A DNA stretch of 60,134 bases, the filler included, from Sphacelaria rigidula (taxonomy: Eukaryota), in the NCBI GenBank assembly GCA_964200075.2. It is 8 parts of 8 records of this genome, joined end to end, with 100 filler letters (N's around TTAATTAATTAA, not from the genome) between each part and the next. Parts side by side here need not be neighbours in the genome. Positions count along the whole stretch, not along the records: positions 30,119 to 37,547 come from CAXNAA020014963.1; 7 more parts are not named here. One strand, 5' to 3'. Shown one piece after another: positions 1-60,134 of the stretch (its first letter is position 1; every line of letters starts with the position of its first letter). The notes beneath the pieces were generated by a model. The model saw only the letters and a program-made list of their open reading frames with translations, did not search any database and had not been told where the DNA came from. Made by a program: the position numbers and the translations under genes.

Positions 1-158
1 TGTGGGGAAAGCACTGTTTTAGGCTTGAGCCTCATCTCAAAGTTAAACCTCAATTCGCACAATTTGTTGTTATCTCTTGGGACAGCCTCTTCCTCAGTCT
101 GTCCCCCCAGAATAGAATTCAAGTACGACATCTAGTAGTAGGGCACACGTCTTTCACC

Positions 159-1951
159 ATGCCGAGAAAGAAATCCGCCCAAAAAACATCCACAAAAACA
201 ACTACTCAGGGAAGGGTCACCGCCAAGACCTTCGAGCATCCAACCGCGGCCGTCACGCCATCAGCTTCCACCTCGGCGGCGAAAGCGGAGTCCAGAGGCG
301 CAGCACAACCAGTAGTAACTGCGCCGGCCGACACAATCCTGCCCGCTCAACCTCCGTATAGCCACGAGGGGGAAAGCGATAGCGACAACTCTGATGACTC
401 TGAGCGGAGCTCCGACATCCGTCAGGTGTCCACCGGTAGGTTTGATGCGCTTCTCGACCCCACCAAACTATCCTCATCCTCTACACCAACCCCTACGCCA
501 CAACCCACCATGAAAGAAAAGGCAGCAGAGCTCGCATATAGGGCGTTGGAGAGGAGCGACGAGGAGGGTACGGAGCCAGCTCCGTGGGTGATGCAAGCTT
601 TGGGGTTTTCGGTACCGCAAGAGCAGGGAGTTTCACAGGTATCGAAATCGAGTAACCCAATAGCATTGGGAACAGTACGATGCTACAAAACGATACGAGT
701 AAACCCCAGGATAGTGTCAATGATTCAGTCGATAATTTCGAGGTCGAACTGCCTAACACTACGCCGATCCAATCCACAGAGAGCTCAGGGACTTTGACGT
801 TAGATCCGCCAACAAGCCACACTAACGTACAAGAAAACAGCCACAACATGGAGCCTCTGTCTAGTTCAGTGCTGACTCCGCCGTCTACAAGCCATAGTAC
901 CACCACGAGAACTAAAAACAAATCGATGAAACAATCGGATCTCCCATCAACGTTAATCCTAGAAGGAAAGCGGAGTGAGGATGTGCCAGCAATTCTCAAT
1001 GCGTTTCTCAATCGAGTTAGGATTCATGCCCCTGACGATTGCACAGAATCCACAGTACAACGGCACGCCATAAAACACTTACCACTTATCCTCAGAGGGT
1101 CAGCAGAAAAGCATTACACCCCTCTCGGAAGCGGAAAAGTAGAGTGGCGCTCACTAGCTGTACTGCAAGACCTCAAATCGAGAGGAGAAGATTCCGCACC
1201 CATCGCCCCGAAAACGTGGACAGAATGGGTAGCGGCCTACACCCATCGCTTCTCTCCACCAAACCAACTAGCACTGTTAGCCCGCGCGATAGCCGATCTG
1301 AAACAGAAAGAAGATCAGAACGTAGATGACTATGCACTGGAGTGGACGACTTCGATGGACAGATTCGTGACCGAGGCCTTGCAGGTGAAATATCCTGGCC
1401 ACGACACGCTTCCCTTCATAATAGATGTGATCACAACAACAGCATTTGAGACCGGACTCAAACCCCATATCAGAGTTGAAATGGTGAGAGAAGATAGTAC
1501 GCTCGACTTCCAAACTGCGACAGCGCGAGCGAAAAAACACGAACAAAACAATCTCCGCACATGGCCAAACGAAACTGGAGGCACTCCCCATGTCTCGGCC
1601 GCAACCGTAAATTCCTCACGTCCGCAGCTAGCGGAAATGACAGCCGATCATGGCGCAATCCTTACGGATCTTCAGTCACAGTTAAAAGCGATCAAAGGAG
1701 AGAGAGGGAGAGCGGAGAAATGGTCTGCTAGCAGAGATAGGAGCGCGAATAGATCAGGGGGAGAGATGAAATAAGTACGCTTCAAAGACAGTAACGATAA
1801 GAGTACATCCAACGACAACCAGCTGAGCGGTAAAACGAAAAAATCGGTCCGTTGTGAGTACGCACCATGCAGGTACAAGAACACACACGAGACAGCGGAT
1901 TGCCGCCTTATGCAGAGCAATGTAGAGTTTGCAAAAAAGTACAACCCGTGA
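159..1951 (+). pseudogene. gag: Retrotransposon Gag (frameshift near 670-690, in-frame TAA at 1772-1774)
   Basis: Capsid-like TWTEW..AYTHRF, LKQKEDQNVDDY and FETGLKPHIR; reading past TAA1772 gives a zinc knuckle CEYAPCRYKNTHETADC at 1853-1903, ending at TGA 1949-1951. Confidence 0.85.
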
Positions 1952-2236
1952 AGACGCCCAAGAGAGGACCCCTCGTCTGATCAGGGCAGAAACGGTAAAT
2001 CCTTACGTACAAAATCGAGGGAAACAGAAGGACGCGAAATCGTCAACCCTCTGTCTCGTAAGATGGGAGAGTTTCATTTTTCTGACAGTACGGCAGACCA
2101 ACCACGGAGAATGCGTAAGAGATCTCGGGTAGAGGTCAACCATGTACGAGGTGAGCACGAGCAGGAGCATAGCAGCAGAGAGCAGAGTACGAATAGCGAA
2201 TGCGTAGAATAGACGCAACGTATATTTTTAGCTCCG

Positions 2237-4700
2237 GTGGCGGCTTTTGGGAGTAACTCATTACAGAAAAATAAAAAATCGGAACATCAATCTTCGTTTT
2301 CAAACCCGATCCTAAATGATCACTGTTATGGCTCTTACAACGCACCTTCGCTTGCCAGATATGCAGTTGCACCTTTAGCACTGTCCTGTGCATCAGCCCG
2401 TGTGAGAGTCACAGCCAGAGTAAACGTCACCCTCGCTGAAAAAACCACAATTGATTCCGCAGCAGATGTGCCTTGTATCAGCAAAAGGTTCATCGATGAA
2501 TACCCGGCCATAATGGTAGCTGATATAAACCCAGTACCGCCGGGTTCGATAGACCTCAGAAGTGCGGACGGCTCCCCCATCAAAATTATAGGTTTCATGC
2601 GTTTCGAACTTACGTTAGGGATAAAAAACCTACCAGTAGAGGCGTTCGTATTGCCTAACCTAGGACCAGGTTGGCTGTTACTGGACAATTCTGCTATCAG
2701 TGCTTTCCAAGCTATACTCGACTGGCAAACAGAAGAGCTAACATTCCGTGATTCCAGAATAAAAGCCAAAGCATCGCATCGAAAACAACAGCGTTCACAA
2801 AACATAACACCCCCCGAAACGACGCATTGTTCTGTAGTCAGTGTGAACTGTTCAAACGCTGTTCCAGTTTTTCTCACGAAGGAATTCAATGTCCCCCCGC
2901 AGAGTGAGATGGCAGTATTAGTTGAAACGGAAAATACCCCGTCAAGAACAACAGCAGCCGTCGAAGAGCCACGCATTATAACCGAAGAAGACATTCAATC
3001 AACCGATGTACCCCAAGCGTTCACGCGCATCATCGTGACAAGGACGGTGTGCACATGGTCGGCAACAAATAAGACGGCAATGGTACAAATCGCAAATCCG
3101 TCGAATCGACATGTGAACCTGAAACGTAATACGATTTTAGGCTATATCACCCCAGTACGAGAAACAAAACCAGCTACAGTCAGTGCAATGGCGGGAAACA
3201 AGGTGTCAGAAAGAGAAAAGGTGAAAGAGGAATTACGTCCAGATTTACGCAAAGCTTTCGAAAATACGACTTTTCCCCCGGAACAATGCTCTCAAATACT
3301 GGATCTTTGCGCAAAATACCGTTCTGTGTTTTCACTTACTCCTCAGGAGTTGGGCTGTTGTACGTTAGATGAAGCAAGTTTTTCGTTCAAACCTGGGACT
3401 CAGCCGGTAGACCGAGCACCATATAGAGCAAACCCCAGAGTGCGAGACGCAATCGACAAATGCGTCGACCAGATGGAAAAAGATGGTATAGTCGAACAAC
3501 GCCCAAGCCCGTGGGGATCAGCGGTTACAGTAGTCGCAACAGCAGACGGAACAGCACGATTTTGCGTAGATTATCGAGCAACGATAAATAAAAACTTGAT
3601 TCGCAAATCATGGCCCATGCCAGCTATCGAAAGTCACATGAACACAGTAGCAGGGGCGAAATTCTCATAACAGTTTGCGATGTACAAAGTGCGTTCCACC
3701 AGATACCAGTGGCGGAAAGCGAAAAAGAGAAAACAGCGTTCGTAATTCAAACAGGGGAATGGGTGTTCAACCGGTTACCATTTGGTTTAGCGTGTTCACC
3801 TTTTGTCTTCTCACGCATAATGGCACTAGTATTTGCACACTTCGGACCCAAGAGTGGCTTACTAGTGTATATGGATGACATAATTTGTTGTTCATCAAGC
3901 TGGGAGAGTCATCTCACCCTACTAGAAAGCACGTTCAAAGCACTGCAAGCAGCAGGCCTTACACTAAAGCCGACAAAAATCCAATTTGGTCCAAAGCAGG
4001 TCAAATACTTGGGCCATGTACTATCCGCAGATGGCATCAGAGTGAGTGATGAAAGAATAAAAGCTATCCTCGACTTGCCGAAACCCACCAATATCAAAGA
4101 GTTGAGATCAGTACTCGGTACAATAAATTTCGTTTGGAAATTCATACCAGACTTGGCTACAACCATAGCACCACAGGTGGATCTCACAAAAAAAGGAGCG
4201 GCAAAACAGTTGTCGAAACTCTGGAATACAGAACATGATGAAGCCTTCGAGAAATTAAAAAAATTGATGACTGAGGCACCCGTCCTTCATTTTCCAGATT
4301 CCACGAAAGACTTCATCATAAACGTTGATGCTTCAGACCGTGAGGCCGGGGCCTACGTTTCCCAAAGGAAAGGCGAAGACGAGGCAATCGTAGCATACTT
4401 CAGTCAACGTTTCAACAACCCCATGCGCGCCATTCGCCCATCATGAGAGAATGTTACGCGGTCGTACTAGCGATCCAACATTTCAGAGTCTTTATTTGGG
4501 GACGTCACTTTACGTGACCATGCCGCTCTTCGATATTTGTATGCAATGCAGGATACAAGTAAATTGTTGACCCCGATGGGCGATCGCATTGCAATCGTAT
4601 GATTTCACGGTCAAACATAAACCGGGGAAACTTCATGTTATACCGGACACCCTCTCACGGCTATTTGCGTTTGAAAAGCGACAGGAAGCAGAAATCAAGC
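2237..4700 (+). pseudogene. pol: Pol: aspartic protease, reverse transcriptase and RNase H (frameshifted)
   Basis: IDSAAD protease motif; RAPYR, SPWGSAV, RFCVDYR; frameshift near 3660; RLPFGL, YMDD, YLGH; RNase H VDAS; further frameshifts at about 4420-4600. Confidence 0.93.
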
Positions 4701-5031
4701 CGTTGCTTGCGTCGATATGCCGCAACGTCCCAGAAAACCCTGAGTTATAAATAGCTGAGCCACAACATCAGTTCCAGATTTCAGCTGAAAAGCTCGAAAA
4801 CTTGAAACCGGTGCAAAGTGATCGAGAGTTGTTCACCGTGAAATCAGTACACGTAAGCGCAGCGAACGTCTTCACGTCAATCAACCGCAAAAAATTGCGA
4901 GTAGAGCAAGCACTAGAGTACGGTCCCTACATCGAATATATCACGGGAAAAGATGCTTCGATACCAGAAAAAGAATCGCTCACATCGATGTCACACTATT
5001 CAGTACATGATGGATTTTATTCAAGTCTTAC

Positions 5032-6553
5032 TTGCCGGGACACTTGAAAAAACGGAGCACAATTTGTGACCAACTTGTGCTATCTAAGTCCCCAATAGGC
5101 TTGGTGCTACATGCGTACCACGACCATGCACTATCAGGAGGCCACTTAGGATTCAAGCGAACATACGACAAAATCCGACCGAACTATTATTGGCCATCAA
5201 ACCGCGATATCAAAGATTGGTGCTTAAAATGTCAAAGTTGCCAACGCCGAAAGACGCCCCGCCGGCAAAAATTGCCAATGGGACACGTTCCGGTAGAACG
5301 GTTATATGAACGAGTGTCGGTTGACCTGGTTGAATACAAAACGACAACAATGTCCAACGCCGGAGTACTATGTAAATACGTACTGAAAGTAATGGACCAC
5401 CTCACAAGGTATGCTTTGCTCATTCCAGTCCCGAATAAGCAAGCCACGGCGATAGCCAAAACCCTTATCGACAGAGTTTTTACAACATTTGGCATCCCAA
5501 TGAAGCTCCACAGCGACCAGGGAGCCGAGTTTGAGAACAAACTAATACACGCACTGCAACAAGAGTTAGGTTTCGATAGAACACGTACGACCCCACTACG
5601 TCCGCAAGGCAACTCAGTGTCGGAACGCGTCCACTCCACTATGCACGCGATGTTAGCGATGCATATGCCAGTCGGAAACAAAAACTGGGCATTCATGCTT
5701 CCATTCGTCCAAATGGCGTACAACACCTCTTATCATAACAGTACAAGAGACACCGTATTTTCTGTTGTTCGGAAGGCAGCCCAGGTTGCCAGTTGATATG
5801 ATTCTCGGCATACCAGAAGAGAGCCAAGCGGCGACACCCGCAGAATTTTCCAAGGAAACACGGGAAAACCTACAGTTTGGATTTGAAATCGCGAGACAAG
5901 CCTCACGAGAAAAGGCGGACGAGCAAGAAAACAAGAACAAACTTAAATCTTTCTCAGTGTTCAAACCGGGGCAAAAAGTACTTTTGTATCGACCTCATCA
6001 AGACTCAGAAGGGCCGAATCCCAAACTCCAGTTACCATGGAGCGGTCTACTCACGATAACCGAGAGACGATCGCCGGTTGTATACAGAATCAAAATAGGC
6101 GATGGCTCTAAGGAAACATCAGTACATCTCGCTCATTTGAAGAAATATCACCCGCGAGAAACCGCACCAGCACCAGACTTTGACAAATTGAGCGAGTTGT
6201 TCTTAGGTAGACAGGTACCTCTACCAGAGATATACCAACCAGACGGAACATTGCCCACAATAGAATGCTACACCGTCGAAAAAGTGGTAGGTCACGCGCC
6301 AGGCCCAGGTCGGAGAAGTAGCCATAACTATAAATATCGATTGAGACTCAAAGGTTACGGCCCGGCGGCTGACCTGACCTACCGTGCGGATGAAATACCG
6401 CAATGCAGACATCTCATTGATAAGTACCGTCATGACAATGGGTTAGCCGAACGCTCACATCCGGACTCGAAATCCAAGACTACAGGGAAACGGAAACGGA
6501 TGCGACTGTTCAACAGGCTGTGCGAGCGCCCTAACAACACGCTCAAGGGTTGA
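5032..6553 (+). pseudogene. pol: Pol: integrase plus C-terminal chromodomain (frameshift near 5745-5765)
   Basis: HHCC (HDHALSGGH...CQSC); DDE (VSVDL, HSDQG, SERVH); chromodomain YTVEKVVGH...YRLRLKGYGPAADLTY; stop at 6553. Confidence 0.92.
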
Positions 6554-7430
6554 GCAGTAGCCTGGGGTCGAAATTTGGAAATTAATGAGAGTCAACAACG
6601 TTAGAACAATACGGACATGAACAGAACGAGATCTGACATGTCAGTGGTGAAGGAGGTGAAACTTCCCAAGGAAGTTCACCTCTCAGCAATGAGGGTAGTT
6701 GCTGACAGGAAGTAAGGGTCATTTTTGCGATGTTTAGACAAAAGCACAATGCTCACAGACCGAAAACATCGTATCCACCGCTTTGTTACTAACGCAAGGA
6801 CGTAGTCCCACGCAGGTGTCAGAGGAACCAAAGGCGTCCCAGTACCCGGGCGTGAATAACCCAGGCGCCCGTGGATCGATCAGTGTCCCAGTGCCCAGTC
6901 ATGTAGACCAGCAAATGCAACCAGCACCTAAGTGTAAATACATCTGATGGAAACATGTCACATATGACAACTACATGACAGAAAACCAAAATGAAAAAGG
7001 TTTGCAATACATGCACTATCACAGACCACAGGTAGCTAAAATTTACTGGAGGTGTTTGCTCAATACCACAGTATAGAGAAGGGCTGTCTTCACACGTGGA
7101 CAGATAGCACCCTGTGGGGCGCACTGTGCAGGGTCCGTACAGGGTCCTCCACAGTCTTTGTGAAAAAACCCTGACAGTGAAATGCAAAATCTGTACCCGT
7201 GGCAGCGTTTTAATAGGGTTTTCCCCAGGGTTGGATTTGCAGCCCTGTGTAGGCACGTCGGCAAAGCCCTGCACAGTCATGTGGTAGAGTTTCGGTGAAA
7301 AAACCTCAAGTGTTTTTTTTCGAAAACTCCAAATGTTTTGGTACAAAATCTGTAAATATCTTCAATACCTTGTCCTCCTGTCCGAGGTAAATTCCTCTTC
7401 AAACAGCCGATCATCTATGTTGAGGATGGT

Positions 7431-7530
7431 NNNNNNNNNNNNNNNNNNNNNNNNNNNNNNNNNNNNNNNNNNNNTTAATTAATTAANNNNNNNNNNNNNN
7501 NNNNNNNNNNNNNNNNNNNNNNNNNNNNNN
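7431..7530. other. Artificial contig spacer N44-TTAATTAATTAA-N44; identical spacers at 14961-15060, 22490-22589, 30019-30118, 37548-37647, 45077-45176, 52606-52705
   Basis: Seven identical 100-bp blocks; the 12-mer has stop codons in all six frames; intervening segments are 7430, 7430 and 6x7429 bp. Confidence 0.99.
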
Positions 7531-8040
7531 CCTCCCGGAGGGCAATTTTTCGAAAATTGTCATGTTTTTTTTTTTGTGATTTTGTTCGATTTTTGTTGAT
7601 AATTGTTGAAAAAAAAATGATCAACAAACTCGGACAAAAACCGGAAAATCTGGCGGGCTTTGCGAGGTTCGTAAATTTGCGTCTGCTCCTTGCCCGCCCG
7701 GTCCCGATGACCTCGGACGCCGGCAACGCTCACACACATCTGTATGTACAATGCACGAGCGCACAGTAGCGACAGCCTGTAGCCAAAGCAGCAACATTAT
7801 CTCACGTCTTGCCAAATTTGCCTGGACTACTAGCGGTAGGTAGTCCAGACACACGACACGGAACATGATCCCATGAATGTAATCATGGTAGGTGATGAGC
7901 TCGGAGGGGCGGTGCGTCCGTCATCTCAGCGGTCTCCGTGCCAAGGGTCTCTGTACACGGCAGCTGACCGCATCCGCCAACGCCTCGGCAATAAACTAGG
8001 GGGGTTGGGTGTCCCCTCCCCTCTACCCCCTCTCAAAAAC
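7531..8040. repeat. Dispersed repeat (~500 bp); inverted-orientation copy at about 38215-38700 on another contig
   Basis: 7680-7795 is the reverse complement of 38410-38525, and 7900-8030 of 38215-38350. Confidence 0.8.
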
Positions 8041-8320
8041 TCGAATTTTCGATCTTGGAGCTCACGTGTCCAGAAATACAGTATGTTTTTGACAGACCCT
8101 TGGTAAGACCGAAAAACAAGAACGCAGAAGTATACTATTACGAAGAACTGCCTCTGTCCCAGAAGTAAAGTCCGTTGTGGAGGATATGCTGTGCCTCGCT
8201 AACGGGGGTGTTCACGATGTTATGGTCAGTAGGTTCGTTGAAACTATTATATGTAGTTCTGGAGAAAGCCACTGGGAAAAACAAAAAACAAAAAACATCG
8301 ACCTACAATCACTCGTGTAA

Positions 8321-9174
8321 GGGCCGTTATTATCGACAAATAAACAAAATGGGAGAAGATCCAAAATTTCGGCATTCGCCTAGGACTCGTTATTATCTAG
8401 ATCTACCATTGCTGTTAGATTTCTCATTACAGATGGTGCTGATCTCGTCGTTTGCTTGCCTTCGCCGGCAAAATAAAGGACAGGGTATGCTACCTGACCG
8501 TGTATGGCGGTCATAACTGTGGTAAACATATTTCTCACAACCTCTCTGTGACACGGGGGGGGAGTCGGATAGGCTAGGGCATCATCGGCTGGCTCGCTTG
8601 GATGCTACAGCAGCACACATGAGTAAAAATACCGACTGTAGAAAGCCCCGTGCATAGACTGCAGCATGCTTGCTTTCTGTGAGTTGTATACGCAGATACA
8701 CCCAATCAAACCACCAGCTATACACTTTTCAGACGGTGCGGTAGCGTACCCTCGTAGCAGCACTGCAGGCAAGCAGGTTGCTACTGGATTTTTTCTGCTC
8801 TTTGCTTCGAAAGTGCGTGTGTCTGCAAACGACGACCACCGTGCTTGGCCCCAACAGCTCCAACACCGCTGCCGGGGCACATACCGTCTAAGGAAATAGA
8901 TACCGCCAACCCGCGGTGCTTTTTACTCTACGACATAGCCCAGGGTGTCACTAGCAAGATTCCTGATGATTCTCGCATGCTTGCGAGCGCCGCGGCGTGC
9001 GCCAAGGGCAGCTCTGCGGAGTATTGTGCTGGCGTGCGAAAAATCGTACTTTCGCCAAACGTGAAGGCTTGGCGAAAAATCTCGCCGCTTCATTTTGGGA
9101 GAAGGTGCTAAAAAGTGCGAAAACGCCTAGAATTAGGACGATCTCCCCAAAAACTGTGTCGATGATAACGGCCC
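8321..9174. mobile_element. PIF/Harbinger (Tourist-like) MITE, 854 bp
   Basis: TIR GGGCCGTTATTATCGACA...TGTCGATGATAACGGCCC; flanks TAA/TGA; second copy at 20806-21664. Confidence 0.88.
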
Positions 9175-10189
9175 TGATGGAATGTTTGGGTCAAAGATGG
9201 CCAAATTTCAACCAAATTCTGTCCAACCTGTACATTTTCGGCCGAATTTCGACGAATTTGGAAGTACTTGAAGGCTGCAATGTAGACGCGTGTTGTCGGA
9301 CTATTATAGGCGTAGCTATCATATGCCAGCGATGAATTGGAGAAAAAGAGCCAGGCACGTTTTTTTTCGCGGTTTTTGCCGTTTTCTCGGATTCCCAGGG
9401 TTCTTCTCTGTGTTTTGGAAAGGGGGGGGAATATTGCCAATTTAGTCCAACTGATCGTCTATCGGTCGTTCGCGCACGCTGGCTGCTTCGCAAACAGAAA
9501 CAAATAAAAAATAACAACGCGATTCAAGTAGGAAAACCCTGAAGATTCCAAAAAAATATCGTCTACGGCATTCGACACGGTTATCCGTGTGATCATAGCG
9601 GACTTTACCTATGGCACAGAGGCAGTACGAATTATGCGAAAGCATAAAGAGCAAAATGTCGGAACTACCACATAATATTCAGTAAGGGACAGATTCCCAC
9701 AAGTGTCTGTCAAGGAATCACTTTCTCACACCGGCGACACCATGAGATTCGTACACTTCACGAACGAACGGATGATCCCGGGTTCAAATCCCGCATCCCT
9801 CCTAGATGGTGGGAGCCAAAAAAATAGTGGATACCCTCACCCTCTGAAGCAGAGTTACTCGTAACTGACACTCGCGGAAAGTCTCCTGCAGTGATTGTTG
9901 GTCGGGTGAACTAACACACTACAAGTCACGCAGTACGTACTTCTTTGAGGACATGTGAATTAAAAAGCAAGATTCCAACCGCTCAACGGCGTTGAGGGTA
10001 TAGCTCGTACAAACCTTCAAGAGGTTCATGAATTTCACCAAACCCTATTCTAGTTGTATTCTCATCTTTCCCCCGCGATCACTATTCACAAAATTCTCAT
10101 CATTTTGGAGAAGTTTTGCCGATGGGTGTTTTTTGGGTGACAAAGCAGCAAAATCAGCTGAAATGGGTCGATTTGAGCTCTCTGCGCCC

Positions 10190-10260
10190 CCTTGCCCGAG
10201 GGTTCTCGGGATGCCTTGGGCGGGGTTAGGGTTAGGGTTCGCGTTAGAATTGGCGGCATC
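10190..10260 (+). repeat. Repeat module ending in telomere-like GGGTTA units; related copies at about 12800-12862 and 13015-13085
   Basis: Shared CCCC..CGAG.GTTCTCG..ATGC.TTG motif followed by GGGTTAGGGTTAGGGTT or degenerate versions. Confidence 0.6.
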
Positions 10261-10821
10261 TCCATATTATCAACCATTGTTTACGTACATTTCCTCAGGT
10301 CGCCTCTGACAAAGCGTGAACCAGCCTGTATGGATCGTGTAAATTAGGATATACGACAGTTTCTGGTCCGGTCACTGGTTTGTCGGGCGATACCGTATTC
10401 ATCCGCACATCCGCACGGTCCAAACCAACATCCTAAAACCATTGGAATCACTTCACGCAATTCAGGGAATAACTAGGGCCCGGAAAAAGACGTGTCGATG
10501 TCAGTATGTCCATCATTTGTCCATCTCTTCTGCCAGGTCGATACTCCTAGTTGGTTACTGCAGCAGAGATCTAGCAAAGGACTGTGTGTATCAAGTCATT
10601 CATTTCAGCACAGAGCATATGAGAGCTACAGAAACTGCTGTTGTTGTAGGTGTAACAATTTTATTTTATTTTGTGTGTCCGTTATGTTCACGTTTTATTT
10701 ACGTACACGCGAACAAAGCACTGCACTTGTTGTTGTCTTCACTGCACTGCACCCGACACATCCCAGTGCCCTACGCAGATGAAGGATAGCTTTACATGGA
10801 ACGAGTCCGACACAACCCCAC

Positions 10822-11441
10822 ATGAACCTAGGTATGAGGGTACTGGCTGAAGACAGCGTCCCCTACACCGCTGCTACCCATAGTGGCATGCAACAGGGCT
10901 CCTCGTCGCATCAGCACGGCGGCAGTCGTCAAATGCGGCGCGATTTACCATCAGAGCACACATTTGTCAACGATATGACTGCACCATCTGTTGTGCCATC
11001 GATGTCGGCGAAGCTACCGCTGCAATCCCCAACGCGAAGTAATGACCAGGTGCTGGATGCAGGACGACCGTGTAGTAACACCAAGAGAGAAATGTGGCGT
11101 TGGGGTAGAGTTATGGTTAGCATCATAGTAGTATCGACTGTGGGGTTGTGGGCTGTGGGCATGTTAGCGGGGGGGTATGGGTATGACGCGGAGCAGCGAC
11201 AGCAGCTGGATCCGAATGGGCGATTGGCGCTGTCATATACCAAGGGAGCGATTCCAAACACGAAAGGGAAGGGCCTGGAGAAGGGTACGATACCACCAGG
11301 AATAGGTGTGCGCGTGTCGAATGATTACACAACACACACGGCCATCCAGTTGTATCCGTGGGAGCACATGACGGAGCCGTATCGACCCACGAAATTCAAG
11401 GTGAAGAGTTGGCCGGACATGCCGGACGAAGTCCAGTTCAG
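10822..11441 (+). CDS. N-terminal exon of a type II membrane protein resembling brown-algal tyrosinase-family proteins (partial gene)
   Basis: 207-codon ORF with one hydrophobic span (VMVSIIVVSTVGLWAVGML), motif SNDYT..IQLYPWEHMTEPYR, and donor AG|GTGAGA at 11441/11442. Family assignment is from recall; no copper-binding exons seen. Confidence 0.6.
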
Positions 11442-13464
11442 GTGAGACACGAGCACTCGTTAATCGGCCATGAGGGGTGGGTGTGTTGCTGAACGCGTGC
11501 ATGCAGTGACCGGTTTATCACCCACGTTGACAGGCGATGATGTTGCTCTGCCAGTTCAATGTAGACATCGTGCTGCACGCCCCAATACAATCAGCGCAGT
11601 ACAAGTATTATATATACGCAGTGCAGTAGGAACATATTTTGCAAGCTTCCGCTGCGAGATCGCGTCCGATGATACTTTCGGCCGGTTTAAGTTGTCCGGT
11701 GCAGACAGGCAAGCTTCCATGCTTTGAGAACCTGCTGGCTGCAAATCAGGACCACGTCCAGTGCAAATCGCTCAGTGCGTTTGTGCACATCAGCCGGTCC
11801 AACCCACCACGTTTTAAAATCTACATGCGCACAAGAAAGCAGACACATCGCTCAAGCTCACGACCCAGCGAGCTACTGCAGTGTGTGCAGGCAGAGCGAC
11901 TGTTCTCTGTGAATAAATACTCCGACGAACCAACACTGCATGGCCCTGTCTGTTCCAAAAACAGATGCGAGTTACTGGTTAGTAGTGTACTTCACTGTGC
12001 AGTAGCGTCATGTGATTCATTGACTACTTACTACTGTAGCGTCTGTGGCACCATGTATTTTACTGACTGGGGAGACTGTTACACTGAAGAAACCTCAACA
12101 CTACTTGCCATGGTCTGCGTAGGTGGTGTGCTGATGTCGTCATCGAACCAGTGCTCTTGTCACTGCCGTTGCTTTTGCCTTCTTCACGCCGCGTGGAAAT
12201 ATCCTCCAGAGGACAGTAGGGCGAGCTATGCGCGAACTTGTGTAGCACCCCTTGGCTGCTGTACTGTTGTTCAACTTTACAGTGCCGTGCATGATCGGCT
12301 ATCTAGTGTGTTATTTCGTGGATTATAGTATGCCCACCCGACTTCGTGAATTAGGTTCGAGACGTGGATTGTCATGCTTGTGGATACTGCACCTCGGCTA
12401 CTCGAGAAGTGCAAGGGCCTGAATACGAGGGAAAACATGATGAGTGCTGCTGCATGGGTCAACCAGGGTTAGAAACGTCCCGGAGGCGATATGCGCCCGC
12501 CGGGGACAAAATTATTGCAAGAAATCAATAGTTTCTCGGGAAAACATACGACTTCAGAGAAAAAGCAGCCGCCTCCCCCAACGTTTTTCGCCCGCGGCGA
12601 AAAATGTGCGGCCTTGAAAATTTGGTTGGGCAAGCCGAACATGGTACTCTCAGAAACTGCGCTGGCGTAGATGCGCAGACGACTTTCTTGACTCTTAACT
12701 GAACCTACTCAACACTCCCGCCCAGTCGGAGAAATTAGATGTGCACTCTGATGCATCCTTGGATAATGGCCAAAACAACGAGCGGATAGTCACGATTTGG
12801 GTAGAGCACCCCCTTCTCGAGTGCTCGGTATGCGTTGGGTTGCGGGTAGGTTTAGCGTTATTGCCTTACACCAAGATACAGTAGTCTTACAGTGAGCAAT
12901 GTAGGGTCTATATGGTGCAAGCTGATATGCCTTGTGCTGTACTACCTGAAAAAGCGTTGTTTTGTCCAAATCGTAGCTTCAGGCATTGATTCAAGGTCAG
13001 ACAAGGCCCACTTGCTCAGAGCACCCGTTTCCCGAGTTCTCGATATGCCTTGCGTTGGGTTATGATGAGCGTTAGCAGTAGGGCTTTTCATATCGATTGT
13101 GATATCCCCTGTTTGAAAAACGACCGCTGATTGGTCTCTGTGATACCACCCCCCACAAAACGTGCCCTGAAATCGTCCTTGAAGAAACGGTCAGCGACGA
13201 AACGTGTGTGGTTGTTTTTGACACGCACGCGGCCGCCATTCGTGCAATAGATAATGAATTTCCCTCTCACAAAAACTTTCGTGTGAAGATGAGCAAGGGC
13301 TAGCGTTGGAACTAATCCGCATGAGTGGTGGGTGTTCGTGTGTTTTTTCGGGGTTGGGTGTATAGGTGTTGTGTTGCCTTGTTGCGTCTTCTCCGCTTAC
13401 AGACCCGCCGCATTTCTGAACCTGCGTGCAGATCTGGGGTTCGATTTGTATACAACTGCAAGGG

Positions 13465-13880
13465 CAGGTTGGGCAGGTGATGCACTTTTGAATACTCGGG
13501 TGAAATACCCGGGTATCTAGTATACCTACGGCTCTTGTAGATTGGGCACGGCCTCGTATGCTCTACACAATTTTGGGGTAGATTGGGCACGACCTCAAAT
13601 ACTCTACCCAAATCTTGGGTAGGTACTCTCAGCAATACCTCGGGATGGAGTCACCGGGGCATGACCTCAATACCCTCCCACATTTGCGGTAGATCAGGTG
13701 CGACCTCAAATACTTTCCCCAAATATTGGGTGAGCCTTTTCAGTAATACCTGGGTATGGGGTATCACTTGAGTATGACCTCTATACCCTACCCAATTTTG
13801 GGGATGTTGGGTACGATCTACAATACTCTACCCGAATATTGGTTAGTTTGGTTACGATTTCAAAATTTAACCCCAACATG
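13465..13880. repeat. Non-autonomous element built from AATACTCTACCCAAAT-like subrepeats; second copy at about 14464-14745
   Basis: Both copies start GGT(T/C)GG..AGG..ATG.ACTTT.GAATACT.GGGT.AAATAC.CGGGTAT and carry the same internal subrepeats. Confidence 0.65.
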
Positions 13881-15254
13881 ATGGGTGAGGCCATGTCTTC
13901 GCACATCATTTTTCGATGATTAAAAAGGTGCTGTGGACTTGGTTTGAGCAAATTTGTTCATGTCTTGCGAGTTGGGTCCAAATTAAGTTGCAAGCTTTCG
14001 GTCGAAGAGAGACAGTGAAAATCGTGAAGCGGCACTTATTCGCTTGTCCACCGTACAGTACTTGACCGTCTGCGCTTTATCCATGCAGTGCGTCTGAGGG
14101 TGTGTGTGCTTTGTACAGTAGGGTGTGAAAGAGAAGTGGGCAACGTGCAGCTTTTCACTGCCTACACTGTCCATGCGTTTATGCACGTCGTTCACCCTAC
14201 CACGCTGTTCCGTCGCCGATCCCCAATATGTAAAAGATGGTGACGTTTTCGCCAACAAAAAATAAGCACGTCATATCCAATTTCCACTGCAGTGCACCCA
14301 ACTCGTTCTTGAAGTTTCAGGGTTGCGGTGGTAGCTGAGAGGGCTGCATGAGGTTCACATGGTTCTCTGACAGATGGTATCTGGCGTGATGGTCTGCAAG
14401 ATGGGAATCAAGTGCCCCTCCAAACCTTTCCTCCGCACGTTTTCGATCGAAAAAGTCAATTACAGGTCGGGTAGGGCATGTACTTTCGAATACTAGGGTA
14501 AAATACTCGGGTATTCACTCTACCCACACTTGGGGTATATCGGGTACCGCTTCGAATAACCCACTTGAATTGTGGATGGATGGGGTACGACCTCAAACAC
14601 TGTACCCAAATATTGTGTAAGTACCCTCAGTAAAAGCAGAGTATGAAGTATCACTTGGGTATGACCTATGATGCTCCAGCCAAATTTCGGGCAGTTTGGG
14701 TGTCAATTTAGTACTCTTACCAAATTTCGGGTTCTAAGGCCGGATGTTATGGCGAACAGATTACTGGCCCACGGATTGTTCACTTCTGGTACATTTAACC
14801 CACTTTTTGACCCCCAAACATGGAAAATTGTCAACACACGTCTTGGACACTTTGCATCACCCCACAGAGAGGAGCCTAGTATGCTTTTCAGATTCGCTTG
14901 GCTCCGAGGTTTCGAGTTGGCCGCTGAACAAAAAATCGTGCGCAAAAATCTGTGCTTGCCNNNNNNNNNNNNNNNNNNNNNNNNNNNNNNNNNNNNNNNN
15001 NNNNTTAATTAATTAANNNNNNNNNNNNNNNNNNNNNNNNNNNNNNNNNNNNNNNNNNNNCCCAGAAGGCAAAAAAAAAACTGACCTCTGTTCCAAGGGG
15101 TATCCACGCAACATTTGCGCCACTCCACGTGTCTGGGCTGCGCGTACCTGGGTTGCAGCGCTGATAACAAAGCCTAGTGATCGATTCGTACGATTCGAAT
15201 GAAATATACTAAAAGCAAGTAATTTCCAGACGACTCATTGTTTGTCCGACCCTT

Positions 15255-15529
15255 GAATGAGTTGCTTTATTTTCTGCTATCGCCACTTCTAGAGACAGCC
15301 ACGGCTTATACACTGCCTCATGAGTATCTCACCACTCAAACACCACGTAGTGCGATCATCCTCATTGTGCGGAGTTGAGGTTCTCCCACGTCGCACAACA
15401 TGATCTAGCTCGAACACAATTATGGTTATCGCCAAAAAAACGCAAGCGCGCCAAAAAAAAGCGGTAACCTGGTTGCCTAGCTTCCGTAGTGAGTGACGTG
15501 TTTCATAGCGTCATGGCCAACCGACGCCA
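15255..15529 (-). mobile_element. 5' part of the short non-autonomous partner of the poly(C)-associated LINE (family X1)
   Basis: Matches 37770-38152; 5' end TGGCGTCGGTTGGC on the minus strand. Confidence 0.75.
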
Positions 15530-15614
15530 NNNNNNNNNNCGCCCCCCCCACCCCCCCCCGGGGGCGCGCCGCCCCGCCGGGGGGGGGGGGGGGCCGGGGG
15601 GGGGCGGGGGGGGG

Positions 15615-15649
<35 letters not shown>

Positions 15650-15651
<2 letters not shown>

Positions 15652-15712
15652 CGAATTGCTTGCTCGCCTTGGTCGTTTGACCATTGACCACGCATCCCTT
15701 TCGAGACGGAGC
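15650..15712 (-). mobile_element. 5'-truncated LINE 3' end inserted in a G/C run
   Basis: Minus strand reads APSRKGCVVNGQTTKASK then poly(C); G-rich sequence on both sides on the plus strand. Confidence 0.75.
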
Positions 15713-18271
15713 CGGCGGGAGGGGGAGGGATCAGTGAAATGTTCAGTTGTTCAATATGCATTAATGACATGGAAAATGAAATGTCGCCCCAGCTCCTCTC
15801 CTCTCGCTCTTTCCCCCCGTTCTTTTTGCTGTTCGGTTTTCATGTATCTTCACTATTTTCTTTTCTTGTGTAGAACAGCGGATACCAGACTCGTCCCTTG
15901 TAAGAAGATGGATTGAAAGAATGACGTGGGGAAGGAGGAGTGAAGGTATAAAAGTACGCTGCCGTTACTGTATTCCGTGGTAATATTCTTTCCTGAAGCG
16001 GAAGTAGTGTAACACTTCCCTTCCCCCCCCCCCCCTTTCCCTCTTATAATCTGCCCACCTCTATTTCGTTTTTTTCTATCTCTCAGGGACTGTCGCACAC
16101 AAGGAGATAGATGGAGAGTGGCACGAGGAGGATGGAACCGAAAACGTCAACACACCGGTCTAAAAAGTACTCGCAATACGCCTCATTCCTGATGACACTA
16201 TCAGTGGACAAGGACTTCATCAGCGCGCGGGTCTAAGTGGGGCCCAGCCGGCCGGGAGGGGTTGCTGTAGACTTCAATTTTATGGGCTTACGTTGCAACT
16301 GCTCACTGCTTGTATTGTCCTGTGACATTTTTAGTCAACCGTGCGGTGGAAAATAATTACACCAACGCAAGAGATGGAGGAGGGGGGAACAAGAGAACTC
16401 GTACGATTGACCGCGCGTCCTCGAGAGGGTGGAGTAGTGCAGGTCACGTTGAAGCAGCGCACAAGTCAGCGAGAGTTGCCATGTCGTCACTGACCTCATC
16501 AAGTTGGTCAACATTGAGTTCTCAAAGCATAATGATCCCCTCCTTGTACGCCCTTTGTCGAGGAAGATGTGTGGGGGGTTAAGGTACAAATCAGGAACGA
16601 CCGTATGGTCAAGAGGCGTTTGGCTGTTTCAGCTACTTCAGTATGCCACGTATGATTTTGTGTCATGCTGCAGAGGGTTCGATTTGTCTTTTCTCTTCTT
16701 TTTTTTCTTCTTGTTTTCGCGTCGCCAAATTTCGTTGTATTCGCTGCAGTTGTTCTTGTTGCCGTTGTTGCTGCTGCTGCTACCTCTGCAGCTCTTACCG
16801 CCACTCTCGTTTTATGAAGATACTTTTTGCGTGCTTTTTCTTGCCACCGGTGGGAGCTAGAAGGCCTCGGGAGCCGGATTTTTTTTTTTTCCCTTTCAAT
16901 GTTTTTACGACTCGAGGGAGGGGAGCTAACTTGCCTTTCAATTCGTTGTTGTTTTGTTTTGCGTGTTGAGTCGCTCTGTCTTGACCAGACGGCGAGAGAG
17001 GATCTGCCCCCCGTCGACCGACCATCGTGCTCGTTCATTTTACTCTCCCGTTCTGATTCAGTAAATTGTTAACCACTCGAGCGCCTAACAATGTGTCGTT
17101 CACACCTCTCGAACCAGCGTCATTACCTCCGCGTGATATGAGACTGCCGAACATTGTTGTCCATCTGCAGACGCTCAGGCGGGTGGCTCGTCAGAAACGC
17201 CGGTGTGGAGTTCTATATCGTAAAGAGGAGGTGGGACTATGGGGTTGTTAGTTGCGTACTCTCAGGGATGTGGGACATTTCCGTCTTTTAGATATCGACT
17301 GATGGCCGCAACAGTGTAGTCTAAGGGGCGGGGGTGTTCGAATTCGGGTTTGCGTAGTAGGTGCGAACAACACCAATTTTGATCATGCGCCCAGCTGTTC
17401 AGCAGCGACAAACACACGTATTTAGCTGACGTTTCGAAGTTGGGGAGAAGCGACTGGGACGTGCCGGGCAGGGCAGGAGAGGATAGGGTTCCATCCGGTC
17501 CAGCGCATGAAGATGAAGTTTTGTTATGCCGTGGCGTGTGATGCCTCTTCTAGCACCTTTGGTCCCAGCCTCGAGTCATGCGTGGTGTGCTTGCTCGGTT
17601 TCTCGGTGTGAAAACGGCCGGTCGTGCGTAGTGATTGATTATTTTGGAAGAAACGAGATTTCCCAGAAAATTAGTTTTTAAGAGGGTAGGGGAGGGCGGG
17701 GGAGAGTGGGGGGATGCAGTGGGAACTCGGGAAGAAAAGTTGGAGGGAGGAAAATAACCGATAGCACTTCGTGTGCGTCTTTTTTCTCGGACAGAAGGCC
17801 ATCGAACGAACGCGTCCTAATTATTATCCAACAGCAGGAAAAAGTGTTCATTATTTATATTTTGTGCTTGATTCCTCAACTGTATTGCTAAAATTCCTAC
17901 AGTACAAGTGACTGCAGCACACAAGTCTTGAAGTTAGTACATGCATGAACCAGTCACCGGGGGGGGAAATCACACGAACTTTTGAGTGCGGCGGGTAAAG
18001 GTCAGCAGTTCCTGTTCAAACGGAGGAATCGTTGAATCCTTTCATCAGGATATTCGCTGACCAACACCATCACCACTGTTGTCTCATAAGTTGTTTCGGA
18101 ATCGGTGGATACTGTAGGAACGCTTCGTCCACTTGCCACGATAAATAGTTTCCAACTTTGTGGTGTCTGGGCAATGATGGGAATTTCTCACGCGCCGACG
18201 CGTTTCCAGACACCTTCGAAATCACGTGGATTGAGTCTGCCACATTAAATTCCCGCCTCGCCATCGGATAA

Positions 18272-18900
18272 GGCCGGTCGCCCCGGCGGCTCAGTTGGCA
18301 ACCTCGAACCCTTTTCATAATTGGGACTTGGGTTCGAATTTCTGTGAAGTCACCCGATCCAAGGGTGCACGAAAAAAAATCCTGGACCCATACTCCCATT
18401 TTTTTGTTTTGGGCCTTTCGAGGGGGGAGGGGGGGGGGGTTGTTGGTATACTTATCCCTATAAAAGCAGACGAAGAAAATTAAAAAAAAAGAATGAAAAG
18501 TTTGAATAACGTCCTTGTGACCTACTGCCGTTAGGAAGACCCGGAAACACCCAATTCGTTCCAGATTTGTTTTTTCATGGGCCTTTCGAGGGAGGCGGGG
18601 GGGGGACTAGTGTGGGTCTAGGATTTTTTTCGTGCATGCTCTTGCCCGATCTATGTTCTCTTTTCTCTCACCATGTCCGACAGTGGAAATCTACTACAGT
18701 ATCATGTCGAACGTACACAAACACCGACTTGACCGCTGACGAGGGAATGACACTGCTGAACTCCTCTCGCACGAGGAAAAAAGTGAGGCAAGCACCGCTG
18801 GAAGGAGGCTGAGTACTACAAACAAGATGAAACTCCCGTGTTGGTCTTCCTCCTGTGTGACACATCGGATCGACGAATCTTCGAAGTGCATGCCCGCACT
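18272..18900 (+). mobile_element. tRNA-derived SINE interrupted by a MITE
   Basis: A box GGCTCAGTTGG and B box GGTTCGAAT; body homologous to 19365-19660(-), 40505-40885(-) and 56225-56505(+). Confidence 0.8.
18360..18644. mobile_element. P-superfamily-like MITE (285 bp) with 7-bp TSD
   Basis: About 35-bp TIRs starting CAAG(G/A)G; CCCGATC at 18353-18359 and 18645-18651; removal restores the SINE. Confidence 0.75.
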
Positions 18901-19364
18901 CCCGTGGCGAATCCCTGTGTCCAAGTATGCAAACATGTGCGCGCCAGCGGTTCAGCGAGAAAGGATGCGGAGCCGACACCGACGTTACGCCAGCTGCACG
19001 CCGTGGATCGTGGCTCAAATGACGACTCACTGTACTGTTTTACTATCTGGGTTGAGAACTGACTGTATTGTTTCCATGTCGATTTGCATTTGGGTTTCCG
19101 CGTCGTGATGGCACCACTCAGATACTGTATCCAGTGCGTACGCAGCACCGTCGGAGGTAATTCCGATCAGCCTGTTGTGTACGAGTGGCGGATGTTTACA
19201 GGTACAAGCCACCCAAGCCTCGCGGTGATGTGGGGTAGATTGTCGTCAATACAAAGGTCAAGTTACAAAAAGAATCGCATCTCTGCGAGTGCCGCATCAT
19301 TTGATTGGGGTTACGCGCATACTATTGGCCCGTCACAACGCCTGCTAATGAGGACCAATATCAG

Positions 19365-19660
19365 TGCGTGTGTGTGTGTATGTATGTTGTCGTCCCATTC
19401 ATTCTGGGCGCCAGTCTACCCCTTTCGCGATATGTGGGCGCAGCAGCCGGGGTTACACAAGAGGAAGGTCAACACAGGAGCTTTTTGTTTTTTATTTGTT
19501 CTTAGTACCCCACCTTCCTTCTGCGGTGCTTGCCCTTCTTTTTTATCGCGAGAGGGGTNNNNNNNNNNAGAAAAATCCCAGATCGCTCCGAGAATCGAGC
19601 CCCACAACTCAACCATCAGAAGGTTACGAGGTTATCAACTGAGCCACCGGGGCGGTCATC
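19365..19660 (-). mobile_element. tRNA-derived SINE copy (contains a 10-N gap)
   Basis: Minus strand GGTGGCTCAGTTG...GGCTCGATTC head, shared body, ACAT/AC-repeat tail. Confidence 0.8.
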
Positions 19661-20805
19661 AGTGCACGCTCGTCACTTACAGCGCGAGTTCCGTTCTGAC
19701 CAGTAAATAACACGATGACTTAACGCCAGAATGGAAGATGACTACGGTCTACACCTGGAGTACATTCCACACGACAGCTCGGAAAAGGTATCCATCACTA
19801 GATTTAGTGCTGTGGTAAGGATTCGACAGACAGAGTTTAGGGTATATAAAATGATGTGCATGATTGATTGTGCTGACTCCGTTCTTTCCCGAATTCACCG
19901 AGGGTGTTAAACAGCGTGAGACTACTCAACGGCAACATCGGGGGTGCGGTCTCGCAACCCCTCATCCACGATCCTGTGTCCCAGCAGACTCTCGCAAAAC
20001 AAGAGCACAATACCCTATCGGACAAAAAAGCGACACTTACTACCTGGGTTTGCGGAAAACGTTTCCCTGACCACCCCCGACGGGCAGCGGTGAATGTCCC
20101 GGCCGTGACAGGGACTAAGCAACACGGGGGGTCACACTACGGCCAACAGACAATCAAGAAAAGGTTTGTCTGCAGCGCGTCTAGAGTTCAGCTCGTCAGT
20201 TGCGTCCATTTTTCGTAGGGTGTTGCTGTGCTTTTGACAATTGTCGGTTGTCCAGCAATTACATACTGTGTTCCATGTGCCGAAATTCGTGTATGTTAGA
20301 TTGTTCGACGCTTTGACCTTCCCGCGCGGGGATCATGCGTCGAATCCGCACCATTTTCACTCGAAAAATGTATCGAGATCCAGGCGAAGCGCTCTGGTGG
20401 TCAAAGGGTTGAACCCTGACTGCGAACGTCCCAACGAGATCTTCACAGAAGAGTGATGCTGCGATGACCTCCCCTCGAACTAACCTCAAAACTGTCATGA
20501 AGAAAACACCATACAATTATACTCTGGCTGGTTTCAGACTCCATGAAGCCCCTCAGACGGGTGGCATTGGCGAAAACGATCCCAAGCATGAAAGTTTGAA
20601 GCTGCTCGGCGTGCTCGGCTTTTTGTCATTGTGGTTTACATGTTGATTTTGCTTCCTCAAACCAATCATTTTTCTATGGGGAGCTATCGCGGTATCACCC
20701 CTTAGAAGCATTGCGGCATATTGGAATCAAGTGACATCAAACGCTGCGAAGCAATCCATTCGAGTCCATGTTGTAAGCGCAACCGTTTGGGACTTGATCT
20801 TATTA

Positions 20806-21664
20806 GGGCCGTTATTATCGACACAGTTTTTTGGGAGACCGTCCTAATTTTAGCTGTTTTCGCACTTTTTTTCAAACCTTCTCCCAAAATGAAGCGGCGA
20901 GATTTTTTCGCCAAGCCTTCACGTTCGGCGAAAGTCCGATTTTTCGCACCCAGCACAATACTCCGCAGAGCTGCCCTTGACGCACGCCGCGGCGCTCGCA
21001 AGCATGCGAGAAGTAAACCTTGCTAGTGATACCCTGGGCTATGTCGTAGAGTACAAAGCACCGCGGGTTGACGGTGTCTATTTCCTTAGACGGTGTGTAC
21101 CCCGGCAGCGGTGTTGGAGCTGTTGGGGCCGAGCACGGTAGTAGTCGTCGTTTGCAGACACACGCACTTTCGAAGCGAAGAGCAGAAACAATCCAGTTGC
21201 TAGCTACTTACCTGCAGTGCTGCTACGAGGGTACGCTACCGCACCGTCTGAAAAGTGTATAGCTGGTGGTTTGATTGGTTGTATCTACGCATACAACTCA
21301 CAGAAAGCAAGTATGCTGCAATCTATGCACGGGGCTTTCTACAGTCGGTATTTTTACTGATGTGTGCTGCTGCAGCCTCCCGAGAGAAGAGCTGGTCGAT
21401 GGTGCCCTAGCCTATCCGACTGCCCCCCCGTGTCACAGAGAGGCTGTGAGAAATATGTTTACCACAGTTATAAACGCCATACACGGGCAGGTAGCATAAC
21501 CCTGTCCTTTATTTTGCCGGCGAAGGCAAGCAAACGACGAGATCAACACAATCTGTAATGAGATATCTAACAGCAACGGTAGATCTAGATAATAACGAGC
21601 CCTAGGCGAACGCCGTAATTTCGGATCTTCTCCCATTTTGTTTATTTGTCGATAATAAGGGCCC
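20806..21664. mobile_element. PIF/Harbinger MITE, 859 bp
   Basis: GGGCC termini with perfect TTA TSD (20803-20805 and 21665-21667); inverted copy of 8321-9174. Confidence 0.92.
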
Positions 21665-22429
21665 TTATCCCTTGACCTGTTAGAGCCATCCAGATCCACA
21701 CATGCTCATGGTCAGTTAGAGGTCAGCGTCAATAGATATGACTGATTGCATCGTTGTAGGTGACGCCGAGCGCCACAGCATCTGCTTTAGGAACAAATTG
21801 CCCATGCACCTTCAATGCCGGCAAACCGAACGCTATAGCTGAGCAGCAGCTCCTCTTTGCTCACACAAGCACCACCCACCCCCAATGACAAAGGCGTGCA
21901 GGCATTCTGCGGTCCCCTATCCCAGTCCCATTATACGCGGTTGAACCAAAACAATCATTTTCCGGCTTATTCCAACGGTCGAATGTTGGGCATTTGGCGC
22001 CCAAGTGGTTGAATCTCATAACGACCATGAGGCTGAGGCGATGTGGCTACTCCACATGCTTGGTAGGGCACAGTAGTAATTCAGAGAAAGGACAACAAGG
22101 GCTACTTTTCGTCAACGCAAACGAGTGTTAAACGGTACCCCCTCCCTCCCTATCGCGAGATATGGGTCAGGGACGAGCGAGGTGAAACGAGCCAGATCCG
22201 ATTCACGGTGGCGTGAGGGAAGGCGGGCCTTGACGAGAGCGCAATAGAGCCTTTGTGATAGCCTCGTGCTCGCGGCTTAGGCATATGAGTGCTGCTTCGG
22301 TGAATTTTGAAAAATGAGACAACTATGCACCAGTTCTTCATTTTCGCCAATGCAGTAAAAGGGAAGGAACAAAAGCTAGGTCACTAGAGCGACGTGAGAA
22401 CTATGAACACAGTAGTTGCATGAGGCCAT

Positions 22430-22486
<57 letters not shown>

Positions 22487-22628
22487 CCCNNNNNNNNNNN
22501 NNNNNNNNNNNNNNNNNNNNNNNNNNNNNNNNNTTAATTAATTAANNNNNNNNNNNNNNNNNNNNNNNNNNNNNNNNNNNNNNNNNNNNAGAATCCCCCC
22601 CCCCCCCCCCCGCTATCGTGGCACAGCT

Positions 22629-23251
22629 CATCAGGGATCTCCGGGGCCGTGCGCCTCGCAAGGTGCTATGCCCACAATCCAATTTCCGCTTCCTATCGAT
22701 CATGGCGGACTCGAACACCATATATTTTTCGATTAAATGGCCACTTTATGAACAAGTTGGTGAGGGGTTTGGGTCCTGTTGCAGGTTAAGGGCAACGCCC
22801 GGTTAAGGGCAACGTTTCGCTTAAGGTCAAGCGATCCGGATTAAGGGCAAGCGCTATGGGGAAGCGCACCTGGGTAAGGGGAAGCGTTGCATTCTTCGGC
22901 TGATTCGGGAATATGATGACGATACGTGTATCGCTTCTCCGTCGCTAGGGGCAGATGCCAATATTCAGGGGCGCTTGCCCGTATCCAGATGCGCTCCCCC
23001 CTACCCAGGTGCGCTTCCCCATAGTCAGGGGCGCTCGCCCCTAATTCGGGCCGTTCCCCCCTAACCAGGGGCGCTTCCCCATAGTCAGGGGCGCTTGGTC
23101 TTAATCCGGACCGCTTGCCCTTAAGCGAAAAATTGCCCTTAACCGGGCGTTGCCCTTAACCTGCAACAGGTCCGCCATGATCGATTGGAGGTGGAATTTG
23201 AGTTGTGAACAGAAATGCTTACGAAGGGCGCGGCCCCAGAGACCCCTGATG
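22629..23251. mobile_element. TIR element (~80-bp imperfect TIRs) containing a second TIR element at about 22772-23173
   Basis: Outer CATCAGGG...CCCTGATG; inner CCTGTTGCAGGTTAAGGGCAACGCCCGGTTAAGGGCAA inverted pair with internal GGGCGCTT(G/C)CCC subrepeats. Confidence 0.8.
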
Positions 23252-23872
23252 TAAACATGGCGGACTGAAGCCCAACGCATATTTGGCTCATGAGACGGTC
23301 ATTCGACCTTTGAGGCAGCGAGAAGACATTCGACCTTTAGACCAGTGACCTGATATTTCACCTTCGAGCCAGCCGGTGCTCGCTCGGTTCGCTTGCTCGC
23401 TTTTTCGAACAGAGGATCCGCCCCCCTGCAGGCCTTCGCGCGTTTCGACGGCTACCTTGAGTCATAAGATGCGCTTGTCTGAATGACGTTAAGCGAAGCA
23501 ATAAGTGCAGCTTGTCGAAGAAAATGAATGTGTGATTTGAGGCAGCCCACATATTGCCGCCGCGCTACGCCGGTCTGACTGGTACATCAAGCGGAGTTAA
23601 GGATCGAGCCTCGACAGACACAGTGTTTTTTCGAGAAGTACTGTACCTGATTTGCATTGTTGAAAGCGTGGGGGGCGTGAACAACAAAAAAGCATGAACA
23701 AAATTCGATGCAGGGTAGTCGTGCGGATCCAAATCCGCGACGCCGAAAAATATCAGGCATGTACCGGGGGAGAGACCGGTCGAACTCTCAATACCCCGGG
23801 CTCATCCCGAAGAAACGGAGGAGAAGAATATGTGACGAAACAATGAACGCGTGATCCGCCGCGATGGTTGTA

Positions 23873-24080
23873 ATGCGTGGGAGGACCACGTGCGTTTTGG
23901 ACCGTATCGGAGTTTAAACAGCCCGATGGTTAGAGTTAGGAATAGGGTTAAGGTTAGGGTTAGTATTAGGATCGGGGGCGCGGTTCCTGCAGGGACTGTC
24001 CCGAGAGGTCTTCGAAAATGTCGATCCTGGGGTGTTCAAAGTCCGATGCGGTCCAAAAAGCGCGCGGTCCTCCCACGCAT
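23873..24080. mobile_element. 208-bp MITE-like inverted repeat with an internal telomere-like GGTTAG tract
   Basis: ATGCGTGGGAGGACC...GGTCCTCCCACGCAT, arms about 50 bp; GTTAGG-type units at 23928-23970. Confidence 0.75.
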
Positions 24081-24511
24081 GACGATGACAACCAACGAAC
24101 TTGAGCAATACTTTACGACGAAACTACAGGATACGCCCGGCTACTACACCATCATCGTTTTCGCAAAATAGTGCTCTTTTTCGATGCCGTCGGAAAACGC
24201 GCACGACAACGACAGCAGCGTACGCATCTACTTGCATGAAAGTGTCCCGTTCTAACGAAATAGTAGGGTACGTGTCCGCAGCTATCTAGGCCCGTTGTGG
24301 TTGAAGTTTAATCGATAGCTGCTGATGAACATGGCGAACTAGCCTGATCATGCAAAATCGTTTCCTGAGTTTCCCCAAGCGCAATTTTTCACCTCATTTT
24401 CATCGATTCTCTCAGCTTGAAAAAAACGGTCCTGCCTTGTTTAGTTTATTTTCTCTGCCGCCTTGAATTGCTGCTCCTGATGGAAAAATAAACTCCCGTT
24501 TTCAAACGAAG

Positions 24512-24969
24512 GTGATGGAGGAGGCGATCGTGCAGCAAGGCCCAAACGGTGTGCCGAGAGAAATCAGAAAACAGTACGAGTTCTTCATCTTTCAAGGGAA
24601 GGGAACAGCCACACCGACCTCCAAAGAGGAGACCAAAGAGCCTCCGCCCGCTGAACAGCAACCGGAACCGTCGACACCATCCGACTCTCGCAAGCGCCCG
24701 TCTGTCTCCACCGCAACGGCCGCACAACCGCCATCGCCCGGGCGAGAGACGGTCGCACGTCCGTGCGACGTGGTGCGACCCCGGGATACTCCGCAACGGC
24801 AAGAGAGACCATCGGCAATCAGGGACACGCCTGCAAATGTTCCTGTCTTGGCCGTGGGCATGGTCGACGGCACCACTGCTGGTGATGACATAGGAGAGGA
24901 AACCAAGGGAATACGCCCGAGTGATGCGGACGGGGATCGTCAAGGTGAATTGACCGCTACCTTGACCAG

Positions 24970-25007
<38 letters not shown>

Positions 25008-25561
25008 CTGCTGCTGCCGCGTCTGCTGCTGCTGCTGCCACGGTTACTAACGGGGCTGAAGCGGTTATTAGCGGGGGCGCGGGCGGTGATGGTGACGGCA
25101 CTGCCGCGGTGGATTTTAAATACCAGACTGGAGCGATGGCTATTGTGCGGGAGGAGGGAGAAGGAGAGGAGACGAAGGAGAGTGAAGAGGACGTAGCAGG
25201 GCTGCACGTCATCACCACTTCAGATGTAGCGGCGAACAACCAAGAACCGACGACGCTAGCAATGGCACGGAATCAGCGCAATGCCGACTATCAAACACCG
25301 CTGTCTGGCTTTAATGGAGAACAACGGCAAGAGCCTGAGTCAGATGAAACGCGCGCATGTTTTGGTCCCGAGCCGCAGCAACCAGAGCAAGAACAGCAGG
25401 ACGATCCTGAGGACCTAGAGCGGGAAGGTCGCAGCGGTGATCAATCTGCCGCGTCTTCCTGGGCCTTGGCCGCGCTTACGGACTGCAGCGTGTGCTTGGA
25501 GGCCTACAAGGATGGGGATCGAATCTGTCGGTTGCCGTGCGCACATGCTTTCCACGCTGCG
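24512..25561 (+). CDS. RING-H2 E3 ubiquitin ligase, exon carrying the first five RING ligands (5' end of gene uncertain)
   Basis: AAG|GTG acceptor; 350 open codons with a poly-Ala tract; ends CSVC-X14-CAHAFHAA at phase-0 donor GTGAGA (25562). Confidence 0.88.
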
Positions 25562-26203
25562 GTGAGAGGGGGTCGTGATATTTTGTGTTGGTTGGTTTGA
25601 CTGGTTGATCGATTCGATTGGCTGATTGATTATTGCAGCACACTAATATTTATTGATCCGCTACGAATTCAGCTGTGGTCCACACAACAGGCGTACCCAA
25701 GATAGGTAAAGGGAACACTCGATAAAGGAAACTCGAGAAAGAGGAAATGTGAAGTAAAGAAGTAGAGTGCGCGGGGACCGAACAGGAAAGGACAAGAAAG
25801 GACACGCAAAAAAAACAAAATAAGAGAAGAGAAACGGAATGGAACGGAGCGGAACGGAACGAAACGAAACAACAAAAGAGGATAACAGAAGGATATGGGA
25901 AGGCAAAAAAGAAAGAAACAAACAAAAGTGAAGCAAAGATCTATAATAGTACCGGTCGCGCCTTCGTTTGTCTTGAGCCATTTTCAGACGGAGCTGGAGC
26001 GCGAGACAAGTCAACGCAACGGGCAACCTCGTGGGTATCGTGTACCTGACGCCACGACACCTCGTGGCACCTTGCATCACCCGAGATGTTGCACAGCATA
26101 GATTGAGACGATGATAGTCTCTTCAGCTTACCCCTGCGCCGACACTCCCTCCTCCCTCAACTTACTCGTACAAACCCCAATTCTCCCTCCCCCGCGCGCG
26201 CAG

Positions 26204-27676
26204 TGTATCGACACCTGGCTCAATCAACAACATGTGTGTCCGCAGTGTCGCCACGATCTCCTAGGTCGAGACAACAACGCATACTCTAGCAGTCGACACC
26301 ACCACCACCAATACCACCAGGATATTGCCACCACAAGCAGCATGGACTCGGCCCCATTCTCACCGCTCTACTCGCCGTTGGGAGCCTTACCGAGCTCAAG
26401 GAGGCGGCCGACGCCGTCGATGAGTCGCTTTTCCTCGGGCCTGACAGTCTCCCGGCTCTCTTACACCCCGTACGCTGTCGGCAGCGGCGACGGGTTCGTC
26501 GCTTCGCCGTTGTCCAACTCAACCTTCCTGCCTCTCCGAGGACTGTCGTCGGATCTCATCATGGGCGGAGAGCTGAGAGCGCGAGGCAACACGACCACAT
26601 CCTCCACCGGCGCTACGATTGGCACTCCCCGATTCGGCAGCAGCGCGCTGTACATTTCGGGCAACTCTTCTTCGATTGGCCGCCGCTCCGCAGGGTCTTC
26701 CTACCCGCCGCTACCGCTGTTTTCTCCGCCATTTTCCCTATCGGAGGCAACCGTGTCGACCGAAGCAACCGGCGAGACTCCTCGCGAACACAGGCCGCCG
26801 ACGATACGGCCATGGTCCGGGCGATTCGCTTTTCAAAACAGCATCGTCATGCAATCGGGAAGTCACCATCACCGCCCAGTGCAGCTGCGCTCCACCAGGG
26901 GACGTGTACCCACGCCCCACCGCCCCCGGCGCCAGTCGCGCCAAACGCTGCCATCCCCGGGTCGGAGTCATCCCAACCACCATAACCCCGAGCGCGGCAC
27001 GATGATGCAGCAGACGCCCCCTCCTCTAGGACCAGGGCAGCAGCAACAACAGCAACAGCAACAGCAACAACAACAGCAACAGCAACAGCAACCGCAACCG
27101 CAACAGCAGCCACACCAACAGCAGCAGCAGACCTCTCCGCATGTCTTCTCTTCACAGGACCCGCAGCACCAGCACCAGTACGGGAGGCCGCCGCCGCTTA
27201 CACCGTCATCTCACGGGCACGGTCTACACCACCCAAGCGCTGGCGCCGGAAGCGGCGTCGTCAAAGCCCCGGGGGTGGTTGCGACTACGGCCGGGGACTT
27301 TGTGGTCCTTGGTGGGAACAACAACCAATCTCGTCGTCTGCGCATACCCAGCCTGGGTGGCCGAAGGGCTCGATCCGGCAGCTGCGATGTGATTACATCC
27401 CCCGGTTTTATATTCGGTTCTTCTAGTCCCTTCGGTGCTTCGACCTCCCCCAAGGTCGTGGGGGGAGGGGTAAGGGGAGGAGAACAACGTATAGGCGGCG
27501 AGGTGACAGCGTCCCGGGGCACGCCGATGCGCACGAGGAACCGCTCCAATGGCTCTCATTTTGGGAGTAGCAAGGGATGGTCCGCACCAGTCATGACTGC
27601 CCAATTACGGATGAACTCGTGGGATGATGGTGACGACTACGTTGGGAGTGTCGGCAGCGCGGCTACTAGCAGGTGA
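26204..27676 (+). CDS. RING-H2 E3 ligase, terminal exon
   Basis: CAG|TGT phase-0 acceptor; CIDTWLNQQHVCPQC completes C3H2C3; Ser/Pro-rich tail with poly-Q; stop TGA at 27674-27676. Confidence 0.9.
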   Translation, partial: CIDTWLNQQHVCPQCRHDLLGRDNNAYSSSRHHHHQYHQDIATTSSMDSAPFSPLYSPLGALPSSRRRPTPSMSRFSSGLTVSRLSYTPYAVGSGDGFVASPLSNSTFLPLRGLSSDLIMGGELRARGNTTTSSTGATIGTPRFGSSALYISGNSSSIGRRSAGSSYPPLPLFSPPFSLSEATVSTEATGETPREHRPPTIRPWSGRFAFQNSIVMQSGSHHHRPVQLRSTRGRVPTPHRPRRQSRQTLPSPGRSHPNHHNPERGTMMQQTPPPLGPGQQQQQQQQQQQQQQQQQQPQPQQQPHQQQQQTSPHVFSSQDPQHQHQYGRPPPLTPSSHGHGLHHPSAGAGSGVVKAPGVVATTAGDFVVLGGNNNQSRRLRIPSLGGRRARSGSCDVITSPGFIFGSSSPFGASTSPKVVGGGVRGGEQRIGGEVTASRGTPMRTRNRSNGSHFGSSKGWSAPVMTAQLRMNSWDDGDDYVGSVGSAATSR

Positions 27677-30118
27677 TGATGAGAGATCACAGGCATGCAC
27701 GAGGCGAAACGGACTTCTCTTGTCTAGCTTCAGCTTTGTGTTTTATTTTTTTTACTCCAAGTTTTGTTCAACGGTAAAGACATCTATCTGCTGTGGGTAT
27801 CGTTTATATATTTCATTTTTTGGAGTTTTTGTCCCCAAAAAACAACGCAACATTGTCAATACCTGCCTTGGACAGTATACGTCATCTTATCGAGAGGAGT
27901 CTAGCCCGACTTTTCGATTCTATCGAGTCTGATACTTCGAGAACGGCCATTTAATCAAAACCCAATCGGAACTGGACAAAATGGGGGGCGTCTGCAGGGA
28001 GATTTGCAAAGTTTCCTCATCGTCTTCACCTATTCTCATCTTCCGATCGTTTTCTCGTCCGGAGGCTGTTTTCGGAACTTCCGAGCCGAGCGAACCCCAA
28101 AAATGGTTTGAACGTCTCTCGGTAAGGTGACGCATAATGTCCAGGAGGGATGATGACGGTGTTACTTCGAAATTTTGGCCAAAACCCTCGTCAAATAGCC
28201 AAAAACTGGGGGCGGGCGGGTAAGAAAGATTAATAATAATAACTACATTACTTGTAAAACGTGGCTTTTCAAACTAAAGCTGCGATTCATTCTGTGATGT
28301 CTTCCGTTTGATCTTCGGAATACTCTTGGTGCGACCCTAATCCTCAAACACTATCCCACATGAAATTTCTCCCTGTATACCCGCCAATGTTACTCCGCAC
28401 GATTGCAACTATATCCAGATGGAGGCGAGGCTCGGACGATTGGGGCTCTCACGAGTGGGGTAGAAGTCAACCTGCAGCAAACCAAACCCAGGTATTCCCC
28501 GGACCCCCGTCATCCCTCGCAGCCGAAGAGCGGTCCAGTCCCGGAGAAGATGTCGTTACCGTGGTGTTCGGGGGCGGAGCACCTCTGCCACCGCGGGAGC
28601 CACCGCCCATTCAACAGCAATGGAGTGAGGACGAAATTTCCCCGACAGCGGAGAGCACGAGTTCTTCGCCAGCACAGTAGTATGTAGTTGACCCCCTGTA
28701 GGCACCAGAGCTGCTGACGACTAGATTAAGAATTTTTGAGGATCAAGTCGACTTGTTGGTGGCTATGCTTGGGCCTACTGCTCTGCAGGAAGCACGAGTG
28801 CCCCTGCGTGTGACGGGCTGCTCGAGGTTCTTTGGGTTCGGGTAATATTGTCCTGTAAACGTCATTTAGGCAAGAATATGGAAAAGGAGAAATTAGAGGA
28901 GGGGGCAGAAGGAGGGGGGGGCGGTAGCTCCTGGCACAAACTCTACTGTGGCTTCACCGGCGCCTACCCGTGAGACTGTGATGTGGGCCCTGCTTTATGT
29001 CACTACTCTGACACCTAACCCTAATCCTGTACGGGGGCGGAGGGGGGGGGGGGGGTTGAGGCGAGAGAGTGGTGACCTGTACGAGTTTATTGTTGGAGAG
29101 TAGTGCGAATGGCTGATACAAGTAGCGCGGAGAGCGTCAGGCATGACTTTGCTGTATTCTTTACTCGTGTTAGGCATCATGTTGCCCGACGAATTTTAAT
29201 GTTGCGTTATATCTTTTTATCAATTTTGCTTTGTGTGTTCTTCTCGTGTGCCGTGCCGTAGGAGTCGTGGGATGGTCACTCAGATGCATAGGTTACTAGA
29301 TGAAACATAGGACCTGTAGAGATCGAGCACTGCGCGAAAAAGTCTGCGCCACAAGCATTGTTTGTTTCGGGAATGTTGTTGGTACTACTTCCGCAGCATG
29401 CGGCAAGGAAGCAGATATTCGGGAGACTGTGTTGCCTGTCTTTTGGGGGTGGGTGGGTGGGGGGGTGGGGTCCCTAGAATTGCTGACGTCATTATACAGG
29501 TTTCATTACTTTGGTCGGAAGATATATGTTGGGAACAAATGACCGAGGGCTCCTGTATAAAAGTCAAGACGTGCAGGACGTTAACGGCACTTACTTGAAG
29601 ATTTGTTTCGAAGATACTCTGACGATGTTATGTGCGGTCGTGTATGGAGAGAAGGAGGAACACATAGTGCAGTTGGGGGGGTGACGGCATTGTTTAAGGC
29701 TTTGTATGTGCTGGTACGAGTGGTGGAGCGTCGCTTACTGTTGTAGTTTTGCACTATCTTTCCTGGGTTCGATGAAGACACACACACACCATACACAACG
29801 TTACACACCGTTTTTTATAATCTTCTGAAGGTAAAATACCTTCAGAACAGAGCATAACCTTAGTGTTCGCTCTACTTTCCGGAAGGTCCATTGTGTGCGT
29901 TTCGTTTCGTGTCTCTTGCGAAAAGCGGGGGAGAGGGGGGGGGGGGCGGGGGGGGGGGGGCGGGGGGGGGAAGGCTGGAAGAGCAGACGTCGTAATCCCC
30001 ACCCCGCGAACCTTCCGTNNNNNNNNNNNNNNNNNNNNNNNNNNNNNNNNNNNNNNNNNNNNTTAATTAATTAANNNNNNNNNNNNNNNNNNNNNNNNNN
30101 NNNNNNNNNNNNNNNNNN

Positions 30119-30190
30119 CCCGGCTTTGTAGGGATGCGGGGTCAATGGTCTTATGACTATGGTATGCATGATCATGAGTACACCCCCCAC
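30119..30190 (+). mobile_element. 3' end of family X1 followed by a C run (contig edge)
   Basis: GGGATGCGGGGTCAATGGTCTTATGACTATGGTATGCATGATCATGAGTACACCCCCC. Confidence 0.8.
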
Positions 30191-30895
30191 CCCCTCCCTC
30201 CATTGAAGCGTGACTCGAACGTAGCACATGGGCTGAAATTGTGTCATTATGTCATGGCAAATATTATACCCATGTTTTCTGGCGCAGAAAAGGGGGAAGG
30301 ACGTGGGAACGTCTACAGCACCCTCATCATTGTGAAAGGGCCCGAAACATCCTAGCAATGAAAGTGTGTGAGTTGTAGCCAAATGATACCAAGGTCGTTT
30401 GTCTTGAGCTCGCTCTGAGGGTGCTGTAGCCAAATATTACCAAGCCGGAGGTTTCAGTATAACCGCATGCATGATTGGAGCAGTGGCAGGGGACAGGGGA
30501 TCCTGGCTTGATGGCCCTTATCTGTGTGGCCCCTTGCTGTCTGGCTCATGATGTGGTCTGTTTCTGGATCACTCCGTGTTATAGCAGGTGAGAAGGAAGG
30601 ACTTGTCAAGCACAAGGCCAGTGATACTGGAGGACTCTCTCGTTGAAAGCCCTCTTGTCCAGATTGTCTGGCAAAGGCTACAGAGTGAAGGCACCAGGGT
30701 TTCCTCGCAAATGGTTATAGCTGCGACATGATCAATCGAACATATTTGGTTATCCCTGCGACATGATGCTTCTCGTGGCACGTGACTGACCGTAGAGGAA
30801 CACATCATTGAATGCACACACTTCAACATTATCCAAGTTATCATGACCGTTGTCCATCTAGTGTGTACATGCGAGGAATATTTCGTTTGCCGCAC

Positions 30896-30977
30896 CTGAC
30901 CGGGGTCGCCACAAACTCCGTGGCGTATAGCGATCTCATCCGGCTCGAGGAAGTTACCGTTGTCAGCTAGAAGACCA
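30896..30977 (-). CDS. Exon of an LPMO-like (Chitin_bind_3/AA15, EsV-1-166-like) gene
   Basis: CAG acceptor and GTGCGG donor; 82 bp reading (D)GLLADNGNFLEPDEIAIRHGVCGDPGQ; phase matches the upstream exon; CGDP motif. Confidence 0.78.
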
Positions 30978-31692
30978 CTGTGTCCCATCCCCATTTGTCA
31001 AATACACGTTTGGATGCAAAGCAGATTCAGCTGGGGTACGTACGCGCGTGACGGTGGGAATCGCGGTTCGAGGCAGTCTAGCCCCTCACTTACGGCAAAG
31101 TACCCCCCCCCCCCCCCCCCCCGGCCGCGGCGGCCTTGGGCCCCCCCGGGGGGAGGAGGGCTAAACCGTGGGTTACTCCCTCTATGNNNNNNNNNNGGGT
31201 GGAACGCGAGTGTGGGGATGTCGAAGCCCCCAATGTAGCGGAACGCCCCCCCCCCCCCCCCCAGCGGTCGGCGGGTTCTTTGTGCACCGCCAGGGAGAGA
31301 ATGTATAATCAGTGCGTTCCTCCGTCATTAGGATGCCGTCCTTCAGCGTGTTTTGGCTTTCAGTGGCGCAGAGAGCTCTGCTCATCTTTATGATATATAC
31401 TTGTATCTTTTTTCAAACTGACCATTAAAAGGTTAGGATGTAACTAGAAGAAAAAGCAACCGGTAACCATCACATGAAGTGGGCCATTGCCTTACCAAGC
31501 ACTCACATGAACTGCTTATTGGAGAGCATGAAACAGAGAAAGTGGGTTGTCGCCTACGAACTCAAAGTGTTTCTGTACGACATTCGAAATACCTTTATCT
31601 ATATATATATGCTGGCAATTTCTGTGCGCAACGATTGACAAATATCTCGGATACCAAGATACAGACAACACACGCGACGCAACACTCCTTAA

Positions 31693-31853
31693 CTCTTTTG
31701 GGACCGGGCTCCCAGAAACATGGTGTTTGCACGCAAGGGCGTTTCTGTGAATCGGCATCATTTTTACTTGAAAACGAATGAAGATTATACCGAGTAACAA
31801 AAAGGACCCCTGTGTACAAACACCATGTTTCTGGGAATCCGGTCCCAAGAGGG
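31693..31853. mobile_element. piggyBac-type MITE (161 bp) in the LPMO intron
   Basis: TTAA on both sides; about 40-bp TIRs CTCTTTTGGGACCGG...CCGGTCCCAAGAGGG. Confidence 0.88.
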
Positions 31854-31912
31854 TTAAAATGCACGCTACACTGAATATCAGCAAAACACCTGACATATAG
31901 ACACCAACTCAC

Positions 31913-32059
31913 TCGTTGTATGCGGTCATGCCAGGCCACTCCCCGCCGCCCCACGCGTCGAGGACTGCAGCGTCCGTGTCCTCGATGCCCCGTTCCCGTA
32001 CAATAGTATTACCCCTTGCCTGCAGACAGTGCGGACAGTACTCTATGTCTCCGAAGTCA
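31913..32059 (-). CDS. Exon of the LPMO-like gene (not in the ORF track)
   Basis: CAG acceptor and GTGAGT donor; 147 bp reading DFGDIEYCPHCLQARGNTIVRERGIEDTDAAVLDAWGGGEWPGMTAYN; splices in frame to 30977. Confidence 0.8.
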
Positions 32060-32247
32060 CTGACGTAGTCATGGACATATCAACGGCCGAGGACGGCACG
32101 CACGAGAGGAGGGGGCAAGATAAGGTCACGTTAAACAGAGAACTGTCCGGGAAACGTGAAACGTGGGTAGCCCTGAAAACACTCATTTTTTGCAAGTAAG
32201 TAATATAATATCCGGTGAAATTTGTGTCACTATCCCCTACAACTCGC

Positions 32248-32326
32248 CTCCGGCTGCGATCAAGGTTGCCGTAACAATGATGGCCTGCGGCCTGACTGAA
32301 ACACTAGTTTTGAACACAATAATCAT
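32248..32326 (-). CDS. Candidate first (signal-peptide) exon of the LPMO-like gene
   Basis: MIIVFKTSVSVRPQAIIVTATLIAAG ending at a GC-type donor (GCGAGT); 75-bp intron to TTTTCAG at 32173; the next exon reaches TGA at 32126-32128. Confidence 0.45.
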
Positions 32327-32851
32327 GTAGTTTTCGGCTTTACTGAAGCTAGTGAACAACAACAACAACAAAAAACTAGAACCAAGTAGTCATTGGAGAG
32401 TTTCGGAGAACGGTTTTCCAGATCTCAGAGTCAGAGTGGAAGGAACAATAGCCGGTAACGGTGCACTTTCCGCTATGAACTACCCTCCCCGCGGTCTAAG
32501 CGTTCACCCTTACACCGCGATCACCATATTTGTGCCAGTGACATTGATGGCGATTCAGCAAGTGACCTACCCTCGCGGTCAAATTAGATAGAGTTACTAG
32601 CCTCGTTCCACGAGTATTTTCGTTGGGTGCACGTTGCTCTGTGCTGTAGTGCTGAACGCTATTATTACTGCTCTGCCCCTATCTCTATATGCGTGACAAC
32701 CAGTACTGTATCCGTTGCTTGAATCAACCATCGATGATGCGACAACCGCCCGTTGGTGGTGGAAGAGCCCAGCTTGACCCTGACACCAGCCCCGAGATCG
32801 CAACAGTACAACAGTGTTCCACAACCCACCGGATCCCAAGAGACCGACGCG

Positions 32852-32985
32852 CTGTAAGTTGTGAGTTCACTTATCTTGTCGATAGACGTGATGGGTGTGT
32901 TAACCCTCAGACCGCAAGAGTAGCTCATCTGTATCACGCATATTTTTTTGGGCATCGACAAGATAAGTGAACTCACAACTTACAG
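32852..32985. repeat. 134-bp hairpin with perfect 32-bp arms
   Basis: CTGTAAGTTGTGAGTTCACTTATCTTGTCGAT (32852-32883) and its exact reverse complement (32954-32985). Confidence 0.92.
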
Positions 32986-34237
32986 TAACATGTTTTTTTT
33001 TTCCTTTTTGGGGGTTGGGCATCGACAAGTTTTTTTTTCCTTTTTTGTTTGAGGCCCGGGTAGCAATACCCCCCCCGAATGATGTACGTGGAGAATTCGG
33101 AGGGAAAACGATCAAAACGGTGTGATTGGCTGTATTCGTGTTTCTGGCCATTTTTCGTACCTTTCTTGGGCAAAAAAGGAGAAGTGATACCTTTTCTAGG
33201 CCATTGCTAAAAAAGAGCGCTTGTAAATGGTGGTCGTGTTGTATGACTGTGCTCTCGTATTGTCGTAGGTGTCAGGATAATTTTTGAACAACGGAACGAA
33301 CAACGGAAGGATCGTCGCCGAGAATAACAACATAGACAGGGGTAACAACCGACGGCGGCAACAGCAATCAACGACAGTAAAACTCCAAGCGTTCCACCAG
33401 CCAGCTATTTCTCTTTTCCACCCGGCTTCCTCTTCCAGGTCCGTAGTAATGCTGCCCAATGTAAGTCCTGCCATTTTTTCGTGATTTTGTTTCGAAATTT
33501 TCGTCCTTTTGGACACGATTTTCGGGGGCAAAGGGAGGGGGAAAGGTGTATGATCATCGATCTCGTATCACTGAAAATGCTTGGGTGGAGCGATACGACT
33601 GTTTCCCCGGTGGCCTTTTGTTTGATGTTCCGTTTGCTCGTTACTGTTGTCACTTTCAGTGACGGTTTTGTTTCTTGTCGCCTGCGCTGTTTGTGGAACC
33701 GTCCGCCATGAGAACGTCTGTCGGGGCACAGGGCGCACTTGCAAATGAACCAAAATGCTAAAGCTTCCCTCCTGCTTGTTTTGACTCCAGCAACACCGCC
33801 CTCGGCACAGCAATTGCTCAGTCATTACGGACTGGTCCAGGGGGAACGCCCAAAATGTCAAGGTTGTGTTCTGTAGGGTACGGTTATGCTCTGTAGGATA
33901 TGATATTCCTCACAGAACTTAGAGATATCGGGTACCGGTATGAAAGTCTTACAGATACTGCACAACTGTCGGGTACCGGTTTTAAAGTTTTTACAGAAAA
34001 TACAGAACTTGTCGATTACGGTACGGTACGGAAAGCCTACAGAAGACCATACCGGCAATCGGGTATTACTTCAAGAGCATACCCGCGCTCCGGGTACGGG
34101 CATACATTTTGTACAGAACTCACAGAACTGTCGGGCAAGGGTATGGGAGGCGTACAAAACTCACAGAAACTGTCGAGCAGGGTTTGGAGGCTGCACATAG
34201 AACCATACCCGGAACCGGGTGTCTTATGAAGAGCATA

Positions 34238-34546
34238 CCTGACACTTTTTACGATAGCCCCCCCAAAAAAGTGCAGGGTGTTGGGAGGCAAAATCTTCAC
34301 GTAAATCGAAATGGGAAAAGCCGAGCACAACGAGAAGCTGGGAATTTCCACGCGTGGGTTCGTTCTAGCCAATGTCGCCAATATGAGGCGCTGTATGGCC
34401 ATTTTTTTCGTGACACTTTTGAGCTGGTATTGGGGGCGTACTCATTTGTTGCTTGCCTTAGTCATTTGACCATTGACCACGCATCCCTTTCGAGACGGAG
34501 CACCAGAGCTGGTATTGGGGGGGGGGCTATCGTAGAAAGTGTCACC
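34238..34546. mobile_element. MITE with TGACACTTT(C/T)TACGATAGC TIRs, carrying a LINE 3'-end insertion; uninterrupted inverted copy at 56803-57066, diverged copy at about 20460-20695
   Basis: Terminal inverted repeats and internal homology among the three copies. Confidence 0.82.
34437..34505 (-). mobile_element. 69-bp 5'-truncated LINE 3' end with 16-bp TSD
   Basis: GAGCTGGTATTGGGGG at 34421-34436 and 34506-34521; insert reads GAPSRKGCVVNGQMTKASNK* on the minus strand. Confidence 0.9.
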
Positions 34547-34779
34547 TGTCCCCGGTAACGGTACGGGAGGCGTACAGAACTCATGGAACTATCGGGTAAG
34601 GGTATGAAAGTCTTACAGAGTTTACGGAACTGTCGGGTACCGATACGAAAGTATCGGGTACGGTAAATACCCGGAAAAATACTCCGGGTATGCAGAGCAC
34701 CCTACAGAACACAACCTTGCAAAATTTATTCCCCACCAGGTACAGAACACAAAATTGACCGGATAAAAACATATTTGGT

Positions 34780-35500
34780 ATTGTCGTGACCCCCATAAGC
34801 AAGCTAACAGTGTCACACAGCCAGAAGTTTCTTGCGTCCTTTGCTATAGCGTTGGTAGTAAGAAGACCTCTGGGCCAATCACGCAGCTTCAAATTGTTCT
34901 GAAGTAAATTTACTAATTCCCGACTCAAGTTTCACCCAATTTTTCATGAAGCTTATTAACCACCATTAGCTTGGGAATCTACCGCAAAAGCCATATTTGA
35001 AAGCGGTTCGTATGGGACTACATTGTAGGACCCCAAAGCCGTGGCATTTCCGTGATGTAGGATTTTGGCATCGTCGGATTTGCACTGTTGCTATGAATGA
35101 AAGACCCAGAGAACCTCGTAACGGTTTCCCACCACCTGTCGTAGAAAAGTTCCGGTCATCGTCAAACTTGGCAGTTTGGTAGATATGAATAATCTAAATG
35201 GGAAAGAAATATTGTGAGAGTATTTCAAAGTTTATCCGCTCTCTACTGCCTTCCGAGGGTCGTCATGAAGAGCCCTCCCCGCCCCAGAAGCCGGTACACG
35301 ATACATCAAAACCACAATTACAATTTTTACTCGTCCAAGACAAGGTTTGTACAATTTTTCGTTGTGTAATTGTAAAAGCTGATCCCGAACGGTTAATGCA
35401 AAGCTTGAACGCACAGGGAAAATATCTGTAGCATTCTATATTAAAGTAATTAGGGGATTCCGCGTACATTCGTACACTTCAACGCACCAGCGCACGATTC
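34780..35500 (-). mobile_element. Degenerate coding relic, possibly a DNA-transposon (hAT-like) transposase; related relic at about 58300-58900
   Basis: LSRELVNLLQNNLKLRDW here versus LSREFALLLENNLKVPDW at about 58580-58632; many stops; superfamily uncertain. Confidence 0.35.
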
Positions 35501-35901
35501 CTCACGCGTGTTTTTCGAGTTAGACCCTTGATATTGTACTCATCTGGTATGGACTATGGCGAAATTGTTCATGAATAGATTATTGTGGGGGTTTGTTCGC
35601 TAGAAATTCGGGGTCCCAGGAGGCGGCATGAGCCCTGGGACCCTTGGGACCCCTGACTTCTGGCGAAAATAAAGAACAGAAAACGATGTTCGTAGAGAGT
35701 CTCGAATTATCCCATAGCACACGTGTGCCCAGTTTCAGGGTCTAATCCGCAAAAACCGCGTGCGAATTGCTGGAGGAAAATTGTGACTTTCATTCTGAAC
35801 CAGCGTGTAAGGTTCTCACGTGTGGCGCAGTGACAGCGACAAAAATATCATCTGGGTACATCGTAATTGGAAACAACAAACCCGCACTCACGTGCATGCA
35901 G

Positions 35902-36040
35902 ATGAGGAGAGACGGAAAGCCTGGGTGCGGCGTGCACGAGAAGGGGTAATACGAGAAATGGAGGCGTCGGCCGGGATGGAGGGGTTCGGGGATAGTTTGA
36001 TAGGAGAAGAGGTGTATGCTCCCCAAGATTGGCGAAATAG
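35902..36040 (+). CDS. Isolated exon resembling the C-terminal part of a CrtI-type phytoene desaturase/FAD oxidoreductase
   Basis: GCAG acceptor and AG|GTGAGT donor; 139 bp reading EERRKAWVRRAREGVIREMEASAGMEGFGDSLIGEEVYAPQDWRNR; E.V..P.DW..R pattern. Confidence 0.6.
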
Positions 36041-36258
36041 GTGAGTATATCCGATCTCACCTCGGTAGCTATCTTTGAGGGAAAATTATAACGGCACAGT
36101 AACTGATGGTCGCGGCGTCATTGCGATACACAGTGTGCGTCACGTGTGAAGTGGGGTGCGGTGCTGGTTGGTATATTTTCAGCTTGGTATCTCTCGGCAC
36201 CACGTCATGAAGTTTTCCAAAAGTGCAGTACGGCACGGGGCCGGACGACTGGTGTTAT

Positions 36259-36282
36259 CATTATTTTTATTATTATTATTGT

Positions 36283-36323
<41 letters not shown>

Positions 36324-36415
36324 TCAATCGTGGTCGTAGTAGTGGTACTGTTGTTGTTCTTGCTATCATTATCACTTTTATTCCGTCATCATCATTAGTA
36401 GTAGTGGTGGTAGTA
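36259..36415. repeat. Compound (TAT)n/(TAC)n/(TAG)n microsatellite
   Basis: Directly visible trinucleotide runs. Confidence 0.9.
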
Positions 36416-37647
36416 GAAGTATCCTCTTTTCCTATTTATCATTGGCGTATTGTCTCTCCGCTGCATACTGAAATCAGTACGATGGAGTCCGGTTTTTCTA
36501 TACTTGATTCAAGTCAAAAGTGATCATTTCCGGAATAATAGTTTACAGTTCGTTAGGGTGATGGAGGCACTCCTCTCGATCACCCCGCACAAGCAGGCCA
36601 AAATATGGCCAGTGCCTGAGGGTCGGGTTGTTTGTGTACACGACGAACTTGAAAACGCCATATTCTGGAATCTACCAATACTACTTACTGCACCCGTACA
36701 CAGCACCCCACTATTTTTTAGCAAAGGCCACAGTCACGCAACCAGGCCGGGACACCAATCGGCCAACGGGGGATCCTACGGATGTGCGCTGCTAGAACAC
36801 AGTGTGATGTGCGCACACCGCACTGTGTTGAGCCCTATGCTCTCTTGTGGATCTGTTACGCTGTCTGCTGTATGTGTATACTGCATGTATTGTATACCTA
36901 CTCCCTCCGAAACAAGAAATGCGCCCATGTTTAACGGTTCACCACTCCATCTTGAGTAAGTTTTGCTGCGCGAACGGCTGACCCTAGCCCACCACCACAC
37001 GGATTGCTGTGAAACGAAGAGCACTGTGTGTAGACTAGCAAGAGCTAGCGCTAGGCGTGCAGCACTTATGCTTTGGATGTCTGTGCGTGTTTGCTCGGGT
37101 TGGGTTTTCAAGGTGTGACGTGGTTCAGTCATGTGTTTCAGTCACGCCCGTTGAGATTTTCAGATCTGTCTCCAACCGAATTTCCGTCAAACGAAGGCTG
37201 CCGTTTGTACATCATAACAAGGGCTACCGCTAATACGCATAGATGGACAAGGAAGTACAACGTAATGCACGCATCTGTGCATGTTTTTCGGGGGCTCGGT
37301 TTGTACGTGCTGTGTTGCCGCCTTGCGTTTCCTGTATCGCACACACACCTTTCAGTGAAAACTGATACTCATTCTTTGCAGTATGAAATCAAAATAATAG
37401 CGGGGCAACTTTCGACCGTTTCAGGCCATCATGTACAGTTTATGCCTCATATTCTTCACCACCGATAACTAAAAGCTACCGTTCTACAGTGGTCAGCGTC
37501 AGAAGTATGCAGAATCCGTAATTTCTTAGTTTCTCAAAGATTGTCCANNNNNNNNNNNNNNNNNNNNNNNNNNNNNNNNNNNNNNNNNNNNTTAATTAAT
37601 TAANNNNNNNNNNNNNNNNNNNNNNNNNNNNNNNNNNNNNNNNNNNN

Positions 37648-38152
37648 AATCACCAAGCGCGAAGCGCGGTGGTGTGTTCGGCGAGTCGCATGAAGGGTGA
37701 GCTGCATCCTGCTAAGATTGTTTGGCCGGAGGCGTACTGATTATCTTGCATTTGGATGACAGCCTCCAATGAGCTTCTTTCATTTTCTGGCATTGCCACT
37801 TCTAGAGACGACCACTTATGATACACTGCCTCATGGGTGTTTCACCATATAAACACTACGTTGCACGATAATCTCCTCTCGCAGAGTTTCGATTCTCCTG
37901 TCCCGTACAGTATGATCCAGCTCGACCACCGTCCTGGTCACCGCATAAACACCGCAAGCGCGCCAGAAACATCAGTAACCTGGTTGCCTACACGGGTGGC
38001 CACCGTGGTGCCTGCAACCTAAAATTTGGACGTTATAACGTTGCACAAGGTCTGTAACGTCCAAATGTGAGGTAACAGGCATCCCTGTGACCACCCGTGT
38101 AGCTTACGCATGGAGTGGCGTGTTTTACAGCGCCATCGCCAACCTACGCCAA
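37648..38152 (-). mobile_element. Family X1 copy with a nested Tc1/mariner MITE
   Basis: Homologous to 15255-15529, 42780-43258 and 45712-45997. Confidence 0.8.
37991..38099. mobile_element. Tc1/mariner (Stowaway-like) hairpin MITE, 109 bp; second copy at 51792-51901
   Basis: TA|CACGGGTGG...CCACCCGTG|TA; removal restores GGTTGCCTAGCTT, seen intact at 15471-15483. Confidence 0.9.
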
Positions 38153-38904
38153 CCCCATAAGGGGGTCACCCCTACAAAGCCGGGACGGAGCACGTCGGGC
38201 TTTCGCCGGACCAGGCTAGGGGGGGAATTGGGTGTGGGGCACCCAAGCTGTTATCCCCCAGCTTATATCCGAGGCGTTGGCGGATGTGATCGACTACTGC
38301 GTACACAGATGCTCGGCATGGAGGCCGCCGAGATGGCGGACACACCGCCCCTCCCAAGCTTATCTTTAGTAGCTCCCGCTACTAGCAGCGAAGGCCCCGA
38401 TGTATCTTCTGGAGCAGCTGCTACTTTGGCTGCAGGCTGTCACTACCGTGCGCTCGTCTGCATGCATGTTTGTGAGCGTGGCCGGCATCCGAGGCCATCG
38501 GGACAGAGCGGGCAAGGAGCAGAAGCAAATAAACGAATGTGGCAGAGCCCACCAGACTCGTCAGTTTTTGTCATTGTTTCCTGGTTTATTTCTTCAACAA
38601 TATTTGACAAAAAAATCGCGAAAATCATCAACGTTTTCCAACAATTGTCCTTCGAGGCGGCGACGGGGGGATGCGGCTGCATGTCCGGAAACCCACGGTT
38701 CTGGGGGCAAAACACCGTATATCTAATATCCCAAATGTATGAAATACGCCCCAACATAAAATTCCAACAGTAAGAACGGTATCTAAAATATTGAATTTAG
38801 AACGGGACCCTGTGCGCGCCATGTCGGCCGTGAACTCGAACTTTGCGTACTCACGACATAGTGGGTATGTACCGTTGAATATGGGAGGGAAATATGGAGA
38901 TTGC

Positions 38905-38975
38905 CTGGTTTCACCGGAATCCGAACCCGCGTCCCAGACGTTAGACGTTTCGACGGGGGAAGGTGAGCCACCGTG
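38905..38975 (-). mobile_element. tRNA-like SINE head fragment
   Basis: Minus strand GGTGGCTCACC...GCGGGTTCGGATTCC; no acceptor stem. Confidence 0.45.
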
Positions 38976-39476
38976 AAGACCGGTTAGTATAGACTTGTGT
39001 CCCAAGATATCTCCGTACGTGATGAGGTTACTCGTCATGGCGTTGAGTCGGTGGGGAAGCATTTTTCATTATTCTGGCTTTTGAGTTGCCGGATACATAC
39101 TGTTTGATTACCAAGTTGCCTGTGCACGGGGGGCAACCGGCAATGGTTTGTCATGATGCTGGAATATCAAGTAATATCTGTGCCATGCGTCTTGTGCCCG
39201 TATATGTCGACCCAGTAATCGAAGCATGGGAAAATGCGCTGTCGCTTCTGGGTCATGCCGGAATCCCCTTATCCCTTACTCCGCGTGTCCAGCGCCGCGA
39301 TATGAAACACGCGCCAACAAAAACAGGAAGAAGTGGGAAGATTTTCGAGATGTGTGTTGAAAATATCTCCATGCAGGTGGGAAACTAGACTACCAGTGCC
39401 TCCCCGCAAAGATGATTGGTGATTTCACAATCGCCTAATAGCTTTCGTCCGTTCAAGATGGCCGCTTCTAAATTAG

Positions 39477-39985
39477 CAGAAGGTCCACACGTTACACGTT
39501 CACGTTCACGTTCATAGTACATTCATCACGTTTGTATAATGTACCGTTCACGTTTCGTTTCGTATGGCACGTTCAAAAACAAACGTTGCGTTAACGTTTC
39601 GCTTGAAAATTCAACGTTACGTTTAGATTACGTTCATCGTGTAATAGTAATTTAACGCTACGTTTCGTTACATGTATCGTAATATGGAACGGTTCATGGG
39701 ACGTGTGATGTCTAAAGCACTTATAACGTTAAGTTACGTAACACGTTCCACGAAACGTTTGATATTATGTATTTTGAACGTTTGGGTAATTTAACGTTCA
39801 CGTTATGTTTTGCTTGGCACGTTTCAAACAATTACGTTACGTGAACGTTTCATTCGAAAGTTTAACGTTACTTTCACGTTGTGTTCATCACGTGAAAAAA
39901 CATAAACGTTTACATTACGTTTCGGCCAAAACCTAACGTGAATGCAACGTGTAACTTTGTGGCACGTGTAACGTGTAGACTCCTG
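39477..39985. mobile_element. hAT MITE (509 bp) composed largely of ACGT/AACGTT motifs
   Basis: CAG...CTG TIRs; perfect 8-bp TSD TAAATTAG at 39469-39476 and 39986-39993. Confidence 0.92.
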
Positions 39986-40019
39986 TAAATTAGCGAGAAA
40001 TTAGCGGTCGTGCATTGTA

Positions 40020-40478
40020 CGGTATATAAGACGGGACCTTACGAACTGGGGATGGATCTTTTATTGGGGATGAGAAACCCGGAGAATTCAAATCTTCGTA
40101 TCCACACCAAATCTTCGAAATAGATTCCATTTGTCCACCTACTGATAGCTCTTGACAATTACTACACGTCATACAAGTTTGGATTTCGATCACTGAAATG
40201 TTGGGGTTCTAGGTGAAAAACCAATTTTGGCGATTTTTGGGTGTCCAAACGGACGCCAAAATGGTTCCGAAATTGGTTTTTCACCTGTGGCCGCAACATT
40301 TCGGTGATCGAAATCCAAATTTCAATGGCGTGTAGCAGTTGTCAATAGCTATCAATAGGTGAACAAATGGAACCATATTTCGAAGATTTGGTGTGGATGC
40401 AAAGATTTGAATTCTCCGGGTTTCTCATCCCCAATGAAAGATCCATCCCCAATTTGTAAGATCCCGTGGTATATACTG
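40020..40478. mobile_element. Foldback MITE (459 bp, almost wholly palindromic), TA-flanked
   Basis: TA|CGGTATATA...TATATACTG|TA; arms of about 220 bp; related arm fragment at about 58150-58285. Confidence 0.88.
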
Positions 40479-40504
40479 TACTACGTGTATGTACGAAACA
40501 GCAC

Positions 40505-40885
40505 GCACAGTACACTTGATGCTTGTTTTTTTCTGTGTATATTGTCATCTCATCCATTCTGGACGCCAGTCTACACCTTCCTTCGGTATATGTGGGCGAT
40601 CCGGCCGAGGTCACACAGGAGGAAGCGCGACAGAGGAAGGTTTCTTCTTCATTTGTTGTAGTCTTTCACCTTCCTCCTGCGGTACTTGCCTTATTTTCTA
40701 CCACGAGAGGGCTTCGGCGGTCTGCTTCCCTCGTCGACCATATACTCGATTTTTTGTGTGCCGCTCTTCACTGTTGAGCATGTTTGAGAAAACGTCCCAG
40801 ATCGTATGACTGCACCGAAATTCGAACCCACTACCCAACCGTCAGAAGGTTTCGACGTTACCAACGGAGGCACCGGAGCGACCGG
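40505..40885 (-). mobile_element. tRNA-derived SINE, near full length
   Basis: B box GGTTCGAATTTC on the minus strand; body shared with the three other copies. Confidence 0.8.
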
Positions 40886-41176
40886 TACTTTGAGTCCCCG
40901 GTAACTCAGAACTATATACTCTATCGTATACGGGGGGGAAGAGAATTGGTCCCGTCAGATCCTGGGCTCGTCCCAAGGAAGAGGAGAGCTTCAAAAAGAG
41001 TCAAAAAGGGAACAAGTAAGTGCAGAACCGAGTCGCACGGATGCAAGGTCAGTGATATGTGGCAAATTTCTCAGACCGAGGTTAAGCGGAGAAACGTGAT
41101 GAAACACCTGTTGTGTTCCGTCTCCTCTTTGCGCACCTCTCTCTCGCCTCCTCCCCCCCCCCTCCCCCCCCCCCCA

Positions 41177-41575
41177 GAGGTTTACCAGTCGTCGAAAGGA
41201 GGAGGAAGTAGATGAACAGAACCTTTCCTGTGGCGAAGGAATAGAGAGCAGAAGTCATAAAGTGACAGAATGTGAACTATACAAGGAGGCACGGGACGTG
41301 CTATAGGGGAAAATGCGGGACGTGAACGAAGGTGGCATAAAATCGTTTGATGCATTAGACAGTAGGGAGAAAACGATGGCTATACTAGGAGATGGCTAGA
41401 GACGACGAATAGGACGGGGATAAGATATGTAAACGATTTCGTGTAATGCATGGAAGAAGCGTGATGGGCGCCGGAATGTTGGAGGTGGCTCTATCAGGAG
41501 CAGAAACGGGGCTCCGTCTCGAAAGCGATGCGTGGTCAATGGCCGAACGTCTAGGGCGAGCAATAAATGAGTACG
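41177..41575 (+). mobile_element. LINE ORF2 3' fragment flanked by C runs on both sides
   Basis: RFTSRRKEEEVDEQNLSCGEGIESRSHKVTECELYKEARDVL*GKMRDVNEGGIKSFDALDSREKTMAILGD (decayed C-terminal CCHC); stop TGA at 41568-41570, GTACG, then C run. Confidence 0.82.
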
Positions 41576-41599
41576 CCCCCCCGCCCCCGCCCCCGGACT

Positions 41600-41810
41600 T
41601 GGCGTCGGTTGGCAATGACGCTGTAAAACACGCCACTCACTCTATGAGCTGTATTTTTTGCGCGCTTGTTTCTTTTTCGTTGTAAGCATGACGGTGGTCG
41701 AGCTGTATCATGCTGTTCCAAGTGGGAGAACTCAGTTCCTCGCAAAGTGGATGATCATACAACGTTATGCTTAAATAGCTAGACACCCATGAGGCCGTGT
41801 GATGAGATAA
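41600..41810 (+). mobile_element. 5' part of family X1, directly after the LINE C run
   Basis: Starts TGGCGTCGGTTGGCAATGACGCTGTAAAACACGCCACTC. Confidence 0.75.
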
Positions 41811-42589
41811 TTACAAGGAGTATAAATTTGCTCCGTCATTCTCCAAGTTCAGACATATATATGACCGACGGGTGGAGAAGAATATTCGGAGCGAATACAA
41901 ACGTGCATATCCGAGATGTGCTGATTTCTGACTAGGGAATTCGTTGCGTTTATCAGGTGACGTTTCATCGAGACTGCTCCTGGATGAATAGCTCGAACGT
42001 CAGCGGTAAACGGTGACGTTGATGTGGTCGTTGGCGTGGATGACAGCTGACGATCGGAGCGGATGACGTTTGAGTTTTGGAACATCAGTATGTAAGGAAC
42101 TGTCGGTTGGGGATCGAAAACAAGGTGACCCCTTGGACTCTGTTGTGCTCCCCTGTCAGCAAGCAACACCGTAGAGTTGACACTAATGAAGCTATTTCAT
42201 CGGGGTTGGGGATCAACTCCGGTGACAGCCTTGAGATGCTGCAGTCTCATTAAACCAGACATGCCAGTAGGTCACGTGTTTTGGTTTGGGCGAGTGTACA
42301 ATAAATTCATGTTCACCCTTCACGTTTGATTAGTTGAGCTATGAAATGAGCAAGCCGCTGTTTGAAGTCAAGCGCGTGCATGGGTAAACAAGGCCAAGTT
42401 TGATGATTCCTAGGGACAACGCCTGGGAAATCAGCCTACTTGGTTGGGGATTTAGAGATGTCACATTACAGCAGTGTGTAAGCTGTGGCTGTCTCTGGAA
42501 GTGGCGACACCACAAAATCGTTGGTAGCTGACATCCAAATGCAAGATGCAGAGATGATCAGTACGCTTCGGGCCGAACAATCTTTCAGC

Positions 42590-43258
42590 AGGGTGCAGCT
42601 CACCCTTCCTGCGACTCGCCGAACATATCGCTTCGCGCTAGGAGATTTGATTGCGAGCCTGGTCCGGCGAAACCCCCGGCGTGCTCCGTCCTGGCTTTGC
42701 AGGGACGAGACGTTAACGGTCATATGACTACGGCATGCAAGCTCATTATCACACCCCCACTCCCCTTTAAGGGTAAGCGTTGGGTGGTAACGACGCTGAA
42801 AATATGCCACTCGCTGTGTGAGCTAGGCAACCAGGGTATCACCTCTATTCTCGCTTGCGTTCTTGTAACGCAGACCGTGATGGTGAGTAATATCAAGCTG
42901 TGGGGGGCGGAGAGCCTAAATTCGGCGTGATGGGAATGTTCGTCCTGCGTAGTGTTATTATGGTAAGACTCTCATGTCGCAGTGAAACCCGTGGCTGTCT
43001 CTGGGAGGGGCGATATCAGAAAACGAAGCACCTCATTGAAGGCTGTCATCCATACGCAAGGCCATTAGTATTCTTCGGGCCTAAACTCTTAGCACGATGC
43101 ACTTCACTCGTCACGCGGCTCGCCAAAGGCATCACGGCGCTTCGCGCTGCGTGATAACGAGCCTGGTGGTCCGCCGAAATCGTGGCATACTCCGTCCCGA
43201 CTTGGTAGCAACGCGAGGCCAATGAGCTTTCGACTGCGATATACATCATGGGTATCCC
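42590..43258 (+). mobile_element. Two family X1 copies head to tail (3' part 42590-42760; diverged full copy about 42780-43258)
   Basis: 3' end ...CATTATCACACCCCC followed by a 5' end GCGTTGGGTGGTAACGACGCTGAAAATATGCCACTC. Confidence 0.7.
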
Positions 43259-44372
43259 TCGTCCAAGTGCCCTTGAGGCGCCCCTTCTCAGCATGATAGT
43301 GCTATGCAGCAGCGGCGGTTTCTCAAAAAGGATGTTGTCAAACTATAGTATACGGTGCTTGTAGAACAGATGTGGAACATTCCACGGAACGTTTTGAGAC
43401 AAGTTCTCTCTGTTATCACCTCCTCTGTCCTCACGGGACTCACTTGTGAGTCAGATCAGTTCACTCGCCCATTCATATACCGCAACTGCGCTGATAGGAG
43501 TGGCTGATACGTGAATATTTTCAACTGTTTTCTTCCCGCGGAAAAGTTGCTGCTACTCGCGCATTCACGGAAGAAAATAAGGTGCTGAAGGGTTACAACC
43601 AGGGGGCATCATACGCACTTCCATATGCAGGTTCCATTTTCCTTGAAAGTGGGCGCGGGCCAGATACAAATGTGTATCCCCCCAATCCCCAGCGCGCGCC
43701 AACTAACCATGATTGTTCCCTGTAATATATGTCCCTCAGTGTACACGTGTTCACGGAAACGCAAGAACCGGATTGCCTTTGATAGCGATGATTGCCGCAA
43801 ACAGGCTGCGTATGGTACGGTGGCGACATGCTTACAGATTAAACGACCTGAAGTCGATGTAGCTCTTCTCGCTAAACGTTTTCACGCAAAATGGGGTTAG
43901 ATTGGAGTGGGGTAACACGTACCGCAGGGTTTCTAGTGTAGCGTGCCCCCCTGCCGTGCCCTGTCGTAAAAAAAAAACGGTTTTATTCGTCGGGGTTACA
44001 TCTTCGAACTACACTATAATTTTTTTATGAGTAAATCACATTGATATGCCCGTGAGCGGGGCGCTTGTTCCACATCAGGGGTTCTGTCATCAACATGTAG
44101 TACAATGACCACCACACACAATTAAACAGCGACAACCTCTTGGTGCAAGTGCGAACTCCACGAATTGAGATCACGAGAGCTTGAGATTGTGGACTCGGCA
44201 TATGGAGATGCGGCGAACTTTTGAGGCGCATCGCGACTGCGCATGGGCAAACAACACGTGAAATAACGCGAGACAGCAGAAACCGCCCCCTACGCCCGTT
44301 GCGCTGGCTTTCCGCGTCACAACAAAAGTGTAATTTGTTTCACATCTTGCCCTCAACGCATCCGCAGGCTAG

Positions 44373-45003
44373 GTGAAGGAAGACGGCCGTGAAGACTCAA
44401 TCATGCCGCGCGTCCCTGATGAACGGGACTTTTTTACGATGGCGACTGACGATTCGATGAAGCAATTCCGGGAAGCAACAGCCAAGCAGTGGGACGAAAT
44501 CGACAAAGGATGGGAAACTCTCGAACACCGCATGATCGACGCTGGTGTAAGGCCAGTACAACCAGACAGAGGCGACGATACAACTGCCCGGCTGAACGTT
44601 GGAGGTCTGCATATCGATGTCCCGTATTTCATATCGTCGCAACAGGGAATCGTACATTCGTCGGGCTTAATCCTGTCCGCTCTTCTCTTCGGCATTTGGG
44701 ACGAGCGGTTGCCGCGCGATGGCCGTGGGCGCCTGTTTGTGGACGAGTCGCCCGAGCTCATCAAGAATTTTCTCGAGGTAGCAGCGCAGAGCTACAGAAG
44801 CTTGGCGAAGTCAGTGACATCCTCACCATTGCCGGAGCACGTCGCACCATTTTGTGGATCCGGGCCTTCTATGTCAAACCCCTCCGGAATGGATGCGGCC
44901 GAGGTGAGCCATTCACCGATACACAAGGCATCTGCTCTCCACTTTCACCGTCTTATAGCCGAACTATCAAAGTATTTATGCCTCATTCTCTTCAATCACT
45001 CAT
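44373..45003 (+). CDS. KCTD-type BTB/POZ-domain protein exon, truncated by a C run, an X1 insertion and the contig end
   Basis: LNVGG...WDERLPRDGRGRLFVDESP motif; acceptor-like CGCAG/CTAG at 44363-44372; ATG at 44403. Confidence 0.72.
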
Positions 45004-45470
45004 GCCCCCCCCCCCCCCCCCCCAATGGTCAATGGTCTTACGACTATGGTATGCATGATCATGAGTACACGCCCCCNNNNNNNNNNNNNNNNNNNNNNNN
45101 NNNNNNNNNNNNNNNNNNNNTTAATTAATTAANNNNNNNNNNNNNNNNNNNNNNNNNNNNNNNNNNNNNNNNNNNNCACACCCCCCTTCCAATCTGGGTG
45201 TGGGGTCAAAGGTCACCCCCCAAAGGAAAAAAAAAAATGGGTACCCCCCCCCCCCCCCCCCTCCCTTCCATTTCTGAAGTACAGTGGAGGGCCCACCATA
45301 ACGGGGTCAAACCGCAAGTCACCTGTCACGCGTCCAATCCGCCATGCTAATATCGAGCAATATCTAGTACACCGATACTGTGCAAATGCAAATGCCGGGC
45401 TGACACCCCACCGCCCTCGCCCCTTCTACGCCCTCGACTTCTGCATTCGCATTTTTTTGGCCAACTCCAG

Positions 45471-45681
45471 GGCCGATGTGGACGTGCAGCTGTACCCGGA
45501 CTACTTGTCCTTGTGCCCCACGCCGATGAGCCTGGACATGGTGGAACGGCGACTAGGCGGGGCGGAGGACAGGAACAGGGAATACCTCAATCATGGGGAG
45601 TTCGTCCGCGACATGAGGCTCATCTTCGCAAACGGAATGGTGTACAACGATCCCATTCGGTGCACCAACGAGCACGACAAG
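45471..45681 (+). CDS. Bromodomain protein, internal exon
   Basis: CCAG acceptor and AAG|GTGTGA donor; YPDYLSLCPTPMSLDMVERRL...EFVRDMRLIFANGMVYN with the conserved Tyr-Asn. Confidence 0.88.
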
Positions 45682-45711
45682 GTGTGACTTTGGTGTGAGC
45701 TATGGAGGGGG

Positions 45712-45997
45712 GGGGTGTACTGATGATCTTGCATACCGTCGTCGTGTATGACCATCGATCTCGCATTCCTACAAAGCCGGGACGAAGCACGCCGGGCTTT
45801 CGCCGGGCCAGGCTCGCAGTTAATCACAATGCGCGAAGCGCCGTGAAGTGTTTGGCGAGTCGCATGAAGTGTGAGCTGCGTCCTTGAGCCTACTGACTAT
45901 CCTGCATTTGGACGACAGCCTTTAACGAGTTGCTTTATTTTCTGGTTTCGCCACTTCCAGAGAAAGGCGGCCACGGGTTCCACACTGCCTCATGGAT
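45712..45997 (-). mobile_element. 5'-truncated family X1 copy in the bromodomain intron
   Basis: G run then GTGTACTGATGATC on the plus strand; another G run at the opposite flank (46008-46031). Confidence 0.75.
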
Positions 45998-46984
45998 GCC
46001 TTGCGTACGGGGCGGGGGGGCGAAGGGGGGGCAGGGTCGTGTTTGTTTTTTCTATCTTGGGGTTGGTGGCTCATTCGTGTTTGCGTGACTGCACTGTTCA
46101 GGAAACGGGTGTTACAGTGTCCTGCATTCTAGCTTGCCTCTTCTTTTACTTTCCCCGTTCCCCCCTTCTACTGGTTCATGCCGTCGCCTTCACTACGCTG
46201 TTTATTCTCATTTTTTCATCCAATTTTTTTGGATTGGTGCAGCAGCACCCGTCAATCAGTGACCACTTTTCCATGCGTAAGTGTCATATTTTTTTCTTAC
46301 CACAAGTGTGTGCTCGGTCACGTCGAGCTTGATACAAGTCCCCGTATTTCTGTTGGAGTGGCTCATGACACTCGTGCTCGTAGACACCCAAAGCGAATAT
46401 CGTTTTGTTTTTTCTATTACACACAATCAAGCATACAGTTGACTGCACAAGCATGAACGAACCCCGGATACTTGGACACTGTGTCGCCAATTTGAATGTA
46501 TGATGAAGCAAAGCCACGCGCGTGCGACAGAGGAGGTGCTGTAATCCGTACATCGATTGTACCCACCTCGATTGTGACTGAACGTAATGCTGTATTCGAT
46601 GCATGTCAAAAATAATGTTGTTTAGTGGGCAGTGAATGAGTCGTGATATTTCGTCGCATCGTAACCGTGGCGGATGAAGCACACGAATACTTACAAGCAT
46701 GGTTACACCAAATAAAAAAAAAATCGTCTCCTTGCGGCAGAGCATGAGAGGGGAGAAATCGGCTCGCACAGCGTACCTTCAGCCGTCCTTCCACAACCGA
46801 CTGTATCTTCCTTTGCATCGTTGCTACAATTTGGCCGAGGTTATGATACATATACCCACGCGTTTTGCCTCTCTGCCTCTATGTCCCTCCCTTGTCTCTT
46901 CGTTGATACCTCTTGTTCTGTCTTGAACGCATTGTCGCCACATCATGGTGAATCGGTCAACGGCGTACAATCGACTTCGAGCAG

Positions 46985-49114
46985 AAGATCGCTGGGAAGT
47001 ACCATGCGGCGGCGAAATCTTTGGCGGCCGATCTTGAAAAGCAGCTGGGGTCGCCGTACTCCATTAACGTGCTGGAGGAGGTCGGACGGGTAAAGATCGT
47101 GTCCATGATCGACGACCGTCGCGAGGAAGAGAGGAAGATCAGGTTCGAGGAAACGGTGCAGAAAAATCTGGCCGCCAACAGAGAGGCCGAGCTTAACCGC
47201 GTGGAAGAGGAAGAGGCGGAAGAGGACCGAGACCCCGTTGAGCGAGAAGAAAATATGCGGCGGGAGCGCAGGCAGCACCGGGCCGAAGTAGACGCGGAAC
47301 GGGCGGCGAAACAGGCGGCGGCCGCCGAGCGCGACAATATGTGCGACGCGATGTGGACTATGAGTCTCGTTCACCGCGGGAGCATCGAGAAAGCCATGGC
47401 GTCCACCCGCAGCTGGGGGCGGCGGAAGGCCGAGTGGGAGCGGCGGCAGGCGGAGGCGGAAGCCAAAGAGCTGGCGGCGGCTGCCCTCGCGTCCACTTTG
47501 GGTGACCGCCACAAATTCATACCGCAGGGACATTGGGGAGAGGCGCATCCCGCAGCCCAGAAAGTGGGAGAACAGTCGGCCGGCCGATCTGCCTCGATAT
47601 CATTGCCGCCGACGCCAGGGTCTGCCGCTGCTGCTGTGCGCGGAGTGGCGAGAAAAGATGATGCCAGAGCGGCAAAGGCGCCTCCCGCCGAAGCAAATGC
47701 CATGTGGAAAAAGCCTCGTGGAAAATGGGAGACAGGTGGCGGCCGTGATGGTGTTGTTGCTAGTGTTCGGGGCGGCGCTGGGGGTGGCGATGCGGCTCTG
47801 GGCAAACGGAAATCTTCTACCGTCGCGTTTGGTTTCAAGAAGAAGGTCAAGTGGGTGGGTCGCAGGGTGCGTGACGTTGCGCCTCGGATGTCGGTGACGG
47901 CAGCGGCTACTACGACAGGAGCGGAAGCGGCGGATGACGTTGCCAGCAAAAGCAGCAAGAACATAGCCGACCAGCCTGCGGAGCAAACGGATGCCATGGA
48001 CTTGGACGGTGCTGTGGAGGCGGCGACGGCGGTGGCCATGGACGTGGAGGTCGATACTCCCGTCGCTGCGCAACCTCACGCAGATGCTTCTCCAAACGCC
48101 CCCGCCCCCGCCCCCGGCCTCGCCGCTCCTCCCTGTTCTCCGCCGGAGCGCGTGAAAATTTCCGTGTCGGAGCCACTCCTGGCGAGATCGGGTGACGACG
48201 AAGAAAGCATTAACCTGGAGCGGGCGATCTCCAGCGACCCGCGTCTGGTCGAGATGCGCTGGGTGGGAGGATTGGTGATGGTCTCGGTGGTGGTCGAGGA
48301 CGCCCCTGGGGGAACGGGCCTGCCGGGCGTGGAGATGACCGTAAGCCCGAGTGAGCTTGTCGTCAAGGCGCTGGGGACAAGAGTCGCAATCACCTCCCCG
48401 CCGGAGATGAGAAACTCTGAGGGTTTCGCGGCCGCGTGCTGCGGCGGCGGGGTGAACCCCGTGCGACACTTGAGGAATCACCTCAACAGGTTGTCTGGGC
48501 ACGTGGAGGAGCACGAGCGGGGCGGCGACGAGCGCCTGCGGTGGGTGGATAACTTGCGCGAGAAGCGGTTGGTGCTAGAGCAGGTTGGAGAAATTCTTGA
48601 CGAGGAGGACTACCAGTTCTCGCCCGCCCTCGGCGGCGTTTGGATGGCTGTGTATCACCATCCTAAGGCCGGTCGGAACTCCAAGGTCTGGCGGACCGGT
48701 TCTGCGACGCCCACCATCGAGATCCGGGTGCTGATGCGGCGCGAGCGCCTTGCCGAGGTGGGCGGTGTGACCGCGGTCGAGGATGTGGAGTATGCTGCAA
48801 GTGCCCGTTCCGTGGTGGACGCGGCGGCGTCGGCGCAAGAGGTGGAGGAAGGGGGAGATGGAATGAGGATCGGCCAGGATTATCTACCTGCATCAGGAGA
48901 TCAGATCCACGGCGACCAGCTACGGGAGGTGGTGTCCGACGTGCTAAACATCGCGGTACAAGATGTAATGCAGAGGGAAGGCAAGCCTGCCGACCAGCGG
49001 GACGTGCTCATGTGGAGAGCGGCTGAGAGCAAGAAGCTCCGGCTCAAGGACAGGGGCGTTGGAAACTCGTTGCACCGCAAATTTTCTTTTGTGTCGGATT
49101 CGGAGAATGAGTGA
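46985..49114 (+). CDS. Bromodomain protein, 2.1-kb terminal exon (last bromodomain helix, charged coiled coil, uncharacterised C-terminus)
   Basis: GCAG|AAG phase-0 acceptor in frame with the 45681 donor; KIAGKYHAAAKSLAADLEKQL fits the last helix; GC-rich open frame to TGA 49112-49114. Confidence 0.85.
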   Translation, partial: KIAGKYHAAAKSLAADLEKQLGSPYSINVLEEVGRVKIVSMIDDRREEERKIRFEETVQKNLAANREAELNRVEEEEAEEDRDPVEREENMRRERRQHRAEVDAERAAKQAAAAERDNMCDAMWTMSLVHRGSIEKAMASTRSWGRRKAEWERRQAEAEAKELAAAALASTLGDRHKFIPQGHWGEAHPAAQKVGEQSAGRSASISLPPTPGSAAAAVRGVARKDDARAAKAPPAEANAMWKKPRGKWETGGGRDGVVASVRGGAGGGDAALGKRKSSTVAFGFKKKVKWVGRRVRDVAPRMSVTAAATTTGAEAADDVASKSSKNIADQPAEQTDAMDLDGAVEAATAVAMDVEVDTPVAAQPHADASPNAPAPAPGLAAPPCSPPERVKISVSEPLLARSGDDEESINLERAISSDPRLVEMRWVGGLVMVSVVVEDAPGGTGLPGVEMTVSPSELVVKALGTRVAITSPPEMRNSEGFAAACCGGGVNPVRHLRNHLNRLSGHVEEHERGGDERLRWVDNLREKRLVLEQVGEILDEEDYQFSPALGGVWMAVYHHPKAGRNSKVWRTGSATPTIEIRVLMRRERLAEVGGVTAVEDVEYAASARSVVDAAASAQEVEEGGDGMRIGQDYLPASGDQIHGDQLREVVSDVLNIAVQDVMQREGKPADQRDVLMWRAAESKKLRLKDRGVGNSLHRKFSFVSDSENE

Positions 49115-50146
49115 AAAATGTAGTGAAAAAAAGAGAAAAATTATGATATTTTTACCACGTATGGTTTTTTTTTTCTTGAAATTTCTTTTTCCTTCTTTTT
49201 TCTTTGCTATTTTCTCGCTTCCACGTGTGCCGGTTTGTAATATTGGCGAGTTTTGTCCGGATGCACGTGTCTATTGGTGCTACAAACGGGTACACATGGG
49301 TGCGGGGGCAGAGGAGCCGGGCGGGTCGAAGCCTTGAAGGAATTATCACGAGGGGTGCAAGGGTGAGGGAATTCGGAGCGGCACGGGGGGTGGCCGTACT
49401 TTCCAATGGAACAAGAGAATACGGAATGATTTATGTAAGAGTTTAAGTAGTGAGGTGCCATGGAGACTTGTGGTGTATTCGCGCCCACAGCAAAGGAATG
49501 GGCGGCTGGTGGGTCATTCAGTACGGTGTCGAGTAAATATGTCCGTTTAGTCGACGGAAAGGGACAAGGTGTCACGGCCAGTCGCTGGGGACAGCTCAAG
49601 ATGGTCGCGAGTTGTTGTGCTGTACTCCATCTTTTAACTGCAGCGCAATGCGAACGGTTCAGGATATAGTTCATGTTTTTGTGCTGTTTTGTCTGTAGTA
49701 CGAGGGGGTGAAGGGGCGGGAGAGAATAGATGGTTGACTGTGATGCGGGTATCTTGTACCAGGGAGTATTCAAGGCTTTTTTTCTGTAGGGATTTCATGG
49801 CGCTATATGCGCGAACGAGCAGAATGTGTCCGTGTGTGTCCGTATGTGTCCGTGTGTATTTTTCTTTCTCCAGCCATTTGTTGTCCGCCGGTGAAGTTGT
49901 GTGTAGTGTGTTCCGCTTGCATTGATGAGCGTGTCGCGGACTTGTGGAAGGCCCCGGGCACTAGACACCATGTACACCTGCGGTGCGCATGAAGATAAAA
50001 GAATGGGGGGGGGGGGGGGGGGGGGGGAGTGGGGGGGGCGGAAGAAGCTGGGAAGTAAAAATATAAATATTTAAACAAACAGGTGGGGGGGGTGTGTACG
50101 CGNNNNNNNNNNGCACGGCGAGGGGGGGGGGGCAGGAGGGAGGGGT

Positions 50147-50177
<31 letters not shown>

Positions 50178-51020
50178 GGGGGGGGCATCGTTGATACGCG
50201 TACAACCCAGTAGTGTTCGTTTGTTCATTTTTCTTCGAACGCTTGAGCGGGTGGTGTAGCAGCTTCGAGCTGCATTGATCAGAGATCAACTACGTTTCAT
50301 TTTGCTACCGTCCCAAGTGTCGTTTTACGGGAGACGTGTTGATTTTTGTGTCGAAATAAAAGTGAAAAAAAAAAGACAACGGGGCCTCGTGGTTCCCTGG
50401 TGTATCTGTTATGCTTGTACTGCTGTACGATAATTTTTTGTATGGCCACAGACAGTTGCACTACACTATGGCGTGTTTTGCTGGGCTGGGGGGTGCGGGC
50501 GTCTGCATGTATGTTGTTTTTTGTATGGGGCTGTACCGTGGTGTTGTGTCAGGATTGGAGAGTGAGCATAGTGGTGGGCCTTGCGACGGAAACGGGAGCG
50601 GCGAAAGTTCGGAGTTTGGAGGTATATATGCGATCTCGCCGAGGTTAGAAAATCGATGGGTGAGGGTGACGAAAGGAAGTTATGAACAACAGAAGGCCCT
50701 CCTTGGATTATACTGACTGTACTTCATGATGAGCCTTCGTAAAGTTTCGCAACAGAAGGCCGTTTTTAACTCGAATTTCGCATCAAACTTGTAATCGAAC
50801 TCCAAGTCACAAGGAAAAACAGCAGACTCTTCTGCTTCATTGCGTAGGTCCGAACCCGGTGGTGAATGGCGGTACGTAACGCGGTGGTGACAGGCATGAA
50901 TTCGAGCTGTAAAAGTAGTGTGCTCGTCACTGCCTGCCACGCGAAAGCCGTCAGAAGAAGTGGCTACGGAGCGCGAGGGCATCAAGCTGTTGAAATAGTG
51001 TAGGCCCCCTCCGCACTCAC

Positions 51021-51247
51021 ATATGCCGTGATTCACCCGTTCGTGCGGGGAGCAGGCGGTGAAATCGAACAACTAAAGTCTGCTTCGAACAAACAGATCT
51101 TATGCATGCGCGTCGAAGGTGCTGGGATACCGAACGGTGAGCTGGGAATTGCAGCTTTGCACGTCCAAGTCCTTGAAAAAAGCCCAGTAATTATTCGTGA
51201 AGGTCACTGTCGGAACTTCATAACAAAGGGTAGTCTATATTTGAAAC
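51021..51247 (-). pseudogene. Probable pseudo-exon of unknown family
   Basis: CACAG acceptor and GTGAGT donor around RFQI*TTLCYEVPTVTFTNNYWAFFKDLDVQSCNSQLTVRYPSTFDAHA*DLFVRSRL*LFDF; three in-frame stops. Confidence 0.35.
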
Positions 51248-52199
51248 CTGTGCCTGATTTATTTCTCGCCTTCGCTATTGATTTGCCGCATGCATACATG
51301 TTCGTGCATATATTAATCCGTGCGACGTCTTACTGTGTGGCATGAGGTCAATATGAACCGAGAAAATCATGAAAAAAATATGAATGGTTCAACGATACAT
51401 GGGGCGGCGTGGTTGGGACGTTACGGCTTCAACAACCCCGCTCGGGGTACTGAGAAGAGCACGCCCTCGCTACCCGCCCATAAACGCTAACACAGATGAC
51501 AACCTTTTCGCCAAATTGAATGCGTGACACTCGATTGGAGGCAGGCTTTTCATCCCCTTTTCACTTGGAAAATAAGTGAAAATGATGCCCATTCGACAAG
51601 CGAACATTCAGCGCCGGAGGTGTACATTTGTGGAGTCGGCATCATATTCACTTGTAAACTTACGGCGTGGCCCATATTAGCAACCCTTGCGGTCAAAGGG
51701 TTGACAGTCCGATGGTGTAGTCGTTGGATATATCATCCGAAACAAGCAAATATGCCAACATGGGATTTGAAATCGCGAGGGGTTAATACCCCATGGGCGG
51801 CCACTGAGGTGCCTGCAACCTCAAACTTGAACGTTACAGACGTTGCACAAGGTCTGTAATGCCCAAATTTGAGGTTACAGGCACCCCAGTGGCCACCCGT
51901 GCCCACACACGCATTCAGCGTGTTGATCGCAAAATCATTTCGGAAGGCGTGCAACTGTGTATGAAGTATAGTTAGAAGGGCCTGACGGTACAAAAGCACA
52001 ATAACTCTTTGACCGCGAGCGTCACCTCGGAAAGCTTCGCCAGCAGACAATTCGGGGACATCCGGGGGTTTCCCGGGGGCGGGAAGGTGGTTTGTAACGG
52101 GGTGGTGGGCGCTTGTTCACAGAACAGTCAAAAAGCTTACTACTGAGTCAACGACGTGGTGTATCTAGAAGTTTCCCACGGAAAATCGTAAGTGAGGAA

Positions 52200-52555
52200 T
52201 GTGACGCCGGCAGGTTGCTAGTACTGCAGCGTCTAATGCGGTTGAGGGACTCCCCAGTCCCACTGGCCTCAGGTTTCAGTTGTTAGCGTTCACAACACAT
52301 TTTATTATCCTGGGGTGCCACCCTGGCACATAACTCCATAAACCTCATCAGGGTATCACCCCTGTGTCCATGTCATCATCCATGTCATCACTATATACTC
52401 AACGTGACGGCGTGATTTCGTCACAGCACCCCCAAAGCGCGTTGGATGAGAAGCGAGCAACAAGCTTGATACAAGAAAAATTAACGCCAAAACGATTGAG
52501 CAAGTCACAACTGAATCCCAAACTCGCGCGTAATGCGAGCAGCAATGAACGGGGT
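52200..52555 (-). mobile_element. 3' LTR (52200-52425) and adjacent internal end of a second Gypsy family
   Basis: TGTGACG...CGTCACA termini; GGGGG PPT-like tract just inside; homologous to 59600-59975. Confidence 0.85.
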
Positions 52556-52804
52556 TGCCCGAAAAATGAGAAGGCATTTTGAAATGAGAATCAACCGCTC
52601 CCCGGNNNNNNNNNNNNNNNNNNNNNNNNNNNNNNNNNNNNNNNNNNNNTTAATTAATTAANNNNNNNNNNNNNNNNNNNNNNNNNNNNNNNNNNNNNNN
52701 NNNNNATGTAGGAGCCGTCGAGTGTGGCTAAAGGGCTGTTCGTTCGGTGGTCAAACGCACCTGGTGGAGCCCTAAGAAAGTCCCCCCCCCCCCCCCCCCC
52801 CTCC

Positions 52805-52842
52805 AATGGTCGAACGACTAAGGCAAGCAACAAATGAGTACG
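52805..52842 (+). mobile_element. 38-bp LINE 3' end with CCCCCCTCC duplication
   Basis: CCCCCCTCC at 52796-52804 and 52843-52851 flank ...AAGGCAAGCAACAAATGAGTACG. Confidence 0.8.
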
Positions 52843-52849
52843 CCCCCCT

Positions 52850-54420
52850 CCGAACCCCCTCCCGCTCCCCTGCTTGTGGACGTTCGTCCCTTCCGCGTTT
52901 TCCCTATCCATGCGTACTCTTCAACTTTTCATCTTATTTCTGCTCCTCTTTCTCCTATGGCTCATGGATCCTTTACTATATCGAGGTCGTATTAACTCAC
53001 TTGTTGCGCTATATTTTCTATTTGGCGCCTGTCCTTTCCGAATCATTATCTGCTCTCGCGTTGCCTGCTGTTCTCCCTTCGTCGCTTTTACTTTTAATTT
53101 CCCTTGCTTGGTTGTACTTCCTGTTTCTGCTTTGGTCTTTGCCTATTTGCTTCGGGGCGCTAGTCCTCTCCCCTTCCCATTCCGGACACGTACCTGTTCC
53201 TGCCTCTCTCCCCCTCCGTTTACCCGTGGACCGCGTCCTAGATTTGTTGCTCCATTAACCATGCATACTCTCCACCCTACTCTTCTAGCCCATGCCGACA
53301 CCTTACTTGTCTCTATCCTTTCCCACTCCTTGCTCCCGCTCTGCATTAGCGTGGCTTGCAAGTTTTCCCCCTCCTTTCTACTTTTCTTCTTGCCAAACAG
53401 TATAGTCCAACTCCATCGCATTTCATTTCAACTCAATTCTAGTCATATCGCTACGAACTCTGAATACCGGCACTACTAGTACTTCACCCCCCCACTCTTT
53501 TTACTCCACCATCCGCCCTTCCATACCGTCTCTTTCGTTTTTGGTATTGGTGGAATGTAGAAAACGTACTGGGACATCCCAATCCTAGCACTTTTTGGGA
53601 GTCTGATGCCTTTTCGTTCTATTACTGGCTCACCGACACTAAATATTGACTCCAACACAAGTTCGTAACCTGAAGCCAAGTTTAACACCTTTGACACAAG
53701 TACCCCAAGTTTGCGCCAGGTGATCTTCATGGTAAACCATCTAGGCACCCCACGATCGTATCTTCTATCTTTTTGCCCCGCTGCTGTACTGGTTACTCTC
53801 CTCCAGGTAGGTAGGTCATTTTCACCGTGTAAGGTTCATGAACGGCTTGCATGACACAAGGTCTTACTCACATCGGGACGTTCCGTACATCACTTTTCCC
53901 ACTACGTGTACGGTTTTCCATGGGCCGCTACTGCACTAATGATTCCGAGTAGACTTTCGCTGGCGAACGCTTGGCCAACGATTCCCCCACACTTTGTACC
54001 AGGTTCTATCCTTCAAGATATCAAGAAGTCTACGTATCGCTTGGCGCTCTTTCTCGTAGGTCATGCGGTCGTTCGTTCGTAAGGTGTTTGTTTCATGAGC
54101 GCGGTAGGTCTCGACGTTTATGTCATGCATCATCCACTCCATCCCTTCACCGGGCGCCTTTTGCACCTAATGTAGGAAATTTCAGGAAAATGGCTGACTA
54201 GATGTCCACCGCCTCCTGGAAACCGGTAAGGTGTTACGGGTATCTCACCACGGGACCCCAACCTCCATGTGCATTTAACGAGGAGAGGGTGATGACGGGA
54301 TTGTTATGTATTTTCTATTCTCGATTGGCATGTAAGGCGGTCAACCTTCACATTATTACTTTCTTGTCGAGATTTTGGTTTTCTTCTTGTCTTACCTTTG
54401 TTGTGTTGTAGCGGGAGGAG
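52850..54420 (-). mobile_element. Decayed LINE 5' half: esterase (SGNH)-like ORF1 and start of the APE endonuclease
   Basis: Fragments PGEGMEWM..LRTND and DAVH..NG (SGNH-like blocks); DLDIV...EEYAWIGKTRKG (APE N-terminus); many stops and frameshifts. Confidence 0.6.
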
Positions 54421-54476
54421 TCTCGGTTATTTCCCGTCTCGATATGGGAAAGTATATATGTTTTTCTCGCTGTTGA

Positions 54477-55150
54477 CGTCTGTATCCGGGCTGTGCTATG
54501 GTAGGTTAACGAAAAAGGAGGGTTAGCTTATATATTTCATGTCTAGATCCAGGCTGTATCACAGTAGGTGAGGGCAAAAGGAGGGATAGATCCGTCATTC
54601 CATGTCTATGTCCGGGCTGTGTTATGGTAGGTTAGAGGAAAATCAGGGTTAGCTTCTCCATTTCATGTCTATGTCCGGGCTGTGTTATGGTAGTTCAAAG
54701 AAAAAAAATGGTTAACATCTCTATTTCATGTCTATATCCGGGCTGTGTTATGGTAGGGTAAAGAAAAAGGAGGGGTAGCTTCGCCATTCCATGTCTATAT
54801 CCGGGCTGTGTTATGGTAGGTTACAGAAAAAGGATGGTTAGCTTGGTCATTTCATGTCTATGTCCAGATAATCAATCAATCAATCAATCAATTCATGTCT
54901 ATGTCCAGGCTTTCTTATGGTAGGTTATAGAAAAAGGATGGTTAGCTTCTCCATTCCATGTCTATTTCCGGGTTGTGATGGTAGGTTAAAGAAAAAAGGT
55001 GGTTAGCTTCTTCATTTCATGTCTATGTCCGGGCTGTGTTATCGTAGGTTGAAGAACAAGGATGGTCAGTTTCTCCATTCCTTCTCTATGTCCGGGCTGT
55101 GTTAAGGTAACATAAAACAAAAAACAGCTTTGTTATATCATGTCTATACC
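54477..55150. repeat. 63-bp tandem minisatellite, about 10.5 units
   Basis: ATGTCTA recurs at 54539, 54602, 54665, 54728, 54791, 54854 (63-bp period), then 54895, 54958, 55019. Confidence 0.95.
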
Positions 55151-55398
55151 CATCCTGTGTGTTTCTGGGGAGAAACAAAGTTGGTTATGTCGGTTTTTGC
55201 ATGTCCATTGTGTTTGCCGGTCGGGGACATTTTTTTGTCTAGTGGCAGTTTATGGTACAGGTACGGTGACAGTCTGTACATTTTTTTCTAGGTTACATGG
55301 TGGCTTGATTTACAGCGTCGTTGCCACTCGACGCCAACCCAAGAGTCTGGGGGTGAGGTGTGAGAGGGAAAGGGGGGGCGGGGGGAATGCGGCATTAT

Positions 55399-55686
55399 CC
55401 GGTAAAGTTCAAATAATGGAAGTGGGAAGAAGAGGAGTTATCAATCGTAGACCAGTATACATACCTATGCTTGGCGGCCTCTCTCTTAGGTGGTGACCTC
55501 AGACGGCGAAACAGGAAGGGGGTGTGATATGCATGTGAGGGGTTTCGTGTCATGTATGGGGAAAACGTAATGGTCGCCCAAACGCTGGGGATGCCTCTAT
55601 TAGGAGTAGAAGCGGTACTCCGCCTTGAAAGGGTTACATGGTCAATGGTCAAATAACTTGAAGCAAGCAACAAATAAATGGGTATA
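55399..55686 (+). mobile_element. Internally deleted LINE fragment (RT-distal piece fused to the 3' end)
   Basis: WKWEEEELSIVDQYTYL joined to RW*PQTAKQEG and a 3' end homologous to 41400-41575. Confidence 0.7.
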
Positions 55687-56224
55687 CTCCTTACCCTCCA
55701 TCCCGCACGCCGATTCTTGTGGCAAACAACAGATTAGTCACAGTCGTTCCTGGGTCAAATACGAAATCCCCCAGCTATTTCCAGGCAAATGCGGATTTAT
55801 CCCAGTTCATGGGCAGCACGCAACTGTCACGAGTTACTTTTTGGATCAAAACAGACTTATGTGGAGTTTACCCCCAGTTGTTTTTCAAGCCAGATACATC
55901 CGGATTCCTCACAGCCCATGTCAAGCCCAGGTAGCCCCCAGGTATTATGTGCATGTTCCCTGGGCATTAGTCTTTACGGCGACGAGATGATGCAAAATAA
56001 AACAACGATCGCATGCTTGACACCCCCCCCCCCGTCCCCATCGTTTTCTCGATTCGAAGGAATTGGAAGCATGGCTCCGAGGGAATAACCGCCGATCATC
56101 AAAATTGAGGATTGAGCTTTTCCTTGAAGATGAAAATTCGGAAAAATACAATCTTAATACCCACACCAATGCTCCGAGCTTTGATTATTCCTTCACCTCC
56201 TGGTGGTAGCTTTTCACAACTGCT

Positions 56225-56505
56225 GCTCGATCTGGGATTTTTTCTCACACAGTGCTCAACAGTGAAGAGCGGCTATGTCGTGGGTACGCAAAAATTGACT
56301 TCACGGTCGACGACAGAAAGCGACTGCTGAACCCCTCTCGCGATCAAAAATAAGGCAAGCACCGCAGAAGGAAGGTGGAGTACTAAAAAAAACAAAAAAA
56401 ATCCTGTGTTGGCATTCATCTTGTGTGACCCCAGCTGATGCGCCCACATATACCGAAAGGCGTAGACTGGCGCCCAGAATAGATGTGATGACAACACACA
56501 CACGC
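56225..56505 (+). mobile_element. SINE body lacking a clear tRNA head
   Basis: Homologous to 40505-40805(-); AC-repeat tail. Confidence 0.75.
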
Positions 56506-57119
56506 CATACAGATTTGGATTCTGACTAATGCCGAGATAGCCCCCCCACAAAAAGTGCACCGGAGACCGTTCGACAAACCGGCTGCGATCCCACCCTTGG
56601 GCTCGTCTGCAGCGATTTCACCCACATAAGAGGCGTGTATAGCAGCCCGAAATCAGCTATAATGCCCAAATGAGTCACGTCGTGCAGCACGAAACCAGCT
56701 CGAACGGCGTTTATGATCATCGCCTCCGTGCACTTTTTTGGCCGGTTCGGAGGGGGGCTATCTCGGCAGCAGTCTTCTGATGCCCGAAATTTTGGGGTCC
56801 TAGGTGACACTTTCTACGATAGCCCCCCCCCCCCCAAACCAGCCGGAAAGTGTCACGAAAAGAGTGACCATTTACTATAGCGCCTGATGTTTGAGTTCAG
56901 GCTGCATAAAGCGCCTCATATGGGCGACGTTGGCGTGAACGAACCCAAGCGTGGGAATCCCCAGCTGCTCGTTGTGCTCGGCTTTTTCCATTTCGATTTA
57001 CGTCAAGATTGCGCCTCCCCCAACCAGGCACTTTCGTGGGGAGGTGCTATCGCAGAAAGTGTCAGGTGAATACAAAATTCTGGAGAATTCGGGTTCTTGA
57101 CAATAACTGCAAGATTTCG

Positions 57120-58146
57120 CACACGCGGCCATTTGGCTACCCCCCCAAATCCCTCCACACCAAGATTGACCTCTCTAGAGAAAAAAGGGCTATGAAGTAG
57201 AGTGGTGAACTGACTGCCAGTTTAACTGGTCAGTTACAGTTAACTGGTATAACTGGTTAACTGACCGGTTTCGTAACCAGTTGAACCAGTTATTTTACCC
57301 GACATATGTGTCCAAAGCTTTCTGTGTGAATGTGTGTCATACTCATATCAACGTTTCCGAAGTTACTGCACTGACCGTGGGGATGCTGTTACAAAGGCGA
57401 CGACATGATCGCACAGCGCATGTACCTAGACGCTATGTATGGTGCACTACTGTCTCACCGCTTCATTTTTTCAGTTCACGTCGCAAAGTTCAGTGACCTT
57501 TTTGTCCCATGCATATATATATATTTGTGCACTGATTACGAGCTCGAATTGCTGGCGCTAGGCAGTTAAAATTTACCGCGATTTTGAAACGATGTGAGCC
57601 AAATGGCGAAATTTCTTCCCCCAGGCGGGGCCTCCAGCGGGGCCCCCTCAACAGCCGGTGGGGGAAGTTTTAGGCGACTCCGCCGCGTTGCCTTACCGGG
57701 CAACGCTGGCGGAGTCGCGAGGCGGCTTCGCCGTCAGTTATCCAGTTTCAACTGGTAACTGTAACTGGCTGTAATTTTCTGCAACCAGTTAAGTGATTAG
57801 CCGAACCAGTTCACAACTCTACCATGAAGAATAATTCCTTTGGAGGGTGAATAGTAAACCCTTCCAAAGGGATTATACGGCCGCTAGAGGAATACCCCAG
57901 CGAAGCCACTCGGGAGGGAGGGAGATGGAGCACCCCTCGAGGGGTTGCGTGCACTTTGGATAATCCAACACGATATGAAATCCCTGTAGAGGTCACTAGT
58001 TCCTCTAGCGGTGTTTGATCTCTCTCGAAGGGGTCAATTTTGACCCTTCCAGAGGAACTAACACCTCGACGGGCAAAATTGACCCTTCAGGAGGAGTCAA
58101 TTTTCGTGTGGAGGGATTTTGGCAGGTAGCCAAATGGCCGCGTGTG
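57120..58146. mobile_element. TIR element with CACAC termini (superfamily uncertain), hosting an hAT MITE
   Basis: CACACGCGGCCATTTGGCTACC...GGTAGCCAAATGGCCGCGTGTG, arms about 55 bp; no clear TSD. Confidence 0.78.
57198..57821. mobile_element. hAT MITE (624 bp) with AACTGG/CCAGTT subterminal repeats
   Basis: TAGAGT(G/T)GTGAACTG TIRs; 8-bp TSD CTATGAAG/CCATGAAG (one mismatch). Confidence 0.88.
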
Positions 58147-59599
58147 GGAGCCTTTCATTGAGGATGACTGATGAGCCGAAAAATTCAAATCTTCGTATGC
58201 ACAACAGTTCTTCGAAGTATGGTTGCATTTCACCTTCTGGTAGATGTAGACAACTACTACACACCACACAGATTTGGATTCTGATGAGACAGCGGGTTTG
58301 CATGGCCCGATTTCAAGAGATAAAGGCCAACATTTTGAATCGAGGTTTATATTGTTAAGACGCAAAAACTTATTGGAATATACCTACAGGCAGGCTGTTT
58401 CAGGGTGATTGCCCAAAATGTATCTCCCATTACACACAAAACGCAACAGTTGTTGCCCGGTAGGAACACATAATATTCGTATGATAGTGACCCCCACGAG
58501 CAAGCGAACAGTGTGACATAGTCAGCTTCTTTCTTGCGTCCTCTGACGCGTGGCACTGGTGGTGAAAATGTTTCTCTGCCAATCAGGGACCTTCAGATTG
58601 TTCTCAAGTAACAATGCGAATTCCCGACTCAATAGGTACTCAATCTCATCACGTATCAAACCTTAGTAACCCCCATCAGCTGGGGAATCTAACGCAAGAA
58701 ACGGGTTTATTTTGAAAACGGTTTGTATAGGATCGAGTAAAACCCCGAAACGTGGTGTTCCGGTGATGATGTGGGGTATTGGCGTCGTCGGATTTCCACT
58801 GTAACATGCGTCGAAGACCCACACAGCCCCTTGGCCTTTTTTCCCTTGTAACTTTTATCGAAAAGCTCCAACCATCCTTAAACTTTGCAATTCTGTGAAT
58901 ATGGGTGCTGCAAATGGAGAAAAGAAACATTACAGAAGATCTCAGAGTTTATATGAAGGTGTCATCCGACCCTATCTTGTGCAACAGGAGCACAATGGAT
59001 CTAGAGTGTCGAGCTCTCCAAGATTCACACTCAAGGTCCTCGCACCTATTGGATCGAATAGGAAGCTCAAACAGGAAGCTGGTTCCCACTTTCTCAATCT
59101 GACGGTTCTCGTTCCTAGCTTTCACCAGGATTCACCAGACAGAATGCAGTGATTGATGGCTGAACGTCCAAGCTGAGAGTGGGGACAGCTGGGGGAGGTC
59201 AGAGCCTCTCCCTGGATCTACCGTCTATACTCGGAAGGCGTGCTGCCCTCCGGGATCCGGGGAGGACATCAATCTGATCTACACCTGCCCCAAAGCGCAT
59301 TTGCCCCACGGAACCTCCCAAGGATCGGACAAATAATGAATCGTCTGGAAATTACTTGGTTTAAGTATAATGAGTCGNNNNNNNNNNTTTGGGGCACTCA
59401 GGCCGAAGAAATTGTGAATTTGGTGATTTTGAGTCGTGATGATTTATCCTAACCGTGACTACACATAAAGATCCTATTGTGAGGAAGGCGTACCGCGAGA
59501 GTAGTCAGAGACCTAGACTGCCGTCCTGATGTCGAAGGAACTCCGAGGCTGGCGATGATTTCCTCTTGTATACTAAGTATGTAGCCAAGAAGTGGGGTC

Positions 59600-60134
59600 T
59601 GTGACGCTAGCAGGTTTGCTAGTACTGCAGCGTCTAAATGTTGTTGAGGGACTCCCCAGCTCCACTGGCCTCAAGGTCTCAGTTATCAGCCTTTACAACA
59701 CCTTATCATTATTCGGAGTAAACACCTGTGGCCTTCCATCAGGTCTGGGCTACACAGCAAGGGTCATCATCCACAGGATGCCCTTGTCCCCTGGTCATCA
59801 TCCAGGATCCACTACATACTCAACCGTGACGGCGTGATTTCGCCACAGCACCCCCAAAGCGTGTTGAACGAGAATCGAGCAACAAGCTTGACACTCAGAA
59901 AACTAACGCCAAAAAGATTGAGCAAGTGACAACTGAATACCAAACTCACGCGTAATGCGAGCAGCAATGGAACGAGTCACTCGCACCTTACGGAACTCCT
60001 TCTTGAGAAATTTCGGAGCTGCCTCAAACATATTTTTAAAAGGCTTCCACGAACGCTCCTCGACTTCAAAACCTACCTAGTCGACCAATACGATCAACGA
60101 ACGATCCTCTGCCTCTGCCACGCGATCAATCCCA
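59600..60134 (-). mobile_element. 3' end of a chromovirus: chromodomain relic, PPT and 248-bp 3' LTR (59600-59847)
   Basis: Minus strand LIVLVD*VGFEVEERSWKPFKNMFEAAPKFLKKEFRK (chromodomain, stop where Trp is expected); LTR TG...CA. Confidence 0.87.

Follow-up and report, generated by a model that had tools for sequence, protein, structure and literature searches.

Can a LINE end in, and insert into, runs of C instead of poly(A) and T-rich sites? This question is raised by a 69-bp LINE fragment that interrupts a MITE-like element at 34437-34505 of the stretch of DNA analysed here, and that is flanked by a duplication which begins inside a C run. The targeting of other simple repeats by LINEs is known. 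APE-type LINEs that insert into microsatellites include Waldo, Mino, Kibi, Koshi and Dong, whose targets are (ACAY)n, (AC)n, (TC)n, (TTC)n and TAA repeats, respectively, and the mechanism is thought to be based on the cleavage preference of the endonuclease; no mononucleotide tract is among the targets of the microsatellite LINEs listed in the sections of this source that are used here (PMC3812793). The target consensus of L1, which has a poly(A) tail, is given in the same sections as 5'-TTAAAA-3' (PMC3812793). A C homopolymer as a LINE target was not found described in our literature searches: these returned no LINE with a C tail or a C-run target, the term 'poly(C)' itself not being queryable, and nothing on point was returned by the searches on Ectocarpus LINEs, or on brown alga combined with LINE and homopolymer. 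A search of one preprint (bioRxiv 10.64898/2025.12.07.692804) for LINE and poly terms gave no passage.

The window, by which we mean the whole stretch of 60,134 bases, consists of eight unrelated pieces of ~7.43 kb each, joined by artificial spacers of the form N44 + TTAATTAATTAA + N44, and because of this artificial joining, repeats that recur in different pieces are repeats between unlinked loci. Five further N10 gaps lie inside the window. Its G+C content is ~50%, and it contains 37 runs of C or G of at least 8 bases, versus 22 of A or T. Three of the 5 N10 gaps and three of the 16 piece ends lie in or adjoin C/G runs, and the lengths of the runs are uncertain, since the draft assembly has gaps at such places. 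The sample is to be read as 60 kb plus one outside locus, not as a whole genome. This outside locus came from a scan in which 22 bases of the window served as the query against a genome collection, and which matched one contig, CBRFFM010000043.1 (1-1662; L001). It carries an intact 3' part of the element, with 515 open codons followed by TGA GTACG C13, and in addition the head of a second element. The contig is filed under an uncultured-bacterium MAG though the element is eukaryotic, which is almost certainly due to contamination of the bin, and it is thus an instance of a eukaryotic LINE carried by a public contig with a bacterial label.

The original prediction listed five fragments that share one end on four independent contigs. 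All of them are present, and are located in pieces 3, 5, 6 and 8 of the window (Table 1). The three clearest ones, i.e. those at 34437-34505 (-), 41177-41575 (+) and 52805-52842 (+), end as predicted, in ...AAA TGA GTACG followed by C5-C7. Counting a further tail described below, fragments of 38, 48, 64, 69 and 399 bp share the same end. When the 1360-residue protein P0154, a relative described below, was used as the query, tblastn located, within the window, five pieces of the C-terminal region and a single 5' part; the latter (53497-52869) showed no support for a continuation beyond the 38-bp insertion. The copy at 34437 is young, as it is identical to L001 over the whole aligned length, whereas the old copy at 55384-55686 matches L001 at 147/184 positions; the corresponding values are 43/45 for the copy at 52805, and 59/68 and 312/404 for the remaining copies. 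The copy at 41177-41575 contains four in-frame stops. Directly before the C20 run that holds the 38-bp copy, a possible decayed older tail was observed at 52729-52781 (+) (nhmmer E = 8.7; tblastn E = 1.4), which, if real, would make this a tail-in-tail insertion. We also observed about ten tandem copies of a 63-bp unit at 54464-55141, between the LINE ORF start (~53524) and a head on the minus strand (55300-55345); by analogy with mouse L1, these units may be promoter monomers of the 5' UTR.

Table 1. Coordinates of the LINE copies, related elements, duplications and spacers in the window.
Feature	Position	Strand	Remarks
Target-site duplication, left copy, 16 bp	34421-34436	.	starts with C5 on the element's strand; ends in G5 on the plus strand
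Target-site duplication, right copy, 16 bp	34506-34521	.	enters the G10 run at 34517-34526
Empty site in paralogous MITE	56794-56843	-	single copy of the motif, uninterrupted 13-base run (56823-56835)
Young 69-bp 3' terminal fragment, subfamily A	34437-34505	-	last 68 nt and next 5 C: 73/73 identical to L001
38-bp 3' terminal fragment, subfamily A	52805-52842	+	43/45 aligned bases as in L001; insertion within a C20 run
399-bp 5'-truncated copy, subfamily A	41177-41575	+	Cys/His knuckle to stop codon, aa 1228-1360 of P0154
64-bp 3' fragment, subfamily A, last 10 bases deviant	15650-15713	-	on its own strand followed by C34, then further C runs (15579-15649)
Old, internally deleted copy	55384-55686	+	aa 964-985 joined to aa 1285-1355; 3' flank C-rich but broken
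5' part of LINE ORF	52869-53497	-	aa 10-234 of P0154: N-terminal region and start of APE domain
Subfamily B tail, cut by piece start	30119-30183	+	ends ...GAGTACAC, then C5-A-C5
48-bp subfamily B tail	45024-45071	+	between C19 run (45005-45023) and C5 at piece end
Non-autonomous element, body and B-type tail	42471-42754	+	head at 41599-41800, ~670 bp of other DNA between
Non-autonomous element, 5'-truncated, B tail	45716-45988	-	followed by C9
Non-autonomous element, old copy	42982-43258	+	head ~42785; no C run left at 3' end
Conserved 5' head	41599-41800	+	starts 4 bases after the C-rich run trailing the copy 41177-41575
Same head elsewhere	15310-15529 (-), 37823-38152 (-), ~42785 (+), 55300-55345 (-)		
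Head motif	55300-55345	-	upstream of 63-bp tandem repeats and LINE ORF start; preceded by C6-G-C7 and C5 runs
Spacers	7431-7530, then six further at 14961, 22490, 30019, 37548, 45077, 52606		

The reading frame at 41178-41567 encodes a Cys/His knuckle and ends in ...ASNK, followed by a TGA five bases before the end of the element. Its 130-residue translation, with X at the four stops, gave 439 protein matches at E <=1e-3 in a representative library, mostly short gene models. Longer forms were then sought, which yielded P0154, P0153 and P0155. P0154 (1360 aa) contains Exo_endo_phos (170-392, 3.4e-12), Exo_endo_phos_2 (279-414) and RVT_1 (740-989, E = 9.8e-31) domains as well as the C-terminal Cys/His knuckle, and ends at the same ...ASNK stop as the copies in the window; the C-terminus ...VVNGQMTKASNK is found in P0154, P0153, P0155 and P0157. 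The proposed identity of the fragments as a LINE, with its frame and stop, is thus borne out by the 439 relatives, including this 1360-aa ORF with APE and RT domains. In the window itself, the start of the APE domain (aa 177-234) is found at 53042-52869, and the RT is represented by aa 964-985 only. Taken with its relatives, the family combines a non-LTR-type RT, an N-terminal AP endonuclease, a fixed 3' end, variable 5' truncation and target-site duplications with the lack of terminal repeats, as is characteristic of APE-type LINEs. Among named relatives, unnamed-product proteins of Ectocarpus sp. CCAP 1310/34 come closest, with 54-71% identity; large clusters of unnamed proteins from long contigs (37-47%) and fish and ctenophore LINE proteins (23-29%) are more distant. 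Physarum polycephalum, considered at first as the source in view of the fragmented and homopolymer-rich assembly (PMC4758236; PMC5006619), was discarded on account of these Ectocarpus proteins; a 720-aa host ORF used as a query matched unnamed proteins only. The best matches in the PDB were L1 ORF2p (6.6e-21) and R2 (8.8e-20), which do not separate the two classes. Six-frame Pfam searches of pieces 6 and 8 found no domain. We also ran Pfam over 151 ORFs, of which 20 were chosen by eye among the ORFs of at least 150 aa and 131 were taken from the 150 longest of the 209 ORFs of at least 85 aa; in these 151 ORFs only Ty3/gypsy domains, a RING finger, a bromodomain, and weak, sub-threshold TFIIA and zf-rbx1 matches in a Gln-rich ORF were found, so that the window holds no RT of this LINE beyond the 22 residues mentioned above.

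In addition to the first five fragments, at least five more tails were found, which form a sister subfamily, termed B, and end in ...GAGTACAC (...GTACAC). The B tails belong to a non-autonomous partner of ~500 bp, which is non-coding, and which has its first ~45 nt (the head) and its last ~70 nt in common with the LINE. The 3' end of the partner is homologous to that of the LINE, as seen in the alignments of A and B tails, and a single nhmmer profile finds both. Heads start 1 to 34 bases after a C run. At four places, i.e. 41575/41599, 42754/42785, ~38160/38152 and in L001, tail and head form a chain, in which the run is the end of the preceding copy. Inspection by eye shows a 6-bp stem that the A and B tails have in common, though with different loops, and the RNAalifold consensus of the tails consists of one 5-pair hairpin with no covariation or compensatory change. 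In predicted stability, the 3' ends do not surpass shuffled sequences (z from -1.1 to +0.7), so that a structured recognition element is unsupported, and a search of the whole window against Rfam at gathering thresholds gave 0 matches. The protein end in this region, on the other hand, is well conserved: GCVVNG, followed by 6-8 residues and the stop, is kept even in relatives at 37% identity, and G(C/R)VVNG with 4-8 further residues stands at the very C-terminus of P0158, P0160, P0161, P0165, P0167, P0168 and P0171 (37-54% identity). The conserved G(C/R)VVNG overlaps the conserved GGTCAATGGTC box of the DNA and may reflect a dual constraint; its retention in distant relatives points to a constraint on the last 40 nt, which may act on the RNA, the protein or the two together. 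Furthermore, all cis signals must sit inside the coding sequence, because the 3' UTR is 5 nt long.

The LINE ends five bases after its stop codon (TGA GTACG), and a C run directly adjoins this end. Among ten robust tails, defined by an nhmmer E below 1e-3 and with element ends set by eye, eight have at least 4 C within 0-2 bases of the 3' end, and none is followed by a G run; at a background frequency of 0.0167 for positions with at least 4 C, the binomial P for 8/10 is 2.6e-13. The two tails that lack a C run (55686 and 43258) are both old. A residues are absent from every 3' junction, so that reverse transcription did not start in a poly(A) tail, and the tail does not come from polyadenylation. 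The same arrangement is reflected in the relatives at other loci. The C-terminal motif is found in 28 of the 150 matches listed (out of 439), 10 of which end there, while the other 18 read through a mutated stop, and among these listed matches 16 of the 18 read-through proteins contain two or more prolines among the eight residues that follow, with a background of 4.8% proline. A proline-rich continuation means C-rich DNA after the stop, as the translation of GTA-C(G)-Cn gives.

The perfect 16-bp duplication that had been proposed for the copy at 34437 is present (34421-34436 = 34506-34521) and starts inside a C run. No other exact 16-mer in the window, simple and tandem repeats aside, is repeated at a distance of 20-150 bases, and ~0.002 such repeats are expected in random sequence. 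The CCCCCCTCC duplication at the 52805 copy, also proposed earlier, measures 9 bp (52796-52804 / 52843-52851) and likewise starts inside a C run. The copy at 41177-41575 has C runs on either side as described before, which read C10-T-C12 upstream (41153-41175) and C7-G-C5-G-C5 downstream (41576-41594). Together with the variable 5' truncation and the shared 3' end, the 16- and 9-bp duplications agree with the signature of target-primed reverse transcription (TPRT) that had been noted. C runs form the 5' flank at 34517-34526, 41153-41175, 45005-45023 and 52782-52801, and the sequence from 15714 onward is rich in C, so that all 5 copies with a readable 5' junction have a C run or a C-rich flank there. 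The counter-case is the 5' junction at ~55384, which, on the element's own strand, borders on a G run. C runs are present on both sides of four copies. A duplication with a unique part was found in two copies only, and the older copies as well as those of subfamily B showed no convincing duplication.

The state of the target before insertion can be seen in the paralogous MITE (~56794-57060), which had been proposed as the empty site and proves to be one: the two flanks of the 34437 copy overlap by the duplicated motif on one uninterrupted sequence, and the 69-bp insert has no counterpart there (local alignment score 7). Because this empty site carries a 13-base run, the C run predates the insertion at 34437. 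The MITE-like family has members at 34243-34553, 56794-57060 and ~20450-20720, with the terminal inverted repeats GGTGACACTTTCTACGATAG, each followed inward by a C/G run, and it is this internal run that the LINE copy at 34437 struck. The third, diverged paralog (~20410-20720) has no long run at that place. As in LINEs that target simple repeats, we thus find a single orientation and a pre-existing repeat at the empty site, the latter at one empty site in a 60-kb sample.

We consider it likely that these copies represent an APE-type LINE family that is targeted to C runs in one orientation, is inserted by TPRT from a nick in the G strand, and is accompanied by the ~500-bp non-autonomous partner. 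The sense strand of the element is always the C strand. In TPRT, the first nick is made on the opposite strand, at the position where the duplication has its left edge; since this edge lies inside the run, the nick would have been made inside the G run, leaving a primer that ends in G. The endonuclease would cut a (dG)n.(dC)n tract on its G strand, and from the 3' end set free in this way, which ends in G, cDNA synthesis would begin precisely where GTAC(G) meets the C run in the RNA. The register is probably held by pairing with C residues of the transcript downstream of GTACG, which may be a tail or the read-through of the resident C run. Transcripts would continue from the master copy into the C run that follows it, and these C residues could then pair with the G primer, a step that is modelled on R1Bm and SART1. 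On the C strand, the cut would follow at a distance of 9-16 or more bases. Both sides of each insertion would then carry a C run, i.e. new targets, from which the tail-to-head chains would follow. Of the earlier proposal of a ~5-nt 3' UTR and a C-rich tail priming on nicked G runs, the 5-nt 3' UTR (in L001, TGA GTACG C13) and the targeting of C runs stand; the priming by a C tail is conjectural, as the downstream C at every junction can be read as duplication alone, and duplication and tail are not separable.

Three other explanations of the junctions have to be considered. The element might have a C tail without any preference for its target and insert anywhere, as L1 does with its poly(A), in which case the adjoining C runs would be the tails of this or of earlier copies. 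The C runs after 8/10 tails fit this idea, and so do the chains, in which the run in front of a copy is in some cases the end of an older one, and perhaps the possible decayed tail that adjoins the C20 run at 52782, at the E values given above. We nevertheless regard it as improbable, because the 13-base run at the MITE empty site is part of the MITE and has no LINE sequence nearby, both clear duplications start inside a run, and C runs or C-rich sequence adjoin all 5 of the readable 5' junctions. The clean duplications of 16 and 9 bp are also hard to reconcile with a capture process, in which LINE cDNA or RNA was patched into breaks at fragile C/G tracts independently of the endonuclease, with no target-specific nicking. 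Endonuclease-independent L1 insertions are typically without duplications and often 3'-truncated, whereas here the 3' end is precise in independent copies and the orientation is strict, with 0/10 tails followed by a G run. Although the inserts are very short (38-69 bp) and the runs coincide with assembly gaps, as would fit difficult DNA, we give such capture very little credence.

The remaining explanation, that the C/G runs are read artefacts of the poly-G type or mis-assemblies and that their link with the repeat is spurious, draws on the coincidence of runs with N10 gaps and piece ends given above, and on the fact that short reads do not suffice to measure runs of 30-53 bases. An artefact would hardly split a run into 5 + 10 around a duplicated unique sequence while a 13-base run is found at the same place in the paralog, nor place C13 at the same junction on an independent public contig (L001), and it would account neither for the proline codons that continue 16/18 read-through gene models at other loci, among the matches listed, nor for the fixed orientation. 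Its probability is in our view close to negligible, and we retain the reading of a LINE family that targets C runs.

It had further been proposed that the family might generate the many C/G runs in this DNA, and in this respect the prediction is not supported. Among 20 run loci of at least 9 nt, 13 have no recognisable adjoining copy, and 7 abut one. A profile of the 10 tails, run with nhmmer --max over the window, added one further copy (43189-43246) and gave only weak matches elsewhere; in this search no copy was found beside the runs at 16023, 22431, 22595, 29042, 29935, 31103, 31246, 50005, 50147 and 56023. A stronger version, which we put forward only tentatively and hold to be rather doubtful, is that the element multiplies its own target: every insertion, even a dead one of 40-70 bp, would turn one C run into two, because the duplication starts inside the run, and the cDNA may add C. 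The family and its partner would then be a main driver of the long poly(C/G) tracts that are scattered over this genome and interrupt its assemblies, reverse transcription would start via pairing of G primer and C tail, and the endonuclease would respond to the unusual helix of (dG)n tracts or to their capacity to form G-quadruplexes, and not to a particular sequence. If this were true, the family would be a natural non-A/T counterpart to L1 for the study of tail-primer pairing at the start of TPRT.

The family resembles Waldo, Mino, Kibi and Koshi in being an APE-type LINE with a fixed orientation in a simple repeat and with repeat-flanked copies, but differs from them in that its target is a mononucleotide C/G tract, as far as those elements are described in the cited sections (PMC3812793). 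Moreover, in contrast to these four, it seems to have a strong preference more than an exact site, since the duplications reach 3-11 bases past the run, and while their hosts are insects or fish, the present host is apparently a brown alga. As in mammalian L1, where a T-rich primer meets poly(A), a 3' homopolymer faces the complementary homopolymer at the nick, the duplication starts with the homopolymer so that tail and duplication are indistinguishable, and variable 5' truncation, variable duplication length, and an APE, an RT and a C-terminal Cys/His motif are shared. Unlike in L1, the homopolymer is C/G, not A/T, and the 3' UTR has 5 nt; the poly(A) or A-rich tail and the T-rich/A-rich target of the L1 clade were not found, given that no junction contains A and that a C run follows 8/10 tails.

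In R1Bm and SART1/TRAS1, the read-through transcript pairs with the nicked target. Reverse transcription in the present family would likewise start precisely at the end of the element, and help by pairing between downstream RNA and target would be a further likeness. The target of R1Bm and SART1/TRAS1 is a unique or telomeric sequence, whereas here C residues would pair with a G run, without register. The eel UnaL2 and UnaSINE1 are a LINE/SINE pair with a shared 3' tail and 'stringent' recognition, and similarly the partner described here shares the last ~70 nt of the LINE (a small stem, the GGTCAATGGTC box and ...GTAC) and also ends in a C run. Unlike UnaSINE1, it shares the first ~45 nt of the LINE as well, so that it looks like a deletion derivative and not like a pol III SINE.

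A LINE at C/G homopolymers would offer a natural system in which to ask whether pairing between the nicked target and the RNA 3' end sets the start of reverse transcription. In practical terms, the association of the element with long C/G runs goes some way towards accounting for gaps and contig ends in such assemblies, and annotators should be cautious about gene models that read through into poly-proline, as these are LINE tails.

The window also contains sequences of other kinds. Piece 1 carries a Ty3/gypsy retrotransposon (656-6553, +), whose gag, RT and RNase H domains and whose zinc-binding, core and C-terminal integrase domains are spread over several frames, and which shows the source to be a eukaryote. 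Another dispersed repeat, of ~650 bp, is common to 8318-8961 and 21016-21667 (pieces 2 and 3), inverted and with 91-95% identity, and two short dispersed or tandem repeat families (41-111 nt) with GGGTAC-rich units lie at 13531-14694 and 33926-34652. A minisatellite at 22960-23130, with a period of ~20 nt and GGGGCGCTTCCCCCATAGTCA-like units, is the sole other long exact repeat within 150 bases. Host-gene-like ORFs, all on the plus strand, encode a bromodomain (45178-45684), a RING finger (24467-25600) and a Gln-rich protein with CAG/CAA repeats (26102-27676), and the open frame of the bromodomain ORF crosses a decayed tail and a C18 run (45196-45261), which is translated as prolines.
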